64,000 bases of DNA from Nitrospirota bacterium (GTDB taxonomy: Bacteria > Nitrospirota > Thermodesulfovibrionia > Thermodesulfovibrionales > JdFR-88): contig JAKAHV010000002.1 of the NCBI GenBank assembly GCA_021825295.1, positions 3,141 to 67,140 of the forward strand. Direction: 5' to 3'. Made by a program: the position numbers and the translations under genes. Numbering within the stretch: position 1 is the first letter of the stretch; each line of letters begins with the position of its first letter. Below, in pieces: positions 1 through 64,000 of this stretch. The notes under the pieces are model-generated. The model saw nothing but the letters and a program-made list of their open reading frames with translations, was not told where the DNA came from and made no database searches.

Positions 1-318
1 ACCTCTGGCCGGGAACTCGACTCCTGCCTCCTGCTGGAGACGAAAAACGAGGAGCAGAGGCGCGAGATCGTGCGCAAGATCGGCATTGAGAGGGTATGCC
101 GGGAATTAAAGGCAAAGACAATCGACAGTTGGAACGGGTATGAGCTCCTGGAGCTTCCGCTTCCGGGCATGGCTATAAGAGCCAAATACCTGAAGATGAG
201 AAATCCGAGCCTGGGGGTCTATCATCTGGAGGGTGTGCCGCCGGATATAAAGACCTGCCGGGACGCCCTGAGCTGGCGTATAGGAGGGCGCGAATGGAAT
301 CCCGCGATATTGACCTGA
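1..318 (+). CDS. hypothetical protein, C-terminal part (ORF open to left window edge)
   Basis: Frame 1 is stop-free from nt 1 to TGA 316-318 (TSGRELDSCLLLETKNEEQRREIVRKIGIERV...). The ORF-track entry 70..318 is only its GTG-initiated tail. No family recognised with confidence. Confidence 0.45.
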   Translation, partial: TSGRELDSCLLLETKNEEQRREIVRKIGIERVCRELKAKTIDSWNGYELLELPLPGMAIRAKYLKMRNPSLGVYHLEGVPPDIKTCRDALSWRIGGREWNPAILT

Positions 319-617
319 TAGTGCAGGGAGACGTCTTTCTCTTCAAGTCCGAGATGCCGGTGGGCGCGACAAAGGTGGACCCGGTGGCTGGACGTTTCGT
401 GATCGCAACCGGCGAGACCACGGGACATGCCCACGTCGCCGGCGGCGAAGTGGAGCTGTACGAGCTGGAGGGGGTCCTCTATCTTAAGGTGGCCGGTCCG
501 GCTGAAATCACGCACGAAGAGCATCTGCCCCTGGCGCTTGAGCTCGGGACGTGGCAGGTGGGGATTGTGAGGGAATTCGATCCATTCCTCGAAGAGTGCA
601 GAAACGTGGCGGATTAG
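294..617 (+). CDS. small hypothetical protein (107 aa)
   Basis: ATG 294 overlaps the preceding ORF by 25 nt. Beta-rich sequence with ATGETTGHAH motif and coding-like codon usage. Function unknown. Confidence 0.45.
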   Translation: MESRDIDLIVQGDVFLFKSEMPVGATKVDPVAGRFVIATGETTGHAHVAGGEVELYELEGVLYLKVAGPAEITHEEHLPLALELGTWQVGIVREFDPFLEECRNVAD

Positions 618-713
618 GGAACAGGCAGATGCCAGCCCGCAAATCTGGCGCAGGCCCGAAGGATCAGGGCGGCTGAGAAATCCGGGGCGCATGATGTAGA
701 ATAAAACTGCATA

Positions 714-1193
714 ATGTTTATCCTGCAAAAGGTCTTCGGCGCCCGAAGGGCTGCCGGAGCCTTTATTTTTTTGTTTTCGATTGCCGTGCTTTCCCTGGCC
801 CCCGCCGCGTACGCCTTTACGTCCGGCGCGGATGCGATTGCCGGCACCTGGCTTACCCGGAATGGGGACGCGCAGGTGGCGATATACAGGCAGGGTGGGC
901 AGTTTTTGGGAAAGCTGGCCTGGCTCCGGCAGCCAAACGATGACAACGGCCGCCCCTCCCTTGACGGCAACAACCCGGACCCGCGGCTGCGCGGGCGCCC
1001 GATACTGGGCATGGTGATAATACACGCGGCCTACATGGGCGGAAATTCCTGGAAGGGCAGGGTTTACGACCCAGACAACGGAAGCACATACAGTTGCTCA
1101 ATCACCATGGCATCCCCCGATGCCCTGAAATTGAGGGGATATCTGGGATTCTCCATCTTCGGAAGGACCGAGACCTGGAAGAGGGTGAAATAA
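714..1193 (+). CDS. DUF2147-like secreted protein
   Basis: Signal peptide (...SLAPAAYA). Then GTWLTRNGDAQVAIY...GKLAWL...LDGNNPDPRLRGRPILG...WKGRVYDPDNGSTYSCSI...LKLRGYLG, a pattern I associate with DUF2147. Confidence 0.75.
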   Translation: MFILQKVFGARRAAGAFIFLFSIAVLSLAPAAYAFTSGADAIAGTWLTRNGDAQVAIYRQGGQFLGKLAWLRQPNDDNGRPSLDGNNPDPRLRGRPILGMVIIHAAYMGGNSWKGRVYDPDNGSTYSCSITMASPDALKLRGYLGFSIFGRTETWKRVK

Positions 1194-1209
1194 CGGGGAG
1201 TCTTCCCGG

Positions 1210-1506
1210 TCAGTAACGCTTCAGGCGAACGAGGGTGGCGCCCCATCCGCCCGCCCCTTCATCCGCGAGCCGGAAAGAAGACACTTCCGCCATATGCCTG
1301 AGAATGGAGTGGACTTTTTCCCGGAGCGCCCCGGTCCCCTTGCCATGGATGATGCGCAGCTCGAATATCCCGCGCTCTCGGCACAGGCGGATGTATTCCG
1401 GCAGCAACTCCCCCACGTCCGACGGATCGAAGGTGTGAAGGTCCAGGACCCCGTCTATGGGAAGCCGGACAGGGCCGGCCTCATCCGCATTTTCCTCTTC
1501 GTCCAC
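1210..1506 (-). CDS. Smr domain protein
   Basis: 98 aa. LDLHTF...ELRIIHGKGTGALREKVHSIL...GGWGATLV is the Smr (MutS2 C-terminal-like) domain pattern. Confidence 0.8.
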   Translation of the reverse strand: MDEEENADEAGPVRLPIDGVLDLHTFDPSDVGELLPEYIRLCRERGIFELRIIHGKGTGALREKVHSILRHMAEVSSFRLADEGAGGWGATLVRLKRY

Positions 1507-1575
1507 ATATAGAGTTTATCAGGAAAGAGGCAGAGGGTTGGGAGCGGGTCAAAAAAGTCCTATAATGAACTTGGA

Positions 1576-1935
1576 ATGTCTTACATCCTCCTGGCCGATA
1601 TTGTGGTTTTTGTCCACCTCCTCTGGATTATCTTTCTTTTCGTCGGCGCGTACTGGGGAAGGAGAAACCTGGCGGTGGGGATTTTGCACGTCTCGGGGCT
1701 CATCTTCGCGCTTCTCATCCAGGTTTTTGACTGGTACTGCCCTCTCACCACGCTTGAATACTACCTGCGGGAAAAAGGGTCCCTCCGGGGGGCATATACT
1801 GGCGCCTTCATAACCCATTACGTCCGCAAGCTCGTGTACCTTGACGTATCGAGGGAATTTATATTCGCCGCAACCCTGCTTTTAATCGGCGTAAACCTTT
1901 GGCTGTACCTTCGCAGGCCCAAAAAAAGAATATAG
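1576..1935 (+). CDS. DUF2784-like small membrane protein
   Basis: 119 aa with hydrophobic segments. VFDWYCPLTTLEYYLR motif is typical of DUF2784. Confidence 0.65.
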   Translation: MSYILLADIVVFVHLLWIIFLFVGAYWGRRNLAVGILHVSGLIFALLIQVFDWYCPLTTLEYYLREKGSLRGAYTGAFITHYVRKLVYLDVSREFIFAATLLLIGVNLWLYLRRPKKRI

Positions 1936-2047
1936 CACCCCCTTTTTGGGCCTTTTCGTCTCCTTTTGTTTTCGTGATATAGTGTGTTATGCTTTTTGCA
2001 CTGGTCTTTTACAGCATTCCCTTGAAGAGGTTTTTAATTTAACCGGC

Positions 2048-2578
2048 ATGAAACGCATTGTAATGGTCGATGAAGATGACAATCCGATAGGCCTTGAGGA
2101 GAAGGAAAAATGCCACGAGGGAGATGGCATCCTGCACAGGGCCTTTCTGGGGATGGTCTTCAATGATAAATGCGAGATCCTTCTGGCGAGAAGGGGCCAG
2201 TCGAAGAAACTCTGGCCGGGCTGGTGGGACGGAACCGTGGCCAGCCATCCGTCAGAGGGCGAAAGCTACGAGCAGGCAGTGGCCAGAAGGCTGCGGGAGG
2301 AGCTGGGCATTGAGGCCCGGGAGATGAAATTCCTGTTTAAGTTCCGTTACCAGGCCAGATACGGGGCTGTTGGCTCGGAAAACGAGCTTTGCGCCGTCCT
2401 GGCGGTCAGGGTGGGATCGGACAGGATTTGTCCCAACCCGGAAGAGGTCTCCGAAGTCAGGTTCGCGGACCCGCGTAAGCTGGCCGGTGAGGCTGCCGGC
2501 CTGTATTGCCCCTGGTTCCTGCTGGCGCTCGAAAATATCGACTTAAACCCCCTTGAGATATGCGAGTCCTTTTCCTGA
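2048..2578 (+). CDS. type-1 isopentenyl-diphosphate isomerase-like Nudix protein (catalytic Cys position is Ala)
   Basis: Internal ATG 2048 (MKRIVMVDEDDNPIG) of ORF 1946..2578. It aligns by eye along its whole length with E. coli Idi (LHRAF, KKLWPGWW..., ELGIE, FRYQA, SENEL, CPWF). However, WTNSVCGHP is WDGTVASHP here. Confidence 0.75.
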   Translation: MKRIVMVDEDDNPIGLEEKEKCHEGDGILHRAFLGMVFNDKCEILLARRGQSKKLWPGWWDGTVASHPSEGESYEQAVARRLREELGIEAREMKFLFKFRYQARYGAVGSENELCAVLAVRVGSDRICPNPEEVSEVRFADPRKLAGEAAGLYCPWFLLALENIDLNPLEICESFS

Positions 2579-4017
2579 ATCCGCCCTCATTCATGGGTTT
2601 TGACGGAGGGGCCGGGGCCCGTTATCAGGCAAGGCGGGAAATCCGCTCTTTCTGGTATCCGGCCTGGCTGGCCTACGCCGCGGGGCTTGTGAAGGAAAGC
2701 CTTCTTGTCGACGCCCCTCCCGCGGACATGGGGATCGATGAGGTAATCCGGGCAGGCAAGGGGTTTGACATGGTTGTCATACACACGAGCACTCCCACTC
2801 TGGCAAATGACAGCCGGGTCGCCCAAAAATTCAAGGAGGCATATCCCGGGATCCTGATCGGGTTCGTAGGCCCCCACGTCATGACCCTTCCGCTTGAGAC
2901 GCTTCAAAGCTCCGGGGCCATCGATTTTGTCTGCACGGGGGAGTTCGATTACACCATAGCCGAGATCGCGGAGGGGAAGGATTTCCGGAAGGTAAGCGGG
3001 TTAGCCTACCTTCAGGATGGAAAGCTCGTGCGCACGCCGGAGCGCCCCCTGATAACCGATCTGGACGCGCTGCCGTTTGTCACGGACATCTACGCCCGCG
3101 ACCTGAAGATAGAGAACTATTACGACGGATACCTGGACTACCCCTACATGGCCATATACTCGGCGCGCGGCTGCCAGGCCCGCTGCGCGTTTTGCCTCTG
3201 GCCGCAGACAATCGGCGGCAGGACCTGGCGCGCCAGGAGCCCCCGGAACGTCTACGAGGAGCTGAGCCACGCCAAAGAACTCTTCCCGCAGGTGAAGGAG
3301 TATTATTTCGATGACGATACGTTCACGGGAAATCCGGCGAGGGCCGAGGAGATAGCGAAACTGATCGGCCCCCTGGGGCTGAAATGGTCCGCGACGGCCA
3401 GGGCGAACGTGCCGTATGAAACCCTGAAGGTCCTCAGGGAAAACGGCCTCCGGCTCCTTGTTGTCGGCTTCGAGTCCGGCAACCAGCGCATACTGAACAA
3501 CATCAGGAAAGGGATCACGGTGGAGGGGGCCAGGAAGTTCGTAAAGGCCTGCAAGGACCTTGGCGTGCTCATACATGCCTGCTTCATAGTGGGGCTGCCG
3601 GGCGAGACCGCCGGGACGATCGAGGAGACCATCCGTTTCGCCAAATGGATCGATCCGTACAGCATCCAGGTGTCTCTCCCCGCGCCTTACCCGGGGACGG
3701 AGCTCTACAGGCAGGCGGTGAAGGAGGGGTGGCTTACCGGGCAGGAGGATGCCGCCCGCGTGGAAGGCAAGTCCGGCGGGCAAAAGGAACTTGTAAAAAG
3801 CGGGATACAGACGGCGGTCCTCTCCTATCCTCACCTTCCAAAGGAGGAGATATTCGAGGCTGTCGAGCGCTTTTACAGGCGCTTCTATTTCAGGCCGCGC
3901 CCCGTGCTGAGGATTTTGAAGGAGATGCTGTCGGACCGCGAGGTCTTTAAACGGAGGGCCAGGGAGGGCAAGGAGTTTCTCTCCTTCATGGCCAGGAGGA
4001 AGGAAGTGGCCCGCTAG
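2560..4017 (+). CDS. hpnJ: hopanoid biosynthesis radical SAM protein HpnJ
   Basis: N-terminus LFLNPPSFMGFDGGAGARYQARREIRSFWYPAWLA. B12-binding-like domain, then the radical-SAM cysteine box ARGCQARCAFCLWPQT. Sits next to hpnK in a hopanoid cluster. Confidence 0.85.
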   Translation: MRVLFLNPPSFMGFDGGAGARYQARREIRSFWYPAWLAYAAGLVKESLLVDAPPADMGIDEVIRAGKGFDMVVIHTSTPTLANDSRVAQKFKEAYPGILIGFVGPHVMTLPLETLQSSGAIDFVCTGEFDYTIAEIAEGKDFRKVSGLAYLQDGKLVRTPERPLITDLDALPFVTDIYARDLKIENYYDGYLDYPYMAIYSARGCQARCAFCLWPQTIGGRTWRARSPRNVYEELSHAKELFPQVKEYYFDDDTFTGNPARAEEIAKLIGPLGLKWSATARANVPYETLKVLRENGLRLLVVGFESGNQRILNNIRKGITVEGARKFVKACKDLGVLIHACFIVGLPGETAGTIEETIRFAKWIDPYSIQVSLPAPYPGTELYRQAVKEGWLTGQEDAARVEGKSGGQKELVKSGIQTAVLSYPHLPKEEIFEAVERFYRRFYFRPRPVLRILKEMLSDREVFKRRAREGKEFLSFMARRKEVAR

Positions 4018-4043
4018 GGCCCCCTTTTCAGCGGCCGGAGCAA

Positions 4044-4901
4044 ATGTCCCCATCCGTCCCTTCGGGATGCCTCATAGTTAATGCCGATGATTTCGGCGCC
4101 AGCCATTCCGTCAACCAGGCGGTGCTCCGGGCCTGCCGCGAAGGGGTCCTCAGATCGGCCAGCATCATGGCGGGGGGTGCGGCCTTCGAAGAGGCGGCAA
4201 TGCTTGCGCGGGAGCTGCCGGAGATGTCGGTCGGCATACATGTAACCCTGGTTGACGGCGCTTCGGTGCTTGGGCCCTCAAAGATCCCGGGTCTTGTCGA
4301 CGAAAGGGGTTTTTTCCCGCGAAGCCCGGCGAAGGCCGGAATAAAATACTGGGTGCAAAGAGGGCGGATTTCAGGCCAGATCGAGGCCGAGATCGAAGCC
4401 CAGTTCGACCGCCTGCAGGAGGCTGGAATCAGGCCGCTGCACGCCGACTCCCACCACCACCTGCATGTTCATCCCGTTATTTTCAGGGTTCTCTGCCGGG
4501 TGGCGGAAAGGCGGGGCGTGAGGTGGATAAGGATACCGCCCGGGCCTTTGGCAGCGGATTTACGGCTGGCCGGCCCATCCGGAATCCCGGAATGGGTGGT
4601 TTTCAAGGCCCTTGCTTTTGCCAATGCCCGGGTTGCCCGCAGCCGCGGGCTTCTTTCCCCCTGCACCTATGGTATTTCGCGCCCCGGCCGGGTAAGCACG
4701 GATTATCTTGTCCGTCTTGTATCGAAAATCGATGCGCCGGTCGCAGAGATTTTCGCCCACCCGGACCTGGACGGCGCGGGCAGGGTGGAGCTTGAGGCCC
4801 TCACGTCGGGGGAGGTGAGCCGGGCCATTTATTCGCGCGGGTTTGCCGTTGCGGGGTTTAAAGATATTTGCGAAAGGTATAAAATTGCTGATACCCGATA
4901 A
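4044..4901 (+). CDS. hpnK: YdjC-like deacetylase, hopanoid-associated HpnK
   Basis: LIVNADDFGASHSVNQAVLRACREGVLRSASIMAGG...HADSHHHLHVHP is a YdjC-family pattern. Position directly after hpnJ. Confidence 0.8.
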   Translation: MSPSVPSGCLIVNADDFGASHSVNQAVLRACREGVLRSASIMAGGAAFEEAAMLARELPEMSVGIHVTLVDGASVLGPSKIPGLVDERGFFPRSPAKAGIKYWVQRGRISGQIEAEIEAQFDRLQEAGIRPLHADSHHHLHVHPVIFRVLCRVAERRGVRWIRIPPGPLAADLRLAGPSGIPEWVVFKALAFANARVARSRGLLSPCTYGISRPGRVSTDYLVRLVSKIDAPVAEIFAHPDLDGAGRVELEALTSGEVSRAIYSRGFAVAGFKDICERYKIADTR

Positions 4902-4926
4902 CAATATGTCGGAGGTTTTTTAAACA

Positions 4927-5367
4927 ATGAAGACTTTGGCTATTATTTTTGTTGCCGCGCTTTGCGCGGCGGCTGGAGAGACCTTTCTGAGCTACGGCAT
5001 GAGGAGGATAGGGGAGGTCAACTGGCGTCACCCGTCCGAATGGATGAGCTGGTTCGGAAGCGTGATCACGTCCCCTCACATTGTGGCCGGTACGGCCCTT
5101 CTGGCCTGCTTTTTTCTCCTTTATCTCATATCTCTTGCCAGGGCGGACCTTAGCTACGTCATGCCTCTTACCTCTTTTTCCTATATCGCGGCCGCCTTCC
5201 TGGCCAAGATATACCTGAAGGAGGATGTCACCTGGTACCGGTGGGCCGGCATCATGGTCATCATAGTGGGGATAACCCTTATCGCAATGGGCTCCAGCGG
5301 GAGCCGGACGGCGGGACCGGGCGGGGGCCGTCCGGGCAAGGGAATTGAAAAACCTCTCGAAAATTAA
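4927..5367 (+). CDS. small 4-TM EamA/DMT-like membrane protein
   Basis: 146 aa with four hydrophobic helices and a Gly/Pro-rich tail. Single EamA-like half-transporter architecture (ArnE/ArnF-like size). Lies between hpnK and shc. Confidence 0.6.
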   Translation: MKTLAIIFVAALCAAAGETFLSYGMRRIGEVNWRHPSEWMSWFGSVITSPHIVAGTALLACFFLLYLISLARADLSYVMPLTSFSYIAAAFLAKIYLKEDVTWYRWAGIMVIIVGITLIAMGSSGSRTAGPGGGRPGKGIEKPLEN

Positions 5368-5402
5368 ATATAATTGACTTTCGGATATGCGTTTGTTATG
5401 TT

Positions 5403-7427
5403 ATGGCTAAGCAAGACGAGGCGCTAATTCAGGGTATGAAAATTAATAACCGCTGCAGCTTCAAAAATTATCCTATTGTCACCCATCACGGCCTGAAGGG
5501 TGAGCTGAAACCATTTCCGAAGACGCCGAGCCTGGCTGAGGAAGTGGAATCCGCGGTGAAAAAGACCCAGTCCTACTTCCTGGCGGCGCAGCATGAGGAA
5601 GGCTATTGGTGGGACGAGCTTGAATCCAACGTCACAATCACGGCCGAGTATCTCATGCTGCTTCATTTCCTCGGCATCAGGGACCGCCACAGGGACAGGA
5701 AGATAGGCTCCTATCTGCTGAACAAGCAGAGACCGGACGGGACATGGCCGATTCATTATGGCGGCAAGGGCGACCTTAACGCGACGATAGAGGCGTATTT
5801 CGCCCTGAAACTGGTCGGGATGGGCCCGGACGAGCCGCCTTTGCGGAGGGCCAGGGAATTCATCCTGGCGGAGGGCGGGGTTGGGGCCGCGAGGGTCTTC
5901 ACCAAGATATTCCTGGCGCTCTTCGGGCAGGTGAGCTGGAAGGAGCTGCCCTCCATGCCGGTGGAGATCATGCTGCTGCCGCCCAGGTTCCCCTTCAGCA
6001 TCTACAACTTTTCAAGCTGGGCGCGCTGCACGATAGTGCCGCTGTCGATAATACTGGAGATGAGGCCTGTTGTAGAGCCCCCGGAGGGCGCGCGGATAGA
6101 CGAGCTTTACGCGAAGGGGGAGAGGGCGGCGGGCAGGCTGAAACCCGGCATGTTCCGCCGGTGGATAAAGAAATTTTTCCTCATGCTGGACAGGACGATG
6201 AAGGGCCTGGAGAGGTTCCCCATCAGGCCGCTCAAGCCAAAGGGCCTCAGGGCCGCGGCGAAATGGATAATCGAGCACCAGGAGAAGACGGGGGACTGGG
6301 GCGGAATACAGCCGGCGATGGTGAATTCCATATTGGCTCTTTCAGCGCTTGGGCACGGCGTGGAGAGCCCCCCGGTGGCAAGGGGGCTGAAGGCCCTGAA
6401 GGAATTCACCATAGAGCAGGACGACGGGCTTGTGCTTCAGTCCTGCATATCGCCCGTATGGGACACGGCGCTCACCTGCCTGGCCCTTGTGGCGTCGGGC
6501 ATCCCAAGGGAGCACCCCGCGCTTTCGAAGAGCTGCCAGTGGCTGGCGTCCAAGCAGATAGACAAGAAAGGCGACTGGAGCATAAAAAGGCCCGATCTCG
6601 AACCGGGCGGCTGGGCGTTCGAGTTCGTAAACAATCTATACCCGGACGTTGACGACTCGGCCGTGGTGCTGATGTTTCTTAACGGCTATGTCCATGCCGA
6701 GGGGCTTTCGGAAAAGATAAACAAGGGCATCAACTGGGTCCTCGGGATGCAGGGCAGCGACGGCGGCTGGGGGGCCTTTGACGTGGACAACAACAAGGAA
6801 ATCCTGAACCAGATACCGTTTGCCGACCTGGAGGCCATGATCGACCCCAGCACTCCGGACGTGACCGGACGGGTGCTGGAGATGCTCGGCATCGCGGGCT
6901 TCGGGATGTCCGACCCCAGGGTGCAGCGCGCCATAAGCTACATCAAAAAGGCGCAGGAGGAAGACGGCTCATTCTGGGGCAGGTGGGGTGTCAACTACGT
7001 CTACGGGACGTGGTCCGTGCTGATGGGCCTCAGCTCCATAGGCGAGGACCTCTCCAAACCCTACGTGCGGCGGGCCGTCAGGTGGCTTAAGAACTTCCAG
7101 AACCTGGACGGAGGCTGGGGCGAGTGCTGCGAATCTTATTGCGACACCCGCCTGAAGGGGCACGGTCCGAGCACCCCGTCCCAGACCGCCTGGGCGCTTC
7201 TGGCCCTGATCGCGGCCGGAGAGGTGGACTCCGAGGAAGTCGTCCGCGGCATACATTATCTGCTGGAGACTCAGAATGCCGACGGCACCTGGGACGAGGA
7301 AGAGTTCACGGGCACCGGTTTCCCGAAATATTTCATGATCCGCTATCACAACTACCGAAACTGCTTTCCGCTGCTGGCGTTAGGCAGGTTTCTTGGAGCG
7401 AAGAAGGCCCGGGGCAGAAAGATTTAA
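5403..7427 (+). CDS. shc: squalene-hopene cyclase
   Basis: 674 aa. QHEEGYWWDELESNVTITAEYLMLLHFLG; repeated QW motifs; catalytic DVDDSAVV (DxDD) motif; C-terminal GFPKYFMIRYHNYRNCFPLLALG. Confidence 0.95.
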   Translation: MAKQDEALIQGMKINNRCSFKNYPIVTHHGLKGELKPFPKTPSLAEEVESAVKKTQSYFLAAQHEEGYWWDELESNVTITAEYLMLLHFLGIRDRHRDRKIGSYLLNKQRPDGTWPIHYGGKGDLNATIEAYFALKLVGMGPDEPPLRRAREFILAEGGVGAARVFTKIFLALFGQVSWKELPSMPVEIMLLPPRFPFSIYNFSSWARCTIVPLSIILEMRPVVEPPEGARIDELYAKGERAAGRLKPGMFRRWIKKFFLMLDRTMKGLERFPIRPLKPKGLRAAAKWIIEHQEKTGDWGGIQPAMVNSILALSALGHGVESPPVARGLKALKEFTIEQDDGLVLQSCISPVWDTALTCLALVASGIPREHPALSKSCQWLASKQIDKKGDWSIKRPDLEPGGWAFEFVNNLYPDVDDSAVVLMFLNGYVHAEGLSEKINKGINWVLGMQGSDGGWGAFDVDNNKEILNQIPFADLEAMIDPSTPDVTGRVLEMLGIAGFGMSDPRVQRAISYIKKAQEEDGSFWGRWGVNYVYGTWSVLMGLSSIGEDLSKPYVRRAVRWLKNFQNLDGGWGECCESYCDTRLKGHGPSTPSQTAWALLALIAAGEVDSEEVVRGIHYLLETQNADGTWDEEEFTGTGFPKYFMIRYHNYRNCFPLLALGRFLGAKKARGRKI

Positions 7428-7444
7428 ATGGGGGTTTTCTTCAG

Positions 7445-8476
7445 ATGAGGGCGCTCGTTACGGGGGCGACGGGTTTTATAGGCTTTCACGTGGCCATGGA
7501 GCTTTTGAGGGAAGGTTTCGATGTCCGCGCCCTGGCAAGGCAGGGAAAGAATATCGCCCCGGAGCTTTTAAAGCTCGGCTGCGAAGTTTTTGAGGGCGAT
7601 ATCAGGGATTTTGATTCCGTCTGCCGCGCGGTCAGGGGCGTGGATGAGGTCTATCACGTGGCCGCGGACTACAGGCTGTGGGTCCCGGACCCCGGGCGGA
7701 TGTACGAGACGAACGTCACCGGGACCGTAAACGTGATGCGGGCCGCCCTTGAAGCCGGCGCCGGCAAGGTCGTCTACACGAGCAGCGTTGGCACCCTGGC
7801 CGCCCAGAAGCGGACCGGGGAAAAAATCGTCCCCTCGAACGAAGACACGCCGGTCGGCATCGGGCAGATGATCGGCCATTACAAGAGGTCCAAATTCCTC
7901 GCCGAACGGGAGGCGGAGAAATTCGCCCTCAAGGGCCTTCCGGTCGTGATCGTGAACCCCTCAACCCCTATCGGCGCGATGGACAGAAAGCCTACCCCCA
8001 CCGGGGCCATGATCGTAAGTTTCCTGAACGGCAAGGTCCCCGCGTATCTGGACACCGGGCTTAATTTCGTCAGCGTTCATGACGTCGCCCTCGGACATCT
8101 GCTTGCCGCCCGGCACGGCAGGACAGGCGAAAAATATATCCTCGGGGGCTACAATATGACGCTGAAGGATTTTTACGTGGAGGCCTCGGCCGTCTCCGGA
8201 ATGGAACCGCCGAAGGTGCGGCTGCCTTACAGGCCGGTGCTTCTGGCCGCTTATGTAAACGAAGCGCTCTCGAAGCTGACCGGCAAGGCCCCGGCAATCC
8301 CCCTTACGGGGGTGAGGATGGCTGGCAAATACATGTATTTCGATACATCCAAGGCGCGCTCGGAACTGAAGATGCCGCTGGCGCCCATAAGGGAGGCCAT
8401 CCGGGAGGCCGTGGAGTGGTTCATCGCGAACGGCTATGTGGGCGCGCGCAAGATGGCGGGCAGGTACGCGATATGA
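7445..8476 (+). CDS. hpnA: hopanoid-associated NAD-dependent sugar epimerase/dehydratase HpnA
   Basis: Internal ATG 7445 (MRALVTGATGFIGFHV, Rossmann GxxGxxG). YxxxK (YKRSKF). The upstream part of ORF 7124..8476 overlaps shc and is rejected. Confidence 0.8.
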   Translation: MRALVTGATGFIGFHVAMELLREGFDVRALARQGKNIAPELLKLGCEVFEGDIRDFDSVCRAVRGVDEVYHVAADYRLWVPDPGRMYETNVTGTVNVMRAALEAGAGKVVYTSSVGTLAAQKRTGEKIVPSNEDTPVGIGQMIGHYKRSKFLAEREAEKFALKGLPVVIVNPSTPIGAMDRKPTPTGAMIVSFLNGKVPAYLDTGLNFVSVHDVALGHLLAARHGRTGEKYILGGYNMTLKDFYVEASAVSGMEPPKVRLPYRPVLLAAYVNEALSKLTGKAPAIPLTGVRMAGKYMYFDTSKARSELKMPLAPIREAIREAVEWFIANGYVGARKMAGRYAI

Positions 8477-9291
8477 AAGACAGAAAACTCGGAGATGAAT
8501 GGGCAGGCTGGGATGGGCAGGTCAAGTCTGAGGACCTCAAGGTAAACGAGACCCCCCGGACTTTCATTTGGCTGGCGATCATGCTTTTCGCCATCTGCGT
8601 GGCCGCCTCGTTCGCGGGGCTGTACATGATACAGCCCAGGCTGGAGCAGTTCAGCCCGTCGGCCCCCGGATTCGCGCTGCATCTGCTCATAGGGGCCGCT
8701 TTCATCCTGGCCGTGGCAGGTCTTTTCTGGTGCTTCACCATATTGAAATTCAGGAAATCCTTTTTCCCCAGCCGGTGGGTGGAGAAATACGTGCTTTTCC
8801 TTTTGCCGAAGGCGGTATGGCTTGGCTCGAAACTCGGCATCAGCCGCGACCGGGTGGGCAACTCCTTTATCAAGACGCACAACCGGATAATCAGGTCCTA
8901 TTCCGGGAAGTTTTCCCCCGAAAGGACCCTGATTCTGCTGCCGCGCTGTCTGAAGCCCGAGGTGAGAAAGGAGATAGCCCAGGTCGCCGCGGGAGATCAG
9001 TTCAGGATCGTGACCGCGGTGGGCGGGGAAGAGGCAAGGAGGGCGATCGGGGAATTCCGGCCCACCTTCATCCTGGCCGTGGCCTGCGAGCGGGACCTGA
9101 TGAGCGGGATGAAGGATGTGGCGGAAAGGGTGCCCGTCCTCGCCATACCAAACGAGCGGCCGGAGGGCCCGTGCAAGAACACAAGCATCCCGATGGAGGA
9201 ATTCAGGGAAGCGATAATCTTCATAAAACAGCAGCAGGAGGATTCCGGGGAGAAAAACGGAAAGACCGGGGGAAAAACCGAACCAGAATGA
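8473..9291 (+). CDS. DUF116-like membrane protein
   Basis: ATG 8473 overlaps the hpnA stop (ATGA). N-terminal TM helices, then LILLPRCLKPE...ILAVACERDLMSGMKD...PVLAIPNERPEGPCKNT, a DUF116-type pattern. Its stop overlaps the hpnH ATG. Confidence 0.65.
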   Translation: MKDRKLGDEWAGWDGQVKSEDLKVNETPRTFIWLAIMLFAICVAASFAGLYMIQPRLEQFSPSAPGFALHLLIGAAFILAVAGLFWCFTILKFRKSFFPSRWVEKYVLFLLPKAVWLGSKLGISRDRVGNSFIKTHNRIIRSYSGKFSPERTLILLPRCLKPEVRKEIAQVAAGDQFRIVTAVGGEEARRAIGEFRPTFILAVACERDLMSGMKDVAERVPVLAIPNERPEGPCKNTSIPMEEFREAIIFIKQQQEDSGEKNGKTGGKTEPE

Positions 9292-10301
9292 AAAAAACGC
9301 GCTTTCAGCCGGGACTTTATAAAAGCCTTACTTCATATTTCATAAAAAACACCCTCGCCGGGAGGAAGAGGTTCCCGCTTGTGCTCATGCTCGAGCCCAC
9401 GCACCGGTGCAACCTGGCGTGCATGGGGTGCGACCGGATAAGGACCGCGGCCGACGGGGACCTGACGGTGGAGCGGTGCCTGGAGGCCGCGCGCGAATGC
9501 CGCGCGCCGGTCGTTGCCGTGACCGGCGGTGAACCCATGCTCTACCGGGAGCTGCCCCGCCTTGTGTCGGGGCTCCTCGCCGAGGGCAAGTATATCTACC
9601 TCTGCACGAACGGCATCCTGGCGCGGGAGTTCATAGAGAGCTTCGACCCCGACCCCAGGCTCACCCTGAATTTCCACCTGGACGGCATGCAGGGCACCCA
9701 CGACAGGATAACCGGGCTTCCCGGCTCCTTCGAGAAGTCCGTGGAGTCAATCCGGCTGGCGAGGCGGCGGGGTTTCAGGATAAGCACGAACACGACTGTC
9801 TACAAGGCCTCGGAGACGGCAGAGCTTGACAGCCTCTTCGCCCTGCTTGACAATATCGGCGTTGACGGGATGCTCATCTCGCCGGCCTTCGCCTACCAGA
9901 GCGTGGAGGAGAAGGACAAGATATTCTTCGACCGCCGCGAGATAAACGAGAAATTCAACCTGATGTCCGGTTTCCTCAAGAAATATCCCCTGATCAACAC
10001 CCCCACCTACATGGACTTTCTCCGGGGCAGGCGGCAGTTGCGATGCACCCCGTGGGGCAATCCCACGTTCAACCCGCTTGGGTGGAAATCGCCCTGCTAT
10101 CTCGTCACGGACGGCTATTACGACACATATGCCCGGATGATGGAGCAGACCGACTGGAAGGTATACGAGCAGGGAAAAGACCCCAGGTGCTCGAACTGCA
10201 TGGTGCACGGCGGCTATGAGACCACGGTAATGCGGCTCGCCTTCACCAGCCCGCGCGAGATGCTCAGGCTCGCCCTCTGGAACATGACGAAGACCCGCTA
10301 G
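9288..10301 (+). CDS. hpnH: adenosylhopane-forming radical SAM protein HpnH
   Basis: ATG 9288 (MKKTRFQPGLYKSLTSYFIKN...RFPLVLMLEPTHRCNLACMGCDRIR). CxxxCxxC radical-SAM box. Length and C-terminal CSNCMVHGGYE are typical of HpnH. Confidence 0.9.
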   Translation: MKKTRFQPGLYKSLTSYFIKNTLAGRKRFPLVLMLEPTHRCNLACMGCDRIRTAADGDLTVERCLEAARECRAPVVAVTGGEPMLYRELPRLVSGLLAEGKYIYLCTNGILAREFIESFDPDPRLTLNFHLDGMQGTHDRITGLPGSFEKSVESIRLARRRGFRISTNTTVYKASETAELDSLFALLDNIGVDGMLISPAFAYQSVEEKDKIFFDRREINEKFNLMSGFLKKYPLINTPTYMDFLRGRRQLRCTPWGNPTFNPLGWKSPCYLVTDGYYDTYARMMEQTDWKVYEQGKDPRCSNCMVHGGYETTVMRLAFTSPREMLRLALWNMTKTR

Positions 10302-10305
10302 AGAT

Positions 10306-11199
10306 ATGGCGCATTTTTTCGGCCTGCTCCTGGGGACGGCCCTGTTGAGGCCCTATGTCTTTCTTTTCTTTGCCGTCTACCTGGCCGGCTGCACCCTTCA
10401 GTTCGGGCTCAAACGGACCCTCCTTTTCGCGGTTGCGGGCTACCTCATAGCATGGGGCTCCGAGGTCTCCTCAATCCATAACGGCTTCCCCTATGGGCTT
10501 TATTACTATATAGAAAGCACGGCGGGCCGGGAGATTTGGGTGAAGGGGGTCCCCCTCATGGACTCCGCAAGCTATGTCTTTCTGGCCTATGCGAGCTATT
10601 CGACGGCGCTTCTTGCGTTTTGCCCCTTGCTGCGCGGTAAAGGATTTGCAGCCGTGGCCCTGCTTGACACGCGGAGGGCGAGGGCGCTCCCATCGGTGCG
10701 GGCGCTTGCGGCCCTCCTCTTCGTATCACTGGACATAATCATAGACCCGGTTGCCCTCCGGGGCGGCAGATGGTTTCTTGGAAAGATATACGGATACCCG
10801 GGCGGCGGGGCCTATTTTGGCGTGCCCGTCTCGAATTTCCTCGGCTGGGCGGCCGTGGGCTACCTGATGACCTGGGCCTTTCAGGCGCTGGACGGGATTT
10901 TATACAGGTTTTCAGCGCGGGACATTTATGGCAGGGGGCTTCCCTGGAGGTTTTTCATAGGCCCGGCCCTCTATCTGTCGGTGCTGCTGTTTAATCTCTC
11001 AATCACCTTTTATATCGGCGAGTATAACATCGGCTGGGCCGGGGTCTTCATCATGCTGCCGCTTTTCTGGCTCTTCCGGCTTCTTGCCGGGCTTCAGACG
11101 AGACAGGCCGATGACAACGCCATAAGCCTGCACCTTCGGGATTTCCCCGGCTCCCTTACAGGGATTTTAACAGCGCGTCAAGGGCAAGGGCCAGCCTGA
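10306..11199 (+). CDS. DUF422 (carotenoid biosynthesis / CruF-like) integral membrane protein
   Basis: 297 aa, polytopic. IIDPVALRGGRWFLGKIYGYPGGGAYFGVPVSNFLGWA resembles the PF04240-type 'carotenoid biosynthesis protein' family. Assignment is tentative. Confidence 0.55.
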   Translation: MAHFFGLLLGTALLRPYVFLFFAVYLAGCTLQFGLKRTLLFAVAGYLIAWGSEVSSIHNGFPYGLYYYIESTAGREIWVKGVPLMDSASYVFLAYASYSTALLAFCPLLRGKGFAAVALLDTRRARALPSVRALAALLFVSLDIIIDPVALRGGRWFLGKIYGYPGGGAYFGVPVSNFLGWAAVGYLMTWAFQALDGILYRFSARDIYGRGLPWRFFIGPALYLSVLLFNLSITFYIGEYNIGWAGVFIMLPLFWLFRLLAGLQTRQADDNAISLHLRDFPGSLTGILTARQGQGPA

Positions 11200-11929
11200 G
11201 AGAGGCCGTCTCCGAGCTTTTTTGAAGCCTAGCCGCCGCCGGTATGAGGCGCGGGTGCGCGGCGAATTTCAGCATCGCAAGCCTTGTGCTTATCTGGCCC
11301 CGGCTGTCCGCTATTTCCATCGGGTTGAAGTTTATCTCCTCGCCGGACTTGTCCGATATCGCCCGTATGCCAAAAAAAACGGAGCCGTTTTTCAGGGCCG
11401 CACGGGCTATGGGGAAGGTCTCCATGTCGCAGATGCGGAGAAGATGTTTTTTATCTCCTGACAGGCTGCCTTCGCCGGGGGGGGTGAAAGTGAAATCCCT
11501 CAGGGCGGCCTTCTCGTTCTCGACCCATCTGGAAAGCGTGACGATGGGCCCGCGCCCGGCGACCGTTTTTTCCGAGACCAGGCGGTAAAACTCCTCAAAG
11601 TCCGGCCCCCCGGTATCGATAAACTCCCCGTCCGGATGGAGCCACGCCCCCTCCGGACAGACTATGTCCCCGTACTGCGCCTCCGGGTAAAGCGCTCCCG
11701 CAAAGCCCACGCTGAGGACAAGGTCCGGTCTTTGTGCCGCAAGCAGATCATTTGCGCAGGCCGCAGCGTTTCTCATTCCCATTCCTGTCAGGGCCACGGT
11801 TAATTTTTCCCCTTCAAACTGGGCGCCGTATGCCATGCGCCCGCCCGCCAAGCGCGACCATTTTATCCCCGGCTGACGCAGGAAATGCTTGATCTCCTGC
11901 CTCAGGGCGGCAAACACGACTATGTTCAC
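11156..11929 (-). CDS. hpnG: hopanoid-associated nucleoside phosphorylase-like protein HpnG
   Basis: PNP/UDP_1-like pattern (VNIVVFAALRQE...LTGMGMRNAAACANDLL...LVLSVGFAGAL...CDMETFPIARAA). Start is placed at the first in-frame GTG (11929) before the conserved core. The ORF-track start at 12205 would overlap hpnI. Start is uncertain. Confidence 0.65.
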   Translation of the reverse strand: MNIVVFAALRQEIKHFLRQPGIKWSRLAGGRMAYGAQFEGEKLTVALTGMGMRNAAACANDLLAAQRPDLVLSVGFAGALYPEAQYGDIVCPEGAWLHPDGEFIDTGGPDFEEFYRLVSEKTVAGRGPIVTLSRWVENEKAALRDFTFTPPGEGSLSGDKKHLLRICDMETFPIARAALKNGSVFFGIRAISDKSGEEINFNPMEIADSRGQISTRLAMLKFAAHPRLIPAAARLQKSSETASLRLALALDALLKSL

Positions 11930-12085
11930 GAGCGGCCCGCTCCCATGCGAAATTTTATCATGAACGCTACGGAGCCGGCACTGTCCGGGCCACGGGCCCG
12001 CGTAGGATTTGTGGGGCAAGGCGGGGCATCTGTCTATATTGTTAATAACCCACAAGAAAACCGGAAGAGCCTTTATAATTATGTG

Positions 12086-13246
12086 ATGGCATATGAAATT
12101 CTGACGTGGCTTTTTTTTCTCCTCACGGTGGCGGGGGGCATTTACAGCATCCTTGCCCTCGTTTCTGTCCTCGGGGCCGGAGGGGCGGGGCGCACGGAGG
12201 GGCAAGCCAGCCGGGGCCTGCCCGGCGTTTCGATTTTGAAACCCCTAAGCGGCGCGGATGAGGGGCTGAAGGAAAACCTGGCGAGTTTTTGCAGGCAGGA
12301 CTACCCGGATTACGAGGTCCTGCTTGGGCTGAGGGACGAGGGTGACGCCGCCTGGCCGGTCGCCCTGGAGCTGAAGCGTATGTTTCCGCGCCTGGTGCGC
12401 ATCGTGATAACCGGCGAGGACCTGGGCGCAAACCGGAAGGTTTCGAACCTGCAGGGCCTTCAGGAAAACGCGAGGCATGACCTGGTTGCCGTAAGCGACA
12501 GCGACATGAGGGTGGGAAGCGATTACCTTAAAACGGTGGTTCCGGAATATCTCGGGCGGGAGGATGCCGGGCTGGTCACATCGCTTTACAGGATTTCGGG
12601 GCCGGTTTCAGCCGGGGCGGCGCTGGAGTCGCTGACCATCGCGCTTGATTTCATCCCCGCGGTGCTGGCCGCCCGGAGGCTGGAAGGGTCGATAAGCTTC
12701 GGCCTTGGCGCCTCGATGCTTTTTTCAAGGGCAAAATTCGAGGAAACCGGGGGGTTCAGGGCGATTGCGGACTACCTGGCGGACGATTACCAGCTTGGGC
12801 ACAGGCTCTGGCGGAAGGGCCACAGGATTGTCCTGTCGAAATACGTGATGGAGGATGTGGCGGGGCGGATGGACGTCCGCGAGTACTTTCTCCATCAACT
12901 GAGATGGGCGCGGACCTACAGGGCGTCAAGACCCAAAGGATACCTCGGGTACGGGGTCACACACGTCTTCACCTGGGCGCTGCTTTTTTTCGCCCTGCGG
13001 CCCGGGCCTCTCTCTCTCCTGGCCCTTGTTTCGGCGCTTGCGCTGCGGCTGCTTACGGGCATCGCCGTAAACGGGAAATTCATCGGGCGGAGGGGATGGC
13101 TGAAGTGGCTTTTTCTCCTGCCCGCAAAGGACGTGGTGGGTTTCGGCATCTGGGCGCTCAGTTTTGCCGGCAGGAAGGTCGCCTGGAGGGGGGGGCTGTA
13201 CCGGGTCACGAGGACGGGGGAACTTCTGCAAGTATCAAAGAAGTAA
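12086..13246 (+). CDS. hpnI: hopanoid-associated family-2 glycosyltransferase HpnI
   Basis: ATG 12086 (MAYEILTWLFFLL...). PGVSILKPLSGADEGLKENLASFCRQDYPDYEVLLG...VSDSDMRV...QLRWART is a ceramide-glucosyltransferase-like pattern typical of HpnI. Confidence 0.75.
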   Translation: MAYEILTWLFFLLTVAGGIYSILALVSVLGAGGAGRTEGQASRGLPGVSILKPLSGADEGLKENLASFCRQDYPDYEVLLGLRDEGDAAWPVALELKRMFPRLVRIVITGEDLGANRKVSNLQGLQENARHDLVAVSDSDMRVGSDYLKTVVPEYLGREDAGLVTSLYRISGPVSAGAALESLTIALDFIPAVLAARRLEGSISFGLGASMLFSRAKFEETGGFRAIADYLADDYQLGHRLWRKGHRIVLSKYVMEDVAGRMDVREYFLHQLRWARTYRASRPKGYLGYGVTHVFTWALLFFALRPGPLSLLALVSALALRLLTGIAVNGKFIGRRGWLKWLFLLPAKDVVGFGIWALSFAGRKVAWRGGLYRVTRTGELLQVSKK

Positions 13247-13272
13247 CGTTATTTTAACCTGAATAGTGTAAG

Positions 13273-14607
13273 ATGTTTGTCATGGCGACGCTTGCTCAGA
13301 TCCTTGAGAGGATAGAGTCAAAAAAGGCCGACTACGCGGCTTATAGTTTTACGCCTACCGAAAGCACCGCCTTCAAGACCTTCTTCGACCTGGCCCAGGA
13401 ATACGATGAGCTGGAGGATTTTTACTACCTGTGCGTGGCGGTCCCGAAGGCCTTTTTCGGGCTTGATGCGAGACTCTACGTGATCGACCCGAAAACCGGG
13501 GAATTCCCCATGGTCTCCGGCACCGCCGGCGGGCCGGCCCCCCGCCCGGGCCTCATTCCTCCGCCGGAGGGGCATGCCTATTTAAACGGCAGTTTCATAA
13601 TGAGCATAAAGGGCAAGAAGATACTCCTGGACCAGCTTCCGTTTCAGGCCAGGGACAATGTCCTTGGCCTGCTTGAAATCTACCCCGCTGCCGGGTTTGA
13701 CGCGCACAAGGAGCTTTTCTTCGAAAAATACGCCAACCGCATCGGCTTCAACATACATAACCGCTTCATAGTCGAAAAAAACATCGAACACCTGAAATTC
13801 ATCAAATCGCTTGTAAGCGACATCGAGCATAACATCATAGTGCCCAATATGATCTACAAGCTCTTCCTCAGGAACTTGAAGGGCCTCATAGGGAAAAACA
13901 TGGAGCTGGAAAATACCATCCAGGCCTACCGGGCGGAGGGCGGCGACGGGAGGGTCGAGGCCTTTGTGAGGGAGATGTCCGAGATCAACCAGAACCTGGC
14001 GCAGGAGCTTGGCAACCTGGAGAAGCATTACATGAACATGAGCCTTTTCCTTGAGACCCTGCTCCGGAGAAGCCACTTCGACAAGGGGCGGCTCACACTG
14101 AGGACGAAGCCGTGCCGGATGAAGGAAGACGTCGTCCAGCCGCAGCTCGAGAGGTACGCGTCCCAGTTCAGGGAGATGGGCATCACGGTGGCCGACCGCT
14201 TCAGCGGCATTCCCGAAGGGGAGATCATCACCGTCGTGGACGTGGGCCTGATGGCCCAGGTCTATGCGAACCTGTTCTCCAATGCCCTGAAGTACACCCA
14301 GGAGGTCGCCGATGCATCCGGCCGGAAGATGAAGTACATCTCCTATGGCCGGCAGCTCATCAAGGACTATTTCGGAGCGGACAGCGACGGCATAAAATAC
14401 AACGTGTTCAATACCGGCCCCCATATCGGCCGCGAGGAGCGCGGCAGGCTCTTCGAGGACGGCTTCAGGGGCGCAAACGCAAAGGGCAAGCCGGGCACCG
14501 GCCACGGCCTTGCCTTCATAAAAAACGTCATAGAGCTCCACGGCGGAGTGATCGGCTACGAGGCCACGCCTTACGGAAACAATTTCTATTTCATCCTTCG
14601 CAGGTAG
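13273..14607 (+). CDS. cytoplasmic sensor histidine kinase (GAF-like N-terminus, HATPase_c)
   Basis: N box VYANLFSNALKYT. G1 VFNTGPHI. G2 GTGHGLAFIKNVIELHGG. Candidate H box SLVSDIEHNIIVPN. No TM segments and no adjacent response regulator. Confidence 0.75.
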   Translation: MFVMATLAQILERIESKKADYAAYSFTPTESTAFKTFFDLAQEYDELEDFYYLCVAVPKAFFGLDARLYVIDPKTGEFPMVSGTAGGPAPRPGLIPPPEGHAYLNGSFIMSIKGKKILLDQLPFQARDNVLGLLEIYPAAGFDAHKELFFEKYANRIGFNIHNRFIVEKNIEHLKFIKSLVSDIEHNIIVPNMIYKLFLRNLKGLIGKNMELENTIQAYRAEGGDGRVEAFVREMSEINQNLAQELGNLEKHYMNMSLFLETLLRRSHFDKGRLTLRTKPCRMKEDVVQPQLERYASQFREMGITVADRFSGIPEGEIITVVDVGLMAQVYANLFSNALKYTQEVADASGRKMKYISYGRQLIKDYFGADSDGIKYNVFNTGPHIGREERGRLFEDGFRGANAKGKPGTGHGLAFIKNVIELHGGVIGYEATPYGNNFYFILRR

Positions 14608-14681
14608 CCCGCCACCATTTCGCTCATGATGTTGCTCACCTGCGGGCCTTATGGCGCAAACCTCATAACTGGAATTTGACG

Positions 14682-14711
14682 TTGACTGGAAGGCGGGCAA
14701 TTGAGTAGATT
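14682..14711 (+). promoter_or_regulatory. sigma70-like promoter candidate (TTGACT-N18-TAGATT)
   Basis: TTGACT at 14682-14687 and TAGATT at 14706-14711. Lies directly upstream of the left bracket repeat. Confidence 0.3.
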
Positions 14712-14713
14712 CA

Positions 14714-14742
14714 TTGATGTTTAGAACCTATCTCAAAATAGC
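14714..14742 (+). repeat. left bracket repeat TTGATGTTTAGAACCTATCTCAAAATAGC
   Basis: The 21-nt core TTAGAACCTATCTCAAAATAG is the exact inverted complement of 16420-16440. Near-identical to 55295-55322. Confidence 0.85.
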
Positions 14743-15019
14743 AGGCTTGATGGTTCTATGCGCCGTTTTTTTGTCGGTCGTCTCGCCTGTAAAGATTGAT
14801 TTCGTTCATATCCGGGGCAAGGATAGGGTCCTCGTTACGCTTGATGTGTGCCACGCATCAAGCCCGTTTCAGCCCTCGAACACGAATATGCCCTTCTGCC
14901 CCGGGCAGATTTGCGCCTGTCTTTTGCCACCCGGATTCGCGGGTTTTCATACGGCATCGAGAATTCGGTTCAAGTCCCCCCTGTTTGCAGCCGAAAAAGA
15001 GGACCCTCCAAGAGCCTAA
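14717..15019 (+). CDS. small TM/secreted Cys-containing hypothetical protein (100 aa)
   Basis: ATG 14717. N-terminal hydrophobic helix (LKIAGLMVLCAVFLSVV), then DVCHASSP...MPFCPGQICAC. Codon usage is acceptable. No family recognised. The predicted promoter would place the TSS at or after this ATG, so the start and reality are uncertain. Confidence 0.35.
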   Translation: MFRTYLKIAGLMVLCAVFLSVVSPVKIDFVHIRGKDRVLVTLDVCHASSPFQPSNTNMPFCPGQICACLLPPGFAGFHTASRIRFKSPLFAAEKEDPPRA

Positions 15020-15134
15020 TTTCCTCTGAAGCCGCAAGCCATTGCCTCTCCCCGGCTGAACGGTTTAGGCCGTGGAAGGGGGGTCCCCGACTCCCGTGGC
15101 AGTGGCGGGAAGTTGATTTCTCCCTTGAAAACTC

Positions 15135-15194
15135 GCGGCTTCCGTTCGAGGAGTTTGTTTTTCGGATATTTTTCGGCCGGAAGCCGCTTTTTTT
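15135..15194 (+). terminator. hairpin + T-run (terminator-like)
   Basis: GCGGCTTCCG (15135-15144) pairs with CGGAAGCCGC (15178-15187), followed by TTTTTTT (15188-15194). The loop is long (33 nt), so efficiency is uncertain. Confidence 0.4.
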
Positions 15195-15290
15195 ATGGAT
15201 GCCGGGCACACTTAGGGCATGCCCTGCACGGGGAAATTCAAGGGGTGTTTTAGGGAAAAACAGAAAAATTTTTCGGCAAGGAGAGATATT

Positions 15291-16217
15291 ATGTCTTCGG
15301 TTTTAAGGAAATGTCTGCTTATATCGCTGATAATAGCCGCGCTCGGCGCCGGCGCGGCCACCAAGGCGTTTGCTTGCGCCTGCGGCTGCGGCGTATTTGG
15401 AATCGGCGCCAGATGGACGATGCCCACTGAATCCGGCCTAAATATGTTTCTGCAGTACTCCTTCATGGACCAGGATGAGAACTGGCATGGGACAGGCAGA
15501 GCGAGCGCGGACCTGAATGGCGACAAGGACATCAGGACCAGCTTTTTTACCCTCGGTGCACAGTACATGATAAACAGAAAGTGGGGCGTCATGGCGGAAA
15601 TCCCGTATTGGGACCGTTATTTAAGGACCACCGGCGATGACGGCAGCATCGTGTCCGCCGAACACCACACCCTTAGCGACATGAGCCTGATGGGCGTGTA
15701 TACCGGTTTTTCGCCGGATATGTCCACGGGGGTCCAGTTTGGCTTAAAATTGCCGACGGGCCCTTACAACCTGCCCGGATTTGACCCGGACACCCAGCCT
15801 GGCTACGGATCGGTCTCCAGCCTCCTGGGGGGATACCACATGGGACAGGAAAGGACCTGGGGCTGGTGGGCACAGGGGTTGTGGAGGCACGCCCTGTATA
15901 CAAACAGCAACGACTACCGTCCGGGGGACAGCTTCAATCTGTCCGAAGGAGTTCACTATGACCGCATTGCCCCCAAAACCGGCATCGTCCCGACCCTGCA
16001 ATTAATCGAATCCATCCGGCAACGCGACGGCGGCGCCAGCGGAGACCCCGACAATACGGGTTTCCAGAGATTGTTTGTGACCCCCGGCGTTGAGGTGGAC
16101 ATATACAGGGGGGTGAAACTCTTTACCGATGTTCAGGTGCCGGTATATACACATGTAAACGGCTACCAGTTGGTGGCTCCCTGGCTTATAAATACGGCTG
16201 TAAGCTATAACTTCTAA
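15291..16217 (+). CDS. outer-membrane beta-barrel, MetA-pathway/phenol-degradation-like transporter family
   Basis: AAGGAG SD before ATG 15291. Signal peptide ...ATKAFA. GLKLPTG motif, alternating amphipathic strands and a C-terminal ...AVSYNF (terminal Phe). The mature N-terminus is CACGCGVFGIG. Confidence 0.8.
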   Translation: MSSVLRKCLLISLIIAALGAGAATKAFACACGCGVFGIGARWTMPTESGLNMFLQYSFMDQDENWHGTGRASADLNGDKDIRTSFFTLGAQYMINRKWGVMAEIPYWDRYLRTTGDDGSIVSAEHHTLSDMSLMGVYTGFSPDMSTGVQFGLKLPTGPYNLPGFDPDTQPGYGSVSSLLGGYHMGQERTWGWWAQGLWRHALYTNSNDYRPGDSFNLSEGVHYDRIAPKTGIVPTLQLIESIRQRDGGASGDPDNTGFQRLFVTPGVEVDIYRGVKLFTDVQVPVYTHVNGYQLVAPWLINTAVSYNF

Positions 16218-16411
16218 TATGCGTCCCAAGTTCCCGGCACAAATCAGTCCGGGTCCTGAAAATACTGCTCGCGTTATCAGGGGTGCGGCTGGCGGTGAGT
16301 GGGGCGACGCGAAACCCCGCCTTGGCGGGATGGAGTGTGCGGCCCACATTGGCGCGAGGAGCGAACCGTTAGTCGCACCCGGAAATAATTCGCCTGAGAG
16401 CTTGCAAAATA

Positions 16412-16440
16412 GCTTCAATCTATTTTGAGATAGGTTCTAA
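16412..16440 (-). repeat. right bracket repeat (GCTTCAATCTATTTTGAGATAGGTTCTAA)
   Basis: Inverted partner of 14721-14741. Resembles 55458-55487, including the GCTTCAA...ATTT extension. Confidence 0.85.
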
Positions 16441-16541
16441 CGCGTTTTACGGGGATGCAGGAGCAAGCCGGTAATTCCGCCGGTCCCGATTTTTGGAAAT
16501 GCCGGGTTGGACTTCGCCAACCCGGCTTATATTCCATGAAG

Positions 16542-17390
16542 TCAATTGCTTCCGGGTGGCTGATATCCCGGGCCGTCCTGGGGCGGCTGCCAGGAGTTAT
16601 CCACTTTCGGCGCCTGAAACGCAGGTCCTGCCTGCGGAGCATGGAACGCAGGTCCCGCCTGCGGAGCATGAAATGCAGGCCCAGCCTGGGGCGCCTGAAA
16701 TGCCGGCCCAGCCTGGGGCGCCTGAAATGCCGGCCCGGCCTGAGGGGCCTGGTATGCCGGGCCAGCCTGGGGCGGCTGATAAGCGGGGCCGGTTTGGGGC
16801 CGCTGCCAGGGGCTTGTGCCTGGCTGCTGATAAGATGAGCCTCCGGGCTGCGGATTATTCCTGTCCGAAGCCGGTTTCACTGGCTCGTAAACATAACTGA
16901 AGACTGCCTGGCGGCGCCTCGGGCCCCTGCGACTGACATGGATGCTGGCGAATTTATTCAGGAAACCCAGATAGGACATCCAGTAAAGGTCGTAGGTCTG
17001 GCCGGATTTTAAGGTCGTGCTGAAACTCCCGTCCTTCCTGACAACGGGCGCACGCACGGCGGAATCGGCGGACTTGTCACGGCAGACGATGTGCAGGTCC
17101 GGCAATTGCCCGTCCGGGAACGGATTGCCTTTCGGGAAAACGATTTTCCCCGCCAATTCAACATAGCCGGGCGGCAATTTCTGCGGTTTTTGCGTCCCGT
17201 TCTTTCCGGAGTAGGCCCTCTCATAGGCCCGGTCCCTGGCTATGCGCTCCGTGTCCCCAAACCAGGTCGGGCTCCCGACAAGCCACCCGTAGGCATTGGC
17301 CGGAAATGCCAGGGCGCAGCTTGCCGCAATTCCAGCAAGCAAAAGAAACGCGGTGGCAAAGGCTGTGGAATTTTTATTGCGATTCTCCAT
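16542..17390 (-). CDS. secreted protein with C-terminal Pro/Gln/Ala-rich 9-aa repeats
   Basis: Signal peptide (MENRNKNSTAFATAFLLLAGIAASCALAFPANA). A beta-rich middle domain. Then 7 x PQAGPAFQA-type repeats. Confidence 0.7.
   Translation of the reverse strand: MENRNKNSTAFATAFLLLAGIAASCALAFPANAYGWLVGSPTWFGDTERIARDRAYERAYSGKNGTQKPQKLPPGYVELAGKIVFPKGNPFPDGQLPDLHIVCRDKSADSAVRAPVVRKDGSFSTTLKSGQTYDLYWMSYLGFLNKFASIHVSRRGPRRRQAVFSYVYEPVKPASDRNNPQPGGSSYQQPGTSPWQRPQTGPAYQPPQAGPAYQAPQAGPAFQAPQAGPAFQAPQAGPAFHAPQAGPAFHAPQAGPAFQAPKVDNSWQPPQDGPGYQPPGSN
16611..16799. repeat. seven tandem 27-bp repeats (coding, CGCCTGAAATGCCGGCCCAGCCTGGGG-type)
   Basis: Read directly from the sequence. Two adjacent units are identical and the others differ at a few positions. 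They lie inside CDS 16542..17390. Confidence 0.9.
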
Positions 17391-17525
17391 TCGGGTCCTC
17401 CTTCTTCCCTCCTTTTCCCGCGATATGATAAAAAATTCCCGGCAGGCAGGTAAAGGTAAAAGAAAAAAGCGATATAATGTTTAGGAAGCTTTTTAAAAAT
17501 TTCCTGAAAAGGAGCGCGAAATCAA

Positions 17526-20500
17526 ATGTTTTCCAGCAGAAAGTTTTCGGGCCTTCTTTTTGCGTCCTTGTCTTTATCTATTTTAATATCTTTATCCATT
17601 TTAATATTCATGAGTTTGGGAGGCAGAGCGGCCATGGCGCAGGAAAACGCACAGGTCTATCCGGAATATGATCTTTCGGTCTCCTTCGACCTGAAAAACA
17701 ATCTCGTAAGAGGCGATGCGAGGATAGAGCTGCCCGGCCCCGCGGAGATCTTCCTTGGCGGGGTAAAGGTGACCTCCATGAGCTTTAACGGCGGGCCGTT
17801 TGCCGGCAAGCCGGAGAAGGACTGGATCAGGACAAGCGGGAAAGGCCGCCTTGAGATCAGTTACGAAAAAACCGTGGGCGAAGGCCTTGTGGCAAACCCG
17901 GAGAGGGAAGGCGCGCTTGTGGGCAGCGTGGTAAGCGAAAAGGGCATATCCCTTACCGGCAACTGGTATCCGCAGCTAAAGGGGCTTGCCATTTATCGGC
18001 TCTCCGCCCTGGTGCCTGGCGGATTCACGGCCATATCCGAGGCCGACAATATCACCTTCGCAAATACCCCTGGCGGCAGGCTGTATTCGTTTGATTTCCC
18101 CCACCCCGTGGGCAGTATCGATCTGGTGGCGGGCGACTACGTCCAGAGCAAGGCGGCAATGGGGGGTGTGGATATCTACACCTATTTCTTTCCGGAAGAC
18201 GAGGGGCTTTCGAAGCGGTACATCGAGTACACAAAGAAATACCTTGAGATGGATGAAAAGCTGCTGGTCCCGTATCCGTACAAGAGGTTCTCGGTAGTGG
18301 AAAACTTTCTTCCCACCGGTTTTTCCATGCCGACATTCACCCTGCTTGGGGCCGAGATCGTCCGTTTCCCCTTTGTCCTCGACGAGTCGCTCGGGCACGA
18401 GATAACCCATCAGTGGTTTGGAAATTATGTTTATGCCGATTTCAGCAAGGGCAACTGGCTTGAGGGCCTCACAAGCTACGTGGCGGACTACCGCTACGCG
18501 GATATGGCGGGCAAGGGGCTCGCCTACAGGAAAAAGATACTCGTCGATTACCAGAGCTACGTGAACTCCGGGAATGATTTCCCACTCAGGCAGTTTTTTG
18601 AGAGGACGGGGCCGGCCAGCATGGCCATCGGGTACGGAAAGGGCACGATGCTCTTCTACATGCTCGAGAAAATGGTCGGGCATGACGTTTTTTACAAATC
18701 GCTGAGGGCGCTGATAGAGGAAAACAGGTGGAAGACCGCTACATGGGCGGACATAGAAAAGGTCTTCGAACAGGGATCCGGCAAGCGCCTGGACTGGTTT
18801 TTCAGCCAGTGGCTGGACAGGAAGGGCGTGCCGGACCTGAAGATTGAAGACGCAAAGTTCCTCATATCAAACGGGGAGCCCGCAGTCAGCCTGGATGTGG
18901 CGCAGGAGGCAAAAAAACCCTACCGGCTTACCCTGCCGGTCAGTATATTCAAGGACGGCAGACAGATCGTGTCCTCATCCTTTCAAATCGACGGACCAAA
19001 GCAAAAATTCCAGACCCCGGTGTCCGAAAAACCTTCCGGCCTGAGCATCGACCCCGGTTACGAGTTGATGCGGGGGCTTTCTCCGGCCGAGTTTCCCCCG
19101 GTCATATCTAGGCTTTTGGGCAGCAAGCAGCGTATGGCGGTCTACAGTGCGGCCCAGAAGGAGAAATACGCCACGCTGCTGGCGGCCCTCAAGCAGAACG
19201 GCTTTACCCTCAAAGACGAAAAAGACATCACGGACAAGGACATCCGGGGCTCCTCGCTCCTTGTGCTCGGCGTGGACAGCCCGGTTTTAAAGAGGCTCTT
19301 CGGCAAGGTGGAACTGCCGGCGGCCGGCTTTATCCTCACGGTCAGGGAAAACCCGCTCAATACGGCAAACGTCGTCGCCATCGCGCAGGCCCGCTCAAAG
19401 ACTGAGGCGGACCTGGCTGCGCCCAAGATATTCCACTACGGCCAGTACTCGACCATCAGTTTTTCCAAGGGCGTGAATACCGGCAAGGAAACGGCGAAAA
19501 GCCGCGACGGGATTGCCGTGACGATTTCCCCCCCGGTGCCTGCGGCCGTCCCGGCGAAGGGCCTTGAGCTTGACGGCATCATAAACGCCGTAAGCGCGGA
19601 GCCCGTCATATTCGTGGGTGAGCGGCATGAGGCCTATGAGGACCATCAGGTGGAGCTGGACGTCATAATGGCGCTGCACCGGATGGGCAAAAAATTCGCC
19701 ATCGGGATGGAGATGTTTCAAAGGCCGTTTCAGCAGAGCATCGACGATTTCATCTCAAAGAAGATCGGCGAGAGGGAGTTTTTGAAGAAGACGGAGTACT
19801 TCAAGAGATGGGGTTTCGACTACGACTTCTACAGGCCGATACTTGAGTACGCCAGGGCCAACGGCATACCGGTGGTGGCCCTCAATATAAGGAGGGGCAT
19901 TGCCAACAAGGTGGCCAAGGGTGGCCTGGACGCGCTGTCCGCGGACGAGAAAAAGGAAATCCCAAAGAGCATGGACATGTCCAATTGCAAGTACGAGAAA
20001 CTCCTGCGGCAGATATTCGCGGAGCACCCGAAGGGCCCGACATTCGAGCATTTCTATCAGGCCCAGATTCTCTGGGACGAGACGATGGCGCGCTCGGCGG
20101 CCGAATACCTCCTGAAAAACCCGGGCTACCAGATGGTCGTGCTTGCCGGCGAGGGACATATAATGTACGGCTACGGCATACCGCAGAGGTTTTTCAGGCG
20201 CACGGGGACAAGATATGTCACGCTCGTAAACGGCTCCTATGACACGGACATCGCGGATTACGTGCTCTTCCCGTCATACGAGGCCCCTCCCCAGCCGGCG
20301 ATGCTGGGCGTCGTGCTGGAAAAGACGAAGGAGGGGACGGTGAAAATAAAGGAGGTGGCCCCTGGCGGCCCGGCCTCGAAGGCGGGCCTTGTTGCCGGCG
20401 ATGAGATAGTCTCGATAGACGACTGGAAGGTCGGCTCGATATGGGACGCGAAGATAGCGCTCTTCGACAAAAGGCCCGGGCAGACAGTCACGGTGAAGGT

Positions 20501-20558
20501 GCTCAGAAGGCGGTTCCTGTTCGGCAGGACTGAAGAGGCGGTAAAGGTCAAACTTTAG
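17526..20558 (+). CDS. secreted multidomain protein: M1-family zinc peptidase + ChaN/TIKI-superfamily domain + PDZ
   Basis: Signal/anchor peptide. HEITHQWFGN-X-WLEG (HExxH-X18-E gluzincin signature). FVGERHEAYEDHQVELDVI...GMEMFQ...AQILWDETMA...LAGEGHI (ChaN-like). C-terminal GVVLEK...VAPGGPASKAGLVAGDEIVSIDD (PDZ). Confidence 0.85.
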   Translation: MFSSRKFSGLLFASLSLSILISLSILIFMSLGGRAAMAQENAQVYPEYDLSVSFDLKNNLVRGDARIELPGPAEIFLGGVKVTSMSFNGGPFAGKPEKDWIRTSGKGRLEISYEKTVGEGLVANPEREGALVGSVVSEKGISLTGNWYPQLKGLAIYRLSALVPGGFTAISEADNITFANTPGGRLYSFDFPHPVGSIDLVAGDYVQSKAAMGGVDIYTYFFPEDEGLSKRYIEYTKKYLEMDEKLLVPYPYKRFSVVENFLPTGFSMPTFTLLGAEIVRFPFVLDESLGHEITHQWFGNYVYADFSKGNWLEGLTSYVADYRYADMAGKGLAYRKKILVDYQSYVNSGNDFPLRQFFERTGPASMAIGYGKGTMLFYMLEKMVGHDVFYKSLRALIEENRWKTATWADIEKVFEQGSGKRLDWFFSQWLDRKGVPDLKIEDAKFLISNGEPAVSLDVAQEAKKPYRLTLPVSIFKDGRQIVSSSFQIDGPKQKFQTPVSEKPSGLSIDPGYELMRGLSPAEFPPVISRLLGSKQRMAVYSAAQKEKYATLLAALKQNGFTLKDEKDITDKDIRGSSLLVLGVDSPVLKRLFGKVELPAAGFILTVRENPLNTANVVAIAQARSKTEADLAAPKIFHYGQYSTISFSKGVNTGKETAKSRDGIAVTISPPVPAAVPAKGLELDGIINAVSAEPVIFVGERHEAYEDHQVELDVIMALHRMGKKFAIGMEMFQRPFQQSIDDFISKKIGEREFLKKTEYFKRWGFDYDFYRPILEYARANGIPVVALNIRRGIANKVAKGGLDALSADEKKEIPKSMDMSNCKYEKLLRQIFAEHPKGPTFEHFYQAQILWDETMARSAAEYLLKNPGYQMVVLAGEGHIMYGYGIPQRFFRRTGTRYVTLVNGSYDTDIADYVLFPSYEAPPQPAMLGVVLEKTKEGTVKIKEVAPGGPASKAGLVAGDEIVSIDDWKVGSIWDAKIALFDKRPGQTVTVKVLRRRFLFGRTEEAVKVKL

Positions 20559-20588
20559 GCCCGGAAAGGTTTTTCCCGGGCCTTTTTT
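20558..20588. terminator. bidirectional rho-independent terminator
   Basis: GGCCCGG (20558-20564) pairs with CCGGGCC (20576-20582), then TTTTTT (20583-20588). Lies between convergent genes. Confidence 0.7.
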
Positions 20589-21041
20589 CTACCTGGCCGG
20601 CTCTTTCCTCACCATGAGGATGGAGCAGGGCAGCTTGCGCACAATTTCCTCGGTGGTGTGGCCGAAAAACATGTGCTCAAGCCGGGTCTCGGAGTGCGTA
20701 GGAAGGACCAGAAGGTTGACGTTCTTCTCCTTGACCGTCTTCAGTATCTCCTTCACGGGTTCGCCCTTGACGACTATCTTGGTTATACGCGTCCCGTTTT
20801 TTTTCTCCTCTTCCATCATGATGTCCAGTTGCCGCCCCGTGTCCGCGATGAGCTTGTCGTATTCCTGCTTGAGGTTGGGGACGGGAATGCTCCACCCCTC
20901 AAGGCCGAACGGGTTATAAATGGCATGCATTACGAAAAGCTCGGCCCCCAGGGTCCTGGCCAGCGTGATGCCGTAATGAACGGCCTTGGGCGAGTCTCTG
21001 TCCATCCAACTGACGACCAGTATGCGCTTTACATCTTCCAT
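20589..21041 (-). CDS. universal stress protein (UspA family)
   Basis: 150 aa. RILVVSWMDRDSPKAVHYGITLARTLGAELFVMHA...NLLVLPTHSETRLEHMFFGHTTEEIVRKLPCSILMV. Confidence 0.85.
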   Translation of the reverse strand: MEDVKRILVVSWMDRDSPKAVHYGITLARTLGAELFVMHAIYNPFGLEGWSIPVPNLKQEYDKLIADTGRQLDIMMEEEKKNGTRITKIVVKGEPVKEILKTVKEKNVNLLVLPTHSETRLEHMFFGHTTEEIVRKLPCSILMVRKEPAR

Positions 21042-21205
21042 TGCCGCCTCCTGTTTAGCGCTCCGCCTTGTGAGGGGCGGAAAAAATCATATCGTCTAAG
21101 AGATAAACCATTTTGCCCCCAAAGTCCAGCAAAATTTTTTTTCTCTTCAACCCCCACGCCCCTTTCCCCCGGCGGGCCCAATTCGATAATAGGGACAGCG
21201 CCCAT

Positions 21206-21520
21206 TTATGCGGCATTCAATGGCTTAATCCTGGCCAAATTTATTTTTTTCTCTTTTCCCACCAGCCATAAATCAACTGCGCTCTGCGCATTGATCCAGA
21301 ACTGCGGGGTGTTCCCGAAAAGACGCGCCAGGCGGAGCGCCATCTCGGCAGTTACCGCCCGTCTCTCTCGGAGCAGTTCGTTGACAGTTTGGCGCGACAC
21401 TCCCAATTGCCGCGCCAGGCTGGCAACAGTGAGCCCATAATCAGGCATAAAATCCTCCCTCAGCATCTCGCCGGGATGTGTCGGTCTTATAGTGCGTTGC
21501 GCTGTCTTGCTCATGATCAC
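21206..21520 (-). CDS. higA: HigA antitoxin (XRE-type HTH)
   Basis: HPGEMLREDFMPDYGLTVASLARQLGVSRQTVNELLRERRAVTAEMALRLARLFGNTPQFWINAQ. GGGAGG SD. Start is GTG 21520 or ATG 21514. Lies 12 nt downstream of higB. Confidence 0.85.
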   Translation of the reverse strand: MIMSKTAQRTIRPTHPGEMLREDFMPDYGLTVASLARQLGVSRQTVNELLRERRAVTAEMALRLARLFGNTPQFWINAQSAVDLWLVGKEKKINLARIKPLNAA

Positions 21521-21532
21521 GGAACCTCCCCT

Positions 21533-21778
21533 TTAATGATAATCGGTTATTCCAACGTCGTATGCGTCCCCTTCAGCGAATCTGAAACATATGCGCCACT
21601 GATCGTTAATAGAGATTGAATATTGTCCCGCCCTGTCTCCCCTCAAAGCATGCAATCTATTGCCAGGCGGTACTTTCAAGTCATCAAGACAAGTTGCAAG
21701 ATCAACGTACTCAAGGCGGCGGATTGCTCGTCGTATCAGTTCCGGAGGCAATCGCCGCGATTTCCCGGTTTTGTACAA
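21533..21778 (-). CDS. higB: HigB toxin (RelE/ParE superfamily, plasmid maintenance killer type)
   Basis: LDDLKVPPGNRLHALRGDRAGQYSISINDQWRICFRFAEGDAYDVGITDYH. The only possible start is TTG 21778, because an in-frame TAA lies 11 codons upstream. About 10 aa shorter than typical HigB. Confidence 0.75.
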   Translation of the reverse strand: MYKTGKSRRLPPELIRRAIRRLEYVDLATCLDDLKVPPGNRLHALRGDRAGQYSISINDQWRICFRFAEGDAYDVGITDYH

Positions 21779-21822
21779 GTTCTTCGGTATCCTTGTCCGA
21801 GAATGACCTTATCACCGCTCGT

Positions 21823-21851
21823 ATTGTATCGTGTATCGTGACACTTGTCAA
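21823..21851 (-). promoter_or_regulatory. near-consensus sigma70 promoter of higBA (TTGACA-N17-TACAAT) with direct-repeat operator candidate
   Basis: The minus strand reads TTGACAagtgtcacgatacacgaTACAAT. The spacer plus -10 region contains the tandem CACGATA CACGATA. Confidence 0.55.
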
Positions 21852-22150
21852 ATATTTTAAAGGCAAAGGAACCCGTCAACTGGCTTTAGCCTATGCTCTT
21901 CAATGCGTTTTTTCCACTGATCAGAATAGTTACAAAGCGGTCGATTATGAAAAGCTGATCGCGCAATTATCGAGGCGATTAAAACGTTGTCCGCTCAAAA
22001 CGCGGCGCTCAAGGCCGCCATCTGCAACATGAACCCGAAAGCCGCGGTCTGCCAGAATTGAAATGGAATGCCGGCATGCCTCTGCGCAATTTTGGTCCGG
22101 CATGAAATTTAAGCTTGAAAAATTTCCCCCATATAGGGGACTATATAATA

Positions 22151-22588
22151 ATGAACAGTTCGAGAAAGGTCCGCAGCGGCGATACCGTAAAGGTCCATTA
22201 CACCGGGAAATTCGATGACGGGTCCGTCTTCGATTCGTCAAAGGACAGGGAACCCCTTCAGTTTACCCTGGGCAAGGGCGGCCTCATCAGGGGTTTCGAG
22301 GAGGCCGTGGAGGGTATGGCGGAGGGCGAGGCCAGGACGGTCAAAATCCCTCCGGACAAGGGTTACGGGCAGCGCAGGGAAGAGCTTGTCTTCAAGATAA
22401 AAAAAGAGGTCTTCCCGCCGATGATCGAGAAGAAGATCGGCGCCATGCTTGAGCTGAGGCAGCCCGACGGCGGCATCCTCGAGGTGCAGATTTCCGATGT
22501 CACGGAAGATTTTGTGGTGCTGGACGGCAACCATCCGCTCGCCGGAAAAGACCTCCTTTTCGAGATCGAAGTCGTAGAGATTTCCTGA
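22151..22588 (+). CDS. FKBP-type peptidyl-prolyl cis-trans isomerase (SlyD/FkpB-like)
   Basis: [44 protein letters not shown]...[20 protein letters not shown]. Start is taken at ATG 22151. Confidence 0.85.
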
Positions 22589-22714
22589 AAAAACTCCATC
22601 CTTAAAAACGCCCGCCGGTGTGCGGCCGCTGACGCCGCGCCCCTCCGCGCGGGCCAGCCCCTGCCTGTCTGCGCCTTCCGGGGGAAAAACTTTTTCATTT
22701 CTCACCTTTCAGCA

Positions 22715-22742
22715 TTGACTTTTCCGCTTTTAATGATAATTT
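22715..22742 (+). promoter_or_regulatory. promoter candidate upstream of nuo operon (TTGACT-N16-TGaTAATTT)
   Basis: TTGACT at 22715-22720. Extended -10 TGATAATTT ends at 22742. About 150 nt upstream of nuoA. Confidence 0.35.
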
Positions 22743-22889
22743 TTTAATTAAAGATTCATTCATATTCACCCTCCGCTGCCCGTCAAACGGAGCGGCCGCA
22801 GGCGGAGGCAGCGGGGCGGAGGCGGCGGGGTCGACTATTTTTAGTTTTTTTAGTTTCGGTTTTCGTTATAATGCCGGGGGAGGTGCCAA

Positions 22890-23270
22890 TTGACACAGAG
22901 GCTTTGGCCCCTGGCGGTATATTTCTTCCTGGTTATCGCCATGGTGGCCGGCATGATAGGGCTTTCTTATGTGATCGGCCAGCGCCACCGTGAAAGGGAG
23001 ACCGGGCAGCCATATGAGTCGGGCATAGTCCCCACCGGCACGGCCCGCCTTCGCTTCGACGTGAAATTCTATCTGATAGCCATGTTCTTCGTGATATTCG
23101 ATCTTGAAAGCCTGTTTATAATCTCCTGGGCCATCGCCTTGAGGCAGTCCGGCTGGGCCGGGTACATAGAGATACTCATATTCATATCCGTCCTGGTTGC
23201 CGCGCTCGTTTACCTCTGGAGGCTTGGAGCGCTGGATTGGGCCGCGGGGAAGACGGAGAAAGAAAGGTAA
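22890..23270 (+). CDS. nuoA: NADH-quinone oxidoreductase subunit A
   Basis: TTG start after a GGGGGAGGTG SD. ...[36 protein letters not shown]... Confidence 0.9.
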
Positions 23271-23283
23271 AGGGGCTACCCGC

Positions 23284-23919
23284 ATGAAATGGTCTCTCAC
23301 AAGGCCGGCGCACCCGGCATTGAAGCCTGGCGACGGCACGGCCGAGGATGTCGTGTCGAAAAACGTTGTCTTCACCACCCTGGAGGGCCTGCTTGCCTGG
23401 GGGAGAAAAAATTCCATCTGGCCGTTTAATTTCGGTCTCTCCTGCTGCTATGTGGAGATGGCGACGAGCATAACGAGCAAGTACGACATTGCCCGCTTCG
23501 GGGCGGAGGTCGTGCGCGGCACGCCCAGGGAGGCCGACCTGATGATCGTCGCTGGCACCGTTTTCATAAAGATTGCGCCCACCATAAAGAGGCTGTACCA
23601 GCAGATGATGCTCCCCAGGTGGGTGATATCGATGGGTTCCTGCGCCAACTCCGGCGGCATGTACGACATCTACAGCGTGGTGCAGGGCGTGGACAAATTC
23701 CTTCCCGTGGACGTCTACGTGCCGGGCTGTCCTCCCCGCCCGGACGCCTTCATGGAGGGGCTTTTGCTTCTGAGGGAGCAGGTCGGGAAGGAGAGACGGC
23801 CTGTTAGCTGGGTGGCCGGCCCGCAGGAGGTGGTAAAGCCGGTCATGCCCGCGATGCGCGACCTTAAACGCGGGGAGAGGCAAAAAGCGACCGGTCTGCC
23901 AACGCCTGATCACGTCTGA
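23284..23919 (+). CDS. nuoB: NADH-quinone oxidoreductase subunit B
   Basis: ATG 23284. [17 protein letters not shown]...[10 protein letters not shown]...VPGCPPRP (N2 cluster cysteines). Confidence 0.9.
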
Positions 23920-23924
23920 TCGAC

Positions 23925-25706
23925 ATGAACGGCCCGGCTGCCATGAATGAAAATACCGGAAAGACAGTCATAAGCGAACTCATGGGAAAATTCGGCTCCG
24001 CCGCCACCCCGCAGGAGACCAGGGACGGGGTGCCGACCGTCTGGATCGAAAAGGGGCGGGCGCACGAGGCGCTCCGTTATTTGAAGACCGGAAGCGAAAG
24101 CCGTTTCCGGATGCTCTATGACCTTACGGCAATCGACGAGCGGGTGCGCGCCAACAGGGCGGGGCAGCCCGAAAGCGATTTTACGGTGGTCTACCACCTG
24201 CTGTCATACGACAAAAACGAGGATGTGCGCATAAAGGTGGCGCTCAAGGGGGACAGCCCTGAGGCAAGGAGCGTGACGGACATCTGGCCCGCGGCCAACT
24301 GGTACGAGCGCGAGGTCTGGGACATGTTCGGCGTCAGGTTCGACGGCCATCCCAATCTCAGGCGGATACTGATGCCTCCCACATGGAAGGGGCACCCGCT
24401 TAGGAAGGACCATCCTGCGCGCGCGACCGAGATGGGGCCTTTCCGGCTGCCGGATGAACGGAGCGAGGAAGAGCAGATGGCGCTGAAATTTCACCCTGAA
24501 GAATGGGGAATAAAACCCGGCGTGCGCGAGGCGGATTACATGTTCCTGAACCTGGGCCCCCACCATCCCGGAACTCACGGATTGCTGCGCATCATACTTG
24601 CCCTGGACGGGGAGGAGATAGTGGACGCGGTCCCGGATATAGGCTTTCACCACCGGGGGGCCGAAAAGATGGGCGAGCGCCAGTCATGGCACACCTATAT
24701 CCCCTACACCGACAGGATAGACTATCTGGCCGGCGTCCTCAATAACCTCCCTTACGTGCTCGCCGTGGAAAAGCTGGCGGGCATCGAGGTGGGCGACCGG
24801 GTTAAGGTCATAAGGGTTATGCTGTCGGAGCTTTTCCGGATAGAAAGCCACCTCGTATGGTACGGCACCTTCGCCCAGGACCTGGGCGCCCTCTCGCCGG
24901 TCTTTTACACATTCTACGACCGCGAGCGGATGTTCGAGATCATAGAGGCCGTCTGCGGGGGGCGGATGCACCCTAGCTGGTTCCGGATCGGCGGTGTGGC
25001 CCAGGACCTGCCGCGCGGATGGGACGGGCTCGTTAAAAATTTCCTTGACTGGCTTCCGCACAGGCTTGCCGAATACGACAGGATAATAATGAAAAATAAG
25101 ATGTTCAAGGTGCGCACCCAGGGCGTGGGCGCCTATACGCTCGATGAGGCGATGGAATGGGGGGTCACGGGCCCGAACCTCAGGGCATGCGGTTTCGAGT
25201 GGGACTGGAGGAAGAAAAGACCCTACTCGGGATACGAGTGGTTCGACTTCGAAGTCCCCACGGCCCCCGTGGGGGACTGCTACGGAAGGGCCGTGGTCCG
25301 GGTGGAGGAGATCAGGCAGAGCATGCGCATAGTGCGGCAGTGCATGGAGAACATGCCGCCGCCCGCGCCGGGGCGCGAGTACAAGTCCAGGCGCCCGCTT
25401 GCGGCGCCTCCGCTCAAGGAGAAGACGATGCTGGACATCGAGACCCTCATTAACCACTTCCTCGGCGTCTCCTGGGGGCCGGTGATACCGCCCGGCGAGG
25501 CGGCCGTCGGCGTCGAGGCGGCCAAGGGCAACAACAGCTATTATCTTGTAAGCGACGGCGGGACCGCCTCCTACCGCACGCGCATCCGTACGCCCTCTTT
25601 CCCCCACATGCAGACCATACCGTTTCTCAGCCGGGGGCTTACGATACCGGATTTGATAGCCATTCTGGGGAGCATCGATTTCATCCTTGCCGATATCGAC
25701 AGGTGA
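23925..25706 (+). CDS. nuoCD: NADH-quinone oxidoreductase fused subunits C/D
   Basis: 593 aa. The NuoC part has [27 protein letters not shown]. The NuoD part has [28 protein letters not shown]...[11 protein letters not shown]. Confidence 0.9.
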
Positions 25707-25724
25707 AGGGAAGAAAATGAAGAC

Positions 25725-26192
25725 ATGCTGAGCGGCGCGGAGCTTAATGAGATAGAGAAGGAACTAAGGGCGTACTCCGACAGGAAAATGGGGTGTATAG
25801 GCGCTCTGAAGATAGTGCAGAGGCACAGGGGATGGATAACGGATGAGGCCCTCAGGGACCTGGCCGGTTATCTTGAAATGACCCCCGATGAGCTTGACAG
25901 CGTGGCGACCTTCTACCCGCTAGTGTTCCGCAGGCAGGTGGGAAGGCACGTAATCCTGGTCTGCGACAGCGTGAGCTGCTACAACGTGGGCTATGAGGAG
26001 CTGCTCTGGCATCTGATGAAGAGGCTTGCAATCGGGCTCGGCCAGACGACCGCGGACGGGAGGTTCACGCTTCTGCCCGCGGCCTGCCTCGGGGTCTGCG
26101 AATCCGCTCCGGCCATCATGATAGACGCGGACGTGCACGGCGGCCTGGAGCCGCCCGAAAAGGTGGACCAGATACTGAATTCATATGAATGA
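25725..26192 (+). CDS. nuoE: NADH-quinone oxidoreductase subunit E
   Basis: VCDSVSC...ACLGVCESAPAIMID 2Fe-2S pattern. 155 aa. Confidence 0.9.
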   Translation: MLSGAELNEIEKELRAYSDRKMGCIGALKIVQRHRGWITDEALRDLAGYLEMTPDELDSVATFYPLVFRRQVGRHVILVCDSVSCYNVGYEELLWHLMKRLAIGLGQTTADGRFTLLPAACLGVCESAPAIMIDADVHGGLEPPEKVDQILNSYE

Positions 26193-26207
26193 GGGCGGGG
26201 AAATTAT

Positions 26208-27515
26208 ATGAGCAACGCGGAGAGGCCTCTGACCGGGGATTTCAGGGCCGACGGCAGACCGCTTGGCATTGGCGAATACGAAAAAACGGGCGGCTATCTC
26301 GCCCTGCGCCGCGCCCTGAAGGAGATGTCTCCCGCGGGGGTGATGGACGAGGTGAAGGACTCCAGGCTGAGAGGGCGCGGGGGCGCGGGTTTCCCGACCG
26401 GCTCCAAGTGGAGCTTCGTGCCTTCCGGCGCGGACGTTTTTTCCTCCGGGCCGAAATTCATCGTGGCTAACGCCGACGAGATGGAGCCCGGCACATTCAA
26501 GGACCGGATACTCATGGAGAACAATCCGCACATGCTCATAGAGGGGATGCTGCTTGGCGCTTACGCGACAGGCGCGGACTGCGCGTATATATTTGTCCGG
26601 GGGGAGTACTTCGGGTCTGCGAGGGCGATCGGGAAGGCCGTGGCCGAGGCATACGGGAAAAACTACCTGGGCAAAAATATTCTGGGCTCCGGGTTCAATC
26701 TGGAAATGCACCTCCATATGAGCGCAGGCCGCTACATGTGCGGGGAGGAGACGGGGCTTCTGAATTCCCTTGAGGGCAAAAGGGCGATCCCCAGAACGAA
26801 GCCGCCCTATCCGCAGGTGAGCGGCTTCATGGGCAGGCCCACGGTGGTCAATAACGTGGAGACCCTCTGCAACGTGCCGCATATCATAAGAAACGGGGCG
26901 GAATGGTTCAGGGGGCTCAGCCGGGGATTCTCCGGGGACGGCGGCACGAAGATATATGGCGCAAGCGGCAGGGTGAAGAGGCCGGGGGCCTGGGAGCTTC
27001 CGATAGGGACGACGGCCAGGGAGATACTGGAGGAGCACGCGGGCGGCATGCGCGACGGGTTCCGGTTTCGCGGGCTGCTGCCTGGCGGGGCCTCCACCGA
27101 ATTTTTGCTCGAAGAGCACCTGGATGTGAGGATGGATTTCGATTCCGTCCAGAAAGTTGGCAGCCGCATGGGCACCGGCACGATGATCATCCTGGACGAC
27201 AGGACGTGCCCGGTGGGGATGCAGTTGAGCCTTCAGAAATTTTTCGCCCGCGAGTCCTGCGGCTGGTGCACCCCATGCCGCGAGGGTTTGTCCTGGGTCG
27301 TCCACATGCTCGGGGCGATAGAGGAGGGGCAGGGCGAGATGGAAGACATCGACCTGCTGCTTGAGCAGGCGCGGCTTCTGGCGCCGGGGCATACCTTCTG
27401 CGCGCTTGCCCCGGGGGCGGCGGAGCCTCTTGGCAGCGGGGTAAAGTATTTCAGGCAGGATTTTGAGAGGCACATAAGGGAAAAACACTGCCCATGGAAG
27501 ATAAAAAACTCGTAA
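26208..27515 (+). CDS. nuoF: NADH-quinone oxidoreductase subunit F
   Basis: RGRGGAGFPTGSKWSF (FMN/NADH site). ESCGWCTPCREG (N3 cluster). Confidence 0.95.
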   Translation: MSNAERPLTGDFRADGRPLGIGEYEKTGGYLALRRALKEMSPAGVMDEVKDSRLRGRGGAGFPTGSKWSFVPSGADVFSSGPKFIVANADEMEPGTFKDRILMENNPHMLIEGMLLGAYATGADCAYIFVRGEYFGSARAIGKAVAEAYGKNYLGKNILGSGFNLEMHLHMSAGRYMCGEETGLLNSLEGKRAIPRTKPPYPQVSGFMGRPTVVNNVETLCNVPHIIRNGAEWFRGLSRGFSGDGGTKIYGASGRVKRPGAWELPIGTTAREILEEHAGGMRDGFRFRGLLPGGASTEFLLEEHLDVRMDFDSVQKVGSRMGTGTMIILDDRTCPVGMQLSLQKFFARESCGWCTPCREGLSWVVHMLGAIEEGQGEMEDIDLLLEQARLLAPGHTFCALAPGAAEPLGSGVKYFRQDFERHIREKHCPWKIKNS

Positions 27516-30268
27516 CCGTATACATAGAGGACAAGCCATACCGGGTGAGGCCGGACCAGAGCATGCTCGACGCCTGCCTGTCGCTTGGTTTCGACCTGCC
27601 GTATTTCTGCTGGCATCCGGCCATGCACTCGGTCGGGGCCTGCCGCCAGTGCGCCGTGAAGCAGTTCAAAGACGAAAACGACCGGAAGGGCATGATCGTG
27701 ATGGCCTGCATGACCCCCGCCGGGGAGGGCACAAGGATATCGATAAAGGACCCTGAAGCGGTTGAGTTCAGGGCAAAGGTGATCGAATGGCTCATGCTGA
27801 ACCATCCTCACGATTGCCCGGTATGCGACGAGGGCGGGGAGTGCCATCTCCAGGACATGACCGTGATGACGGGGCATGCCTACCGGAGGACCCGCTTCAG
27901 GAAGCGGACCCACCGGAACCAGTACCTGGGGCCTTTTGTGAACCATGAGATGAACCGCTGCATCCAGTGCTACAGGTGCGTCCGCTTTTATAACGATTAC
28001 GCCGGGGGAAGGGATTTCGGGGTTTTCGCCGCCCATGACAACGTCTATTTTGGCAGGCAGGAGGACGGGGTTTTGGAGAGCGAGTTCAGCGGCAACCTGG
28101 TCGAGGTCTGCCCGACCGGCGTCTTCACGGACAGGACGCTGAAGATGCACTACACGAGGAAGTGGGACCTGCAGACCGCCCCCTCCGTCTGTGTGCACTG
28201 CGGGCTTGGCTGCAATACCATCCCCGGCGAGCGTTACGGGACGCTGCGGCGCATAAGAAACCGCTATAACGGGCAGGTAAACGGGTATTTTATCTGCGAC
28301 CGCGGCCGCTACGGGTACGAATTCGCAAACAGCGCCACGCGCATCCGCCGTCCCTATCGCATCACTTATGGGAAGGCCGGTGAGAAGATCGAAAATGCGC
28401 TCGAAGAGGGCAAGGTCCTGCCGCATGTGAAATCGCTTCTTCAGGGCGCAAAGGGGATAATAGGCATAGGCTCGCCCAGGGCGTCGCTGGAGGCGAACTA
28501 TCTGCTTAAAAAATTTTGCGGTCCCGGCAACTTTTACGCGGGGTTTTCGGATGCGGAATTCAATCTGGTGGGGAGAATAATTTCGGTCCTGACCGGAGGG
28601 CCCGTCAAAGCCCCGGCGCTCAGGGAGGTGGCGGAAGCGGACGCCGTCTTCGTCCTCGGTGAAGATGTGTCCGGCACGGCCCCGATGCTGGGGCTTGCCA
28701 TTCGCCAGGCGGTAAGGCAAAAACCGGTTGAGGCCGTAATAAAATCCGGCATCCCGGCGTGGAACGATTATGCCGTAAGGCAGGCCGTGCAAAACGATAA
28801 GGGCCCGTTTTTTATTGCAACAAGCGCCGCAACCAGGATTGACTCGCTCGCGGAGGGGACCTTTCATGGCGCTCCGGACGATATCGCCAGGCTGGGCTTC
28901 GCCGTGGCGGCGGCCATTTCCCCGGAAGCCCCCGCCCCGGATGGGTCTTTGCCGGAGGCGGCGGCCGGACTGGTCCCGCGCATAGCCGCGCGCCTCAGGG
29001 AGGCGAAGCGTCCCGTAATCATCTCTGGAACGGGGGCCGGAAGCCGGGCGGTGATAGAGGCGGCCTTCAATGTGGCAAAATCGCTTTTCGACTCCGGAAA
29101 GGATGCCGGATTGTGCTATGTGGCGGCCGAATGCAACAGCATCGGGCTTGGGCTCATGGGCGGCAAAAGCTTGAGGGAGGCTGTCGGGGCGGTAAGAGAG
29201 AACCGGGCCGACACCGTGATTGTCCTTGAAAACGACATCTTCGACCGGCTGAGCGCCCCCGAGGCCGAGGCCCTGCTTTCGGCCCGGCAGGTGATCTCGA
29301 TTGATCACCTGCCAAACCACACGGTGTCGATGGCCCATACGGTGCTGCCGGCCGCGGTCTTCGCGGAGGGCACGGGCACGTTTGTCAGCAATGAGGGGCG
29401 CGCGCAGCGGTTTTACAGGGTCTATGTGCCGGCCGGACAGGTAGAGGAGAGCTGGCGGTGGCTGTCGGAATTCCTAGCCGCCTCTGCGGGCGCGAAATTC
29501 TTTACCGTCGACGATGTCCAGCGGGCCATGGCCGGGGAATTGCCTGCCTTTGGCGGCGTGCCCGCCGCCGCCCCGCCTGCGGATTTCCGCATCTCGGGGC
29601 TTAAAATCCCGCGCCAGCCCCACCGCTACAGCGGACGGACCTCCATCCATGCGGATGTTGACGTGAACGAGCCCAAACCCCCGGCGGACCCGGACTCCCC
29701 TCTTTCATTTTCCATGGAGGGGTTCGATGGCCGGCCCCCCTCCGCCCTTATCAGCCGTTTCTGGGCCCCAGGCTGGAACTCCGTGCAGGCCGTAAACAAG
29801 TTTCAAAGCGAGGTTGGCGGCCGGCTCCGCGGCGGGGACCCCGGGCAAAGGCTGATAGGGCCCGCTGGAAAGGAAAAGTCCCTTCCGTATTTTACCGGCA
29901 TCCCCGCCCCATTCACGCGTTTGGAGGGTAAATTCCTTGTAGTGCCGCTCTATCACGTCTTCGGGTCTGAGAAGCTAAGCGCGCTGTCGCCCCCGGTCTC
30001 GGAACTTGTGCCCTCCCCCTATCTCGCCCTCAACCCTGAAGACGCGGGCGAACTGGGCTGCACGGAGGGCATGGAAATCAGGTTGATTGTGGAAGATGTA
30101 TTTTTCCGTCTGGCCGCAAGGCTTGACGCTTCCATTGCGCGCGGTGTCGCCGGTTTCCCGTTGGGGCTGCCCGGGCTTCACGGGATCACGTTGCCCTCGT
30201 GGGGGCGGATCGGCATACCCCCCGGCGTCCGGGAGGCGGCAGAGGAAAGTGGGGAAGACCGTGCCTGA
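27494..30268 (+). CDS. nuoG: NADH-quinone oxidoreductase subunit G
   Basis: 924 aa. [49 protein letters not shown] cluster motifs. Overlaps nuoF by 22 nt. Confidence 0.9.
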
Positions 30269-31214
30269 GACCATAAGACACCTGATAATCGTCTTTGGCG
30301 TCCTCGCCGTGATGATGAGCATCGCCGCGGGGCTTATATGGGTTGAAAGGAGGCTTCTTGGGTTCTGGCAGGACCGGTACGGGCCGAACCGCGTGGGGCC
30401 TTTCGGGATTCTCCAGCCCCTTGCCGACATGATAAAGGTGTTCGCGAAAGAAGACTGGGTGCCCCCGTTTGCCGACAGGCCCGTCTTCATCCTCGCCCCG
30501 GCGATCATAGTCGTTACGGTGCTGCTGGCGTTTGCCGTGGTCCCGTTCGCGCCCTCCATCTCGGTTGCCGACCTGAACGTTGGCCTTCTTTATTTCCTCG
30601 CGCTCTCCTCCCTGGGGGTCTACAGCGTGGCGCTTGGCGGATGGGCCTCCGACAACAAGTATGCGCTCATCGGGGCGCTCAGGGCCTCGGCGCAGATGAT
30701 AAGCTATGAGGTATTCATGGGGCTTTCGCTCATGGGCGTGGTGATGCTCGCCGGCTCCTTCAACCTCCGCGCGATCGTGGAGGCGCAAAGAAGGCTCTGG
30801 TTCGTGGTGCCCCAGTTTTTCGGGTTCGTCATCTTCCTCATAGCCGGGGTGGCCGAGACCCACCGCCTGCCATTCGACCTGCCGGAGGCGGAAAGCGAGC
30901 TTGTGGCAGGGTTCCATTCGGAGTATTCTGGCATGAAGTTCGGGCTTTTCTTCGTGGGCGAGTACCTGGGGATAACGCTCATATCGGCGCTCATCGCCAC
31001 GTTCTTTTTCGGCGGCTGGCTTGGCCCCCTGCTGCCGCCGGCCGTCTGGTTTTTCATAAAGACGTTTTTTTTCATCGGGGTTTTTATCCTGCTGAGGGCG
31101 ACACTGCCCAGGCCCAGGTATGACCAGCTCATAAGGCTGGGCTGGAAGGTCATGCTGCCGCTGGCGCTTGCCAACCTGGTTGTCACGGGAGGGATAATAC
31201 TTGCGGCGGGCTAG
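30261..31214 (+). CDS. nuoH: NADH-quinone oxidoreductase subunit H
   Basis: GTG 30261 overlaps the nuoG stop (GTG 30249 is also possible). [33 protein letters not shown]. The upstream part of ORF 30087.. lies inside nuoG and is rejected. Confidence 0.85.
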
Positions 31215-31231
31215 AAGGATGGCGTAATGCG

Positions 31232-31747
31232 ATGCTGAGCATCCTGAGGGCGGTTTGGACCGTCTTTCTGCATCTGTTCAAGCGCAAGGTGACGGTCCTT
31301 TACCCGGAGGAGAGACCCCGCATACCGCCAAGGTGGCGCGGCAGAATCATACTTTCCCGCGACCCGGACGGGCAGGAGAGGTGCGTTGCCTGCCATCTTT
31401 GCGCGGTCGCCTGCCCTGTGGGCTGCATAGCGCTTCAGGCGGCCGAGGACGAATACGGCAGGCGGTACCCGGAGTTTTTCCGGATAAATTTCTCACGGTG
31501 CATATTCTGCGGGTTCTGCGAGGAGGCCTGCCCAACGTATGCGATACAGCTTACAAACGATTTCGAGATGAGCGAGTACCATCGCCATAACCTGGTCTAC
31601 GAGAAGCAGGACCTTCTTATAAGCGGCACGGGCAAATACCCTGGATATAATTTCTATAAGGTGGCCGGGCTGTCCATAAAGGGCAAGGACAAGGGCGAAA
31701 ATGAAAACGAATTGCCGCCGGTGGATGTTAAAGGATTGATGCCGTGA
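31232..31747 (+). CDS. nuoI: NADH-quinone oxidoreductase subunit I
   Basis: Two 4Fe-4S boxes: [12 protein letters not shown] and [12 protein letters not shown]. Confidence 0.95.
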
Positions 31748-31811
31748 ATCTTTTTTGAAACCCCTGCTCCGGGGCAAAGGGTTTCACATTTAACAGAGGG
31801 GGTCTGAAGAC

Positions 31812-32351
31812 ATGGAGGGCGTATTTTACATGGCGGCGGCCGTCGCGGTGATTTCCACCGCGCTAGTCATCGTTCAGATGAATGTGGTCCACGCGCTGCT
31901 GTATCTGATCCTGTCGCTGCTTTCGGCGGCCGTGATATTCGTCACTCTGGGCGCGCCGTTTGTCGCCGCCCTGGAGGTCATCATCTATGCGGGCGCGATC
32001 ATGATACTTTTTGTCTTCGTGATAATGATGCTCAACCTGGGGACCCAGTCCGCCGGCATGGAGAGGCAGTGGATGAGGGCGGGCATGTGGGCGGGGCCCG
32101 CGGTCCTGGCCCTGCTTCTGCTGGCGGACGTCATTTACATGCTCGCCGTTTCACCGCGTGTTTCCGGATATGCCGCCAAGGCGGCCGGGCCCAGGGAGGT
32201 GGGGATTGCGCTCTTCGGGCCTTATCTGATCGGCGTGGAGCTTGCCTCTGTTTTGCTGCTGGCGGGCCTCGTCGGTTCGTTTCACCTGGGCAGGTCCGTG
32301 CGGCAGCGTCTGCCGGAAGAGGGCGAGGCCGGGGGCGGGGAGGGAGATTGA
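31812..32351 (+). CDS. nuoJ: NADH-quinone oxidoreductase subunit J
   Basis: 179 aa hydrophobic protein. ...[29 protein letters not shown]... Position in operon. Confidence 0.85.
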
Positions 32352-32352
32352 T

Positions 32353-32661
32353 ATGGCCGCGGTCCCCATGGAACATGTGTTCGTGCTTGCCTGGGTGCTC
32401 TTCATAACAGGGCTTGTGGGCGTGCTGGTGCGCAGGAACCTGCTTTTTATCCTCATGTCCGTGGAGATAATGCTCAACGCCTCCGGGCTTGCCTTCATCG
32501 CCGCGGGCTTCAAATGGGGACAGCCCGACGGGCAGGTGATGTTCATATTCATTCTGGCAATGGCTGCCGCCGAGGTCTCCGTGGGGCTGGCGCTTGTGCT
32601 GCTGGCATACCGGCAGTTCAGGAGCCTGGACGCTGACCAGGCAAGCAGGATGAGGGGATAA
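32353..32661 (+). CDS. nuoK: NADH-quinone oxidoreductase subunit K
   Basis: ATG 32353. [26 protein letters not shown]...[11 protein letters not shown]. Confidence 0.9.
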
Positions 32662-32668
32662 GGATAAA

Positions 32669-34561
32669 ATGCTATCGCTATTGTGGCTTGTGCCTGCCCT
32701 TCCGTTTGCGGGTTTTCTGGCGCTGGCCCTGTTCGGCCGGCGCATGGGGGCTTTCGCGGCGGCGGTCGGGACCGGCTCGGTGGGGCTTTCCGCTTTGTTT
32801 GCCCTGGCCGTGGCGGCCGGTTTCATAAGTTCCCCGCCCCCTGCGCGCATCTATACGCAGAGCCTCTGGGACTGGATAAACGTGGGGGGGTTCAAGCCGG
32901 GCATCCTTCTCTATCTCGATTCGCTTTCCCTGGTGATGGTGCTTGTGGTGACGGTAGTCGGTTTTCTCATCCATCTCTACTCGGCCGAGTTCATGGAGGC
33001 CGACGACGGCTACAGCCGTTTTTTCGCCTACATGAACCTGTTTGTGGGCTCGATGCTCGTGCTGGTGCTGGCCGGCAACCTCCTTCTCCTCTACCTCGGA
33101 TGGGAGGGCGTGGGCCTTTGCAGCTATCTGCTTATCGGTTTCTGGTACAGGCAGCCCGAAAACGGGGCCGCGGCGATAAAGGCTTTCGTGGTGACGCGCA
33201 TCGGGGACACGGCGCTTGCAATCGGGCTTTTCTTCCTCTTCTTGAACCTTGGCACGCTCGATATACAGAAGATGATGAATATGGCCGCGCTCCGCTGGCA
33301 GGCGGGCTCCGCCTACCCGGAGATTGCCGCCGCGCTTATCCTTGGCGGCGCGCTCGGCAAGTCCGCGCAGCTTCCGCTTCAGACCTGGCTGCCCGACGCC
33401 ATGGCGGGCCCCACCCCTGTGTCGGCCCTGATACACGCGGCAACCATGGTGACGGCGGGCGTCTATCTGATCGCGCGGACGAACGTGATTTTCACGATGG
33501 CCCCCGCGGTGCAATTCGCCGTGGCGGTAATCGGCGCGGCAACGCTTCTGCTGTCCGCGGCGAGCGCGCTTGTGCAGCATGACATCAAGCGGGTGCTTGC
33601 ATATTCGACCATAAGCCAGATCGGCTATATGTTCCTTGCCCTTGGGGTCGGGGCCTGGTCCGCCGCTATATTCCACCTGATGACTCACGCCTTTTTCAAG
33701 GCGCTTTTGTTCCTTGGCGCCGGCGCGGTCATCTCCGGACTGGACGGGGAGCACGATATATTCAAGATGGGCGGACTCAGGCGTCAAATGCCCGTTGCCT
33801 TCTGGTGCTTCCTTACGGGGGCCTGCTCGCTTGCGGCCCTTCCCCTGGTGACGGCCGGATTCTACAGCAAGGGGCTCATCCTTTTCAGCGCCTGGCAGTC
33901 CAGGCGGGCGGGCTTCTGGCTGTGGGCGGCCGGCATAGCGGGCGCGCTTCTTACATCCATTTATATCTTCCGGCTGGTGTTCATCGTCTTTTTCGGGAAG
34001 CCGAAGACCGCCGTGGTGAAAAAGCCCGGCCCGCGCATCGTCATCCCGCTTGTTGCGCTCGCCTTTTTGTCCATTGTGGGAGGGTTCGTCAACATGCCCG
34101 CCTTTTTCGGCGTAAAGGATGTTTTCTCGCGTTTTCTGGAAAGCGTGTTTCCCGTGCCGCCCCAGGCGGCCTCCCTGCCGGAGACGGAGCTTCTGCTTGA
34201 AACCGTATCGGCGATAGTCTCCCTTGCGGGCGTGTACGTGGCCTACTTCTTCTTCCTCGCGGCCCCGGAGTATTCCGAGGAGATGGCGCGCACCGCCCCC
34301 GGCAGGGCGCTCGGGAAATTCTGGTTTTCCGGCTGGGGGTTTGACTGGCTCTACGAAAAGGCCCTTGTTTCCCCGTACAGATGGTTTGCGAGGGCAAACA
34401 GGAATGACGCCGTGGACCTCATCTATTCCTTCATAGCGGCCGCAAGCAGGTTTTTCCACTACGGGCTCAGTCTCTCCCAGACGGGCAAGGTGAGGTTTTA
34501 TGCCGCCGTGCTTGCGCTGGGGGCCGTCATCACAATAACCATAGCGGTGCTTGCAAGATGA
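32669..34561 (+). CDS. nuoL: NADH-quinone oxidoreductase subunit L
   Basis: 630 aa antiporter-like subunit. GWEGVGLCSYLLIGFWY...KSAQLPLQTWLPDAMAGPTPVSALIHAATMVTAGVY. Confidence 0.95.
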   Translation: MLSLLWLVPALPFAGFLALALFGRRMGAFAAAVGTGSVGLSALFALAVAAGFISSPPPARIYTQSLWDWINVGGFKPGILLYLDSLSLVMVLVVTVVGFLIHLYSAEFMEADDGYSRFFAYMNLFVGSMLVLVLAGNLLLLYLGWEGVGLCSYLLIGFWYRQPENGAAAIKAFVVTRIGDTALAIGLFFLFLNLGTLDIQKMMNMAALRWQAGSAYPEIAAALILGGALGKSAQLPLQTWLPDAMAGPTPVSALIHAATMVTAGVYLIARTNVIFTMAPAVQFAVAVIGAATLLLSAASALVQHDIKRVLAYSTISQIGYMFLALGVGAWSAAIFHLMTHAFFKALLFLGAGAVISGLDGEHDIFKMGGLRRQMPVAFWCFLTGACSLAALPLVTAGFYSKGLILFSAWQSRRAGFWLWAAGIAGALLTSIYIFRLVFIVFFGKPKTAVVKKPGPRIVIPLVALAFLSIVGGFVNMPAFFGVKDVFSRFLESVFPVPPQAASLPETELLLETVSAIVSLAGVYVAYFFFLAAPEYSEEMARTAPGRALGKFWFSGWGFDWLYEKALVSPYRWFARANRNDAVDLIYSFIAAASRFFHYGLSLSQTGKVRFYAAVLALGAVITITIAVLAR

Positions 34562-34580
34562 GAGGAGCGGGAAGTTTCAG

Positions 34581-36227
34581 ATGATCCTTCTCTGGCTGAT
34601 AATCGTGCCTTTTGCGGGCGGGGTCGCGGCCTGGATTCTCGGCCTGCGCGGAAGGGGCGGAGGATCCGCCGCCAGGTGGGCCTCCATTGCCGCCCTGGCC
34701 GTCGACCTTGCGCTGCTGGCGGCAATTCTGGCCGGCCGCTCCGCCGCTGCCGGCCGGCACGGGGACTTTTTCCTGGAGGCCAGGGCGGGCTGGGTCCCCC
34801 AGTTGGGCATCTCCATCCATCTTGGAATGGACGGCCTGAGCCTTCTGCTTGTATTTCTTACGGTCTTTATGGGCATCGTTTCGGTCGTCGCCTCGTGGAC
34901 CGAGATCACCGAAAGGGCGGGGTTTTTCCATTTCAACCTGTTGTGGTGCCTGGCCGGGGTAATCGGAGTTTTTCTTTCCATGGACCTTTTTCTCTTCTAT
35001 TTCTTCTGGGAGATGATGCTTGTGCCCATGTACTTCCTCATCGCCATATGGGGGCATGAAAGGCGGACTTACGCGGCCATAAAATTTTTCATCTTCACCC
35101 AGCTTGGCGGCCTTTTGATGCTGATGGCTATTCTTGGGCTTTACTTCATCCACGGCTCACAGACAGGCGCATACACGTTCGATTATTTCGATCTCATCGG
35201 CACCCGTATGTCTTCGGCCGCCGCCTTCTGGCTCATGCTCGGCTTTTTCGTGTCATTTGCCGTAAAGCTGCCGGCCGTGCCCGTTCACAGCTGGCTTCCC
35301 GACGCCCATACTGAGGCGCCTACCGCAGGCAGCGTGATACTGGCCGGGCTCCTGCTTAAGACCGGGGCTTACGGGATGCTTCGCTTCATGGTCCCCCTTT
35401 TCCCGGACGCCTCGCAAAGATTCGCGCCCGTGGGAATGGCGGTGGGCATAATCGGCATCCTCTACGGCGCGGTCCTTGCATTCGGCCAGACGGACCTGAA
35501 GAGGCTCATAGCGGACACCAGCATCAGCCATATGGGGTTCATCCTGGTTGGCATATTCGCGTGGAACGGGCTTGCGCTCCAGGGCGTCACGATGCAGATA
35601 ATCAGCCATGCCATAAGCACAGGGATGCTCTTTATTCTTGTCGGGGCGCTCCAGGAGCGCATCCATACCCGCGACATGGACCTCATGGGACGGCTCTGGG
35701 AGAAGGTCCCGGTGATGGGGGGGGTGGCGATGGTCTTCGCCCTTGCCTCGCTGGGGCTGCCCGGCCTGGGGAACTTCGTGGCGGAGTTTCTTATTCTCCT
35801 CGGGGCGTTCAGGGCAAACCCCGCAGCGAGCGCGGCGGCCTCGCTGGGGCTTATAGTTTCGACCGTTTATGCCCTGTGGATAATGCAGAGGGTCTTTCAC
35901 GGCGATGAGCGCACACGGTGGACTTTGCCGGATATGTCCGTCAGGGAAAAAGGTGTCGCGGCTGCCATGATCGTCGCCATAGTCTGGCTCGGCCTCTACC
36001 CGCAGCCAGTGATAAACGAGGCGGCCCCGGCGCTTGACGGCCTCCGGAGGATTTCAATTTCAGGCCCGCAGGCGGTAAAAATCCCGGCGCCTGATTTCAG
36101 GCTGACAGCGGCAGCGAAGGCCGTCCCGTTGCCGGCGGAAGAAGACCCGGCATTCGATAAAAAGGCGCGGGTTGTGCCGGACATCTCGAGCCAAAAATCG
36201 GGGGAAGGCGTGAATGAGCGGCCCTGA
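34581..36227 (+). CDS. nuoM: NADH-quinone oxidoreductase subunit M (with hydrophilic C-terminal tail)
   Basis: ATG 34581 (MILLWLIIVPFAGG). FFWEMMLVPMYFLIAIWG...VKLPAVPVHSWLPDAHTEAPTAGSVILAG. The last ~60 aa are non-membrane (…GPQAVKIPAPDF…KSGEGVNERP). Confidence 0.9.
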   Translation: MILLWLIIVPFAGGVAAWILGLRGRGGGSAARWASIAALAVDLALLAAILAGRSAAAGRHGDFFLEARAGWVPQLGISIHLGMDGLSLLLVFLTVFMGIVSVVASWTEITERAGFFHFNLLWCLAGVIGVFLSMDLFLFYFFWEMMLVPMYFLIAIWGHERRTYAAIKFFIFTQLGGLLMLMAILGLYFIHGSQTGAYTFDYFDLIGTRMSSAAAFWLMLGFFVSFAVKLPAVPVHSWLPDAHTEAPTAGSVILAGLLLKTGAYGMLRFMVPLFPDASQRFAPVGMAVGIIGILYGAVLAFGQTDLKRLIADTSISHMGFILVGIFAWNGLALQGVTMQIISHAISTGMLFILVGALQERIHTRDMDLMGRLWEKVPVMGGVAMVFALASLGLPGLGNFVAEFLILLGAFRANPAASAAASLGLIVSTVYALWIMQRVFHGDERTRWTLPDMSVREKGVAAAMIVAIVWLGLYPQPVINEAAPALDGLRRISISGPQAVKIPAPDFRLTAAAKAVPLPAEEDPAFDKKARVVPDISSQKSGEGVNERP

Positions 36228-37662
36228 TTTCCTTGCGCTCCTGCCGCTTGTGCTTGTCTCGGCCATGCCTGTCGTGGTCATGCTGGCCATCGCCTTCTTC
36301 CGGGACCATGTGCTCGCGGCGGCGCTTACGCTGCTTGGGCTCCTCGTTTGTTTTGCCTCGCTTCCGTTTGCGGCCTCATACGCCCCCAGGCATATAACGC
36401 CGCTTTTGATAATCGACAACTACGCCCTGTTCTACATGGGCCTCATATTTGCCGCGACGTTCGCCGTGGCCGTCCTCTCCTACAGTTACCTTGGGATGCT
36501 CCGCGTGCGGCGCGAGGAGTTTTACGTCCTTCTTCTGCTTGCCGCCGCGGGCTCGTCCGTTCTCGTGGCAAGCGCGCATTTCGCATCTTTCTTCCTGGGG
36601 CTCGAGACCCTGAGCGTGTCGCTTTACGCCCTTGTTTCCTATCCTTCGTCGAGGGAAAAGGCGATTGAGGCGGGCGTGAAATACCTGGTGCTGGCGGCGG
36701 TCTCCTCGGCATTCCTTCTTTTCGGCATGGCGCTTGTTTACGGGCAGCTTGGGACAATGGAGTTTTCGGGGATAGCAGAGGGGGCGGCGGGGCTCCGCGC
36801 TGCAAGCCCGGCGTTTCTTGGCGCCATCGCCCTCATCGTGGTGGGCTTCGGCTTCAAGCTGGCGGTCGCCCCCTTTCACATGTGGACGCCAGACGTGTAC
36901 GAGGGCGCCCCCGCGCCCGTTTCGGCATTCGTGGCCACGGTCTCGAAGGGGGCTGTATTTGCGCTTTTTCTGCGGTACTTCGCGCGGGTGGACATCCACC
37001 AGATGGGCTCCCTGGTGCTGGCCGCCACGGTAATCTCCATAGCGTCGATGTTCACAGGCAACCTGCTCGCCCTCCTTCAGCAAAACGTAAAGCGCATCCT
37101 CGCGTACTCCTCGATAGCGCACCTGGGCTACCTTGTTGTCGCCTTTCTGGCCAGCGGGGCCCTGCGGGTGACGGCGGTTTCATATTACCTGGTCTCCTAT
37201 TTCATCGCGATGCTGGGGGCCTTCGGGGTCGTCTCAGTGCTTTCAGGCAGGGAAGGCGACGCCGTGGACCTCGATGCATACCGCGGGCTATCCTCCAGGC
37301 GGCCGTTCATAACCGGCGTGTTTTCCGCGATGCTTTTTTCCCTGGCCGGCATCCCCCTGACCGCCGGTTTCATAGGCAAGTTCTACGTTATCGCGGCGGG
37401 CGCGGGCTCGGCCCTCTGGCTGCTGATTTCCATGCTGGTGGTAAACAGCGCAATCGGGGTTTACTACTACATCCGCGTGATAATAACCATGTATTCCGCG
37501 AGGGCCGAAGGGGAGACGGCGGAAACCGCCCTTTCCAAGGGGGCCGTTTCCCTCGGGGGCGGGCTTCTTCTGGCCGCGCTCACCCTGGGGCTTGTCTGGC
37601 TTGGCGTCTATCCATCCCCCCTCGTCTCGCTCATCCAGAAGACAATCCAGGGCCTGAGGTAG
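36214..37662 (+). CDS. nuoN: NADH-quinone oxidoreductase subunit N
   Basis: 482 aa. FKLAVAPFHMWTPDVYEGAPAPVSAFVATVSKGA. Overlaps nuoM by 14 nt. Confidence 0.9.
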   Translation: MSGPDFLALLPLVLVSAMPVVVMLAIAFFRDHVLAAALTLLGLLVCFASLPFAASYAPRHITPLLIIDNYALFYMGLIFAATFAVAVLSYSYLGMLRVRREEFYVLLLLAAAGSSVLVASAHFASFFLGLETLSVSLYALVSYPSSREKAIEAGVKYLVLAAVSSAFLLFGMALVYGQLGTMEFSGIAEGAAGLRAASPAFLGAIALIVVGFGFKLAVAPFHMWTPDVYEGAPAPVSAFVATVSKGAVFALFLRYFARVDIHQMGSLVLAATVISIASMFTGNLLALLQQNVKRILAYSSIAHLGYLVVAFLASGALRVTAVSYYLVSYFIAMLGAFGVVSVLSGREGDAVDLDAYRGLSSRRPFITGVFSAMLFSLAGIPLTAGFIGKFYVIAAGAGSALWLLISMLVVNSAIGVYYYIRVIITMYSARAEGETAETALSKGAVSLGGGLLLAALTLGLVWLGVYPSPLVSLIQKTIQGLR

Positions 37663-37949
37663 CGCCTTGAAGTGTAAGATTTCCCAACGGGATTTGCAAT
37701 GTTTTCCTTACACAAAGCGCTCCTCTTTTTTACTGGAAATAAAGGAAAATCAATTAAAACAAACATTCTTCGAATTGGCATTTGTCTTGCTTGATTTCAG
37801 GGCGTTCCGAATCTGAGAAGCGGCCTTTCCGGGCGGGGGCTGTCTAAAAAAAGTTTTTCGGTTGGTCTTTCCCTGCGGCAAGGGGACTGGTTCCCTGAAC
37901 AATACGATGCAACACGCGAGCTATCCGTTTGGAAGGATGGAGGGTGGAG

Positions 37950-38090
37950 ATGATCAAGTTGGATTTTTGCAAAAAAAAAGTCAGCCTCAGAAATCTCGGG
38001 GAGAAAGAGAAGGGCCTGATTGCCGCGGTTTTTCTCCTTCCATCCCTGATCGCAACCGTTTTTTTTCTGCTGGCCCCGTTTCTCTCGTAA
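37950..38090 (+). pseudogene. 46-codon remnant resembling the N-terminus of a binding-protein-dependent (MalF/UgpA-type) ABC permease
   Basis: GGAGG SD 6 nt before ATG 37950. MIKLDFCKKKVSLRNLGEKEKGLIAAVFLLPSLIATVFFLLAPFLS, then TAA. The rest of a permease is absent. Confidence 0.3.
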
Positions 38091-38192
38091 CAATTAAAGA
38101 CCGGAACTCACCCGGGGGGTTAAAGGGTCCGCGCCTTTGCGGGACCCCTTGTCCCGGGCCGCCTGAAAAAAGCCGCTGAGGTCGTCAGGCGC

Positions 38193-38375
38193 TTATTTGG
38201 GGATGTATGCGTTCAGGCCTATGGTCAGGGGCTTGCCGTTGACGGTGCAGGATGTTTTCAGGTTTCCGCGCGTGCTCGCCACCACCAGGGTTTTGCCCGA
38301 TGCGCTCGGTGTGGGTTCCTCCAGATCGCATGTGATTATGAGCTTGTTGCCTTCGATTTTCGCTTCAATGGCCAT
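38193..38375 (-). CDS. small hypothetical protein (60 aa)
   Basis: AGAGGTGA SD before ATG 38375. MAIEAKIEGNKLIITCDLEEPTPSASGKTLVVASTRGNLKTSCTVNGKPLTIGLNAYIPK. It resembles a widespread small protein of unknown function, recalled from memory and not verified. Confidence 0.5.
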   Translation of the reverse strand: MAIEAKIEGNKLIITCDLEEPTPSASGKTLVVASTRGNLKTSCTVNGKPLTIGLNAYIPK

Positions 38376-38510
38376 TCTTATCACCTCTGTAATATGGATT
38401 GGGTTCTTATGTTTAAAGGTATGTTTTTTATTTGATAACATTATAAATCATTATGCATGATAAAGGGGTGCGGGCGTTTCAGGGGCACGCGGCACGGATT
38501 GCGCCGGAAT

Positions 38511-39539
38511 TTATCCAATCTTCAGCACCTTTGCCCCGCGGATGGCGCGCTTCTTGATATCGAGGAGCGCCCGGTTGGCGTCCTCAAGCGGATATTCCTG
38601 CACCTCGGGCCTGATGGGGATTTCGGCGGCGAGGGCCAAAAACTCCTCCACATCGCCCCTCGTGATGTTTGCGACGCTCTTAATCTCCTTTTCCATCCAG
38701 AGGTCCCTGGAATAATCCATCTCCAGGAGGCGCTCTTTATCCGCCCCCTCTTTCCTGATGGCGTTGATCACGAGCCGGCCTCCTCTTTCGATGCATCCAA
38801 GGGCGGCGACAACCGGCCGCCAGGCGGGGGTTGTATCTATAACCGAACGGAGCTTTGAGGGCGGCTCCTCCCCTGTATCCCCGGCCCAGAACGCGCCAAG
38901 CTCCTTTGCAAAAACCCTTTCGGCGGGCGTCCTGGAAAATACGAACACCTTCGAGTCCGGATATTTATGGCGGATCATGGAAAGCACAAGATGACCGGAC
39001 GCGCCAAACCCGGTAAGCCCGATGCTGTCGCCGCCGGCAATTGCCGCGAGTTTCAGCGAGCGGTATCCCACGGCGCCCGCGCACAGAAGCGGCGCGGCCT
39101 CCGAATCGGAGAAAAGACCCGGTATCCGGTAGGCAAAATCCTGCGGGACCGCGATATACTCGGCATATCCCCCGTTTGCGTCCCTGCCGGTTGCCCTGAA
39201 ATCATCGCAGAGGTTCTCCATTCCTTCCAGACAGAACCTGCACCGTCCGCAGGCCGAATATATCCATGCAATCCCTACGCGTTCGCCGATTGCAAACCGT
39301 GAGGCGTCTTTTCCCGCGCCTTCCACCCTGCCTATGACCTGGTGCCCGGGGATGACGGGCAGCCGTGGCGGGAGTGTCCTGCCCTCTATCTCGTCAAGCT
39401 CCGTGTGGCAGACCCCGCAGCGGGTGACCCTCACAAGTATCTCCCCCGGTCCTGGCGCGGGCTTTTCAACTTCGGCAAGCTCCAATGGGGAAGCGTTGCG
39501 AGTGAAATCGGAGATTTCCCTCAGGACCATCGCCTTCAT
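38511..39539 (-). CDS. zinc-dependent alcohol dehydrogenase family oxidoreductase
   Basis: GAAGGAGG SD before ATG 39539 (MKAMVLRE). GVCHTELDEIEG...PVIPGHQVIGRV. Structural-Zn cysteines CGRCRFCLEGMENLC. GFGASGHL Rossmann motif. The upstream 86 codons of the ORF-track entry cover REP-like repeats and are rejected. Confidence 0.85.
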   Translation of the reverse strand: MKAMVLREISDFTRNASPLELAEVEKPAPGPGEILVRVTRCGVCHTELDEIEGRTLPPRLPVIPGHQVIGRVEGAGKDASRFAIGERVGIAWIYSACGRCRFCLEGMENLCDDFRATGRDANGGYAEYIAVPQDFAYRIPGLFSDSEAAPLLCAGAVGYRSLKLAAIAGGDSIGLTGFGASGHLVLSMIRHKYPDSKVFVFSRTPAERVFAKELGAFWAGDTGEEPPSKLRSVIDTTPAWRPVVAALGCIERGGRLVINAIRKEGADKERLLEMDYSRDLWMEKEIKSVANITRGDVEEFLALAAEIPIRPEVQEYPLEDANRALLDIKKRAIRGAKVLKIG

Positions 39540-39665
39540 TTCGCTTAAAACCTCCTTCGCCAAGTCTTCGTCCGGGCACAAAAAGCCGCCGGACGCCTTA
39601 TAATAAAAGATGATACACCATTTCATTAAGATGGAAACCTGCGCGACTGAATCACCCCACAGCAA

Positions 39666-39755
39666 GGGGACTGGTCCCCAGGCTGCCCTCACCCCAACCC
39701 TCTCCCATTGGGAGAGGGAGGAGCAAAGGGACTGGTCCCGAAGCGGAGGGTGAGG
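39666..39755. repeat. composite nested palindromic (REP-like) element
   Basis: GGGGACTGGTCCCC (39666-39679). CCTCACCC (39688-39695) pairs with GGGTGAGG (39748-39755). CCCTCTCCC-att-GGGAGAGGG (39698-39718). GGGACTGGTCCC (39728-39739). Confidence 0.8.
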
Positions 39756-39812
39756 ATGACTCAGGGAGACACTGCAGCAAGCTACAGGGAATTGCAAGTT
39801 AAAAAATAAAAA

Positions 39813-42800
39813 ATGCCAATGAACATGATATGCAGCCTGGACTACCTGATAGGCACGCTTGCCACCGCCTACAAGGGCGTGATCACCACGCTTGTTGCGA
39901 AGGATTTCTGCATCTGCGAGACGGATGGGACATCAGTTTTCAAGGGCACGCTCATTTCAATGCCCGCCGGAAATTATTTCGCCTCGCTCATAAAAGGCGG
40001 TGAGGAGCTTGTCCGCGCGCCCATTAGCGAGCTGGGCGGCTTCGAACTGGAGGCCGAAAGCGCGCGGACGGAGAAGGCCCGCGACCTCCAGATCGATATC
40101 CTTCAAAACGGAAAGCACATAGGCACCTTCCTGCTCAAGAGGGACGAGGCGGGCGCTGCTTTCTACACACCGGCAGTAGAGCTTTCGGACGAGATAAAGG
40201 GGGTCGATTTCAGACTGCTCACCAGGCCGCTGGAAGGCAGTCCCGGGCTTCTCCGGAAGGCGGAGGACGTCGTCTACATGGCGCTCTCCGTGAAAAAGGA
40301 CTGGAAGAAATTCTCCGATGAGCTGCAGGGACTGGCGACCGATCTTTTCTGGCAGCGGAAGGAGGTCTTTTACAACTCGTTTGGCATCTTCGTCAAATTC
40401 TCCCTTCTCGCCGCTGAAAAGACCGGGGCGGAAAAAAACCTCTCGAATTTCCTGGATTTGATTGAGCAGCCGCTTTTAAGGGAGACCGATGCCGTCCGGC
40501 TAGGCGGGGCCGCCGGCCTGTGGCTGGATGCGTTAAAGGGTTCAAGCGCGGAGCTTTCCCGCCGTCTCTGCCAATCGGCAAGGGTCCTTTCCCTTATAAA
40601 CCGGAAATTCCCGGGGGCCGGCATCAGACCGGCGCTCCACGCCCTTTTTGACTCTCTTTCGGAGAGGATAAAAAAGGCGCCGGTGCTGGGCGATGAGACG
40701 ATTGACCAACTAAGGGGTTTCGTTTCGCCGGAGGAGTTTGGCGCGATGGAGATATACGGCGAGGGCGCAAAGAGGCGGCTTTTGGCGGGCCTGGAGAAGG
40801 CCGGAAGCCTGCTCGACGCCGCCGGGGAGAAGGCGGCGACGGCGTATACGGATTTCTTCCGTGAGATGGAAAGGCCGGAGCTTGCCCTTTTGGATGATTT
40901 TGAGCTGGTGGAGGGTTTTTTCGGCGCGGTCTCGAAACATTTCAGCGTGGAAAGCGCGCCCGCCTTCACCCGCGTCCTGTTCGAGGTCCTGTCGCTCCTG
41001 GGGGGCCTCTCGGGCCGGGCCGCCGGCGCGCTTGTCGCCGGAGTCGTGGGGTTCGCTGAGCGGCTGATGGCGGCGGAAAGGACCGATCTGTGCGCGGAGC
41101 TTCTCTCCATGTCCGCCGCGGAGGGCATAGGGCTTCAAAAGGAGGTGGTCCTCAACGCGGCGATGGCCTCTCGTATACTGGCTTCGGGCAATGAGGGGCT
41201 CATGGCCCTCTATAAAGATATTTTGAAGAGAATAGTGATCCCTCCGCCCGGTATCCGGGGATATTCGTCCGAGACGTGGGCGGAGAGCGCTGACCCGCTG
41301 CATCTCGAACTCATCTCGAAATTTCTGGAAGTGCTCGGCGCGGGCGGCGATTTGATGGACGACGTGAAGGCCCATGTGATATGCAATCTCTTTTTAAGCG
41401 GCGCTTTCATCCCGGACGACAGGCTCTTCCAGCGCAGGGTCTCCGCATATCTCAATTCGTCCGCCATGAGGGGTAATTTTCTCCTGAACTACATGCTTTT
41501 AAAGAAGCTCCCGGTTTATTTCAATGAGGTGGGGGCCACCAACAGGATAAGGGATTATACCACCCAGATAGACTCCTGGGGGAACGACCCAGTCCTCTAT
41601 TTCCTGAGAAAACAGGTCCACGTAAACGCAAGCAACTACAATGTACGCCTTGTCGAGGGCATTATCCGGGCCTGGGCGGCAAATGACCCCGCGCTCCTGG
41701 AGGCCCTTGTGCCCCCGGAGGTTTTCAGGAATTTCGACAGAGGTCTCCTCGATGGCTATCACCGCGTCATAAAACCCCTTTTCGCGGCGTTAAACGTCTT
41801 CGACGGGAAAGGGGACGTCCTCTTCGAGGAGAAACTCCTTGATGTCCCCGAAGACAGGCTGGAAGAGGAGGTTGAAAAGATACCCGCCGCCGGAGAGGTG
41901 CGCCGGAAAACGCTCTTTCTCTGCAGGATATATCAGGAGATAGTAAAAAAATACACCCTCCTTGGCGGCTCACGCCCGGGGGAGGGGGCCGGTCTTCGCG
42001 AATTGATTGACAGGCTGGACACGCTCGGCGTGAAGATACTCTCGCCGGAGAGGACGGAGCCCCGGGAGTCCTTCTATTTTAAAAGGCACATCGCCTTTGG
42101 CATCCCGTCGGTCCTTGGCACCTATCATGAGGAGAAATTCGACTCGTTCGCGGAATTTCTGAGGCTCGGGGAAAGGGCAAGGGTGGTGTTCGAGGAGATC
42201 ATCCACAGGATCGAAGCGGGCGGCGGAAGAGCCGATGAAAACACAGCCGGAGACATCCCGGGATGGCTGGAGACGCCGGGTCTGGCAAACCGGTTTCTGG
42301 CGGCGCACGGGCTCGGCAATTTCCAGGCGGAAGAATTCTCGGCGGTCCTTCAGTCCGGCGGGCTTGGGCTCGAACAGATCCTGGACGTCCTGCGCATGTG
42401 GCAGAAGGAGATAAAGTGGGCCGTGGAATCTTTTAACCGTCTCTTTTTCGCGCCGCTGGGCGATCTCCTGGGGGCGGTCCGGCCAGCTCCCCTCCCGGAT
42501 TACCTGATGAACCTGGACCCAAATGAGAAGGATTTTGCGGAGAAGGCCGCGGACATCGTGATCAGGAACATGATGACGAGCATACCGGGCTTTACGGAGG
42601 CCGACAGACTGATAAACGCCATGGCGGGCAGGATATCGTCTTTTATCGAGCGAAACAGGATCGAGGGGAAGGCCCGGGCCGGGGAAGCCGTTGCCATGGC
42701 GTCGCGCCTTGCGCCTGAGGAGCAGACGGCGGACTTCTTCATGATGGATGAGCTTTCGGACGCCCGGGCGATGAGGCTCGCCCCGCTGATCGGGGGAAAG

Positions 42801-44243
42801 GCAAAAAACCTGGTCTATCTTCACAACAGGGGATTTTTGGTGCCGCCGGGCGCGGTCTTTTCCTCCCGGCATACGTTTGCCTTCAGGCAGTACACGGAGA
42901 GCGCCGGTTTCAGGGCGGCCCTCGGAAAGGCGGCCGGGGAGATAGAGCAAAGGACCGGGCAGGTCTTTGGCGGCCGCGGCAATCCGCTTTTCCTCTCCGT
43001 AAGAAGCGGCTCCTATATATCAATGCCCGGGATACTGGTGTCGATCCTTTACTGCGGAATGAACGGCGATACGGTAAAGGGCCTCGCTGAAAACGCAAAA
43101 AATCCGCTTCTGGCATGGGATTCCTACAGGAGGTTTATTGAGCATTTCGGGACCGCCGTCTTCGGGCTCGGGCAAGAATACTTCGATGGCATTAAAAAAG
43201 GTTTTCTGGAGAAATACGGGGCGGACTCCCTGCGGCAGTTGGACGCACTCCGGATGGAGGAGCTGGCCGGCCTTTATCTCAATTCCCTTTCGGGCATTGG
43301 GCTGAAAATTCCAGATGACGTCCATGAACAGTTGAGGTTGTGCGTAAGGGCCGTTTACGCGTCATGGTTTGGCGGGAGGGCCGTGCAGTTTTCAAGGCTC
43401 ACCGGGATGTCGCAGGGATGGGGCACCTCTGTGGCCCTCATGCGGATGATATACGGCAACGCCCCCGGCGCGGGGGCTTCGGTTTTTTTTACCAGGAACC
43501 CGGCCACGATGAAGGAGGAGGTGTTTGGAGAGACCAAGGCGCATGCGACCGGCGACGAGCTGGTGGGCGGCGCCCGCGTGTCCATGCCGATTTCCAGGAG
43601 GGGCAAGATCGAAGGGCCCAGCCTGGAGGAGATCGACCCGGATCTCTTCCGGATGCACGGCGCGCTTGCCAGGCGCATTGAGGGCGCGATGGGGGGGCTT
43701 CCGCAGGAGGTGGAGGTCACGTACACGATGGAGGACGGGCAGAGGAAGATATATGTCCTTCAGACAAGGAGGATGGAGTTTGACGCCCGGTTCATTGAAC
43801 GGTTCGAGGAGATATGCAGGATGGAGTCCAGGGTGATAGGAAGGGGGATAGGGGTGCACGGCGGGGCCGTAAGCGGGGTCGCCTCCTTTTCCTATTCCGC
43901 CGATGCCATACGGGAGCTAAGGCGGAAGACCGGCCTGCCTGTGATACTTCTCCGGCAGACGGCAAGCACCGCCGATGTCTCTCTGATGAGCGAGGCCGGA
44001 GGGATAATCGCGGCCTCCGGGGGGGCGACCTCCCATGCCTCTGTCCTGGCGCAAAAATTCAACCTCGTTGCTATAGCGGGCTGCGAAGAGCTGCATTTCG
44101 GCCCCTGCCCGCAGGGGGCTGAAGGGTTTTGCGCGCGGATAGGAAACGCCGTCATCGAGGAGGGCCAGCCCATAAGCATGGACGGCCAGACCGGCCTCAT
44201 CTTCTCCGGCATATGCCTGAATACGGCAAAAAAGAGGTGGTAG
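39813..44243 (+). CDS. 1476-aa protein: unassigned ~950-aa N-terminal region + PPDK-type ATP-grasp and phosphohistidine (PEP-utilizer mobile) domains, no PEP/pyruvate TIM barrel
   Basis: C-terminal blocks: LIGGKAKNL, PLFLSVRSGSYISMPGILVSILYCGMN, NPLLAWDSYRRFIEHF, FFTRNPAT, IYVLQTRRM, GGATSHASVLAQ, ISMDGQTGLIF. The N-terminal 2.9 kb has coding-like codon usage but no motif I recognise. Confidence 0.85.
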   Translation: MPMNMICSLDYLIGTLATAYKGVITTLVAKDFCICETDGTSVFKGTLISMPAGNYFASLIKGGEELVRAPISELGGFELEAESARTEKARDLQIDILQNGKHIGTFLLKRDEAGAAFYTPAVELSDEIKGVDFRLLTRPLEGSPGLLRKAEDVVYMALSVKKDWKKFSDELQGLATDLFWQRKEVFYNSFGIFVKFSLLAAEKTGAEKNLSNFLDLIEQPLLRETDAVRLGGAAGLWLDALKGSSAELSRRLCQSARVLSLINRKFPGAGIRPALHALFDSLSERIKKAPVLGDETIDQLRGFVSPEEFGAMEIYGEGAKRRLLAGLEKAGSLLDAAGEKAATAYTDFFREMERPELALLDDFELVEGFFGAVSKHFSVESAPAFTRVLFEVLSLLGGLSGRAAGALVAGVVGFAERLMAAERTDLCAELLSMSAAEGIGLQKEVVLNAAMASRILASGNEGLMALYKDILKRIVIPPPGIRGYSSETWAESADPLHLELISKFLEVLGAGGDLMDDVKAHVICNLFLSGAFIPDDRLFQRRVSAYLNSSAMRGNFLLNYMLLKKLPVYFNEVGATNRIRDYTTQIDSWGNDPVLYFLRKQVHVNASNYNVRLVEGIIRAWAANDPALLEALVPPEVFRNFDRGLLDGYHRVIKPLFAALNVFDGKGDVLFEEKLLDVPEDRLEEEVEKIPAAGEVRRKTLFLCRIYQEIVKKYTLLGGSRPGEGAGLRELIDRLDTLGVKILSPERTEPRESFYFKRHIAFGIPSVLGTYHEEKFDSFAEFLRLGERARVVFEEIIHRIEAGGGRADENTAGDIPGWLETPGLANRFLAAHGLGNFQAEEFSAVLQSGGLGLEQILDVLRMWQKEIKWAVESFNRLFFAPLGDLLGAVRPAPLPDYLMNLDPNEKDFAEKAADIVIRNMMTSIPGFTEADRLINAMAGRISSFIERNRIEGKARAGEAVAMASRLAPEEQTADFFMMDELSDARAMRLAPLIGGKAKNLVYLHNRGFLVPPGAVFSSRHTFAFRQYTESAGFRAALGKAAGEIEQRTGQVFGGRGNPLFLSVRSGSYISMPGILVSILYCGMNGDTVKGLAENAKNPLLAWDSYRRFIEHFGTAVFGLGQEYFDGIKKGFLEKYGADSLRQLDALRMEELAGLYLNSLSGIGLKIPDDVHEQLRLCVRAVYASWFGGRAVQFSRLTGMSQGWGTSVALMRMIYGNAPGAGASVFFTRNPATMKEEVFGETKAHATGDELVGGARVSMPISRRGKIEGPSLEEIDPDLFRMHGALARRIEGAMGGLPQEVEVTYTMEDGQRKIYVLQTRRMEFDARFIERFEEICRMESRVIGRGIGVHGGAVSGVASFSYSADAIRELRRKTGLPVILLRQTASTADVSLMSEAGGIIAASGGATSHASVLAQKFNLVAIAGCEELHFGPCPQGAEGFCARIGNAVIEEGQPISMDGQTGLIFSGICLNTAKKRW

Positions 44244-44338
44244 ACCGGCCTGAAATCAGGCCCGCCCCGCAAATCTGACGCAGGCCCGCTCGCGATGGGG
44301 ATATTGGATTTTCATCCCGGGAGGCGTTAGAATGTACG

Positions 44339-44764
44339 ATGCCTGAGGACTTTTTACCGGACGAAATCCTTCATCCTGTCGGCGTCGTCCGCTCCGCGCT
44401 GAAATCCCGCTCCGAATGCCCGAAGCAGGGGCATGAAGGGGCCCCTGACGCGTGGATTGAGATTGCTCCGGCCTTTGTCCCCGCGCTTGACGGCCTGTCA
44501 GCCGGACAGGAGGTCCTGTTGCTTACGTGGTTTCATGAAGGGCGGCGCGATGTGCTGAAAGTCCACCCCCGGGACAACCTGGATAAGCCCCTTCGCGGAG
44601 TCTTTGCCACGAGGTCGCCGGACCGCCCAAACCCGATCGGCCTTCACCGGGTCGAGATACTTGAAATCGGGCAGGGCCGGATACATGTCCGTCCGCTCGA
44701 GGCCCTGGACGGCACTCCGGTCATCGACATAAAACCGCTTCTCTCCAGGTCCGGGGAAGGATAA
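44339..44764 (+). CDS. trmO: tRNA (t6A37) methyltransferase TrmO / TsaA (YaeB) family
   Basis: HPVGVVRSALKSRSECPKQG...VLLLTWFHEG...RGVFATRSPDRPNPIGLHRVEILEI...LDGTPVIDIKP. Confidence 0.85.
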   Translation: MPEDFLPDEILHPVGVVRSALKSRSECPKQGHEGAPDAWIEIAPAFVPALDGLSAGQEVLLLTWFHEGRRDVLKVHPRDNLDKPLRGVFATRSPDRPNPIGLHRVEILEIGQGRIHVRPLEALDGTPVIDIKPLLSRSGEG

Positions 44765-44858
44765 AGAAAAACCCACCGCAGGCGCACGGCCCCTGGGTCC
44801 TGTTCAGCTCTCTTTTCATGTGATAAGATTCACTGTATGGAAGGGGGCATGATGTGAA

Positions 44859-45449
44859 ATGCTGAAGAAAATCATCCTGCCGGTTTGCCTTGCACTGGTT
44901 TTCGTCTTCCCTTCATATGCGCCCGCCGCGGGACCGAATTATATAGTCGGCAAGTTGGGGGCGTATACCCCCGAATCCGGCGACCTTAACGGATTTTCAA
45001 GCGATTTCGCGGGGGAGGCCGCCTTCGGGCACTATTTTAACGACAACTTTGCCGCGGAGTTCGGGGTGGGCTATCTGCAGACATCCGCGACCTTTTACGA
45101 CCCGCGTTACGATATCTTCTATAACGAGGACATAGACGCCACTTTTCTTGAAGCGACGGCAAAGGCGGTCCTGCCGATTCCCTATTATTATCCGGGGGCT
45201 TATTCCAGGTCCTACATGGACCTTTACGCGGGCGTGGGCGCGGGCATCTATTTCGCAAATGACAGTATCGACGCCTTCGATTTTTCCCAGCATGAAACAG
45301 TGGGGGGCTTTCATATCCTGGGCGGGTTGGATTTCAACATTGAAAGGAACTTCTTTTTAGGTCTCGAAGCCAAGTATCTTTGGGCGAAGCCGTTTGATAC
45401 AAGCCTTGACGGTCTTATCTTCACGGGCAATTTCGGCTACAGGTTTTAG
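44859..45449 (+). CDS. small outer-membrane beta-barrel protein (OmpA-like/porin family barrel)
   Basis: Signal peptide ...SYAPAAG. Alternating aromatic strands. C-terminal TGNFGYRF. Confidence 0.75.
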   Translation: MLKKIILPVCLALVFVFPSYAPAAGPNYIVGKLGAYTPESGDLNGFSSDFAGEAAFGHYFNDNFAAEFGVGYLQTSATFYDPRYDIFYNEDIDATFLEATAKAVLPIPYYYPGAYSRSYMDLYAGVGAGIYFANDSIDAFDFSQHETVGGFHILGGLDFNIERNFFLGLEAKYLWAKPFDTSLDGLIFTGNFGYRF

Positions 45450-45567
45450 GACCTGTCTCAAGATTGCCGCTGCGCCGGACGATTTTTCCTGTATGATGCA
45501 GTATGCCTGCATGTCAGCCTCCAGCAGCGCTTTTCTTAACAAAATCTTTATGCCACCGGCCGCCTTT

Positions 45568-45584
45568 TTTGCACCTATTTTACC
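45568..45584 (+). promoter_or_regulatory. candidate KdpE (OmpR-family) direct-repeat box TTTGCA-N5-TTTACC
   Basis: Two T-rich hexamers with 11-bp periodicity, ~60 nt upstream of the first small ORF of the kdp operon. Compare the E. coli kdpFABC site TTTATA-N5-TTTACA. Confidence 0.3.
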
Positions 45585-45631
45585 TGTTTTCCTGCTAGGC
45601 TTTAGAAGAAAGGAGATATTCAATCCTTATT

Positions 45632-45712
45632 ATGGACGCGATATATGTGGCGCTTATTGCGGGTTTGTTCGGGCTGTCTTTTCTTCTGATAAAACTTTTC
45701 GAAAGACTCTGA
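45632..45712 (+). CDS. 26-aa hydrophobic peptide (KdpF-like?)
   Basis: MDAIYVALIAGLFGLSFLLIKLFERL. Not in the ORF track (too short). It sits 19 nt upstream of kdpF. The SD (AGGAG 45611-45615) is rather distant. Confidence 0.3.
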   Translation: MDAIYVALIAGLFGLSFLLIKLFERL

Positions 45713-45731
45713 GGTGATTGAAAGGGCTGAA

Positions 45732-45824
45732 ATGGAGTTTTTTTACTGGATAGGCGGCATCGTTACAGTGGTCCTGCTTGTTTACCTGATGATAGCGCTT
45801 TTAAAGCCGGAGATATTCTCATGA
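45732..45824 (+). CDS. kdpF: potassium-transporting ATPase subunit F
   Basis: [30 protein letters not shown]. Single TM with the ...YL.IALL.PE.F ending typical of KdpF. Its stop overlaps the kdpA ATG (ATGA). Not in the ORF track. Confidence 0.7.
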   Translation: MEFFYWIGGIVTVVLLVYLMIALLKPEIFS

Positions 45825-47620
45825 CCGGAAACGATATTTTACAGACCGTTTTGTATTTCGGGGCCCTCGCGGTCCTCGCGGGGCCGCTTGGCCTGTACAT
45901 GGCGAGGGTTTACGAGGGCGCGCCCTGCGGCCTGGACGGAGTGCTGGGCCCGCTGGAGCGCCTCTTTTACCGGGTCTGCGGCATCCGTCAGGACGAGGAG
46001 ATGGACTGGAAACAGTATGCCACGGCGGTCCTCATATTCAGCGCGGCCGGCGTGTTCCTGCTTTATTTTCTTCAGCGCGTTCAGGGCGCGCTGCCGCTCA
46101 ATCCGCAAAAATTCGGCGCCGTGACCCCGGGGCTTTCCTTCAACACCGCCCTGAGTTTTGTGACAAACACCAACTGGCAGAACTACAGCGGGGAGACCGC
46201 GATGAGCTATCTTACCCAGATGGCCGGGCTGGCCGTGCAGAACTTCCTTTCGGCCGCGGCCGGAATGGCGGCGCTCGTCGCACTCATTCGCGGTTTCAAG
46301 CGGCACTCCGCCAATACCATAGGCAATTTCTGGGTGGATATGGCCCGCGGCACGCTTTACATACTGATGCCCCTTGCGCTTGTCTATTCGCTCCTTCTGG
46401 TCTCCCAGGGGGTTGTGCAGAGTTTCGGCAAATACAGGACGGTTGACCTTGTCGAGGCCGGCAACTACGAAATCCCGAGGCTGGATGCCGGCGGCAACGC
46501 CGTAAAAGACGCAAACGGGGACCCCGTTATGGAAAAGGCGAAGGTGACGCGTCAGGTGATCCCGCTTGGCCCCGCGGCCTCACAGATAGCGATAAAGCAG
46601 CTCGGCACAAACGGAGGCGGGTTTTTCAACGTCAACTCCGCCCATCCGTTTGAAAACCCCACCGCCTTTTCGAATTTCCTGGAGTGCCTTGCGATACTGC
46701 TGATACCCGCCGCGCTTTGCATAACCTTCGGGAAGATGGTTGGGGACAGGAGGCAGGGATTGGCCCTGCTTGCGGCCATGTTTCTGATACTGGTCCCGCT
46801 TACTTTCCTGTGCGCGTGGGCGGAGCAGGGCGGCAATCCGCATCTTGCCTCCATGGGGGTCGATCAGGCCGCAAGCGCCCTGCAGCCGGGCGGCAACATG
46901 GAGGGAAAGGAGGCCAGGTTCGGGATCGCCGATTCCACCATCTGGGCCGCCGCCACCACCGCGGCCTCAAACGGCTCTGTAAACTCCATGCACGATTCCT
47001 ATATGCCCCTGGGCGGCATGGTGCCGATGCTGCTCATACAGTTTGGGGAGGTCATATTCGGGGGCGTGGGCTCCGGGCTCTACGGAATGCTCATATTCGC
47101 CATCATAACCGTCTTTGTGGCCGGCCTGATGGTCGGCCGCACGCCGGAATACCTGGGCAAGAAGATAGAGATATTCGAGATGAAGATGGCGGCCCTGGTG
47201 GTGCTCATTGTAAACGCCCTCATTAAACTCGGAACGGCGATAGCCGTCTCGACGAAGGCGGGGACGGCCGGTATCGCGAACCCCGGGCCGCACGGTTTTT
47301 CCGAGGTGCTTTACGCCTTTTCGTCCTTCGCCGGCAATAACGGAAGCGCCTTCGCCGGCCTGAACGGAAACACGGTTTTCTACAATACGATCGGGGGGAT
47401 ACTCATGTTTTTCGGGAGGTTCTGGGTGATCATCCCGGTGCTGGCCATTGCGGGTTCGCTCGCCAAAAAGAAGCAGGTGCCGGCGGGGCTCGGGACGCTG
47501 CCGACCCATACCCCCCTTTTCGTGGTGTTTCTTATGGGGGTCATAGTGATAGTCGGCGCCCTGGCTTTCATGCCGGGCCTGGCGCTGGGCCCCATCGCGG
47601 AACAGTTGATGTACCACTGA
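45821..47620 (+). CDS. kdpA: potassium-transporting ATPase subunit A
   Basis: 599 aa. ...[22 protein letters not shown]...[22 protein letters not shown]...[11 protein letters not shown]... Confidence 0.95.
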
Positions 47621-47700
47621 TTCCAAAGAGAGCTGTTGTTGGGGTGAAATGGCCGGGAAAAACGGCCGGGAAAAATTTCTACAAAAAGGATTTAGGTATC

Positions 47701-49776
47701 ATGAGCGCGAAAAAAATAAAAAGGTCTCTTTTTGAGCCGAAGATTGTGCGCAGGGCGCTTCTGGATTCTGTCGGGAAGCTGAACCCTGTCTACCAGATCA
47801 AAAACCCGGTGATGTTCGTCGTGGAGACAGGCAGCGTCCTGACGACCCTGCTTTTCCTCCATGCTCTTATCACGGGCAGGGGCGAGGCGTCTGCCGTCTT
47901 CATCCTGCAGATTTCAGTCTGGCTGTGGATAACGGTGCTCTTCGCCAACTTCGCGGAATCCATGGCGGAGGGCCGTGGAAAGGCGCAGGCCGACGCCCTC
48001 AGAAAGACGAGGAAGGATGTTGTTGCCAAGCGCCTCTCCAAACCGGCCAGGGACTCCGGGGTTACGCAGGTCCCCTCTTCCGGGCTGAAGAAGGGCGATG
48101 TCGTCCTGGTGGAGGCGGGCGACATCGTCCCGATGGACGGCGAGGTGATCGAAGGCGTGGCCTCGGTCAATGAGAGCGCTATTACAGGCGAGAGCGCGCC
48201 GGTAATCAGGGAGTCCGGCGGCGACCGGAGCGCCGTCACCGGCGGCACGCTGGTGCTTTCGGACTGGATAGTGGTAAGGGTAACCGCCAGCCCCGGCGAG
48301 ACTTTTCTGGACAGGATGATAGGCATGGTGGAAGGCGCGAAGCGCCAGAAGACGCCAAACGAGATTGCGCTCGATATACTGCTGGCGGGGCTAACCATCA
48401 TATTCCTGCTGGTGACGGCGACCCTGCTGCCGTTTTCGATATTCAGCGTGAAGGCCGCGGGGCAGGGCAGCCCCGTTACCATAACGGTCCTCGTGGCGCT
48501 GCTGGTCTGCCTGATACCCACCACAATCGGCGGGCTCCTGTCGGCCATCGGCATCGCGGGGATGGACAGGATGATACAGGCCAACGTCATCGCCATGTCC
48601 GGGCGCGCCGTGGAGGCGGCAGGCGACGTGGATGTGCTTCTGCTGGACAAGACCGGCACGATAACGCTTGGCGACCGGCAGGCCACCCTTTTCATCTCCG
48701 CGCCGGGCGTTGATGAAAAGAACCTTGCCGACGCGGCCCAGCTCTCTTCACTGGCCGATGAGACGCCCGAGGGGCGGAGCATCGTGGTCCTGGCGAAGGA
48801 GAAATACGGCATCCGCGAAAGGGACATACATGCCCTTGGAGCGCAGTTCGTGCCCTTTTCCGCGCAGACAAGGATGAGCGGGGTGGACCTGAACGGCCGG
48901 CAGATACGCAAGGGCGCGGCGGACGCCGTGGAGAAATATGTGCAGAAGCAGGGCGGGACCTTTCCCGCCGGTGTCCGCGCGGCCGTGGACGACATCGCCA
49001 GGCAGGGGGCCACGCCCCTTGTAGTCGCGGAAGGCCCAAGCGTATTGGGCGTGGTCCGCCTCAACGACATCATCAAGGGGGGCATAAAAGAGCGTTTTGC
49101 AGAGATGAGGCAGATGGGCATAAAGACGGTCATGATCACGGGCGACAACCCGCTTACGGCGGCCGCGGTGGCGGCGGAGGCCGGCGTGGACGATTTCCTG
49201 GCGCAGGCCACCCCGGAGACCAAGCTGAAGCTCATCCGCGAGCATCAGGCGGGCGGCCGGCTTGTGGCCATGACCGGCGACGGCACAAACGACGCGCCCG
49301 CCCTGGCCCAGGCCGATGTGGCCGTCGCCATGAACACCGGCACGCAGGCGGCAAAGGAGGCCGGCAACCTGGTGGACCTCGATTCAAACCCCACAAAGCT
49401 CATTGAGATAGTGGAGATAGGAAAGCAGCTCCTGATGACGCGCGGAACGCTGACGACATTCAGCATATCCAATGACGTCGCCAAATATTTCGCCATCCTG
49501 CCGGCCGCTTTCGTCTCGATATACCCAGCCCTTGGGGCGCTGAATATCATGCGCCTGTCCACGCCGCAGAGCGCCGTGCTCTCCGCGGTCATCTTCAACG
49601 CGTTGATCATCATTTTTTTGATCCCGCTTGCGCTGCGCGGCGTCAAGTACAAACCCCTGGGCGCGCAGACCGTGCTTCGCAACAACGCGCTCATCTACGG
49701 AGTGGGAGGGCTGATAGTGCCTTTTATCGGAATAAAGCTTATAGACATGCTCATAACGGCCCTTCATATGGCCTGA
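47701..49776 (+). CDS. kdpB: potassium-transporting ATPase subunit B (P-type ATPase)
   Basis: ATG 47701 ([16 protein letters not shown]). Phosphorylation motif [27 protein letters not shown] hinge. Confidence 0.95.
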
Positions 49777-49785
49777 GGAGGAAAA

Positions 49786-50358
49786 ATGCCGCGGATGATC
49801 CGTAACTCTGTAATGTCCCTGCTGTTCATGACTGCGCTTACCGGTATCGTTTATCCCCTGGTTATAACCGGAATCGCCCAGGTGGCTTTCCCTGGCAGGG
49901 CGAATGGAAGCATCGTTGAGGAAAACGGCAAGCCCGTCGGCTCCGCCCTGATAGGCCAGCAGTTCGGCGGCCCCGGATATTTCTGGGGCAGGCCGTCGGC
50001 CACGACCCCTTATCCCTATAATTCCGCATCATCGTCGGGCTCCAACCTCGGCCCGAACAACCCGGACCTCATCCGGGCGGTCCAATCCCGCATAGATGCC
50101 CTGCGTGCGGCGGACCCCGGCAATCGAAGGCCCATACCGGTGGACCTCGTAACATCCTCCGCAAGCGGGCTGGACCCTGACATCAGCCCGGCTGCCGCCA
50201 TCTATCAGGCCGGAAGGGTCGCCAGGGCCAGGGGGCTGGATGTGGCGAAGGTCCGCGACCTTATCGCGGAGAACACCAGAGAAAGGTTCCTGGGAATATT
50301 CGGTGAGCCCGCCGTAAACGTGCTCAGGCTGAACCTGGCGCTTGACAATCTCAAATAA
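49786..50358 (+). CDS. kdpC: potassium-transporting ATPase subunit C
   Basis: 190 aa. N-terminal TM. GSALIGQQF...YFWGRPSA...SSGSNLGPNNPDL...VDLVTSSASGLDPDISPAAA. Confidence 0.9.
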   Translation: MPRMIRNSVMSLLFMTALTGIVYPLVITGIAQVAFPGRANGSIVEENGKPVGSALIGQQFGGPGYFWGRPSATTPYPYNSASSSGSNLGPNNPDLIRAVQSRIDALRAADPGNRRPIPVDLVTSSASGLDPDISPAAAIYQAGRVARARGLDVAKVRDLIAENTRERFLGIFGEPAVNVLRLNLALDNLK

Positions 50359-50432
50359 TGCAGTCCACTCTTGTTAAAATAATAAGGATGAAATGGATAG
50401 CGAGCGTATCCTCCTGCGTACTGCGGGACTTG

Positions 50433-50547
50433 TCCTGCGATCGCGCAGGATCAAACGAGCAAACATGATGAAAATAAAAAATCCTTACATTGTCCCGCGA
50501 AGCGCGGGACTGCGGCTTGCCGCAGGGAAGATCAATCAATCGCTTCC
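50433..50547. repeat. cluster of four consecutive GC-rich hairpins (BIME/REP-like)
   Basis: TCCTGCG-atcg-CGCAGGA (50433-50450). GTCCCGCG-aag-CGCGGGAC (50492-50510). CTGCGG-cttg-CCGCAG (50510-50525). GGAAG-N12-CTTCC (50526-50547). Confidence 0.7.
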
Positions 50548-50564
50548 TGCCGGGACGGATTGAC

Positions 50565-50885
50565 ATGCCTCTGATTGCCTGGTTCATATTTGTCCTTGCC
50601 GCCGTGTTCGAGGTTGGCGGCGATGCGCTGATACGGCGCGGGCTCACCTCCGGCGGCCTGTTTCTGATTCTGGCCGGTTTCCTCGTGCTCGGTTCATACG
50701 GGGTCACTGTAAACATGGTGAAATGGGATTTTTCAAAGCTCCTGGGTGTTTACGTGGGGGTGTTTGCCGTTGTAAGCGTCCTTTTCGGGCGATTCATTTT
50801 CAGGGAAGATATTGCCGGGGCCACCTGGGTGGGACTTTTCTTTATCGTAGCGGGCGGTCTGGTAATCCAGTTTGGGAGCAGATGA
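50565..50885 (+). CDS. YnfA/UPF0060-like small 4-TM membrane protein (DMT/SMR-like)
   Basis: ATG 50565. 106 aa. TM1 acidic residue (AAVFEVGGDALIRRG). GVYVGVFA and TWVGLFFIVAGGLVI align by eye with E. coli YnfA. Confidence 0.7.
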   Translation: MPLIAWFIFVLAAVFEVGGDALIRRGLTSGGLFLILAGFLVLGSYGVTVNMVKWDFSKLLGVYVGVFAVVSVLFGRFIFREDIAGATWVGLFFIVAGGLVIQFGSR

Positions 50886-50936
50886 AGACGTCCGGGGAAA
50901 GGAAGGCCGGAATATCCCGGGTTTGATAAGGGGAAA

Positions 50937-53621
50937 ATGATGGAGGACCGCAGGCCTACTCCCGAGGAGCTTCTGGAGGAGGCGCGCCAGGAGGCTGAGC
51001 GCGGCCGGGAGGGCCGGCTGAAGATATTCTTTGGCGCGGCCCCCGGTGTCGGAAAGACATATGCGATGCTCGAGGCCGCCAGGCAGAAACACGCCGAGAA
51101 CCTGGACATCGTTGTGGGGCTCGTGGAGACCCACGGACGCAAGGAGACCGAGGCCCTGCTTGAAGGGCTAGAAGTGCTGCCCCGCCGCGAAATCGAATAC
51201 CGCGGCGCCGTTCTGAAGGAGTTCGATCTGGACGCCGCGCTGGCCCGGAAACCCGCCATCATCCTTGTGGACGAGCTTGCCCACACAAACGCCCCCGGCT
51301 CGCGGCATAAGAAACGCTGGCAGGACATCTATGAGCTGCTTGGCGCCGGCATCTCCGTGTATACAACGATGAACGTCCAGCACCTGGAGAGCCTGAACGA
51401 TGTCGTCACACAGATCACCGGCGTGAGAGTGCACGAAACCGTCCCCGATTTCCTCCTGGACCGCGCGGATGACATCGAGCTTGTCGACATTTCCCCGGAA
51501 GACCTTCTGCGCAGGCTCCAGGAGGGCAAGGTGTATGTGCCGGAGCTGGCGGCCCGCGCGAGGGAGAATTTCTTCCGCAAGGGCAACCTGCTTGCGCTCC
51601 GGGAGCTGGCGCTCAGAAGGACCGCCGACAGGGTTGACGAGCAGATGCGCAGCTACCGGCTCGGCAAAAGGGTCAAGACGGTATGGCCCGCGGCGGAGCG
51701 GATACTCGTGTGCGTCGGCCCCAACCCCCGTTCGATACGCCTCATACGGGCGGCGAAACGCATGTCGGACAGCCTCAAGGCGGAGCTGATCGCGGTCTAC
51801 GTCGAGGCCCCCCACAAGGTAAAACCCTCTGAAAGCGATTTGAGGCAGCTTGCGGAGCACATGCGCCTGGCCGAGACCCTCGGAGCGGAGACCGTGACGC
51901 TGTCAGGGCCGAAGGCCTCCGAGGAGATACTTAATTACGCGCGCGCCAGGAACGTCACCAAGATATTGGTCGGCAAGCCCACTCATCCAAGGTGGAAGGA
52001 CAAGGTGTTCGGCTCGATGCTCGACGAGGTCGTGCGCGGCAGCGGGGACATGGATGTGTATGTGATAACCGGCGACATTGCGGAGCCGATGACCGGGCAC
52101 ATAGCGGAGACCGCCGCCCGGCCGCGGGCGGGCCTCAAGGAATGGCTCCTCAGTCCCTCGGTAGTTGCGGCCGCCACCGGGGTGGCATTCCTTTTGCCGT
52201 CCTATTCAACCGTCAACGTCGCCATGGTCTACCTGCTGGGCATCGTGTTCGTCTCAAGCCGCACGGGCAAGGGGCCTTCCCTGCTTGCGACCCTTCTGAG
52301 CGTAGCGGCATTCGATTTCTTCTTTATCCCCCCGGTTTATACCTTCGCCGTAAGCGACGTGAGATATTTCTTTACGTTTGTTGTCATGTTCGCAGTGGCC
52401 TTTGTCATCAGCGGCATGACGCTGAGAATTCGGAGGCAGGCCGCCTCCTCCCGCAACAGGGAGAGACGTACCGCCGCCCTATACGCGCTTTCCCGGGAGC
52501 TGTTGCACGAAAGGGGGATCGAACACTTAAGCGCGGTCGCTATAAAACATCTGAGCGAACTGTTTGCCAGCCGCGTGGTGATACTGGTGCCCGGAGAGCG
52601 GGGAAATCTCTCCGTGGCGATGACCGGTTTTTCGACCTTCGCCATGGACCAGAACGAGATGAGCGTGGCCCAATGGGCGTTCGACCACAGGCAGGAGGCC
52701 GGATTGGGGACCGATACCCTCTCCGGGGCGGAGGCCCTGTACATACCCCTTATGACATCCACGGGGACGGTGGGCGTGCTTGGCATAATGCCCGCCGGAG
52801 GGGGCGCCGCCTTCGACCACGAGCAGATACACGCGCTGGAGAGCTTCGCAAACCAGATAGCGATGGCCGTGGACAGGGCGTTCCTTGCGGAAGAGGCGCA
52901 GCGGGCCCTTGTGAGGGCGGAGGCCGAGGCCCTCCGCAGCACGCTGCTGAGCTCGGTCTCCCACGACCTGCGCACGCCGCTTGCCGCAATCACCGGCGCG
53001 GCCACCGCGCTTGCCGGGAGGGACGTCGCCCTCGACGTCCAAAGCAGGCATGAGCTTGTCCGGACCATCAAGGAAGAGGCCGATCATCTGAACCAGATCA
53101 TCAGGAACGTCCTCGACATGACGCGCCTGGAGGCGAAGGCCATAAGCGTGAAAAAGGAGTGGCAGTCCATCGAGGAGATCTCCGGGGTGGTCCTGAACCG
53201 GCTCTCGGACAAGCTGGAGGGCCGCCCTGTCAGGGTGGATATCCCCGAGGACCTGCCCCTTGTCCCCTTTGATCCTCTCCTCATCGAGCAGGTGCTCACC
53301 AACCTAATGGACAACGCGGTCAAATACACCCCGGCCGGCACCCCGCTTGAGATGTCCGCAAGGATAAAGGAAGGCTCGCTGATCTTCGAACTGGCGGACC
53401 GCGGCCCCGGAATCCCCCCGGGGGACGAGGAGCGGATATTTGAAAAATTCGTGCACGGCTCCGGGGGCGGCATAGGGCTGGGGCTTGCAATATGCCATGC
53501 CATCATCAAGGCCCACAAGGGGCGCATCTGGGCCGAAAACCGGCCGGACGGCGGCGCGGTCTTCCGGTTCACCCTGCCTGCCGGCGAGCCGCCGCCGATG
53601 CCCGAGCCCGAAGAGTTTTGA
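50937..53621 (+). CDS. kdpD: sensor histidine kinase KdpD
   Basis: 894 aa. N-terminal KdpD domain (LKIFFGAAPGVGKTYAML). Usp-like domain. 4 TMs. GAF-like region. H box SSVSHDLRTPL. HATPase motifs. Confidence 0.95.
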   Translation: MMEDRRPTPEELLEEARQEAERGREGRLKIFFGAAPGVGKTYAMLEAARQKHAENLDIVVGLVETHGRKETEALLEGLEVLPRREIEYRGAVLKEFDLDAALARKPAIILVDELAHTNAPGSRHKKRWQDIYELLGAGISVYTTMNVQHLESLNDVVTQITGVRVHETVPDFLLDRADDIELVDISPEDLLRRLQEGKVYVPELAARARENFFRKGNLLALRELALRRTADRVDEQMRSYRLGKRVKTVWPAAERILVCVGPNPRSIRLIRAAKRMSDSLKAELIAVYVEAPHKVKPSESDLRQLAEHMRLAETLGAETVTLSGPKASEEILNYARARNVTKILVGKPTHPRWKDKVFGSMLDEVVRGSGDMDVYVITGDIAEPMTGHIAETAARPRAGLKEWLLSPSVVAAATGVAFLLPSYSTVNVAMVYLLGIVFVSSRTGKGPSLLATLLSVAAFDFFFIPPVYTFAVSDVRYFFTFVVMFAVAFVISGMTLRIRRQAASSRNRERRTAALYALSRELLHERGIEHLSAVAIKHLSELFASRVVILVPGERGNLSVAMTGFSTFAMDQNEMSVAQWAFDHRQEAGLGTDTLSGAEALYIPLMTSTGTVGVLGIMPAGGGAAFDHEQIHALESFANQIAMAVDRAFLAEEAQRALVRAEAEALRSTLLSSVSHDLRTPLAAITGAATALAGRDVALDVQSRHELVRTIKEEADHLNQIIRNVLDMTRLEAKAISVKKEWQSIEEISGVVLNRLSDKLEGRPVRVDIPEDLPLVPFDPLLIEQVLTNLMDNAVKYTPAGTPLEMSARIKEGSLIFELADRGPGIPPGDEERIFEKFVHGSGGGIGLGLAICHAIIKAHKGRIWAENRPDGGAVFRFTLPAGEPPPMPEPEEF

Positions 53622-53657
53622 AATGGACCAGGAATATCGATTGGGAGGCCTGAGCGG

Positions 53658-54374
53658 ATGCCGGAACCAAAAGAGGCCATTCTACTTATAGAGGACGAAC
53701 CGCAGATGAGACGTTTCCTGAGGGTCGTCCTTCGGGGGCACGGCTACCAGATGTTCGAGGCGGCCACCGGAGAGGAAGGGCTTATGCAGGCGGCCCTCAG
53801 GAACCCCGAGCTTGTGCTGCTGGATTTGGGACTGCCCGACCTGGACGGAATCGAGGTGGCCAGGCGGCTGAGGGAATGGAGCGATGTGCCCATAATCGTC
53901 GTCTCCGCCAGGGAGCAGGAGACGGACAAGATCAGGGCCCTTGATGAAGGGGCCGATGACTATCTCATAAAACCATTCGGGGCGGGCGAGCTCCTGGCAC
54001 GGATAAGGGTGGCCCTGCGCCACAGGGCCATGCGGAGGTCCGGCCACAAGGAATCGTTCTTCATGGTCGACAACCTGAAAATAGATTTCGTGAAAAGGCA
54101 GGTCTTCCTGGATGATGAGGAAGTCCACCTCACCCCCATAGAGTACAAGCTCATCTGCCTGCTGGCGGGCAATGCCGGCAAGGTCCTCACCCACAGCCAG
54201 ATACTGAAGGAGGTATGGGGGCCGAATTACATCCACCAGACCCAGTATCTCAGGGTCTATATGACGCAGCTCAGGCACAAGCTCGAGGCGGACCCGGCAA
54301 GGCCCAGGTTCCTGATAAATGAACCGGGCGTGGGCTACAGGTTCAAGGCGGAATCCGGGAAAACCGCGTCCTGA
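53658..54374 (+). CDS. kdpE: response regulator KdpE (OmpR family)
   Basis: ILLIEDEPQM...LVLLDLGLPDLDG...DDYLIKPF. Winged-helix LTPIEYKLICLLAGNAGKVLTHSQIL...EPGVGYRF. Confidence 0.9.
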   Translation: MPEPKEAILLIEDEPQMRRFLRVVLRGHGYQMFEAATGEEGLMQAALRNPELVLLDLGLPDLDGIEVARRLREWSDVPIIVVSAREQETDKIRALDEGADDYLIKPFGAGELLARIRVALRHRAMRRSGHKESFFMVDNLKIDFVKRQVFLDDEEVHLTPIEYKLICLLAGNAGKVLTHSQILKEVWGPNYIHQTQYLRVYMTQLRHKLEADPARPRFLINEPGVGYRFKAESGKTAS

Positions 54375-54653
54375 GCGCAGCGCAGGGCATCTGCCTGCTC
54401 CTTTCGTTCAGCGCGCGGTTCCGGGCGTAAGTCCCGCTGCGGCGGGATTGCCGCCAAGGGCGAGTATCAGGCCATTGTTTAAGATACGGTCCGCCGGTAT
54501 CCGTCCGCTCTTCGCTTCTCTCCAGGAACAGGCAGATGCCAGCCCCACAATCTGATGATAGGTGTTAAGACCGTCTGAAGAAGCGATTGCAACCATTTGA
54601 CAGGCAGGCATGGGCTGCCCCTGTGCCCCGCAGCATGGCCAGGATGACTGGTT

Positions 54654-54682
54654 CGGGACTGGTCCCCCCGGGACTGGTCCCC
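54654..54682. repeat. tandem duplication CGGGACTGGTCCCC x2
   Basis: Read directly from the sequence. Same GGGAC-TG-GTCCC motif as at 37882-37895, 39666-39679 and 39728-39739. Confidence 0.85.
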
Positions 54683-54739
54683 GGATTGTGATACAATCTG
54701 GAAAAACAGGCGGCTGCCGCCTGAAGGGAGGCCGCGAAA

Positions 54740-55216
54740 GTGAACAAGATGCTCATTGCGATCGACGGCTCGGAGTGTTCGATGAAGGCGGTCCATTATG
54801 CCGCGGACCATTTTTCCGGCATTGAAGACCTGCAGATCACCCTTCTTCACGTCCTGCCCATGCCGGCCGTCTTCTGGGATGAGGGGCATTTCCTGGGCGA
54901 AGAGGAGAAAAAAGAGCGGCGGCGCTTTTTCGAGCAGTGGCAGGACGAACGGCGCAGGGACTTCGAGTCCGCCTTCCGGAGGGCTGAAGAGATCCTTATT
55001 AAAAAGGGGATAAAGCCCGGGCAGATCGCAAGGAGGGAGGCAGGGGACACCGTCGACGCGGCCGACCGGATACTGGATGAAACCCGAAGCGGCGGTTACA
55101 AGACCCTTTTGCTGGGCCATTGCAGGCACGACGGGGCAGCCCACTTTATCCGCGGCAGCGTGACCCGCGAGATCGCCTTCCGGCTGGAAGGCACGGCCCT
55201 CACCATTGTTGAATAA
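54740..55216 (+). CDS. universal stress protein (UspA family)
   Basis: GGGAGG SD 7 nt before GTG 54740 (ATG 54749 is an alternative). MLIAIDGSECSMKAVHYA...YKTLLLGHCRHDGAAHFIRGSVTREI. Confidence 0.8.
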   Translation: MNKMLIAIDGSECSMKAVHYAADHFSGIEDLQITLLHVLPMPAVFWDEGHFLGEEEKKERRRFFEQWQDERRRDFESAFRRAEEILIKKGIKPGQIARREAGDTVDAADRILDETRSGGYKTLLLGHCRHDGAAHFIRGSVTREIAFRLEGTALTIVE

Positions 55217-55248
55217 AGGAGGGCGTTGAATAAAGGGGGTCATTCGCC

Positions 55249-55276
55249 TTGACAGCGATGCGGCGCATGATAGAAT
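55249..55276 (+). promoter_or_regulatory. near-consensus sigma70 promoter TTGACA-N16-(TGa)TAGAAT
   Basis: TTGACA at 55249-55254 and TAGAAT at 55271-55276, preceded by TGA (extended -10). Points into the palindromic element and the cyt c-nar operon. Confidence 0.5.
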
Positions 55277-55294
55277 TACCTCAACTGAAACCTG

Positions 55295-55487
55295 TTGATT
55301 TTAGAACCTATCTCAAAATCGCTTCTGGCTGCAAGAGGCTGAAATCGCGGCATACGGCGTCATACAGGGAAAATCGTCCTCAATCCCGCCTTGGCGGGAC
55401 TGCGCCTCCGGGCGATTTCCCTTTCTTCCTTGTCTGCCACGATTTCCTTTCTCTTTCGCTTCAAAATCAATTTCGAGATAGGTTCTA
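55295..55487. repeat. ~190-bp imperfect palindromic (MITE-like / structured-leader) element
   Basis: Ends are TTGATTTTAGAACCTATCTCAAAATCGC and GCTTCAAAATCAATTTCGAGATAGGTTCTA. Inner arms are GAAATCGCGG/CCACGATTTC and GGGAAAATCG/CGATTTCCC. Centre is CCCGCCttGGCGGG. It shares its ends and centre with the 14.7-16.4 kb locus. Confidence 0.8.
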
Positions 55488-55539
55488 GTGGAAATCCGCA
55501 TACTTTTTGAATGCTTTCAGTTTTGAAGGTGCTTTGGAG

Positions 55540-56139
55540 ATGGAAAAGGCGAAGTGGGGACTTGCCGCCGCCGGCTGGATGGCCGCGGTCCTCTTCATAT
55601 CCGTTATGCCTCTTTCGGGTGCTTGTGCGCGGCCTCCACTGGCGGGCAGTCAGGGTACTTCGGACCTGAATGGCGCAGGCGATCCCCCGGGAGACCCCCG
55701 TACCGGCGAAGGGCTTTTTCTCGGGACAATAAGGTTTAAAAACGGCGGCCCCCCGTGCATGGGGTGCCACAACGTGGGGCTCATAAGGTTTCTTGGCGGA
55801 GGCAACCTTGGTCCTGATCTGACCGGCGCCTACACGGCCTTCGGGGAGGCGGGGCTTGAGGCCGCCCTCTCCGACATCGAGTTTCCCACGATGGCGCCGC
55901 TTTATGCGGACCATCCGCTTACCGCGGGCGAAGTGGGCGATCTTGCCGCATTTTTGAAGCTGGCCGCGAGGAGAAAATCCACGAATATGGAGCCGATGTT
56001 TCTATATCTTTCCGGCGCGGGCTTTCTCCTCTTCATGTCCGTAACATGGATTGCCTGGCGCGGCAGGATCGCGCCGGTCCGCAGGGCCTTGACAGAGCGC
56101 TACGGCAGCTACCCGGGCAGGGCTGCCGGAGCCGGGTGA
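55540..56139 (+). CDS. membrane-anchored monoheme c-type cytochrome
   Basis: ATG 55540. Signal peptide. One CxxCH (PPCMGCHNVG). C-terminal TM (MFLYLSGAGFLLFMSVTWIAW). Lies 8 nt upstream of narG. Confidence 0.75.
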   Translation: MEKAKWGLAAAGWMAAVLFISVMPLSGACARPPLAGSQGTSDLNGAGDPPGDPRTGEGLFLGTIRFKNGGPPCMGCHNVGLIRFLGGGNLGPDLTGAYTAFGEAGLEAALSDIEFPTMAPLYADHPLTAGEVGDLAAFLKLAARRKSTNMEPMFLYLSGAGFLLFMSVTWIAWRGRIAPVRRALTERYGSYPGRAAGAG

Positions 56140-56146
56140 GCGCGGC

Positions 56147-59100
56147 ATGGGGTGGATACGGGACCTTGTAAGGCCGAAGGCCAGGCTTTGGGAAGACCTT
56201 TACAGAAACCGGTGGCAATACGACAAGCGGGTAAGGAGCACCCATGGCGTAAACTGCACCGGGGGATGCTCCTGGTGGGTCTACGTCAAGGAGGGCATAA
56301 TCACCTGGGAGCTGCAGGCGACCGACTACCCGTATCTGGCGGAAGGGCTGCCCCATCACGAGCCCAGGGGCTGTCAGCGCGGCATCAGCTTCTCGTGGTA
56401 CATATACAGTCCCCTCAGGGTCAAATATCCTTACATAAGGGGCGTGCTTGCGGACGCCTGGCGGAAGGCCGTATCGCTGCATCCGGACCCTGTCGAGGCA
56501 TGGGCCTCGATCGTTGAGGACAACGAGACCCGGGGCCTTTATCAAAGGGCCAGGGGAAAGGGCGGGCTCAGGCGCACCACGTGGGAGGAGGCCGTCAGGA
56601 TAATCGCGGCGGCGACGATATACACGGCAAAAAGATACGGCCCGGACAGGATCACAGGCTTCTCGCCGATACCCGCCATGTCCATGCTCAGTTATGCGGC
56701 GGGCACGAGGTTTCTCTCGCTGCTTGGGGGCGTCACCCTCAGTTTCTACGACTGGTATGCGGATTTTCCGCCCGCCTCGCCGGAGGTGTGGGGCGAGAAG
56801 ACTGACGTTGGCGAGAGCGCGGACTGGTACAACTCGAAATATATTGTCGTCATGGGATCGAACCTCAACATGACCCGCACGCCGGACGCCCATTTCGCCA
56901 CCCAGGCGAGATACAACGGGGCAAAGCTCGTTGTCCTTTCAACGGATTTAAGCCAGGTGGCGAAGCACGCGGACTGGTGGCTGCCCGTGGCCGCTGGGCA
57001 GGACGGCGCTTTCTGGATGGCCGTCTGCCATGTGATACTGAGGGAATTCCACTTCGAAAAGCAGGTCCCCTATTTCACCGGGTACCTGAAGCGCTACTCC
57101 GACGCGCCGTTTCTTGTAAGCCTGGAGGGCGGCGGTCCGGAGGGCGTGGCGGCGGTTTACAGGGCCGGCAAGTTCCTGCACGCCGCCCAGCTCGAAAGAT
57201 ACGCAGGTGTTGAAAACGGCCACTGGAAGACGGTGGTCTTTGACCGCACCTCAGGCGGCCCGCGCATGCCCAGGGGTAGCATAGGTTTCAGATGGCAGCA
57301 GACGCGCGGTCTCTGGAACCTTGAGATGAAAGACGGCCTGGACGGCGAGGACCTCGATCCCGTCCTGAGCTTCGCGGACTCGGCAGATGACGTGCTGCAG
57401 GTCGCCTTCCGCGACCATGCGGGCGGGCGGGACATCGTCCGCGGCGTGCCGGTGAAATTCATCGACACGAAGGAAGGCAGGAAACCGGTCGCGACGGTCT
57501 TCGACCTCATGATGGGGCAGTTCGGGGTGGAGGGGAAGGGCGGCTACGACGACCCCGGCATGCCTTATACGCCAGCCTGGCAGGAAAAGCACACCGGCAT
57601 CAAGGGCGATACAGTGGTGAGGTTCGCCAGGGAATGGGCGGAGACGGCGCGCCTCACGCAGGGCAAGTGCATGATAATCGTGGGCTCCGGCTCAAACCAC
57701 TGGTATCACAGCAACCTCATATACAGGGCGGGCATTACCGCGCTTGTTTTATGCGGCGCGGTGGGTGTAAACGGCGGGGGGCTCAACCATTACACGGGGC
57801 AGGAGAAGGTCGCACCGAATGCCTCATGGACGAGCATAGCCTTCGCGCTGGACTGGATAAAGCCGCCCAGGCAGCAAAACGCCCCCTCTTTTCACTACGT
57901 CCATTCGGACCAGTGGAGGTACGACCCCCCGATGGACGAAAACACGATTCTGGGGAATTCCCATCCGATGGAGATGCAGGTGGACGCGGTCCGCATGGGC
58001 TGGCTCCCCTTCTACCCCCAGTTCGACTCAAAAAACCCGCTGGAGCTTGCGCGCGAGGCGGTCCGCGCCGGGGCGAAGTCTGACGGGGAAATTGCCGCGT
58101 GGATTGCGGGGCAGCTCAGGGAAGGGAAACTCCGTTTCGCAGTGGAGGACCCGGATGCCCCAGGCAACTGGCCCCGCCTCTGGTTCATCTGGAGGGGCAA
58201 CGCGCTGCATACCAGCGCGAAGGGCCAGGAGTATTTCCTCAGGCATTACCTGGGCACGGATTCGAACGCCGTCTCGGAGGAGGTGGAAAAACAGAGAATA
58301 AGCGGCGTCAGGCGGGGCGATATCGAATGGCGGGAGCCGGCCCCTCAGGGGAAGCTGGACCTTGTTGTGGACCTCAATTTCAGGATGGACACCTCAGCGC
58401 TCTATTCGGATATCATACTGCCTTCCGCCACCTGGTACGAAAAAAACGACTTGAACACAACCGACCTGCACTCCTTCATCCATCCGATGTCGGCGGCGGT
58501 GCCCCCATGCTGGCAGTCCAGGGACGACTGGGACATATTCGCGGCCATCGCCAGGGAGGTGGGAGAGCTTGCGCGCACCCATTTCCCGGAGCCCTTCAGG
58601 GACATCGTCTCAACCGCCCTCGCGCACGACACCCCGGATGAGATATCGCAGCCCGCCGTCAGGAACTGGCACAGGGGCCAGTGCGAGCCCGTCCCCGGGC
58701 AAACGATGCCGAACATCACGGTCGTGGAGCGCGATTACGCGAACATCCACGACCGCTTCGTCTCTTACGGCCGCGAACACAAAAAAAACGGGATGGCGGA
58801 GCACGGCATACGGTGGGAAGTGGCGGACCTCTACGACCGTTATCTCGAAAACGCCCCCTCTAGGCAGTTCGGCGGCGAAAGATACATAGCCATGGAGGAG
58901 ATGAAACAGGCGGCAAACGTCCTGCTTTACTTCGCGCCGGAGACCAACGGCGAGGTCGCCTGGAGGGGTTTTGAGGCGGAAGAAGAACACGCGGGCGTTG
59001 GCCTCAAGGACCTGGCCCGGGACGGCCGCAGCCTGAGATATAATTTTGACGACCTCCTGGCGCAGCCCCGGCGGCTCCTTACAAGCCCATTCTGGAGCGG

Positions 59101-59770
59101 CATCACAAACAACGGCCGGGCGTATTCGGCCTATTGCATCAATGTGGAAAGGCTGCTGCCCTGGCGCACGCTCACCGGCAGGCAGCATTTCTACCTGGAC
59201 CATGAAGGCTATCTGGATTTCGGCGAAAACCTCCCCACGTTCAAACCGGGGCTCAGCGCCGCCGGTTACCGGGATTTCGAAAAAAGCCGGCACGAGGGGG
59301 GCCCCGTTAAAACCATAGCCCTCGCCTACCTTACCCCCCACGGCAAATGGCACATCCACAGCACCTATTACGACAACCTCATAATGCTCACGCTCTCAAG
59401 GGGGGTGGAGCCCTTCTGGATGAACCCGGAAGACGCGGCCTTGGTGGGTGTGCGGGACAACGACTGGGTAGAGGTATTCAACGACAACGGGGTCGTCGTC
59501 ACGAGGGCCGCGGTGAGCGCGCGAATACCGAAAGGGGCCGGCTTCTTCTATCACGCTCCGGAGCGGACCATCGATTTCGCCAGATCGCCGCTCAGAAAGA
59601 TGGGGCGGGGCGGCGGGACGAACGCGCTGACGCGCATCCGCCTGAAACCCGTTTTCATGGTCGGCGGATATGCCCATCTGTCATTCGCCTTCAATGCCTG
59701 GGGGCCGCCGAGCCCGGACCGCGACGGTTTTGCCTTCGTCCGCAGGCTGCCGGGCAGGCCGGTCTTTTAG
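56147..59770 (+). CDS. narG: respiratory nitrate reductase alpha subunit (cytoplasm-facing NarG type)
   Basis: 1207 aa. Colinear by eye with E. coli NarG (RWQYDKRVRSTHGVNCTGGCSWWVYVKEGIITWE, GFSPIPAMSMLSYAAGTRFLSLLGG, DWYNSKYIVVMGSN, LPSATWYEKNDLNTTDLHSFIHP). No twin-arginine leader. Confidence 0.95.
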   Translation: MGWIRDLVRPKARLWEDLYRNRWQYDKRVRSTHGVNCTGGCSWWVYVKEGIITWELQATDYPYLAEGLPHHEPRGCQRGISFSWYIYSPLRVKYPYIRGVLADAWRKAVSLHPDPVEAWASIVEDNETRGLYQRARGKGGLRRTTWEEAVRIIAAATIYTAKRYGPDRITGFSPIPAMSMLSYAAGTRFLSLLGGVTLSFYDWYADFPPASPEVWGEKTDVGESADWYNSKYIVVMGSNLNMTRTPDAHFATQARYNGAKLVVLSTDLSQVAKHADWWLPVAAGQDGAFWMAVCHVILREFHFEKQVPYFTGYLKRYSDAPFLVSLEGGGPEGVAAVYRAGKFLHAAQLERYAGVENGHWKTVVFDRTSGGPRMPRGSIGFRWQQTRGLWNLEMKDGLDGEDLDPVLSFADSADDVLQVAFRDHAGGRDIVRGVPVKFIDTKEGRKPVATVFDLMMGQFGVEGKGGYDDPGMPYTPAWQEKHTGIKGDTVVRFAREWAETARLTQGKCMIIVGSGSNHWYHSNLIYRAGITALVLCGAVGVNGGGLNHYTGQEKVAPNASWTSIAFALDWIKPPRQQNAPSFHYVHSDQWRYDPPMDENTILGNSHPMEMQVDAVRMGWLPFYPQFDSKNPLELAREAVRAGAKSDGEIAAWIAGQLREGKLRFAVEDPDAPGNWPRLWFIWRGNALHTSAKGQEYFLRHYLGTDSNAVSEEVEKQRISGVRRGDIEWREPAPQGKLDLVVDLNFRMDTSALYSDIILPSATWYEKNDLNTTDLHSFIHPMSAAVPPCWQSRDDWDIFAAIAREVGELARTHFPEPFRDIVSTALAHDTPDEISQPAVRNWHRGQCEPVPGQTMPNITVVERDYANIHDRFVSYGREHKKNGMAEHGIRWEVADLYDRYLENAPSRQFGGERYIAMEEMKQAANVLLYFAPETNGEVAWRGFEAEEEHAGVGLKDLARDGRSLRYNFDDLLAQPRRLLTSPFWSGITNNGRAYSAYCINVERLLPWRTLTGRQHFYLDHEGYLDFGENLPTFKPGLSAAGYRDFEKSRHEGGPVKTIALAYLTPHGKWHIHSTYYDNLIMLTLSRGVEPFWMNPEDAALVGVRDNDWVEVFNDNGVVVTRAAVSARIPKGAGFFYHAPERTIDFARSPLRKMGRGGGTNALTRIRLKPVFMVGGYAHLSFAFNAWGPPSPDRDGFAFVRRLPGRPVF

Positions 59771-59836
59771 GGCTTCGGTGAGAGAAACCTTCTTGTCTGA
59801 AAAGGAAAGGAGGCGTGTAGGGAGGATGTCAATATC

Positions 59837-61327
59837 ATGAATATTCGCGCTCAGGTCTCGATGGTCTTTCACCTGGACAAGTGCATCGGCTGCCATACGT
59901 GCAGCGTCGCCTGCAAGAACATCTGGACGTCGCGTCCCGGGACGGAATACATGTGGTGGAACAACGTGGAGACGAAACCCGGCACCGGGTATCCGGCCCT
60001 CTGGGAAGACCAGGGCAGATACAGAGGCGGATGGACCGGAGGCAGGAGGGACGGGACAAAAGCGAAACTGAAACTGCAGGGCAGGGCGCAGGGCCTTGCG
60101 AATATCTTCTTCAACCCGCGCCTGCCCGCGATAGACGACTATTACGAGCCCTGGACTTACAGCTACCGGCATCTCACGGACGCCCCCCAGGCGGACGTCC
60201 AGCCGGTTGCGCTGCCCGTATCGCAGATAACCGGAGGGCGCATGAACATAGAGGCCGGCCCCAACTGGGACGACGACCTCGGCGGCTCCGAGGTCTACGC
60301 CGCGGCCGACCCCAATCTGGCCGCGCTCACGGATGAGGAAAAAAGGCAGCTCTTCAGTCTCGAACGGATGATGTTCTTCTACGTCCCGCGCATCTGCAAC
60401 CACTGCATAAACCCGGCGTGCGTGGGGGCATGCCCGGCCGGGGCCATCTACAAGAGGGGCGAGGACGGCATTGTCCTGGTGAGCCAGGACAAGTGCCGCG
60501 CCTGGAGGATGTGCATTTCGGGATGTCCTTACAAGAAGGTCTATTTCAACTGGCGCACCGGCAAGTCGGAGAAATGCATCCTCTGCTACCCGAGGCAGGA
60601 GACAGGCCAGGCCCCCGCGTGCTTTCATTCGTGCGTCGGGCGCATCCGCTACCTCGGGCTTTTGCTTTATGACGCGGACGGCATAGCCCGGGCCTCGGCC
60701 CGGCCCGCGCGGGAGCTTGTAAGCGCCCAGCGGGGGCTTATCCTCGACCCCTTCGATCCGGAGGTGACGGAGCAGGCAAGGCGCGACGGGCTCGACGACA
60801 AGGCAATACAAGCCGCCCGGAGGTCCCCGGTCTATAAATACGTAAAGGAATGGGAACTGGCCCTTCCGCTCCACCCGGAGTTCCGCACCCTGCCCATGCT
60901 GTTTTACGTGCCGTCGCTTCTGCCCGTGGCCGCCATTGTGGAAGGCGGCCTTTACAATACGGGGAGCGACTACTTCGGGGGCGTGATGCGCGCGCCGCTT
61001 AAATACCTTGCCTCCCTTTTTGCCGCAGGCGACGGACGGGAGATAGAGAGGATAAACAGGAAGCTCGTTGCCGTCCGCGTTTACAGGCGCGCGCAGTCCG
61101 TGGGCGATATCGACGCGAAAAAGGCGGAAGGGGTTTTGGAGGCGGCCGGGCTTTCGCCGCAGGCCGCGGAGGACATTTACCGCCTCACCGCTCTTGCCGG
61201 TTTCGAAGACAGGTTCGTCGTGCCGCCTTTCATGAGGGAGAGGATGGTGGAGGTTTTAGAGGACCCGCAGAGGCGCAAGGAGGACGCGGGCGCGGGCTAC
61301 CTGCGGAAAATCCGGCGGCGGTTTTGA
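59837..61327 (+). CDS. narH: respiratory nitrate reductase beta subunit
   Basis: MNIRAQVSMVFHLDKCIGCHTCSVACKNIWT...CNHCINPACVGACP...CRAWRMCISGCPYKK...CILCYPR. Four Fe-S cluster boxes. Confidence 0.95.
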   Translation: MNIRAQVSMVFHLDKCIGCHTCSVACKNIWTSRPGTEYMWWNNVETKPGTGYPALWEDQGRYRGGWTGGRRDGTKAKLKLQGRAQGLANIFFNPRLPAIDDYYEPWTYSYRHLTDAPQADVQPVALPVSQITGGRMNIEAGPNWDDDLGGSEVYAAADPNLAALTDEEKRQLFSLERMMFFYVPRICNHCINPACVGACPAGAIYKRGEDGIVLVSQDKCRAWRMCISGCPYKKVYFNWRTGKSEKCILCYPRQETGQAPACFHSCVGRIRYLGLLLYDADGIARASARPARELVSAQRGLILDPFDPEVTEQARRDGLDDKAIQAARRSPVYKYVKEWELALPLHPEFRTLPMLFYVPSLLPVAAIVEGGLYNTGSDYFGGVMRAPLKYLASLFAAGDGREIERINRKLVAVRVYRRAQSVGDIDAKKAEGVLEAAGLSPQAAEDIYRLTALAGFEDRFVVPPFMRERMVEVLEDPQRRKEDAGAGYLRKIRRRF

Positions 61328-61959
61328 TGGAAGATAAAAAGAGGCTTGCCCTGGGGCTCTTTGCGGACATGCTCGGATATCCGGGGGATGCGTCTTCCAT
61401 ACAGACCCTGGCCGGAAAGGCCCTCGAATGCGCCGCCCTTCTGGGGGGGAAGGCGAAAGACCCGCTGGCCGCCTTTTCGGAGCGTTTAAAGGCCATCGGA
61501 GAAGGGGGCGGGCTGGAAGAGATATTCACGGCCACTTTTGATTTCAGGGAGGATTGCTCCCCGTACGCGGGCTGCCATATCTTTGGAGAGGGCGGCCCAT
61601 CGCGCGGGGGCAATGATAGGCGCGGCGTCTTCATGGCCGGCCTGCAGGAGCAGTACAGGGCCTGCGGGTTTCCGCTCCGGCCCGGGGAGGAACTGCCCGA
61701 CCATCTGGCAGTCATGCTGAGGTTCCTCAGCCATCCCCCGGGACCGCATAACCGGCGGGCCGGAGAGTCCGGCGATTCTGGCGATTTTGGTGATTCAGGC
61801 GATTTTGATGATTCAGACAGGGGGGAGCTTGTAAGGGACTGCATCGTTCCGGCGGCCGGGAAAATGCTCAAGGCCATTAACGCGGGCGGCAGGGGCGAAA
61901 ATCCTTACGCATTTTTATTGCAGGCGCTGCTGGCCGCGCTGACGGACGGGGAGGTCTGA
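61327..61959 (+). CDS. narJ: nitrate reductase Mo-cofactor assembly chaperone NarJ (TorD family) with acidic repeat insert
   Basis: Position between narH and narI. ATG 61327 shares one nt with the narH stop (TGATG). Helical TorD-like sequence. Insert GESGDSGDFGDSGDFDDSD. Confidence 0.75.
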   Translation: MEDKKRLALGLFADMLGYPGDASSIQTLAGKALECAALLGGKAKDPLAAFSERLKAIGEGGGLEEIFTATFDFREDCSPYAGCHIFGEGGPSRGGNDRRGVFMAGLQEQYRACGFPLRPGEELPDHLAVMLRFLSHPPGPHNRRAGESGDSGDFGDSGDFDDSDRGELVRDCIVPAAGKMLKAINAGGRGENPYAFLLQALLAALTDGEV

Positions 61960-63159
61960 ATGGCCCCTGTTTATTTTGCCGTCATTCCTTACGCGGCGAT
62001 GGTTATCGCGGTCGCTGGGGGGATTTACCGCTATTTCGCGGACCGGTTCTCGTACTCCAGCTTTTCCTCCCAGTTGCTGGAGGACCAAACGCTCTTCTGG
62101 GGCTCCGTGCCCTGGCATTACGGCATAACCATCATTCTTTTTGCGCACGTCATTCCCATTTTTGCGCCTTCCCTCTGGGTATGGCTGCACAGCGACCCCA
62201 TGCGCATGCTGATTTTCGAGCTTATCGGAAGCGCCCTCGGCCTGCTTGCGATATTCGGCCTGCTGGCGCTCATTCTGCGCCGCATTCTAAGCCGGAGGGC
62301 GGCGGCGGTGACTTCCGTCATGGACTGGGTCCTTTTGGCCGGCCTCCTGCTGCAGGTGTCCGCGGGGGCGTATATAACGCTGTTTTACCGGTGGGGTTCG
62401 ATGTGGTACGTATATACCGCCGCGCCCTGGCTGCGTTCTCTTTTTATGTTTTCCCCGCGTCCGGATTTGATAACCGCGCTGCCATGGGTGGTGAGGTTCC
62501 ATGCCCTGAACGCGTTTGTCCTCATAGGGCTTTTTCCGTTTACAAGGCTCGTCCATATATTCACCGTGCCGGTTTCCTATTTATGGCGGCCCTATCAGGT
62601 GGTAATATGGAATGGCCCGGGCCGCGAGGCAGGCGCAATCGGGACAGGAGGCAACGGAGGCGGGGTGACACGCAGGGGATTTTTCCGGAAGGCCGTAATC
62701 TGGGCGCTGTCGGGGGCGGCGGGGATTGTCACCGCCGTGCCGGCGCTGCGGTTCATCATAAATGCCCAGCCGTTGTCCGGCCTCGTGTGGAGCAAGGTTG
62801 GCGATGTGGGCCCGCTTCCGGTGGACAGCCCGGTAAGCATGAATTTCGAGATGCGCTCCACCGAGGCCTATATGCACCAGATGGTGCTTCACGACGTCTG
62901 GGTCGTAAGGCGCTCCGCGGGCGGCTTCGCGGTCTTTTCCCCCATCTGCCCCCACCTGGGCTGCCATTACAAATGGGACCCGGAGATGGCGCATTTCGAA
63001 TGCCCGTGCCATGGGAGCGTCTTCACCATAGACGGCAGGGTGATCGCGGGGCCCGCGCCCCGTCCGCTTGACACCCTGCCCTACAGGATTGAAAACGGGA
63101 CGCTCTATGTGAAATGGGAGCGGTTCCAGGTGGGCATACCGAAAAAGGTGCGCGTGTAG
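61960..63159 (+). CDS. narI: nitrate reductase gamma subunit (NarI) fused to a Rieske [2Fe-2S] domain
   Basis: aa 1-~225 are NarI with both bis-His pairs (WHYGITIILFAHV; RFHALN...RLVHIF). Then a Gly-rich linker, the RRGFFRK motif plus a TM, and a Rieske domain (CPHLGCH...CPCHGS). Confidence 0.85.
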   Translation: MAPVYFAVIPYAAMVIAVAGGIYRYFADRFSYSSFSSQLLEDQTLFWGSVPWHYGITIILFAHVIPIFAPSLWVWLHSDPMRMLIFELIGSALGLLAIFGLLALILRRILSRRAAAVTSVMDWVLLAGLLLQVSAGAYITLFYRWGSMWYVYTAAPWLRSLFMFSPRPDLITALPWVVRFHALNAFVLIGLFPFTRLVHIFTVPVSYLWRPYQVVIWNGPGREAGAIGTGGNGGGVTRRGFFRKAVIWALSGAAGIVTAVPALRFIINAQPLSGLVWSKVGDVGPLPVDSPVSMNFEMRSTEAYMHQMVLHDVWVVRRSAGGFAVFSPICPHLGCHYKWDPEMAHFECPCHGSVFTIDGRVIAGPAPRPLDTLPYRIENGTLYVKWERFQVGIPKKVRV

Positions 63160-63169
63160 GAGGATGGGG

Positions 63170-64000
63170 ATGCTTGACCGGATATGGGGCTGGTTCACCG
63201 GACGGTGGCCTTATTACAAGGTGCGGGACTTTCTGCTTGAGGAGGAGTTGCCCGGCCCGCCGAGCTTCGCCTATACGTTTGGCAGCACCGTGCTTCTGAT
63301 CTTCGCCCTGCAGGCGGCCACCGGCATTGCGCAGCTCTTCTATTACGTGCCCGCCATAGACCACGCGTATAACAGCCTCGCGTTCCTCAGAAGGCAGGTG
63401 CCCTTTGGATGGCTTATCCACAACCTGCATTACTGGGGCGCAAACATGATGGTCATCATGGTCAGCCTGCACATGGTCCAGGTCTACACATGGGGGGCCT
63501 ACAAGATACAGCTTACCTGGCTGATAGGCGTGGTCCTTCTCCTTGCGACCATGGCCATGAGCGTAACCGGCGCGACCCTCCCATGGGGCCAGGGGGGCTA
63601 CTGGGCGGGCGAGGTCAGCACGAGTATCGCCGGGGAGGTGCCGGTCGTGGGGGGGATTCTGGAGACCGTCATGCGCGGCGGCCATGTGATGGGCCAGCTT
63701 GCGCTTTCGAGGTTTTTCGTTTTTCACATCGGGATATTCGCCCCCCTGCTTGCGCTTTTTATCGGGGCGCACATACTGTCGTTTCGCCACAGCGGCATCG
63801 CGGGGCCCTGGGACCCCTCCAAAAGAGCAATAAAAGGCCGGTTCTGGCCGGACCAGGCCATGAAGGACGTCATCATGGGCAGCGCGGTTTTTTTTATCAT
63901 GCTGACCCTTTCCGTCTACTGGCCTCCCGGCTTTGGCGGCGCCGCCGATACCCTGAATACCATGTACGTGCCCAAGCCGGAGTGGAACTTTCTCTTTATC
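63170..64000 (+). CDS. cytochrome b (bc-complex type), 5' part; ORF runs off the window
   Basis: Not in the ORF track (no stop). AGGAGG at 63158-63163, then ATG 63170. 277 stop-free codons to nt 64000. Heme ligands HNLHYWGANMMVIMVSLH (H-X13-H) and FHIGIFAPLLALFIGAH (H-X14-H). PKPEWNFLF is the Qo-site PEW motif. Confidence 0.85.
   Translation, partial: MLDRIWGWFTGRWPYYKVRDFLLEEELPGPPSFAYTFGSTVLLIFALQAATGIAQLFYYVPAIDHAYNSLAFLRRQVPFGWLIHNLHYWGANMMVIMVSLHMVQVYTWGAYKIQLTWLIGVVLLLATMAMSVTGATLPWGQGGYWAGEVSTSIAGEVPVVGGILETVMRGGHVMGQLALSRFFVFHIGIFAPLLALFIGAHILSFRHSGIAGPWDPSKRAIKGRFWPDQAMKDVIMGSAVFFIMLTLSVYWPPGFGGAADTLNTMYVPKPEWNFLFI

Follow-up and report, generated by a model that had tools for sequence, protein, structure and literature searches.

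A 1476-residue protein encoded in the window, as we call the whole 64,000-nucleotide stretch of Nitrospirota DNA analysed here, is genuine and conserved and belongs to an enzyme family, as yet uncharacterised, that joins a PPDK-type ATP-grasp and phosphohistidine module to a helical core with no recognisable relatives. The catalytic residues of PPDK are intact in the protein, the arrangement is conserved throughout the family, and in many relatives the gene is syntenic with a GAPDH-type gene; this synteny is a new finding that hints at an unknown step of lower glycolysis or gluconeogenesis. From its sequence we infer that the gene product is a catalytically competent PPDK-derived phosphotransferase (dikinase), there being no biochemical data for any member. 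Our leading explanation, to which we give somewhat less than an even chance, is a dikinase that is active on a small molecule in a step linked to GAPDH; this function is untested.

Integrity and distribution of the family gene

The open reading frame is uninterrupted from its ATG to the stop codon; in the public annotation this same protein (P0001) is called from a start two codons further on, at 39819, and has 1474 aa. The GC-rich nested palindrome upstream (Table 1) probably has no bearing on what the enzyme does. One explanation of the gene would be an artefact, either two genes joined near 42.7 kb by misassembly or the decaying remnant of a PPDK pseudogene. No support for this was found, the one irregularity noted being a minor 375-nt contig of run X1 that joins 41634 to 41912. 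Run X2 has one 6452-nt contig that is identical to the window over 39778-44500, contigs of X1 and X3 also cross the 42.7-kb junction, GC3 is equal in the two halves of the frame (0.73 and 0.75; the earlier note had described the codon usage of the N-terminal part as normal), and conservation is strong over the entire protein length. Together with the recurrence of the architecture described below, these observations refute the artefact, including the chimera that the earlier note had named as what would overturn its own interpretation.

The architecture recurs in more than 200 assemblies, at 209 genome loci; 73 full-length relatives align collinearly, and the family totals over 1,900 protein clusters. 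It falls into two clades, clade I from Nitrospirota, which includes the window protein, and clade II from Bacteroidota, Cloacimonadota and Ignavibacteria. The only parts common to both clades are a helical core of ~500 aa (aa ~450-950) and the PPDK module. A search with the core against 1.84 billion representatives returned 242 matches; the full-length ones are all 1278-1546 aa long with the core at ~330-1000, and members that were Pfam-scanned or had precomputed Pfam matches all carry PPDK_N and PEP-utilizers downstream of it. The core was found in no architecture but this long one, as expected if its partnership with the swivel module is obligate.

Table 1. Features of the family gene and its upstream flank, in window coordinates
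Feature	Nucleotides	Residues	Strand	Basis or remark
GC-rich nested palindrome	39686..39805		.	directly upstream of start codon; dispersed repeat in source metagenome
Full ORF	39813..44243	1476 aa	+	contiguous in independent contigs
N-terminal beta-sandwich domain	39813..40142	1-110	+	AF2 secondary structure; clade-I-specific
Clade-I-specific helical region	40212..41147	~134-445	+	weak conservation; clade II alignment begins only at aa 450
Family-defining helical core	41160..42662	~450-950	+	conserved in both clades; AF2; presumed acceptor/third-substrate domain
Core motif IPDDRLFQR		533-541	+	conserved
Core motif LPVYFNEVGA		566-575	+	conserved
Core motif FLRKQVHVNAS		597-607	+	conserved
Beta-hairpin with invariant loop	42063..42131	751-773	+	K757-R758-H759...S766..G769.Y771.E773; cross-clade invariance
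Core motif YFKRHIAFGIPSVLGTYHE		755-773	+	conserved
Flexible linker, core to ATP-grasp	42663..42734	~951-974	+	pLDDT 54-59; no alignment consensus
PPDK-type ATP-grasp nucleotide-binding domain	42735..43787	~975-1325	+	Pfam, NCBIfam, PDB profile, residue comparison
LIGGKAKNL		992-1000	+	motif check
PLFLSVRSGSYISMPGILVSILYCGMN		1058-1084	+	motif check
NPLLAWDSYRRFIEHF		1097-1112	+	motif check
GASVFFTRNPAT		1221-1232	+	motif check
IYVLQTRRM		1313-1321	+	motif check
Swivelling phosphohistidine domain	43938..44216	~1376-1468	+	Pfam, PDB profile, residue comparison
GGATSHASVLAQ		1403-1414	+	contains His1408
His1408 codon CAT	44034..44036	1408	+	equivalent to catalytic His455 of C. symbiosum PPDK
ISMDGQTGLIF		1454-1464	+	motif check

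A PPDK-type module without the PEP/pyruvate barrel

Aligned to PPDK, aa ~975-1468 correspond to its residues 14-508; for the C. symbiosum enzyme the alignment covers residues 14-339 and 380-508. Pfam places PPDK_N at aa 1026-1255 (E 2e-14) and the PEP-utilizers mobile domain at aa 1376-1461 (E 7e-14), and the family profile matches PPDK crystal structures with E 1e-95, only over chain residues ~13-510. The PPDK model TIGR01828 is matched at positions 15-336 of its 865 and no others, with 265.7 bits where the cutoff is 843; the PEP synthase (PEPS) models score the protein at 42-53 bits. The PEP/pyruvate TIM barrel has no match anywhere in the 1476 residues, and the protein stops 8 aa past the swivel domain at the equivalent of PPDK residue ~515, where that barrel would begin. 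Reading frame, domain matches, module alignment and motifs, each of the latter present where the earlier note had read it, bear out its description of a PPDK-derived protein that lacks the barrel.

The equivalents of PPDK K22, R92, R135, E323, Q335, R337, T453 and H455 are all conserved. The ATP-grasp domain carries K996, R1064 (LSVRSG), R1106-R1107 (DSYRRF), LPQEVE at 1296-1301 and Q1317/R1319 (LQTRR); in the swivel domain Thr1406 is the counterpart of PPDK Thr453. The PPDK-equivalent catalytic positions are at least 90% conserved among 73 clade I homologues. Because these PPDK-type residues are intact, the protein is most naturally read as a phosphotransfer enzyme.

A novel helical core

Over the first ~950-975 aa, Pfam and NCBIfam give no match at E<0.1, PDB sequences nothing better than E 0.1 and PADLOC none. 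Foldseek against the PDB finds no fold match for a model of aa 1-995 (best E 2e-3, to generic solenoids, the weak matches being karyopherin-like and HEAT proteins) and none for a model of the core (best E 0.096, TM at most 0.16). With neither a sequence nor a fold match from two confident models, we rejected a known substrate-binding domain in this region, the other finding by which the earlier note would have been overturned. The proposal that a novel N-terminal region sets the acceptor is supported as a reading by the novelty of the core and the intact catalytic residues, while both activity and acceptor remain inferred.

The N-terminal region had also been called largely helical, which holds for aa 134-950 and fails for residues 1-110, a predicted beta-sandwich. 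The latter is highly conserved in the Nitrospirota clade, with C7, C33, H102 and D95 among its invariant residues, has no homology to the clade II N-terminus, and could serve in ligand or metal binding or in redox sensing. As judged by alignment, only aa ~450-950 form the family-wide conserved domain, residues 1-445 being specific to the Nitrospirota clade. The AF2 model of this core is one globular body (pLDDT 92.6, pTM 0.92). Across clades of only ~25% identity, 18 of its residues in four motifs are invariant; they are mostly charged and rich in Arg/Lys/His, including the basic R580, R599, K600, H603, K713, K757, R758, H759 and R918 and the acidic D535, D587, E773 and D931, and none is a Cys equivalent to the PPDK proton donor. 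The core thus behaves like an enzyme domain, although its role as acceptor site is inferred. The hairpin at aa 751-773 is present in both AF2 models (its loop has low pLDDT in model 1), and with its invariant loop it is the best candidate for an acceptor or phosphate-binding site.

Linkage to GAPDH-type genes

Zn-ADH and trmO, which the earlier note had raised as possible conserved neighbours, are not conserved partners of the family; a GAPDH-type gene is. At the clade II loci examined, a distinct long GAPDH-like gene (gapB') follows the family gene (X) except on one short contig, and in the set L076-L085 every locus with sufficient flank has a tight gapA-X-gapB' operon. A GapB'-type gene also occurs in each of three further clade II subclades (25-36% identity to the L077 protein) and in a complete 4.2-Mb genome; its distance downstream is 30-63 nt for three of these four cases and ~1 kb for the other. 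GapB' retains the catalytic Cys/His and the phosphate-site equivalents T179, R195, T208 and R231, so it should make or use the acyl phosphate of a phosphorylated C3-like substrate. Metatranscriptome contigs match one clade II X gene and its gapB' with zero mismatches and none match the flanks, which is weak evidence in favour of our leading explanation. In Nitrospirota, a canonical GAPDH gene lies directly downstream in one subclade (five non-redundant loci); since such adjacency is missing from most Nitrospirota loci, the linkage is weakest for the window's own clade. No PGK-like gene occurs in any of 85 loci, which is uninformative on whether the host genomes lack PGK.

A proposed reaction and its alternatives

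In the reaction that we favour, the ATP-grasp domain would take ATP and place a phosphoryl group on His1408. The swivel domain is the last part of the protein and so has only one linker to hold it; it would then ferry the phosphate to a second active site, not a PEP/pyruvate TIM barrel, in the all-helical core N-terminal to the ATP-grasp domain, where the invariant basic and acidic residues may provide binding for a small anionic acceptor as well as a metal. As the module resembles PPDK far more than PEP synthase, the likeliest recipient of the gamma-phosphate would be Pi, with AMP and PPi as products; this PPi-forming stoichiometry is inferred from the sequence comparison. Genetic coupling to GAPDH-type dehydrogenases makes a lower-glycolysis acid the likeliest acceptor, in the simplest case by 3-phosphoglycerate + ATP + Pi <-> 1,3-bisphosphoglycerate + AMP + PPi. 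The enzyme would then be an AMP-forming analogue of phosphoglycerate kinase that feeds or drains its partner GAPDH. That the acceptor is specifically 3-phosphoglycerate is an inference which, taken on its own, we consider rather unlikely.

Pairs of an acyl-phosphate-forming kinase and a GAPDH/ASD/ArgC-type reductase form a recurrent module (PGK+GAPDH, AK+ASD, NAGK+ArgC), and transfer from phosphohistidine to a carboxylate is known from succinyl-CoA synthetase. From standard hydrolysis energies, the 3-phosphoglycerate reaction is at about +4 kJ/mol, the PGK direction at about +19 kJ/mol. Against the GAPDH-linked dikinase, no member of the superfamily is known to form an acyl phosphate, the window has no GAPDH gene within its 64 kb, the solenoid-like helical fold with its karyopherin-like weak matches is more typical of scaffolds that bind proteins than of sites for small molecules, and a hemerythrin sensor fused in 2/34 clade II members fits a regulated or regulatory protein.

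The fold and the hemerythrin also count in favour of the main rival, a regulatory phosphotransferase in which the ATP-grasp and His domains autophosphorylate while the helical scaffold docks GAPDH/GapB' or other enzymes, which it would phosphorylate or regulate allosterically, perhaps prompted by redox or O2 signals. Its precedent is M. tuberculosis VadK (Rv1127c), a PPDK without the PEP/pyruvate domain; it phosphorylates itself on His and has enzymes of the methylcitrate cycle as binding partners (PMC13400623). The Rv1127c-type model NF004531 matches the window protein (E 1e-56), albeit with a score of 192.8, far under its cutoff of 456; the hemerythrin and the Cys/His-rich conserved beta-sandwich of clade I look like sensor additions, and the tight X-GapB' pairing would suit a regulator and its target just as well. 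Against this rival, the 18 invariant core residues in their four short motifs resemble a catalytic or ligand pocket, not a protein interface; moreover, a 1400-aa regulator of a single enzyme would be costly, and the phospho-acceptor target of VadK itself is not established. We regard this regulatory role as unlikely, if by no means negligible.

The family might instead phosphorylate something unrelated to glycolysis, be it a xenobiotic, a polymer, a lipid or a cofactor, much as rifampicin phosphotransferase (RPH), glucan-water dikinase and phenylphosphate synthase do with their own acceptors; for the Nitrospirota clade, the GAPDH adjacency would then have no bearing. The superfamily is certainly versatile (RPH, PMC4844700; HpeHI kinase, PMC12167813), clade I has N-terminal domains of its own, and neither the window locus nor most clade I loci have a conserved metabolic neighbour. 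Yet the two clades do not differ in the motifs of the presumed acceptor domain, so they should share their chemistry, and in clade II the GAPDH linkage is consistent; nor is there a signal peptide, carbohydrate-binding module, resistance-gene context or match to the RPH model NF041857. We judge such an acceptor improbable. More doubtful still is that the enzyme is a genuine pyruvate/PEP dikinase, its TIM barrel exchanged for a non-homologous helical domain and its PPDK chemistry retained, in which case the 'pyruvate, orthophosphate dikinase' label that JGI gives many members would be functionally right. The module is indeed of PPDK rather than PEP synthase type, the invariant Asp/Glu and Arg/Lys could bind Mg2+ and PEP, and GAPDH linkage puts the protein in lower glycolysis. 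However, Pfam, PDB and Foldseek searches found no homology to any PEP/pyruvate-binding fold, the PPDK proton donor has no invariant counterpart, PGK and not PPDK is classically paired with GAPDH, and no selective reason for replacing a working barrel is evident.

Comparison with known systems

PPDK (EC 2.7.9.1; C. symbiosum 1KBL/1DIK) is clearly homologous through the ATP-grasp domain, linker and swivelling domain, including the ATP-site residues and T-S-H catalytic motif; we infer the same ATP to His~P chemistry and probably the same Pi/PPi partial reaction. It differs in its C-terminal barrel, in lacking the ~975 additional N-terminal residues with the new helical domain, and in the position of the third domain, which in the window protein is presumed to precede the ATP-grasp domain and so leaves the His domain singly tethered. 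Phosphoglycerate kinase has no homology to the family and would be a functional analogue only under our leading hypothesis; the likeness, in GAPDH gene neighbourhood and interconversion of 3-PG and 1,3-BPG, is as hypothetical as the contrast between its direct ADP/ATP transfer and an AMP/PPi-linked route through phosphohistidine.

Like VadK, the family is a PPDK derivative that lost the TIM barrel and kept the ATP-grasp domain and catalytic His; both are linked to enzymes of central metabolism, physically for VadK and genetically for the family. VadK, ~490 aa long without an added domain, is from Actinomycetes, whereas the family is from Nitrospirota and Bacteroidota and has a ~500-aa conserved new domain and clade-specific N-termini. 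The plant glucan, water and phosphoglucan, water dikinases are likewise giant (~1400 aa), with an acceptor defined by N-terminal domains as is presumed for the family. Glucan, water dikinase bears CBM45/CBM20 starch-binding modules and has the His domain ahead of a C-terminal ATP-grasp domain, and no homology of these dikinases to the N-terminal region of the window protein was detected. RPH (PMC4844700) shares with the family an ATP-grasp domain, an acceptor domain other than a TIM barrel (in the family, a presumed one) and a C-terminal, singly tethered His swivel, as well as the AMP-forming phosphotransfer that we propose. Its acceptor domain has no sequence or fold similarity to the presumed one of the family (no RPH structure, though present in the PDB library, is among the 50 Foldseek matches listed) and lies between the ATP-grasp and His domains, and RPH is PEP-synthase-like, the window protein PPDK-like.

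An ATP-grasp and phosphohistidine module without the PEP/pyruvate barrel

The window member of X, the dikinase-like gene family under study, is an open frame without interruption that encodes 1476 aa; the identical public protein P0001 has a gene call two codons shorter. All of the motifs that the earlier note had named are found in this protein at the positions it gave, and the codon of His1408 is CAT (44034-44036), as it had stated. A Pfam scan of the protein placed PPDK_N at aa 1026-1255 and the PEP-utilizers mobile domain at aa 1376-1461, both above their gathering thresholds, and returned no third domain beside them; the match to PF00391, the His swivel domain, has an E-value of 7e-14, and the GGATSH motif is present. 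The window protein thus has the domain pair of the PEP-utilising/His-swivel dikinase superfamily (PPDK, PEP synthase (PEPS), glucan-water dikinase, rifampicin phosphotransferase, phenylphosphate synthase), a PPDK_N ATP-grasp and a mobile His domain in one polypeptide; the catalysis of the superfamily, ATP -> AMP turnover through phosphohistidine and transfer to an acceptor, is inferred for it. Alignment with C. symbiosum PPDK reveals that K22, R92, R135, E323, Q335, R337, T453, and H455 are all conserved; the ATP-site equivalents in the window protein are K996, R1064, R1106/1107, the E of LPQEVE, Q1317, and R1319, and the catalytic H455 aligns to His1408.

The PEP/pyruvate TIM barrel, which the earlier note had reported missing, is indeed absent: there is no Pfam PEP-utilizers_C match, the C-terminus corresponds to PPDK residue ~515, and the ORF ends 68 aa past His1408, where PPDK enters its second linker and the barrel. 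PPDK crystal structures are matched by the family profile (E 1e-95) over chain residues ~13-510 only, and the PPDK (EC 2.7.9.1) equivalog model TIGR01828 of NCBIfam scores 265.7 bits vs a cutoff of 843.45, covering only model positions 15-336 of 865. Since the PPDK residues are kept and the protein ends before the barrel, the half of PPDK that loads ATP and carries the phosphate is, to judge from the sequence, intact and the PEP/pyruvate half gone.

Integrity of the ORF and spread of the family

A chimeric misassembly near 42.7 kb would have undone this reading, as the earlier note recognized. The source of the window is a mine-drainage metagenome, of which four runs contain the junction region. 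Contigs of the independent sequencing runs X1 (41613-43826) and X3 (41011-44500) cross the supposed junction, a single 6452-nt contig of run X2 covers 39778-44500 with zero differences, and GC3 is the same in both halves of the ORF. More decisive than the contigs is the recurrence of the architecture: a search with aa 1-950 alone returned 80 proteins, nearly all of 1450-1546 aa with the same C-terminal domains, and a scan of GTDB species genomes found 209 loci. Taken together, these results exclude an artefact. A minor 375-nt contig in X1 joins 41634 to 41912 inside the ORF and leaves out 277 nt, a length not divisible by 3; the main contigs run through this stretch without a break, and the join reflects either a minor strain variant or an artefact of the assembly graph.

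Family members were defined by the motifs DxxLFQR, PVYFNE(V/I)GA, FLRKQxHV, and KRHIAxGIPSxxGxYxE, followed by the ATP-grasp and His domains, in a protein of ~1350-1550 aa. The family comprises more than 1,900 protein clusters from environmental, digester, and gut/rumen-type anaerobes and splits by N-terminus into two clades: clade I, of the Nitrospirota/Thermodesulfovibrionales type, includes the window protein, and clade II (1877 clusters at 90% identity, E<=1e-10) spans Bacteroidales, Cloacimonadota, Ignavibacteria, and others.

A helical core found only with the PPDK module

An AlphaFold2 model of aa 1-995, built with 73 homologues, has a pLDDT of 85.7 and a pTM of 0.75. The earlier note had described the N-terminal region as largely helical; in the model this holds for aa 134-950, which are all-helical save for a beta-hairpin at 751-772, and fails for aa 1-110, which form a beta-sandwich. 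A floppy linker (~951-974) separates the helical region from the ATP-grasp. Comparison of distant relatives indicates that, among the N-terminal regions, only aa ~450-950 are common to the whole family. This core, modelled alone, reaches a pLDDT of 92.6 and a pTM of 0.92, and 18 of its residues, lying in four motifs, are invariant across the clades at ~25% identity; the window protein has all 18 and all four family motifs.

No known substrate-binding domain was recognized in the N-terminal region, in agreement with the earlier note, by Pfam, PDB profile, or Foldseek fold searches: the PDB profile search gave nothing below E 0.1, Foldseek against the PDB found no match for the core (best E 0.096, TM<=0.16), and the aa 1-995 model returned generic alpha-solenoids only (E >= 2e-3, TM ~0.1). 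An exhaustive HMMER search of 1.84 billion representatives found the core in only 242 clusters, in which all full-length members are 1278-1546 aa long, and found no other architecture carrying it; the PPDK module lies downstream of the core in every member that was Pfam-scanned or had precomputed Pfam hits.

Each clade also has N-terminal features of its own. The clade I beta-sandwich is the most conserved part of the clade-I-specific region, with 22 invariant residues including C7, C33, D95, and H102; it may bind a metal or act in redox sensing or chemistry. An N-terminal hemerythrin (HHE) domain is added in 2 of 34 scanned clade II members, e.g. P0126, and may place the protein under the control of O2, iron, or redox state there.

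Coordinates of features in the window and at related genome loci (L numbers), and invariant residues of the core
Feature	Location	Strand	Remark
nuoM- and nuoN-type complex I subunits	34551-37662		upstream of X in window
Zn-ADH, divergent	38511-39797	-	upstream of X in window
GC-rich nested palindrome, ~120 nt	39686-39805		directly 5' of X start codon
X, window member	39813-44243	+	
Beta-sandwich of clade I X	39813-40142		aa 1-110
trmO and OMP gene			downstream of X in window
kdpA-kdpB-kdpC operon (complete), then kdpD	45821-53621		downstream of X in window
Invariant core residues	D535, P567, A575, R580, D587, R599, K600, H603, K713, Y714, K757, H759, S766, G769, Y771, E773, R918, D931		cross-clade alignment
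gapB'	L077 13209-14462		
gapB'	L090 4149-5402		
gapB'	L092 10128-11381		
gapB'	L088 11319-12680		
gapB'	L091 10506-11651		
X with hemerythrin domain (P0126)	L086 1166-5788		clade II
IS605 OrfB/TnpB (Cas12f-like) gene	L001 6335-7567		one Nitrospirota genome

Genetic linkage of X to GAPDH-type genes

Across the family, only GAPDH recurs as a neighbour. Every Bacteroidota-type locus whose flank is long enough has a tight operon of gapA (334 aa), X (~1365 aa), and gapB' (~417 aa), the last encoding the long GAPDH-like protein GapB'. A GapB'-type gene is also present in a complete 4.2-Mb genome and in three more clade II subclades, whose X proteins are 25-36% identical to that of L077; its distance downstream of X is 30-63 nt in three of these four cases and ~1 kb in the other. 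At all clade II loci in which GapB' was observed it is downstream of X, and no conserved genes other than the gap genes were found around clade II X. A canonical GAPDH lies directly 3' of X at five non-redundant Nitrospirota loci, an adjacency seen in one clade I subclade. The GAPDH gene is absent at a short clade II contig (L086) and at a divergent clade I locus (L087), and the whole 64-kb window contains no GAPDH homologue, so that the window itself does not meet the family trait of an adjacent GAPDH-type gene. A 1468-aa ORF between X and gapB' in L078 was considered and rejected as a paralogue.

GapB' represents a distinct long GAPDH subfamily of 381-453 aa (TIGR01534 score 282.8 vs a cutoff of 367.2). 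Its catalytic Cys and His are nevertheless retained, as are the residues that form the phosphate site in phosphorylating GAPDH. The sequence carries three insertions, and a 'GREVG' motif that follows beta-2 may reflect NADP preference. Metatranscriptome contigs match one clade II X and its gapB' with zero mismatches and none fall on the flanks, which is weak evidence of co-expression. Neither X nor GapB' matched the PADLOC defence models. A PGK-motif scan of 85 loci found none; this covers the loci only and says nothing about presence or absence in whole genomes.

A possible reaction and its alternatives

X combines an intact PPDK-type ATP site and His with a confidently modelled new domain that bears invariant basic and acidic residues, and its pairing with a phosphorylating GAPDH-type dehydrogenase is conserved. 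That it is an active small-molecule dikinase in a GAPDH-linked step is an inference, which we hold with somewhat less than even confidence. Kinases that make an acyl phosphate classically pair with GAPDH-family reductases, which makes 3-phosphoglycerate (3-PG) the simplest acceptor; this specific assignment is nonetheless unlikely to be the right one. Equally speculative is the complete scheme, in which X would be an AMP/PPi-linked "3-phosphoglycerate, phosphate dikinase" and would turn 3-PG into 1,3-BPG and back via phosphohistidine, with a dedicated GapB' and a catalytic domain of new fold. ATP would phosphorylate His1408, and the swivel domain, singly tethered at the C-terminus as in rifampicin phosphotransferase (RPH), would bring the phosphate to the helical core, where the KRH hairpin loop and an Arg/Lys cluster would bind the anionic acceptor, a placement that is inferred. 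Because the module is PPDK-like and not PEPS-like, Pi would probably take the gamma-phosphate, giving AMP and PPi. From standard free energies, 3-PG + ATP + Pi -> 1,3-BPG + AMP + PPi lies at ~ +4 kJ/mol vs ~ +19 kJ/mol for PGK, so the proposed reaction would be reversible, and strongly gluconeogenic with pyrophosphatase.

X may instead be a regulatory phosphotransferase like M. tuberculosis VadK, a PPDK without the barrel that autophosphorylates and binds methylcitrate-cycle enzymes, and the sole relevant precedent found in our literature searches (PMC13400623). Such a role would accord with the solenoid-like fold of X, with the N-terminal additions that resemble sensors, and with the absence of a neighbouring GAPDH at most clade I loci. 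It accords less well with the dense charged motifs that do not vary, and we consider it somewhat unlikely. Proteins of the VadK/Rv1127c type have ~490-530 aa and consist of the ATP-grasp and His domains only, whereas the window protein has 1476 aa with a conserved extra domain and scores 192.8 bits on NF004531 vs a cutoff of 456. True PPDK chemistry on a new scaffold appears highly improbable. PPDK is the closest relative of the window protein by sequence, but the protein lacks the TIM barrel and falls short of the TIGR01828 equivalog score, both of which define PPDK, and should therefore not be filed as such. An unrelated acceptor, with the GAPDH adjacency of no relevance in the Nitrospirota clade, is a distinctly unlikely reading. 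For RPH, NF041857 gave no match to the window protein at E<0.1, the RPH order of ATP-grasp, RIF-binding domain, and His domain differs from that of the window protein, and no RPH chains were among the 50 Foldseek matches listed. In size and logic X resembles glucan-water dikinase. By analogy, it would work like the His-swivel dikinases; in topology it is like RPH, and in evolutionary route like VadK.

Implications

X is a new dikinase branch with a novel domain, inferred to be that of the acceptor, and an unexpected conserved link to GAPDH. Within the small superfamily of His-swivel dikinases, novel biochemistry has so far come with every new acceptor domain, as in PEP synthesis, starch phosphorylation, rifampicin resistance, and phenol activation; new in X are a presumed acceptor domain for which no sequence or structural relative was found and the conserved pairing of its gene with that of a special GAPDH-like dehydrogenase. 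Should this pairing have a catalytic basis, a new reaction would enter the most conserved stretch of glycolysis/gluconeogenesis, and energy-yield calculations for PPi-using anaerobes would change. A 3-PG dikinase would give energy-limited anaerobes (Thermodesulfovibrionia, Bacteroidales, Cloacimonadota, Ignavibacteria) an enzyme of central carbon metabolism that had gone unrecognised, one that could stand in for phosphoglycerate kinase without being homologous to it. Its effect would depend on which way the reaction runs: gluconeogenesis would become nearly irreversible, or the energy of PPi would be saved in glycolysis. If the pairing instead reflects regulation, the very recent VadK concept of a PPDK turned regulator would reach other phyla.

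No source gives X a specific name, and in our literature searches neither its architecture nor a 3-PG dikinase was described, nor any pairing of a PPDK-like gene with GAPDH. JGI labels many members 'pyruvate, orthophosphate dikinase', and Thermodesulfovibrionia and Bacteroidales MAG reconstructions may for this reason wrongly infer PPDK activity from X.

Genomic surroundings of clade I X

The divergent Zn-ADH and trmO, which the earlier note had raised as possible conserved neighbours, are common to the closest relatives only, as are the nuo and kdp genes; other clade I lineages have cytochrome oxidase, haem biosynthesis, or unrelated genes nearby. An Rfam search upstream of X in the window and eight related loci found no riboswitch or leader, and the sole Rfam match in the window (IRES_HIF1, E 0.21, on the palindrome) is noise. 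The palindrome folds at -63 kcal/mol (z -2.4) and has no second copy in the 64 kb of the window. In run X1, the Logan contigs reach a depth of 1207 over the palindrome vs 72 on the flanks, a ratio of ~17, and have many different loose ends there, so that it resembles a dispersed REP/MITE-like repeat of the mine-drainage community. The Zn-ADH ORF has probably been called too long at the 5' end; its ADH_N domain begins at aa 116 and its TTG start overlaps the palindromic repeat. At one Nitrospirota locus (L001), the TnpB gene lies between haem-biosynthesis genes and X.

Follow-up and report, generated by a model that had tools for sequence, protein, structure and literature searches.

A recurring fusion of the nitrate reductase anchor NarI with a bc-type Rieske protein suggests that nitrate reductase and a bc complex act together as a single unit

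In textbook bacterial nitrate reductases (Nar), electrons pass straight from quinol to the enzyme through the membrane anchor NarI, independently of any bc complex. One open reading frame in a 64,000-nucleotide stretch of Nitrospirota DNA (the whole stretch is called the window below) raises the question of whether the two systems may form a single machine. This frame (61960..63159, forward strand; 1200 nt) is open for 399 codons without interruption and encodes NarI fused to a Rieske iron-sulfur protein (NarI::Rieske). It continues 180 codons past the usual end of NarI, which as a stand-alone protein has ~225 residues and a cytoplasmic end after the fifth transmembrane (TM) helix. Database gene calls for the fusion begin at Met14; the invariant residues P10, Y11 and A13 precede this Met, indicating that ATG 61960 is the true start.

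A missed stop codon or frameshift that joined two genes by error would produce the same frame. However, all 1200 nt were identical across five loci from different assemblies (ENA, Logan and NCBI), and more than 100 database clusters had the same NarI-Rieske architecture, which makes an assembly or sequencing artefact practically negligible as an explanation. At least 95 database proteins combined the two domains, with 41–62% identity to the window fusion. In these 95 fused homologues, the haem-ligating His residues were invariant or at least 90% conserved, as was the twin-arginine (RR) pair that follows the NarI part (R239 invariant, R238 at least 90%), and the Rieske cluster boxes were invariant. 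The linker between the two domains was unconserved in sequence and ranged from 16 to 59 residues. The five identical loci and the conserved ligands and motifs around a variable, in-frame linker show that the fusion genuinely exists and is under selection. In databases the proteins are named only "nitrate reductase gamma", and this name hides the Rieske fusion in current annotation.

The N-terminal part of the protein (61960..62613; aa 1–218) is a NarI domain with five TM helices. It matched Pfam Nitrate_red_gam (PF02665) over aa 5–217 (E = 1.2e-61; 208.6 bits versus a cutoff of 22.9), and the fusion passed the NCBIfam narI model TIGR00351 (115.3 bits; cutoff 105.55). The b haems are ligated by H53/H199 and H63/H181, and these four residues (H53, H63, H181 and H199) align with H56, H66, H187 and H205 of E. 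coli NarI (1Q16). The fold of this part also resembled E. coli NarI chains (e.g., 1Q16_C; target-normalised TM-score 0.77–0.80). Unlike E. coli NarI, the protein continues after TM5 into a Gly-rich linker of about 20 residues (62614..62670; aa 219–237), a twin-arginine motif, TRRGFFRK, with a sixth TM helix (62671..62763; R238-R239 at 62671–62676, TM6 at aa 240–268), and a Rieske [2Fe-2S] domain that is predicted to be periplasmic (62788..63159 with the stop codon; aa 277–399). Hydropathy analysis gave six hydrophobic segments (4–22, 50–74, 88–106, 115–142, 171–203 and 245–267). The AF2 model, which represents the single chain of the fusion and leaves inter-subunit geometry outside its scope, had a helix at residues 238–268 followed by a beta-rich domain, and its pLDDT was below 50 at residues 203–236, a stretch that includes nearly all of the linker.

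The Rieske domain (Pfam Rieske, aa 297–374, E = 1.7e-11) is complete: box I (CPHLGC, C330 to C335; 62947–62964) and box II (CPCH, C348 to H351; 63001–63012) supply both cluster ligand pairs and the two disulfide cysteines. Its top PDB sequence matches were b6f/bc-type Rieske proteins, and sequence and fold matches (Chlorobaculum, Kuenenia, Thermus and b6f) indicated the bc/b6f type rather than the oxygenase type. Matches to the NCBIfam PetC, proteobacterial and QcrA Rieske models all fell below the equivalog cutoffs, and the domain therefore belongs to no named subfamily. In its main lines, the initial annotation of this locus, an in-frame fusion of a normal NarI with both bis-His pairs, a twin-arginine-like motif with one TM helix and a complete bc-type Rieske domain, was confirmed.

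The initial annotation had also singled out a GGAGG (62656–62660) and an in-frame GTG (62665, V236) as the former, or still usable, start of a separate Rieske gene. Both are present, 4 nt apart and just upstream of the RR pair, and the linker peptide EAGAIGTGGNGGGVTR (aa 223–238) begins before V236. However, the view that they mark a relic gene boundary was unsupported: no Met or Val before RR was conserved in the alignment of the 95 homologues, and the pattern is statistically ordinary, with comparable in-frame GGAGG/start combinations inside narH, inside narI and twice inside a PPDK-like gene. The Shine-Dalgarno-like motif results from the Gly codons of the linker. A related possibility is that two products are made in vivo, either by initiation at this GTG (in addition or exclusively) or by cleavage in the linker or after TM6, so that the fusion would exist at the gene level alone. 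The motif and the GTG adjoin the RR pair, and in several Acidobacteriota NarI and the Rieske protein are encoded by separate genes, whose separate products are therefore functional. Against this, the linker stayed in frame in all 95 homologues despite its variable length, and no signal-peptidase-like site after TM6 was conserved in their alignment. Together with the lack of a conserved start codon and the ordinary origin of the motif, this leaves the two-product reading a slim chance.

How such a protein reaches its place in the membrane can be considered by analogy. E. coli NarI is N-out and C-in; with the same orientation, the linker of the fusion would be cytoplasmic, TM6 would run outward and the Rieske domain would lie in the periplasm. 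TM1–5 would be inserted by Sec/YidC, and TM6 with the folded Rieske domain by Tat through the internal RR, as in actinobacterial QcrA. An RR directly before the last TM helix, after Sec-type TM helices and ahead of a predicted external cofactor domain, is the pattern of dual Sec/Tat proteins; the RR and single TM anchor before a soluble domain are those of Rieske proteins, here internal and not N-terminal. The fusion is probably inserted by Sec and Tat together. The comparison with actinobacterial proteins made in the initial annotation is apt. Three-TM QcrA, Sco3746 and polyferredoxins (Keller 2012, PMC3471235; Tooke 2017, PMC5449189) likewise have Sec-type TM helices first, a conserved internal RR before the last TM helix, and a cofactor-bearing domain outside the membrane; in them, the last TM helix is weakly hydrophobic and followed by positive charges. 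In contrast to these proteins, the fusion has six TM helices and an N-out start, and its Sec-inserted part is a haem protein of another enzyme. The NarI::Rieske family is absent from the dual-targeted families of Tooke 2017 (PMC5449189) and is a candidate for the small set of proteins whose insertion requires both Sec and Tat. The weak hydrophobicity of TM6 was suggestive at most as a Tat signature: by a crude Hessa-scale sum, its insertion energy was +2.8 in the window and +1.4 as the family median, and TM2 and TM5 were equally positive. One Lys or Arg residue follows TM6 in the window protein (family median, 3).

The fusion gene is part of an operon with the order cytochrome c, narG, narH, narJ, narI::Rieske and cytochrome b (cyt b)::dihaem cytochrome c, all on the forward strand. 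The first gene (55540..56139; the longest ORF begins at 55507, and the gene call in locus L001 is 3542–4141) encodes a membrane-anchored, NarC-like monohaem cytochrome c, designated cytcUp, with a signal peptide, one CMGCH motif, a C-terminal TM helix and a weak match to SoxX-type cytochrome c. Homologues of cytcUp occurred upstream of narG in six loci (L006, L008, L016, L017, L055 and L084), and a NarC-like cytochrome was found in unfused nar operons too. The catalytic Mo-bisMGD subunit, encoded by narG (56147..59770), is of the cytoplasm-facing type (NCBIfam TIGR01580, 1443.8 versus a cutoff of 1084; Pfam Molybdopterin and Molydop_binding); it has an HGVNCTGGC FS0 motif, and its N-terminus showed no twin-arginine signal peptide. 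The four-cluster Fe-S subunit follows (narH, 59837..61327; NCBIfam TIGR01660, 637.5 versus a cutoff of 524), aligned from position 1 of the profile, with a database gene call that begins 8 codons later. Next is the assembly chaperone gene narJ (61327..61959; Pfam Nitrate_red_del, E = 2.2e-08; below the cutoff of the NCBIfam narJ model). The narGHJI order and the NarG, NarH and NarI scores above equivalog thresholds are shared with E. coli NarGHI; the cytochrome c gene upstream and the cyt b gene downstream are additions of the window operon.

The cyt b gene begins at 63170 and runs off the window end (63170..64000; Pfam Cytochrome_B, E = 2.1e-43). In L001 the full gene (11172–13106) codes for 644 residues: N- and C-terminal cyt b domains with Hx13H and Hx14H haem motifs and a PEWN Qo motif, fused to a pair of CxxCH cytochrome c domains, with a TM helix at the C-terminus. 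PEWN in place of PEWY was common to all proteins of the lineage to which this cyt b belongs (group 1). A complex I operon is located 18 kb upstream, and no terminal oxidase was seen nearby.

Cytoplasm-facing nitrite oxidoreductases are close relatives of NarG, and the enzyme might work in reverse: electrons from nitrite would pass through NarGH and NarI to the c haems and the Rieske cluster and, by reverse flow via cyt b, to the quinone pool. This general kinship and the complex I operon are consistent with such a function. However, NarG, NarH and NarI all passed narGHI equivalog cutoffs and a neighbouring terminal oxidase was not seen; in addition, the Nitrospiraceae or Thermodesulfovibrionales-like and Acidobacteriota carriers are not known as nitrite oxidisers. 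We consider nitrite oxidation very improbable.

We further checked the occurrence of the fusion in other organisms. Carriers were metagenome-assembled genomes (MAGs) under Nitrospiraceae or Thermodesulfovibrionales-like and Acidobacteriota names. Because one of its search patterns lay in the Rieske box, a contig scan returned mostly ordinary Rieske proteins, and the range of carrier taxa that it gave is a lower bound. A Nitrospiraceae MAG had the same operon, and its fusion protein was 62% identical to that of the window. The operon was also present in Acidobacteriota, where both the Rieske clade and the cyt b differed from those of the window (this cyt b has the Qo motif PDWY and one c haem); in this type, NarI and the Rieske protein were fused in five loci (L016–L018, L094 and L095) and encoded by adjacent separate genes in four (L022, L047, L055 and L084). 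In a tree of Rieske proteins, both fused groups had stand-alone members around them. As two unrelated Rieske/cyt b lineages carry it, the link between nar, Rieske and cyt b arose at least twice, and its presence in both, fused or split, is good evidence, at the genome level, that Nar associates physically with a bc complex. The window-type Rieske clade was involved in further fusions, with cyt b::cc (P0148) and with a cytcUp homologue (P0147; the segment ahead of its Rieske domain was 39% identical to cytcUp over 130 residues).

The Rieske domain might serve NarI as an electron port on the periplasmic side, independently of cyt b. It would exchange electrons between haem bD and carriers in the periplasm, soluble or membrane-bound, in the manner of the Rieske subunit of arsenite oxidase; the adjoining cyt b would then be secondary. 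In two fused relatives (P0019 and P0006; loci L092 and L096), the nar operon ended without an adjacent cyt b gene, and NarI-family proteins were also found fused to other Rieske types or to multihaem cytochromes c (P0124, P0128, P0156, P0163 and P0260). However, the cyt b gene began 8–55 nt past the fusion in every Acidobacteriota-type (group 2) operon examined, as it did in the window and L091. In addition, the domain is of the bc/b6f type, and its nearest stand-alone relatives were always followed by a cyt b gene. The two exceptions come from a fragmented metagenome assembly, and their cyt b may be encoded elsewhere. An electron port of this kind is distinctly unlikely.

These observations led us to a reading in which one polypeptide is both the NarI anchor of a cytoplasm-facing NarGH and the Rieske subunit of a dedicated Rieske/cyt b complex, whose cyt b, fused to a dihaem cytochrome c, would be the product of the next gene. 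The fusion would tie Nar and the bc module into one obligate supercomplex, a proposal for which we hold the prospects to be evenly balanced. We infer a 1:1 ratio of Nar to bc and an electron path with direct redox contact between the Rieske cluster or c haems and NarI, in which electrons would pass from the bc module into NarI as part of a Q-cycle-coupled nitrate respiration. Menaquinol would be oxidised at the Qo site of cyt b. The first electron would move from the Rieske cluster to c haems (of cyt b::cc and/or the NarC-like cytochrome), to haem bD of NarI, and then via haem bP and NarH to NarG and nitrate; the second would be recycled via bL/bH to Qi. Nar would thus replace the terminal oxidase behind a Q cycle, with ~4 charges moved per 2 electrons, as opposed to 2 for the ordinary NarI redox loop. 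In its full form, this proposal makes NarI::Rieske, cyt b::cc, the NarC-like cytochrome and NarGH a single menaquinol:nitrate oxidoreductase, with electrons from the Q cycle entering at haem bD on the periplasmic side, a charge separation about double that of the textbook NarGHI loop, at least two origins (Nitrospirota-like and Acidobacteriota) and a new N-out, six-TM class of proteins that need Sec and Tat. We advance the full form tentatively, as plausible but somewhat short of an even chance.

Alternatively, the two complexes may be assembled together without electron transfer between them. NarI would remain a quinol oxidase, and Rieske/cyt b::cc would be an ordinary complex III that reduces periplasmic cytochromes c for other terminal enzymes, for example an oxidase or reductases of nitrite, NO or N2O. 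In that case the fusion would only set stoichiometry, co-regulation or co-localisation. NarI may indeed still oxidise quinol itself, as the four haem ligands and an Arg near the position of E. coli K86 (quinol site near haem bD) are kept in fused and unfused proteins. K86 aligns with M81 of the fusion, and the next residue is R82. Arg near this position was frequent, not invariant, and occurred as often in fused as in unfused relatives, and loss of the quinol site was therefore uninformative as a test of electron direction. The same bc type stood alone in four relatives (L009, L010, L013 and L014), in one of which (L014) its genes follow the nuo (complex I) operon and look like a general complex III. 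The c haems of cyt b offer an exit route of their own, and unfused nar operons have the NarC-like cytochrome as well. However, co-regulation alone hardly explains why fusion or adjacency should have evolved convergently in two unrelated bc lineages, and a covalent join between subunits of two complexes without functional exchange would be unusual. The functional dependence of Streptomyces Nar on a bcc complex also speaks against separate function. We regard co-assembly without electron transfer as unlikely, if a serious contender.

The closest NarI (74% identity) is encoded in a nar operon of the ordinary, unfused kind; close relatives can therefore dispense with the fusion. This unfused NarI, the haem ligands and Arg that NarI retains, the relatives without an adjacent cyt b gene (L092 and L096) and the complex III-like bc genes of a related genome count against the supercomplex.

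The idea of linking nitrate reductase to a Rieske/cyt b module has precedents, which favour the supercomplex reading. Haloarchaeal pNar operons, such as that of Haloferax mediterranei, contain genes for a Rieske protein (narB) and cyt b (narC), for which Q-cycle coupling was proposed (PMC2483277). The presence of both genes within a nar operon is shared with the window; however, the archaeal NarG faces outward (Tat-exported) and NarI is absent, whereas the window NarG has no RR signal and its NarI is present and covalently joined to the Rieske domain. In Streptomyces coelicolor, Nar1, a cytoplasm-facing NarGHI as in the window, requires an active bcc-aa3 supercomplex in vivo and co-purifies with QcrA/B/C, and the authors of that study proposed that electrons enter at haem bD of NarI while the Q cycle operates (Falke et al. 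2021, PMC7931247). In Streptomyces the association is a biochemical one between products of unlinked, unfused genes, whereas here it is written in gene structure and in other phyla. The initial claim that no nitrate reductase with such an anchor had been described holds for the fusion itself, which was absent from the literature searched (Bacillus and Nitrospira papers that mention both terms concern other proteins). It is qualified by these two Rieske/cyt b-tied enzymes (PMC2483277 and PMC7931247) and by the fusion proteins already public under the gamma subunit name.

The recurring fusion with its dedicated cyt b acts as a natural "Rosetta stone", pointing to Nar and bc as one machine in a number of uncultured lineages from soil and sediment. 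The recurrence of NarI::Rieske in many uncultured bacteria suggests that the two systems function jointly. It bears on the question raised by Streptomyces Nar1, whether a bc complex can feed a cytoplasm-facing Nar, and provides a single stoichiometric target for cryo-EM. If the proposal is true, estimates of how much energy the carrier groups gain from nitrate respiration would change.

Gene order and other fusions provide hints about the periplasmic side of NarI. In Thermus thermophilus, which has a narCGHJIKT operon (Cava et al. 2008), the cytochrome c subunit NarC reportedly acts without a bc complex. This operon shares with the window a membrane-bound cytochrome c gene directly upstream of narG, a likeness of position that does not imply homology of cytcUp to NarC; the Rieske/cyt b module belongs to the window operon and not to that of Thermus. 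By analogy, the Thermus-like gene order suggests that NarI exchanges electrons with c haems in the periplasm. Fusions of NarI to c-type cytochromes were also detected (P0136 and P0260), and these show periplasmic redox partners at the bD side.

We characterized a single gene that was shown to encode both NarI and a bc-type Rieske protein, each in full, with a variable linker and an invariant twin-arginine and transmembrane (TM) segment connecting the two. This narI::Rieske open reading frame (61960..63159, + strand) is open for 399 codons. Its NarI domain was full-length (Pfam Nitrate_red_gam, aa 5-217, E 1.2e-61), and the protein passed the NCBIfam narI equivalog (115.3 bits vs a cutoff of 105.55). 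Alignment to 1Q16 chain C matched H53, H63, H181 and H199 to the E. coli NarI haem ligands H56, H66, H187 and H205. The Rieske domain followed at aa 297-374 (Pfam, E 1.7e-11). As the initial annotation had placed them, the + strand carried a twin-arginine motif, TRRGFFRK (R238-R239, nt 62671-62676), and both Rieske boxes, CPHLGC (62947-62964) and CPCH (63001-63012). Six hydropathy segments were found (4-22, 50-74, 88-106, 115-142, 171-203 and 245-267). In an AlphaFold2 model built with 95 homologues (mean pLDDT 79), the NarI helices were visible, residues 203-236 were disordered, and a long helix (238-268) led into a confident beta-rich domain. Foldseek matched the first half of the model to E. 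coli NarI chains (TM-score 0.77-0.80, normalised to target) and the second half to bc/b6f-type Rieske domains of Chlorobaculum, Kuenenia and cyanobacteria. The protein thus agreed with the NarI family in profile scores, haem ligands and fold, but did not end after TM5; the C-terminal half, a Rieske protein of the bc/b6f type, scored below every named subfamily threshold.

The in-frame fusion proposed in the initial annotation proved to be real. The complete 1200-nt frame was identical in five loci (ENA MEGAHIT-style contigs, a Logan assembly of SRR13300764 and an NCBI MAG), and 107 of the 120 best database clusters matched by the protein carried both Pfam domains, effectively excluding an assembly artefact. 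Ninety-five of these two-domain clusters, with 41-62% identity, were aligned and retained the architecture: H63, H181, R239 and both Rieske boxes were invariant, and H53, H199 and R238 were at least 90% conserved. The linker between W217 and R238 varied from 16 to 59 residues and its sequence was not conserved; such drift in length and sequence without loss of frame is the mark of a real fusion under selection.

Database gene callers started the fusion at Met14 (P0001, the database version, 386 aa), leaving out positions 61960-61998. ATG 61960, which has GGAGG upstream, is the true start because the family-invariant P10, Y11 and A13 sit upstream of Met14. The narH start was likewise called 8 codons late (488 aa; 59837-59860), and the conserved N-terminal residues and profile alignments show the longer frames of both genes to be correct. 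A second start, for a separate Rieske gene, had been suspected within the linker. The GGAGG (62656-62660) and the in-frame GTG (62665) are indeed present, but no conserved Met or Val preceded the twin arginines in the aligned homologues, and in-frame GGAGG followed after 3-10 nt by ATG or GTG also turned up within narH, at an earlier point of narI and at two places in a neighbouring gene. The linker GGAGG is a by-product of Gly codons in this particular linker. Internal initiation at GTG 62665 may still occur in this organism, but nothing singles it out; a less likely rival view is that two products are made from the gene in vivo.

The operon, on the + strand, begins with a membrane-anchored monohaem cytochrome c (55540-56139; one CMGCH motif, C-terminal TM), followed by narG (56147-59770; narG equivalog 1443.8 bits, FS0 motif HGVNCTGGC), narH (59837-61327) and narJ (61327-61959). 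NarG lacked a Tat signal and is thus of the cytoplasm-facing type. The fusion gene was shown to lie between narJ and a gene for cytochrome b fused to cytochrome c domains, an association that was convergent. The latter gene begins ten bases after narI::Rieske and is cut by the window end (63170-64000); on L001, the 208-kb contig with the same locus, it is complete (11172-13106, 644 aa), with cytochrome b N- and C-domains that carry Hx13H and Hx14H haem motifs and PEWN as the Qo motif, continued in the same chain by a pair of CxxCH cytochrome c domains and a TM at the end. In L001, the operon is followed on its 3' side by pentose-phosphate genes and by an anion channel of the SLAC1/TehA type, which may be a nitrate/nitrite channel in place of NarK. 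This block (rpiB, zwf, pgl, gnd and others) spans 13110-18166 in L001 and 13184-21191 in L091, a related MAG.

Two fused subfamilies were distinguished. Group 1, window-like, was characterized by CPHLGCHY..CPCHGS and the C-terminal tail KWERFQVGIPKKVRV, and its members are named in sources as Nitrospiraceae and Thermodesulfobacteriota MAGs. L091, the Nitrospiraceae MAG with the closest fused relative (62%), had exactly the same operon, including the pentose-phosphate genes and SLAC1. The Rieske domain and the cytochrome b-c protein were 60% and 62% identical, respectively, to stand-alone Rieske-cytochrome b modules that had no nar genes in their vicinity (L009 and L010, Thermodesulfovibrionales and Nitrospirae MAGs). 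In a Nitrospiraceae genome (L014), such a module directly followed the nuo operon, after nuoN; in the window it follows narI. The closest NarI (74%; NarG 81%) belonged to an ordinary unfused cytc-narGHJI operon (L006), with a SLAC1 gene directly 3' of narI (8725-9738). All group-1 cytochromes b, nar-linked and stand-alone, had PEWN instead of the usual PEWY/PDWY.

Group 2 (CTHLGCPVRW..CPCHGG) occurred in Acidobacteriota (Bryobacterales, Solibacter and Terracidiphilus). The operon was the same, with a Rieske domain only 30-35% identical to that of the window and a different kind of cytochrome b with one c haem; of the five examined, the four from fused operons carried PDWY and the one from a split operon (L055) PEWY. 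Here narI and the Rieske gene were fused in L016-L018, L094 and L095, whereas in L022, L047, L055 and L084 they stood next to each other as distinct genes, divided by a stop codon and a new ATG. In L094 (404-kb contig, 3797-7964), narG was called as two frames (709 and 686 aa), probably an assembly frameshift error. In neighbour-joining trees, distance trees of short domains without support values, both fused groups fell among stand-alone Rieske proteins of the respective kind, and NarI proteins with and without the fusion were interleaved in the clade that contains the window's NarI. Since two very different Rieske/cytochrome b lineages were joined to NarI, the link arose at least twice, regardless of fine branching.

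A wider search of 1.84 billion cluster representatives revealed additional fusions. Group-1 Rieske domains were found behind the cytochrome b-c protein (P0148) and behind a homolog of the operon's cytochrome c (P0147, 39% identity over 130 aa). NarI was fused to c-type cytochromes (P0136 and P0260; cytochrome c::NarI and NarI::multihaem cytochrome c) and to other Rieske types (P0124, P0128, P0156 and P0163), the latter through a coiled-coil-like segment. A NarI::MFS transporter fusion was also among the further fusions (P0147, P0148, P0136, P0260, P0151, P0124, P0128, P0156 and P0163). P0049 (L093, 2661-3875) was a NarI::Rieske fusion whose gene is not part of any nar operon and has a cytochrome c and a UbiA-family gene as neighbours; only its periplasmic-side haem is probably retained, because both cytoplasmic-side ligands were lost (L and Q instead of H). 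The nar operons of P0019 and P0006 end with no neighbouring cytochrome b gene, which suggests, as a rival reading of low probability, that the Rieske domain might be a periplasmic port of NarI independent of cytochrome b.

E. coli NarI is N-out/C-in, and the periplasm is the working side of bc-type Rieske domains. In the fusion, the linker would be cytoplasmic and TM6 would carry the Rieske domain to the periplasm. Sec/YidC would insert TM1-5, and Tat would then insert TM6 with the folded cluster domain, the same order as in the dual Sec/Tat insertion shown for three-TM actinobacterial Rieske proteins and other families (PMC3471235, PMC5449189). The published list of dual Sec/Tat families does not contain NarI-Rieske fusions. 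The TM6 insertion energy was positive by a crude estimate, and K/R residues followed TM6 in most homologs; neither was distinctive.

The fusion would force NarGHI and the Rieske/cytochrome b module into one complex, and their physical association is very likely. In the preferred scheme, menaquinol would be oxidised at the Qo site, the first electron would pass from the Rieske cluster through the c haems, NarI haems bD and bP, NarH and NarG to nitrate, and the second would be recycled through cytochrome b, yielding ~4 instead of 2 charges per 2 electrons. We give this flow from the bc module into NarI an even chance. Co-assembly only, with NarI still oxidising quinol and the bc module serving other periplasmic acceptors, fits the haem ligands kept by NarI, the presence of a basic residue close to the K86 position and the fact that the same bc type looks like a general-purpose complex elsewhere. 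Another rival to the preferred electron path is a reversed enzyme acting as nitrite oxidoreductase.

Coupling of nitrate reductase to a Rieske/cytochrome b module has archaeal and actinobacterial precedents. Streptomyces coelicolor Nar1 requires an active bcc-aa3 supercomplex and co-purifies with QcrA/B/C, and an electron scheme like that preferred here has been proposed for it (PMC7931247). Haloarchaeal pNar operons include genes for a Rieske protein, NarB, and a cytochrome b, NarC, and the Q-cycle proposed for them (PMC2483277) is echoed by our scheme. The suggestion that no nitrate reductase with this anchor had been described holds in that we found no description of a NarI-Rieske fusion in the literature searched; it is weakened by these precedents and by the presence of the proteins in public databases as 'respiratory nitrate reductase subunit gamma'. 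The structure of the fused gene argues for bacterial Nar respiration that depends on a bc complex and is possibly coupled to a Q cycle, which is relevant to bioenergetics and directly testable.

Upstream of the nar operon are kdpABC-kdpDE and a Usp gene and, farther upstream, a complex I operon (23925-37662) with fused nuoCD, nuoG, nuoL, nuoM and nuoN. A 1476-aa protein (39813-44243) had PPDK_N and PEP-utilizer domains confined to its C-terminal third, with no Pfam match in the N-terminal 1000 residues; it was also upstream of the nar operon in L091 (1-2840). The kdpABC and kdpD/kdpE genes (45821-54374) lie between this gene and the nar operon. In L091, the PPDK-like gene, the Usp gene and the nar operon follow directly without kdp, so the cluster looks like an insertion or deletion difference between the genomes. 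Another multidomain protein (17526-20558, 1010 aa) combined M1 peptidase, ChaN/Tiki haem-binding and PDZ domains.
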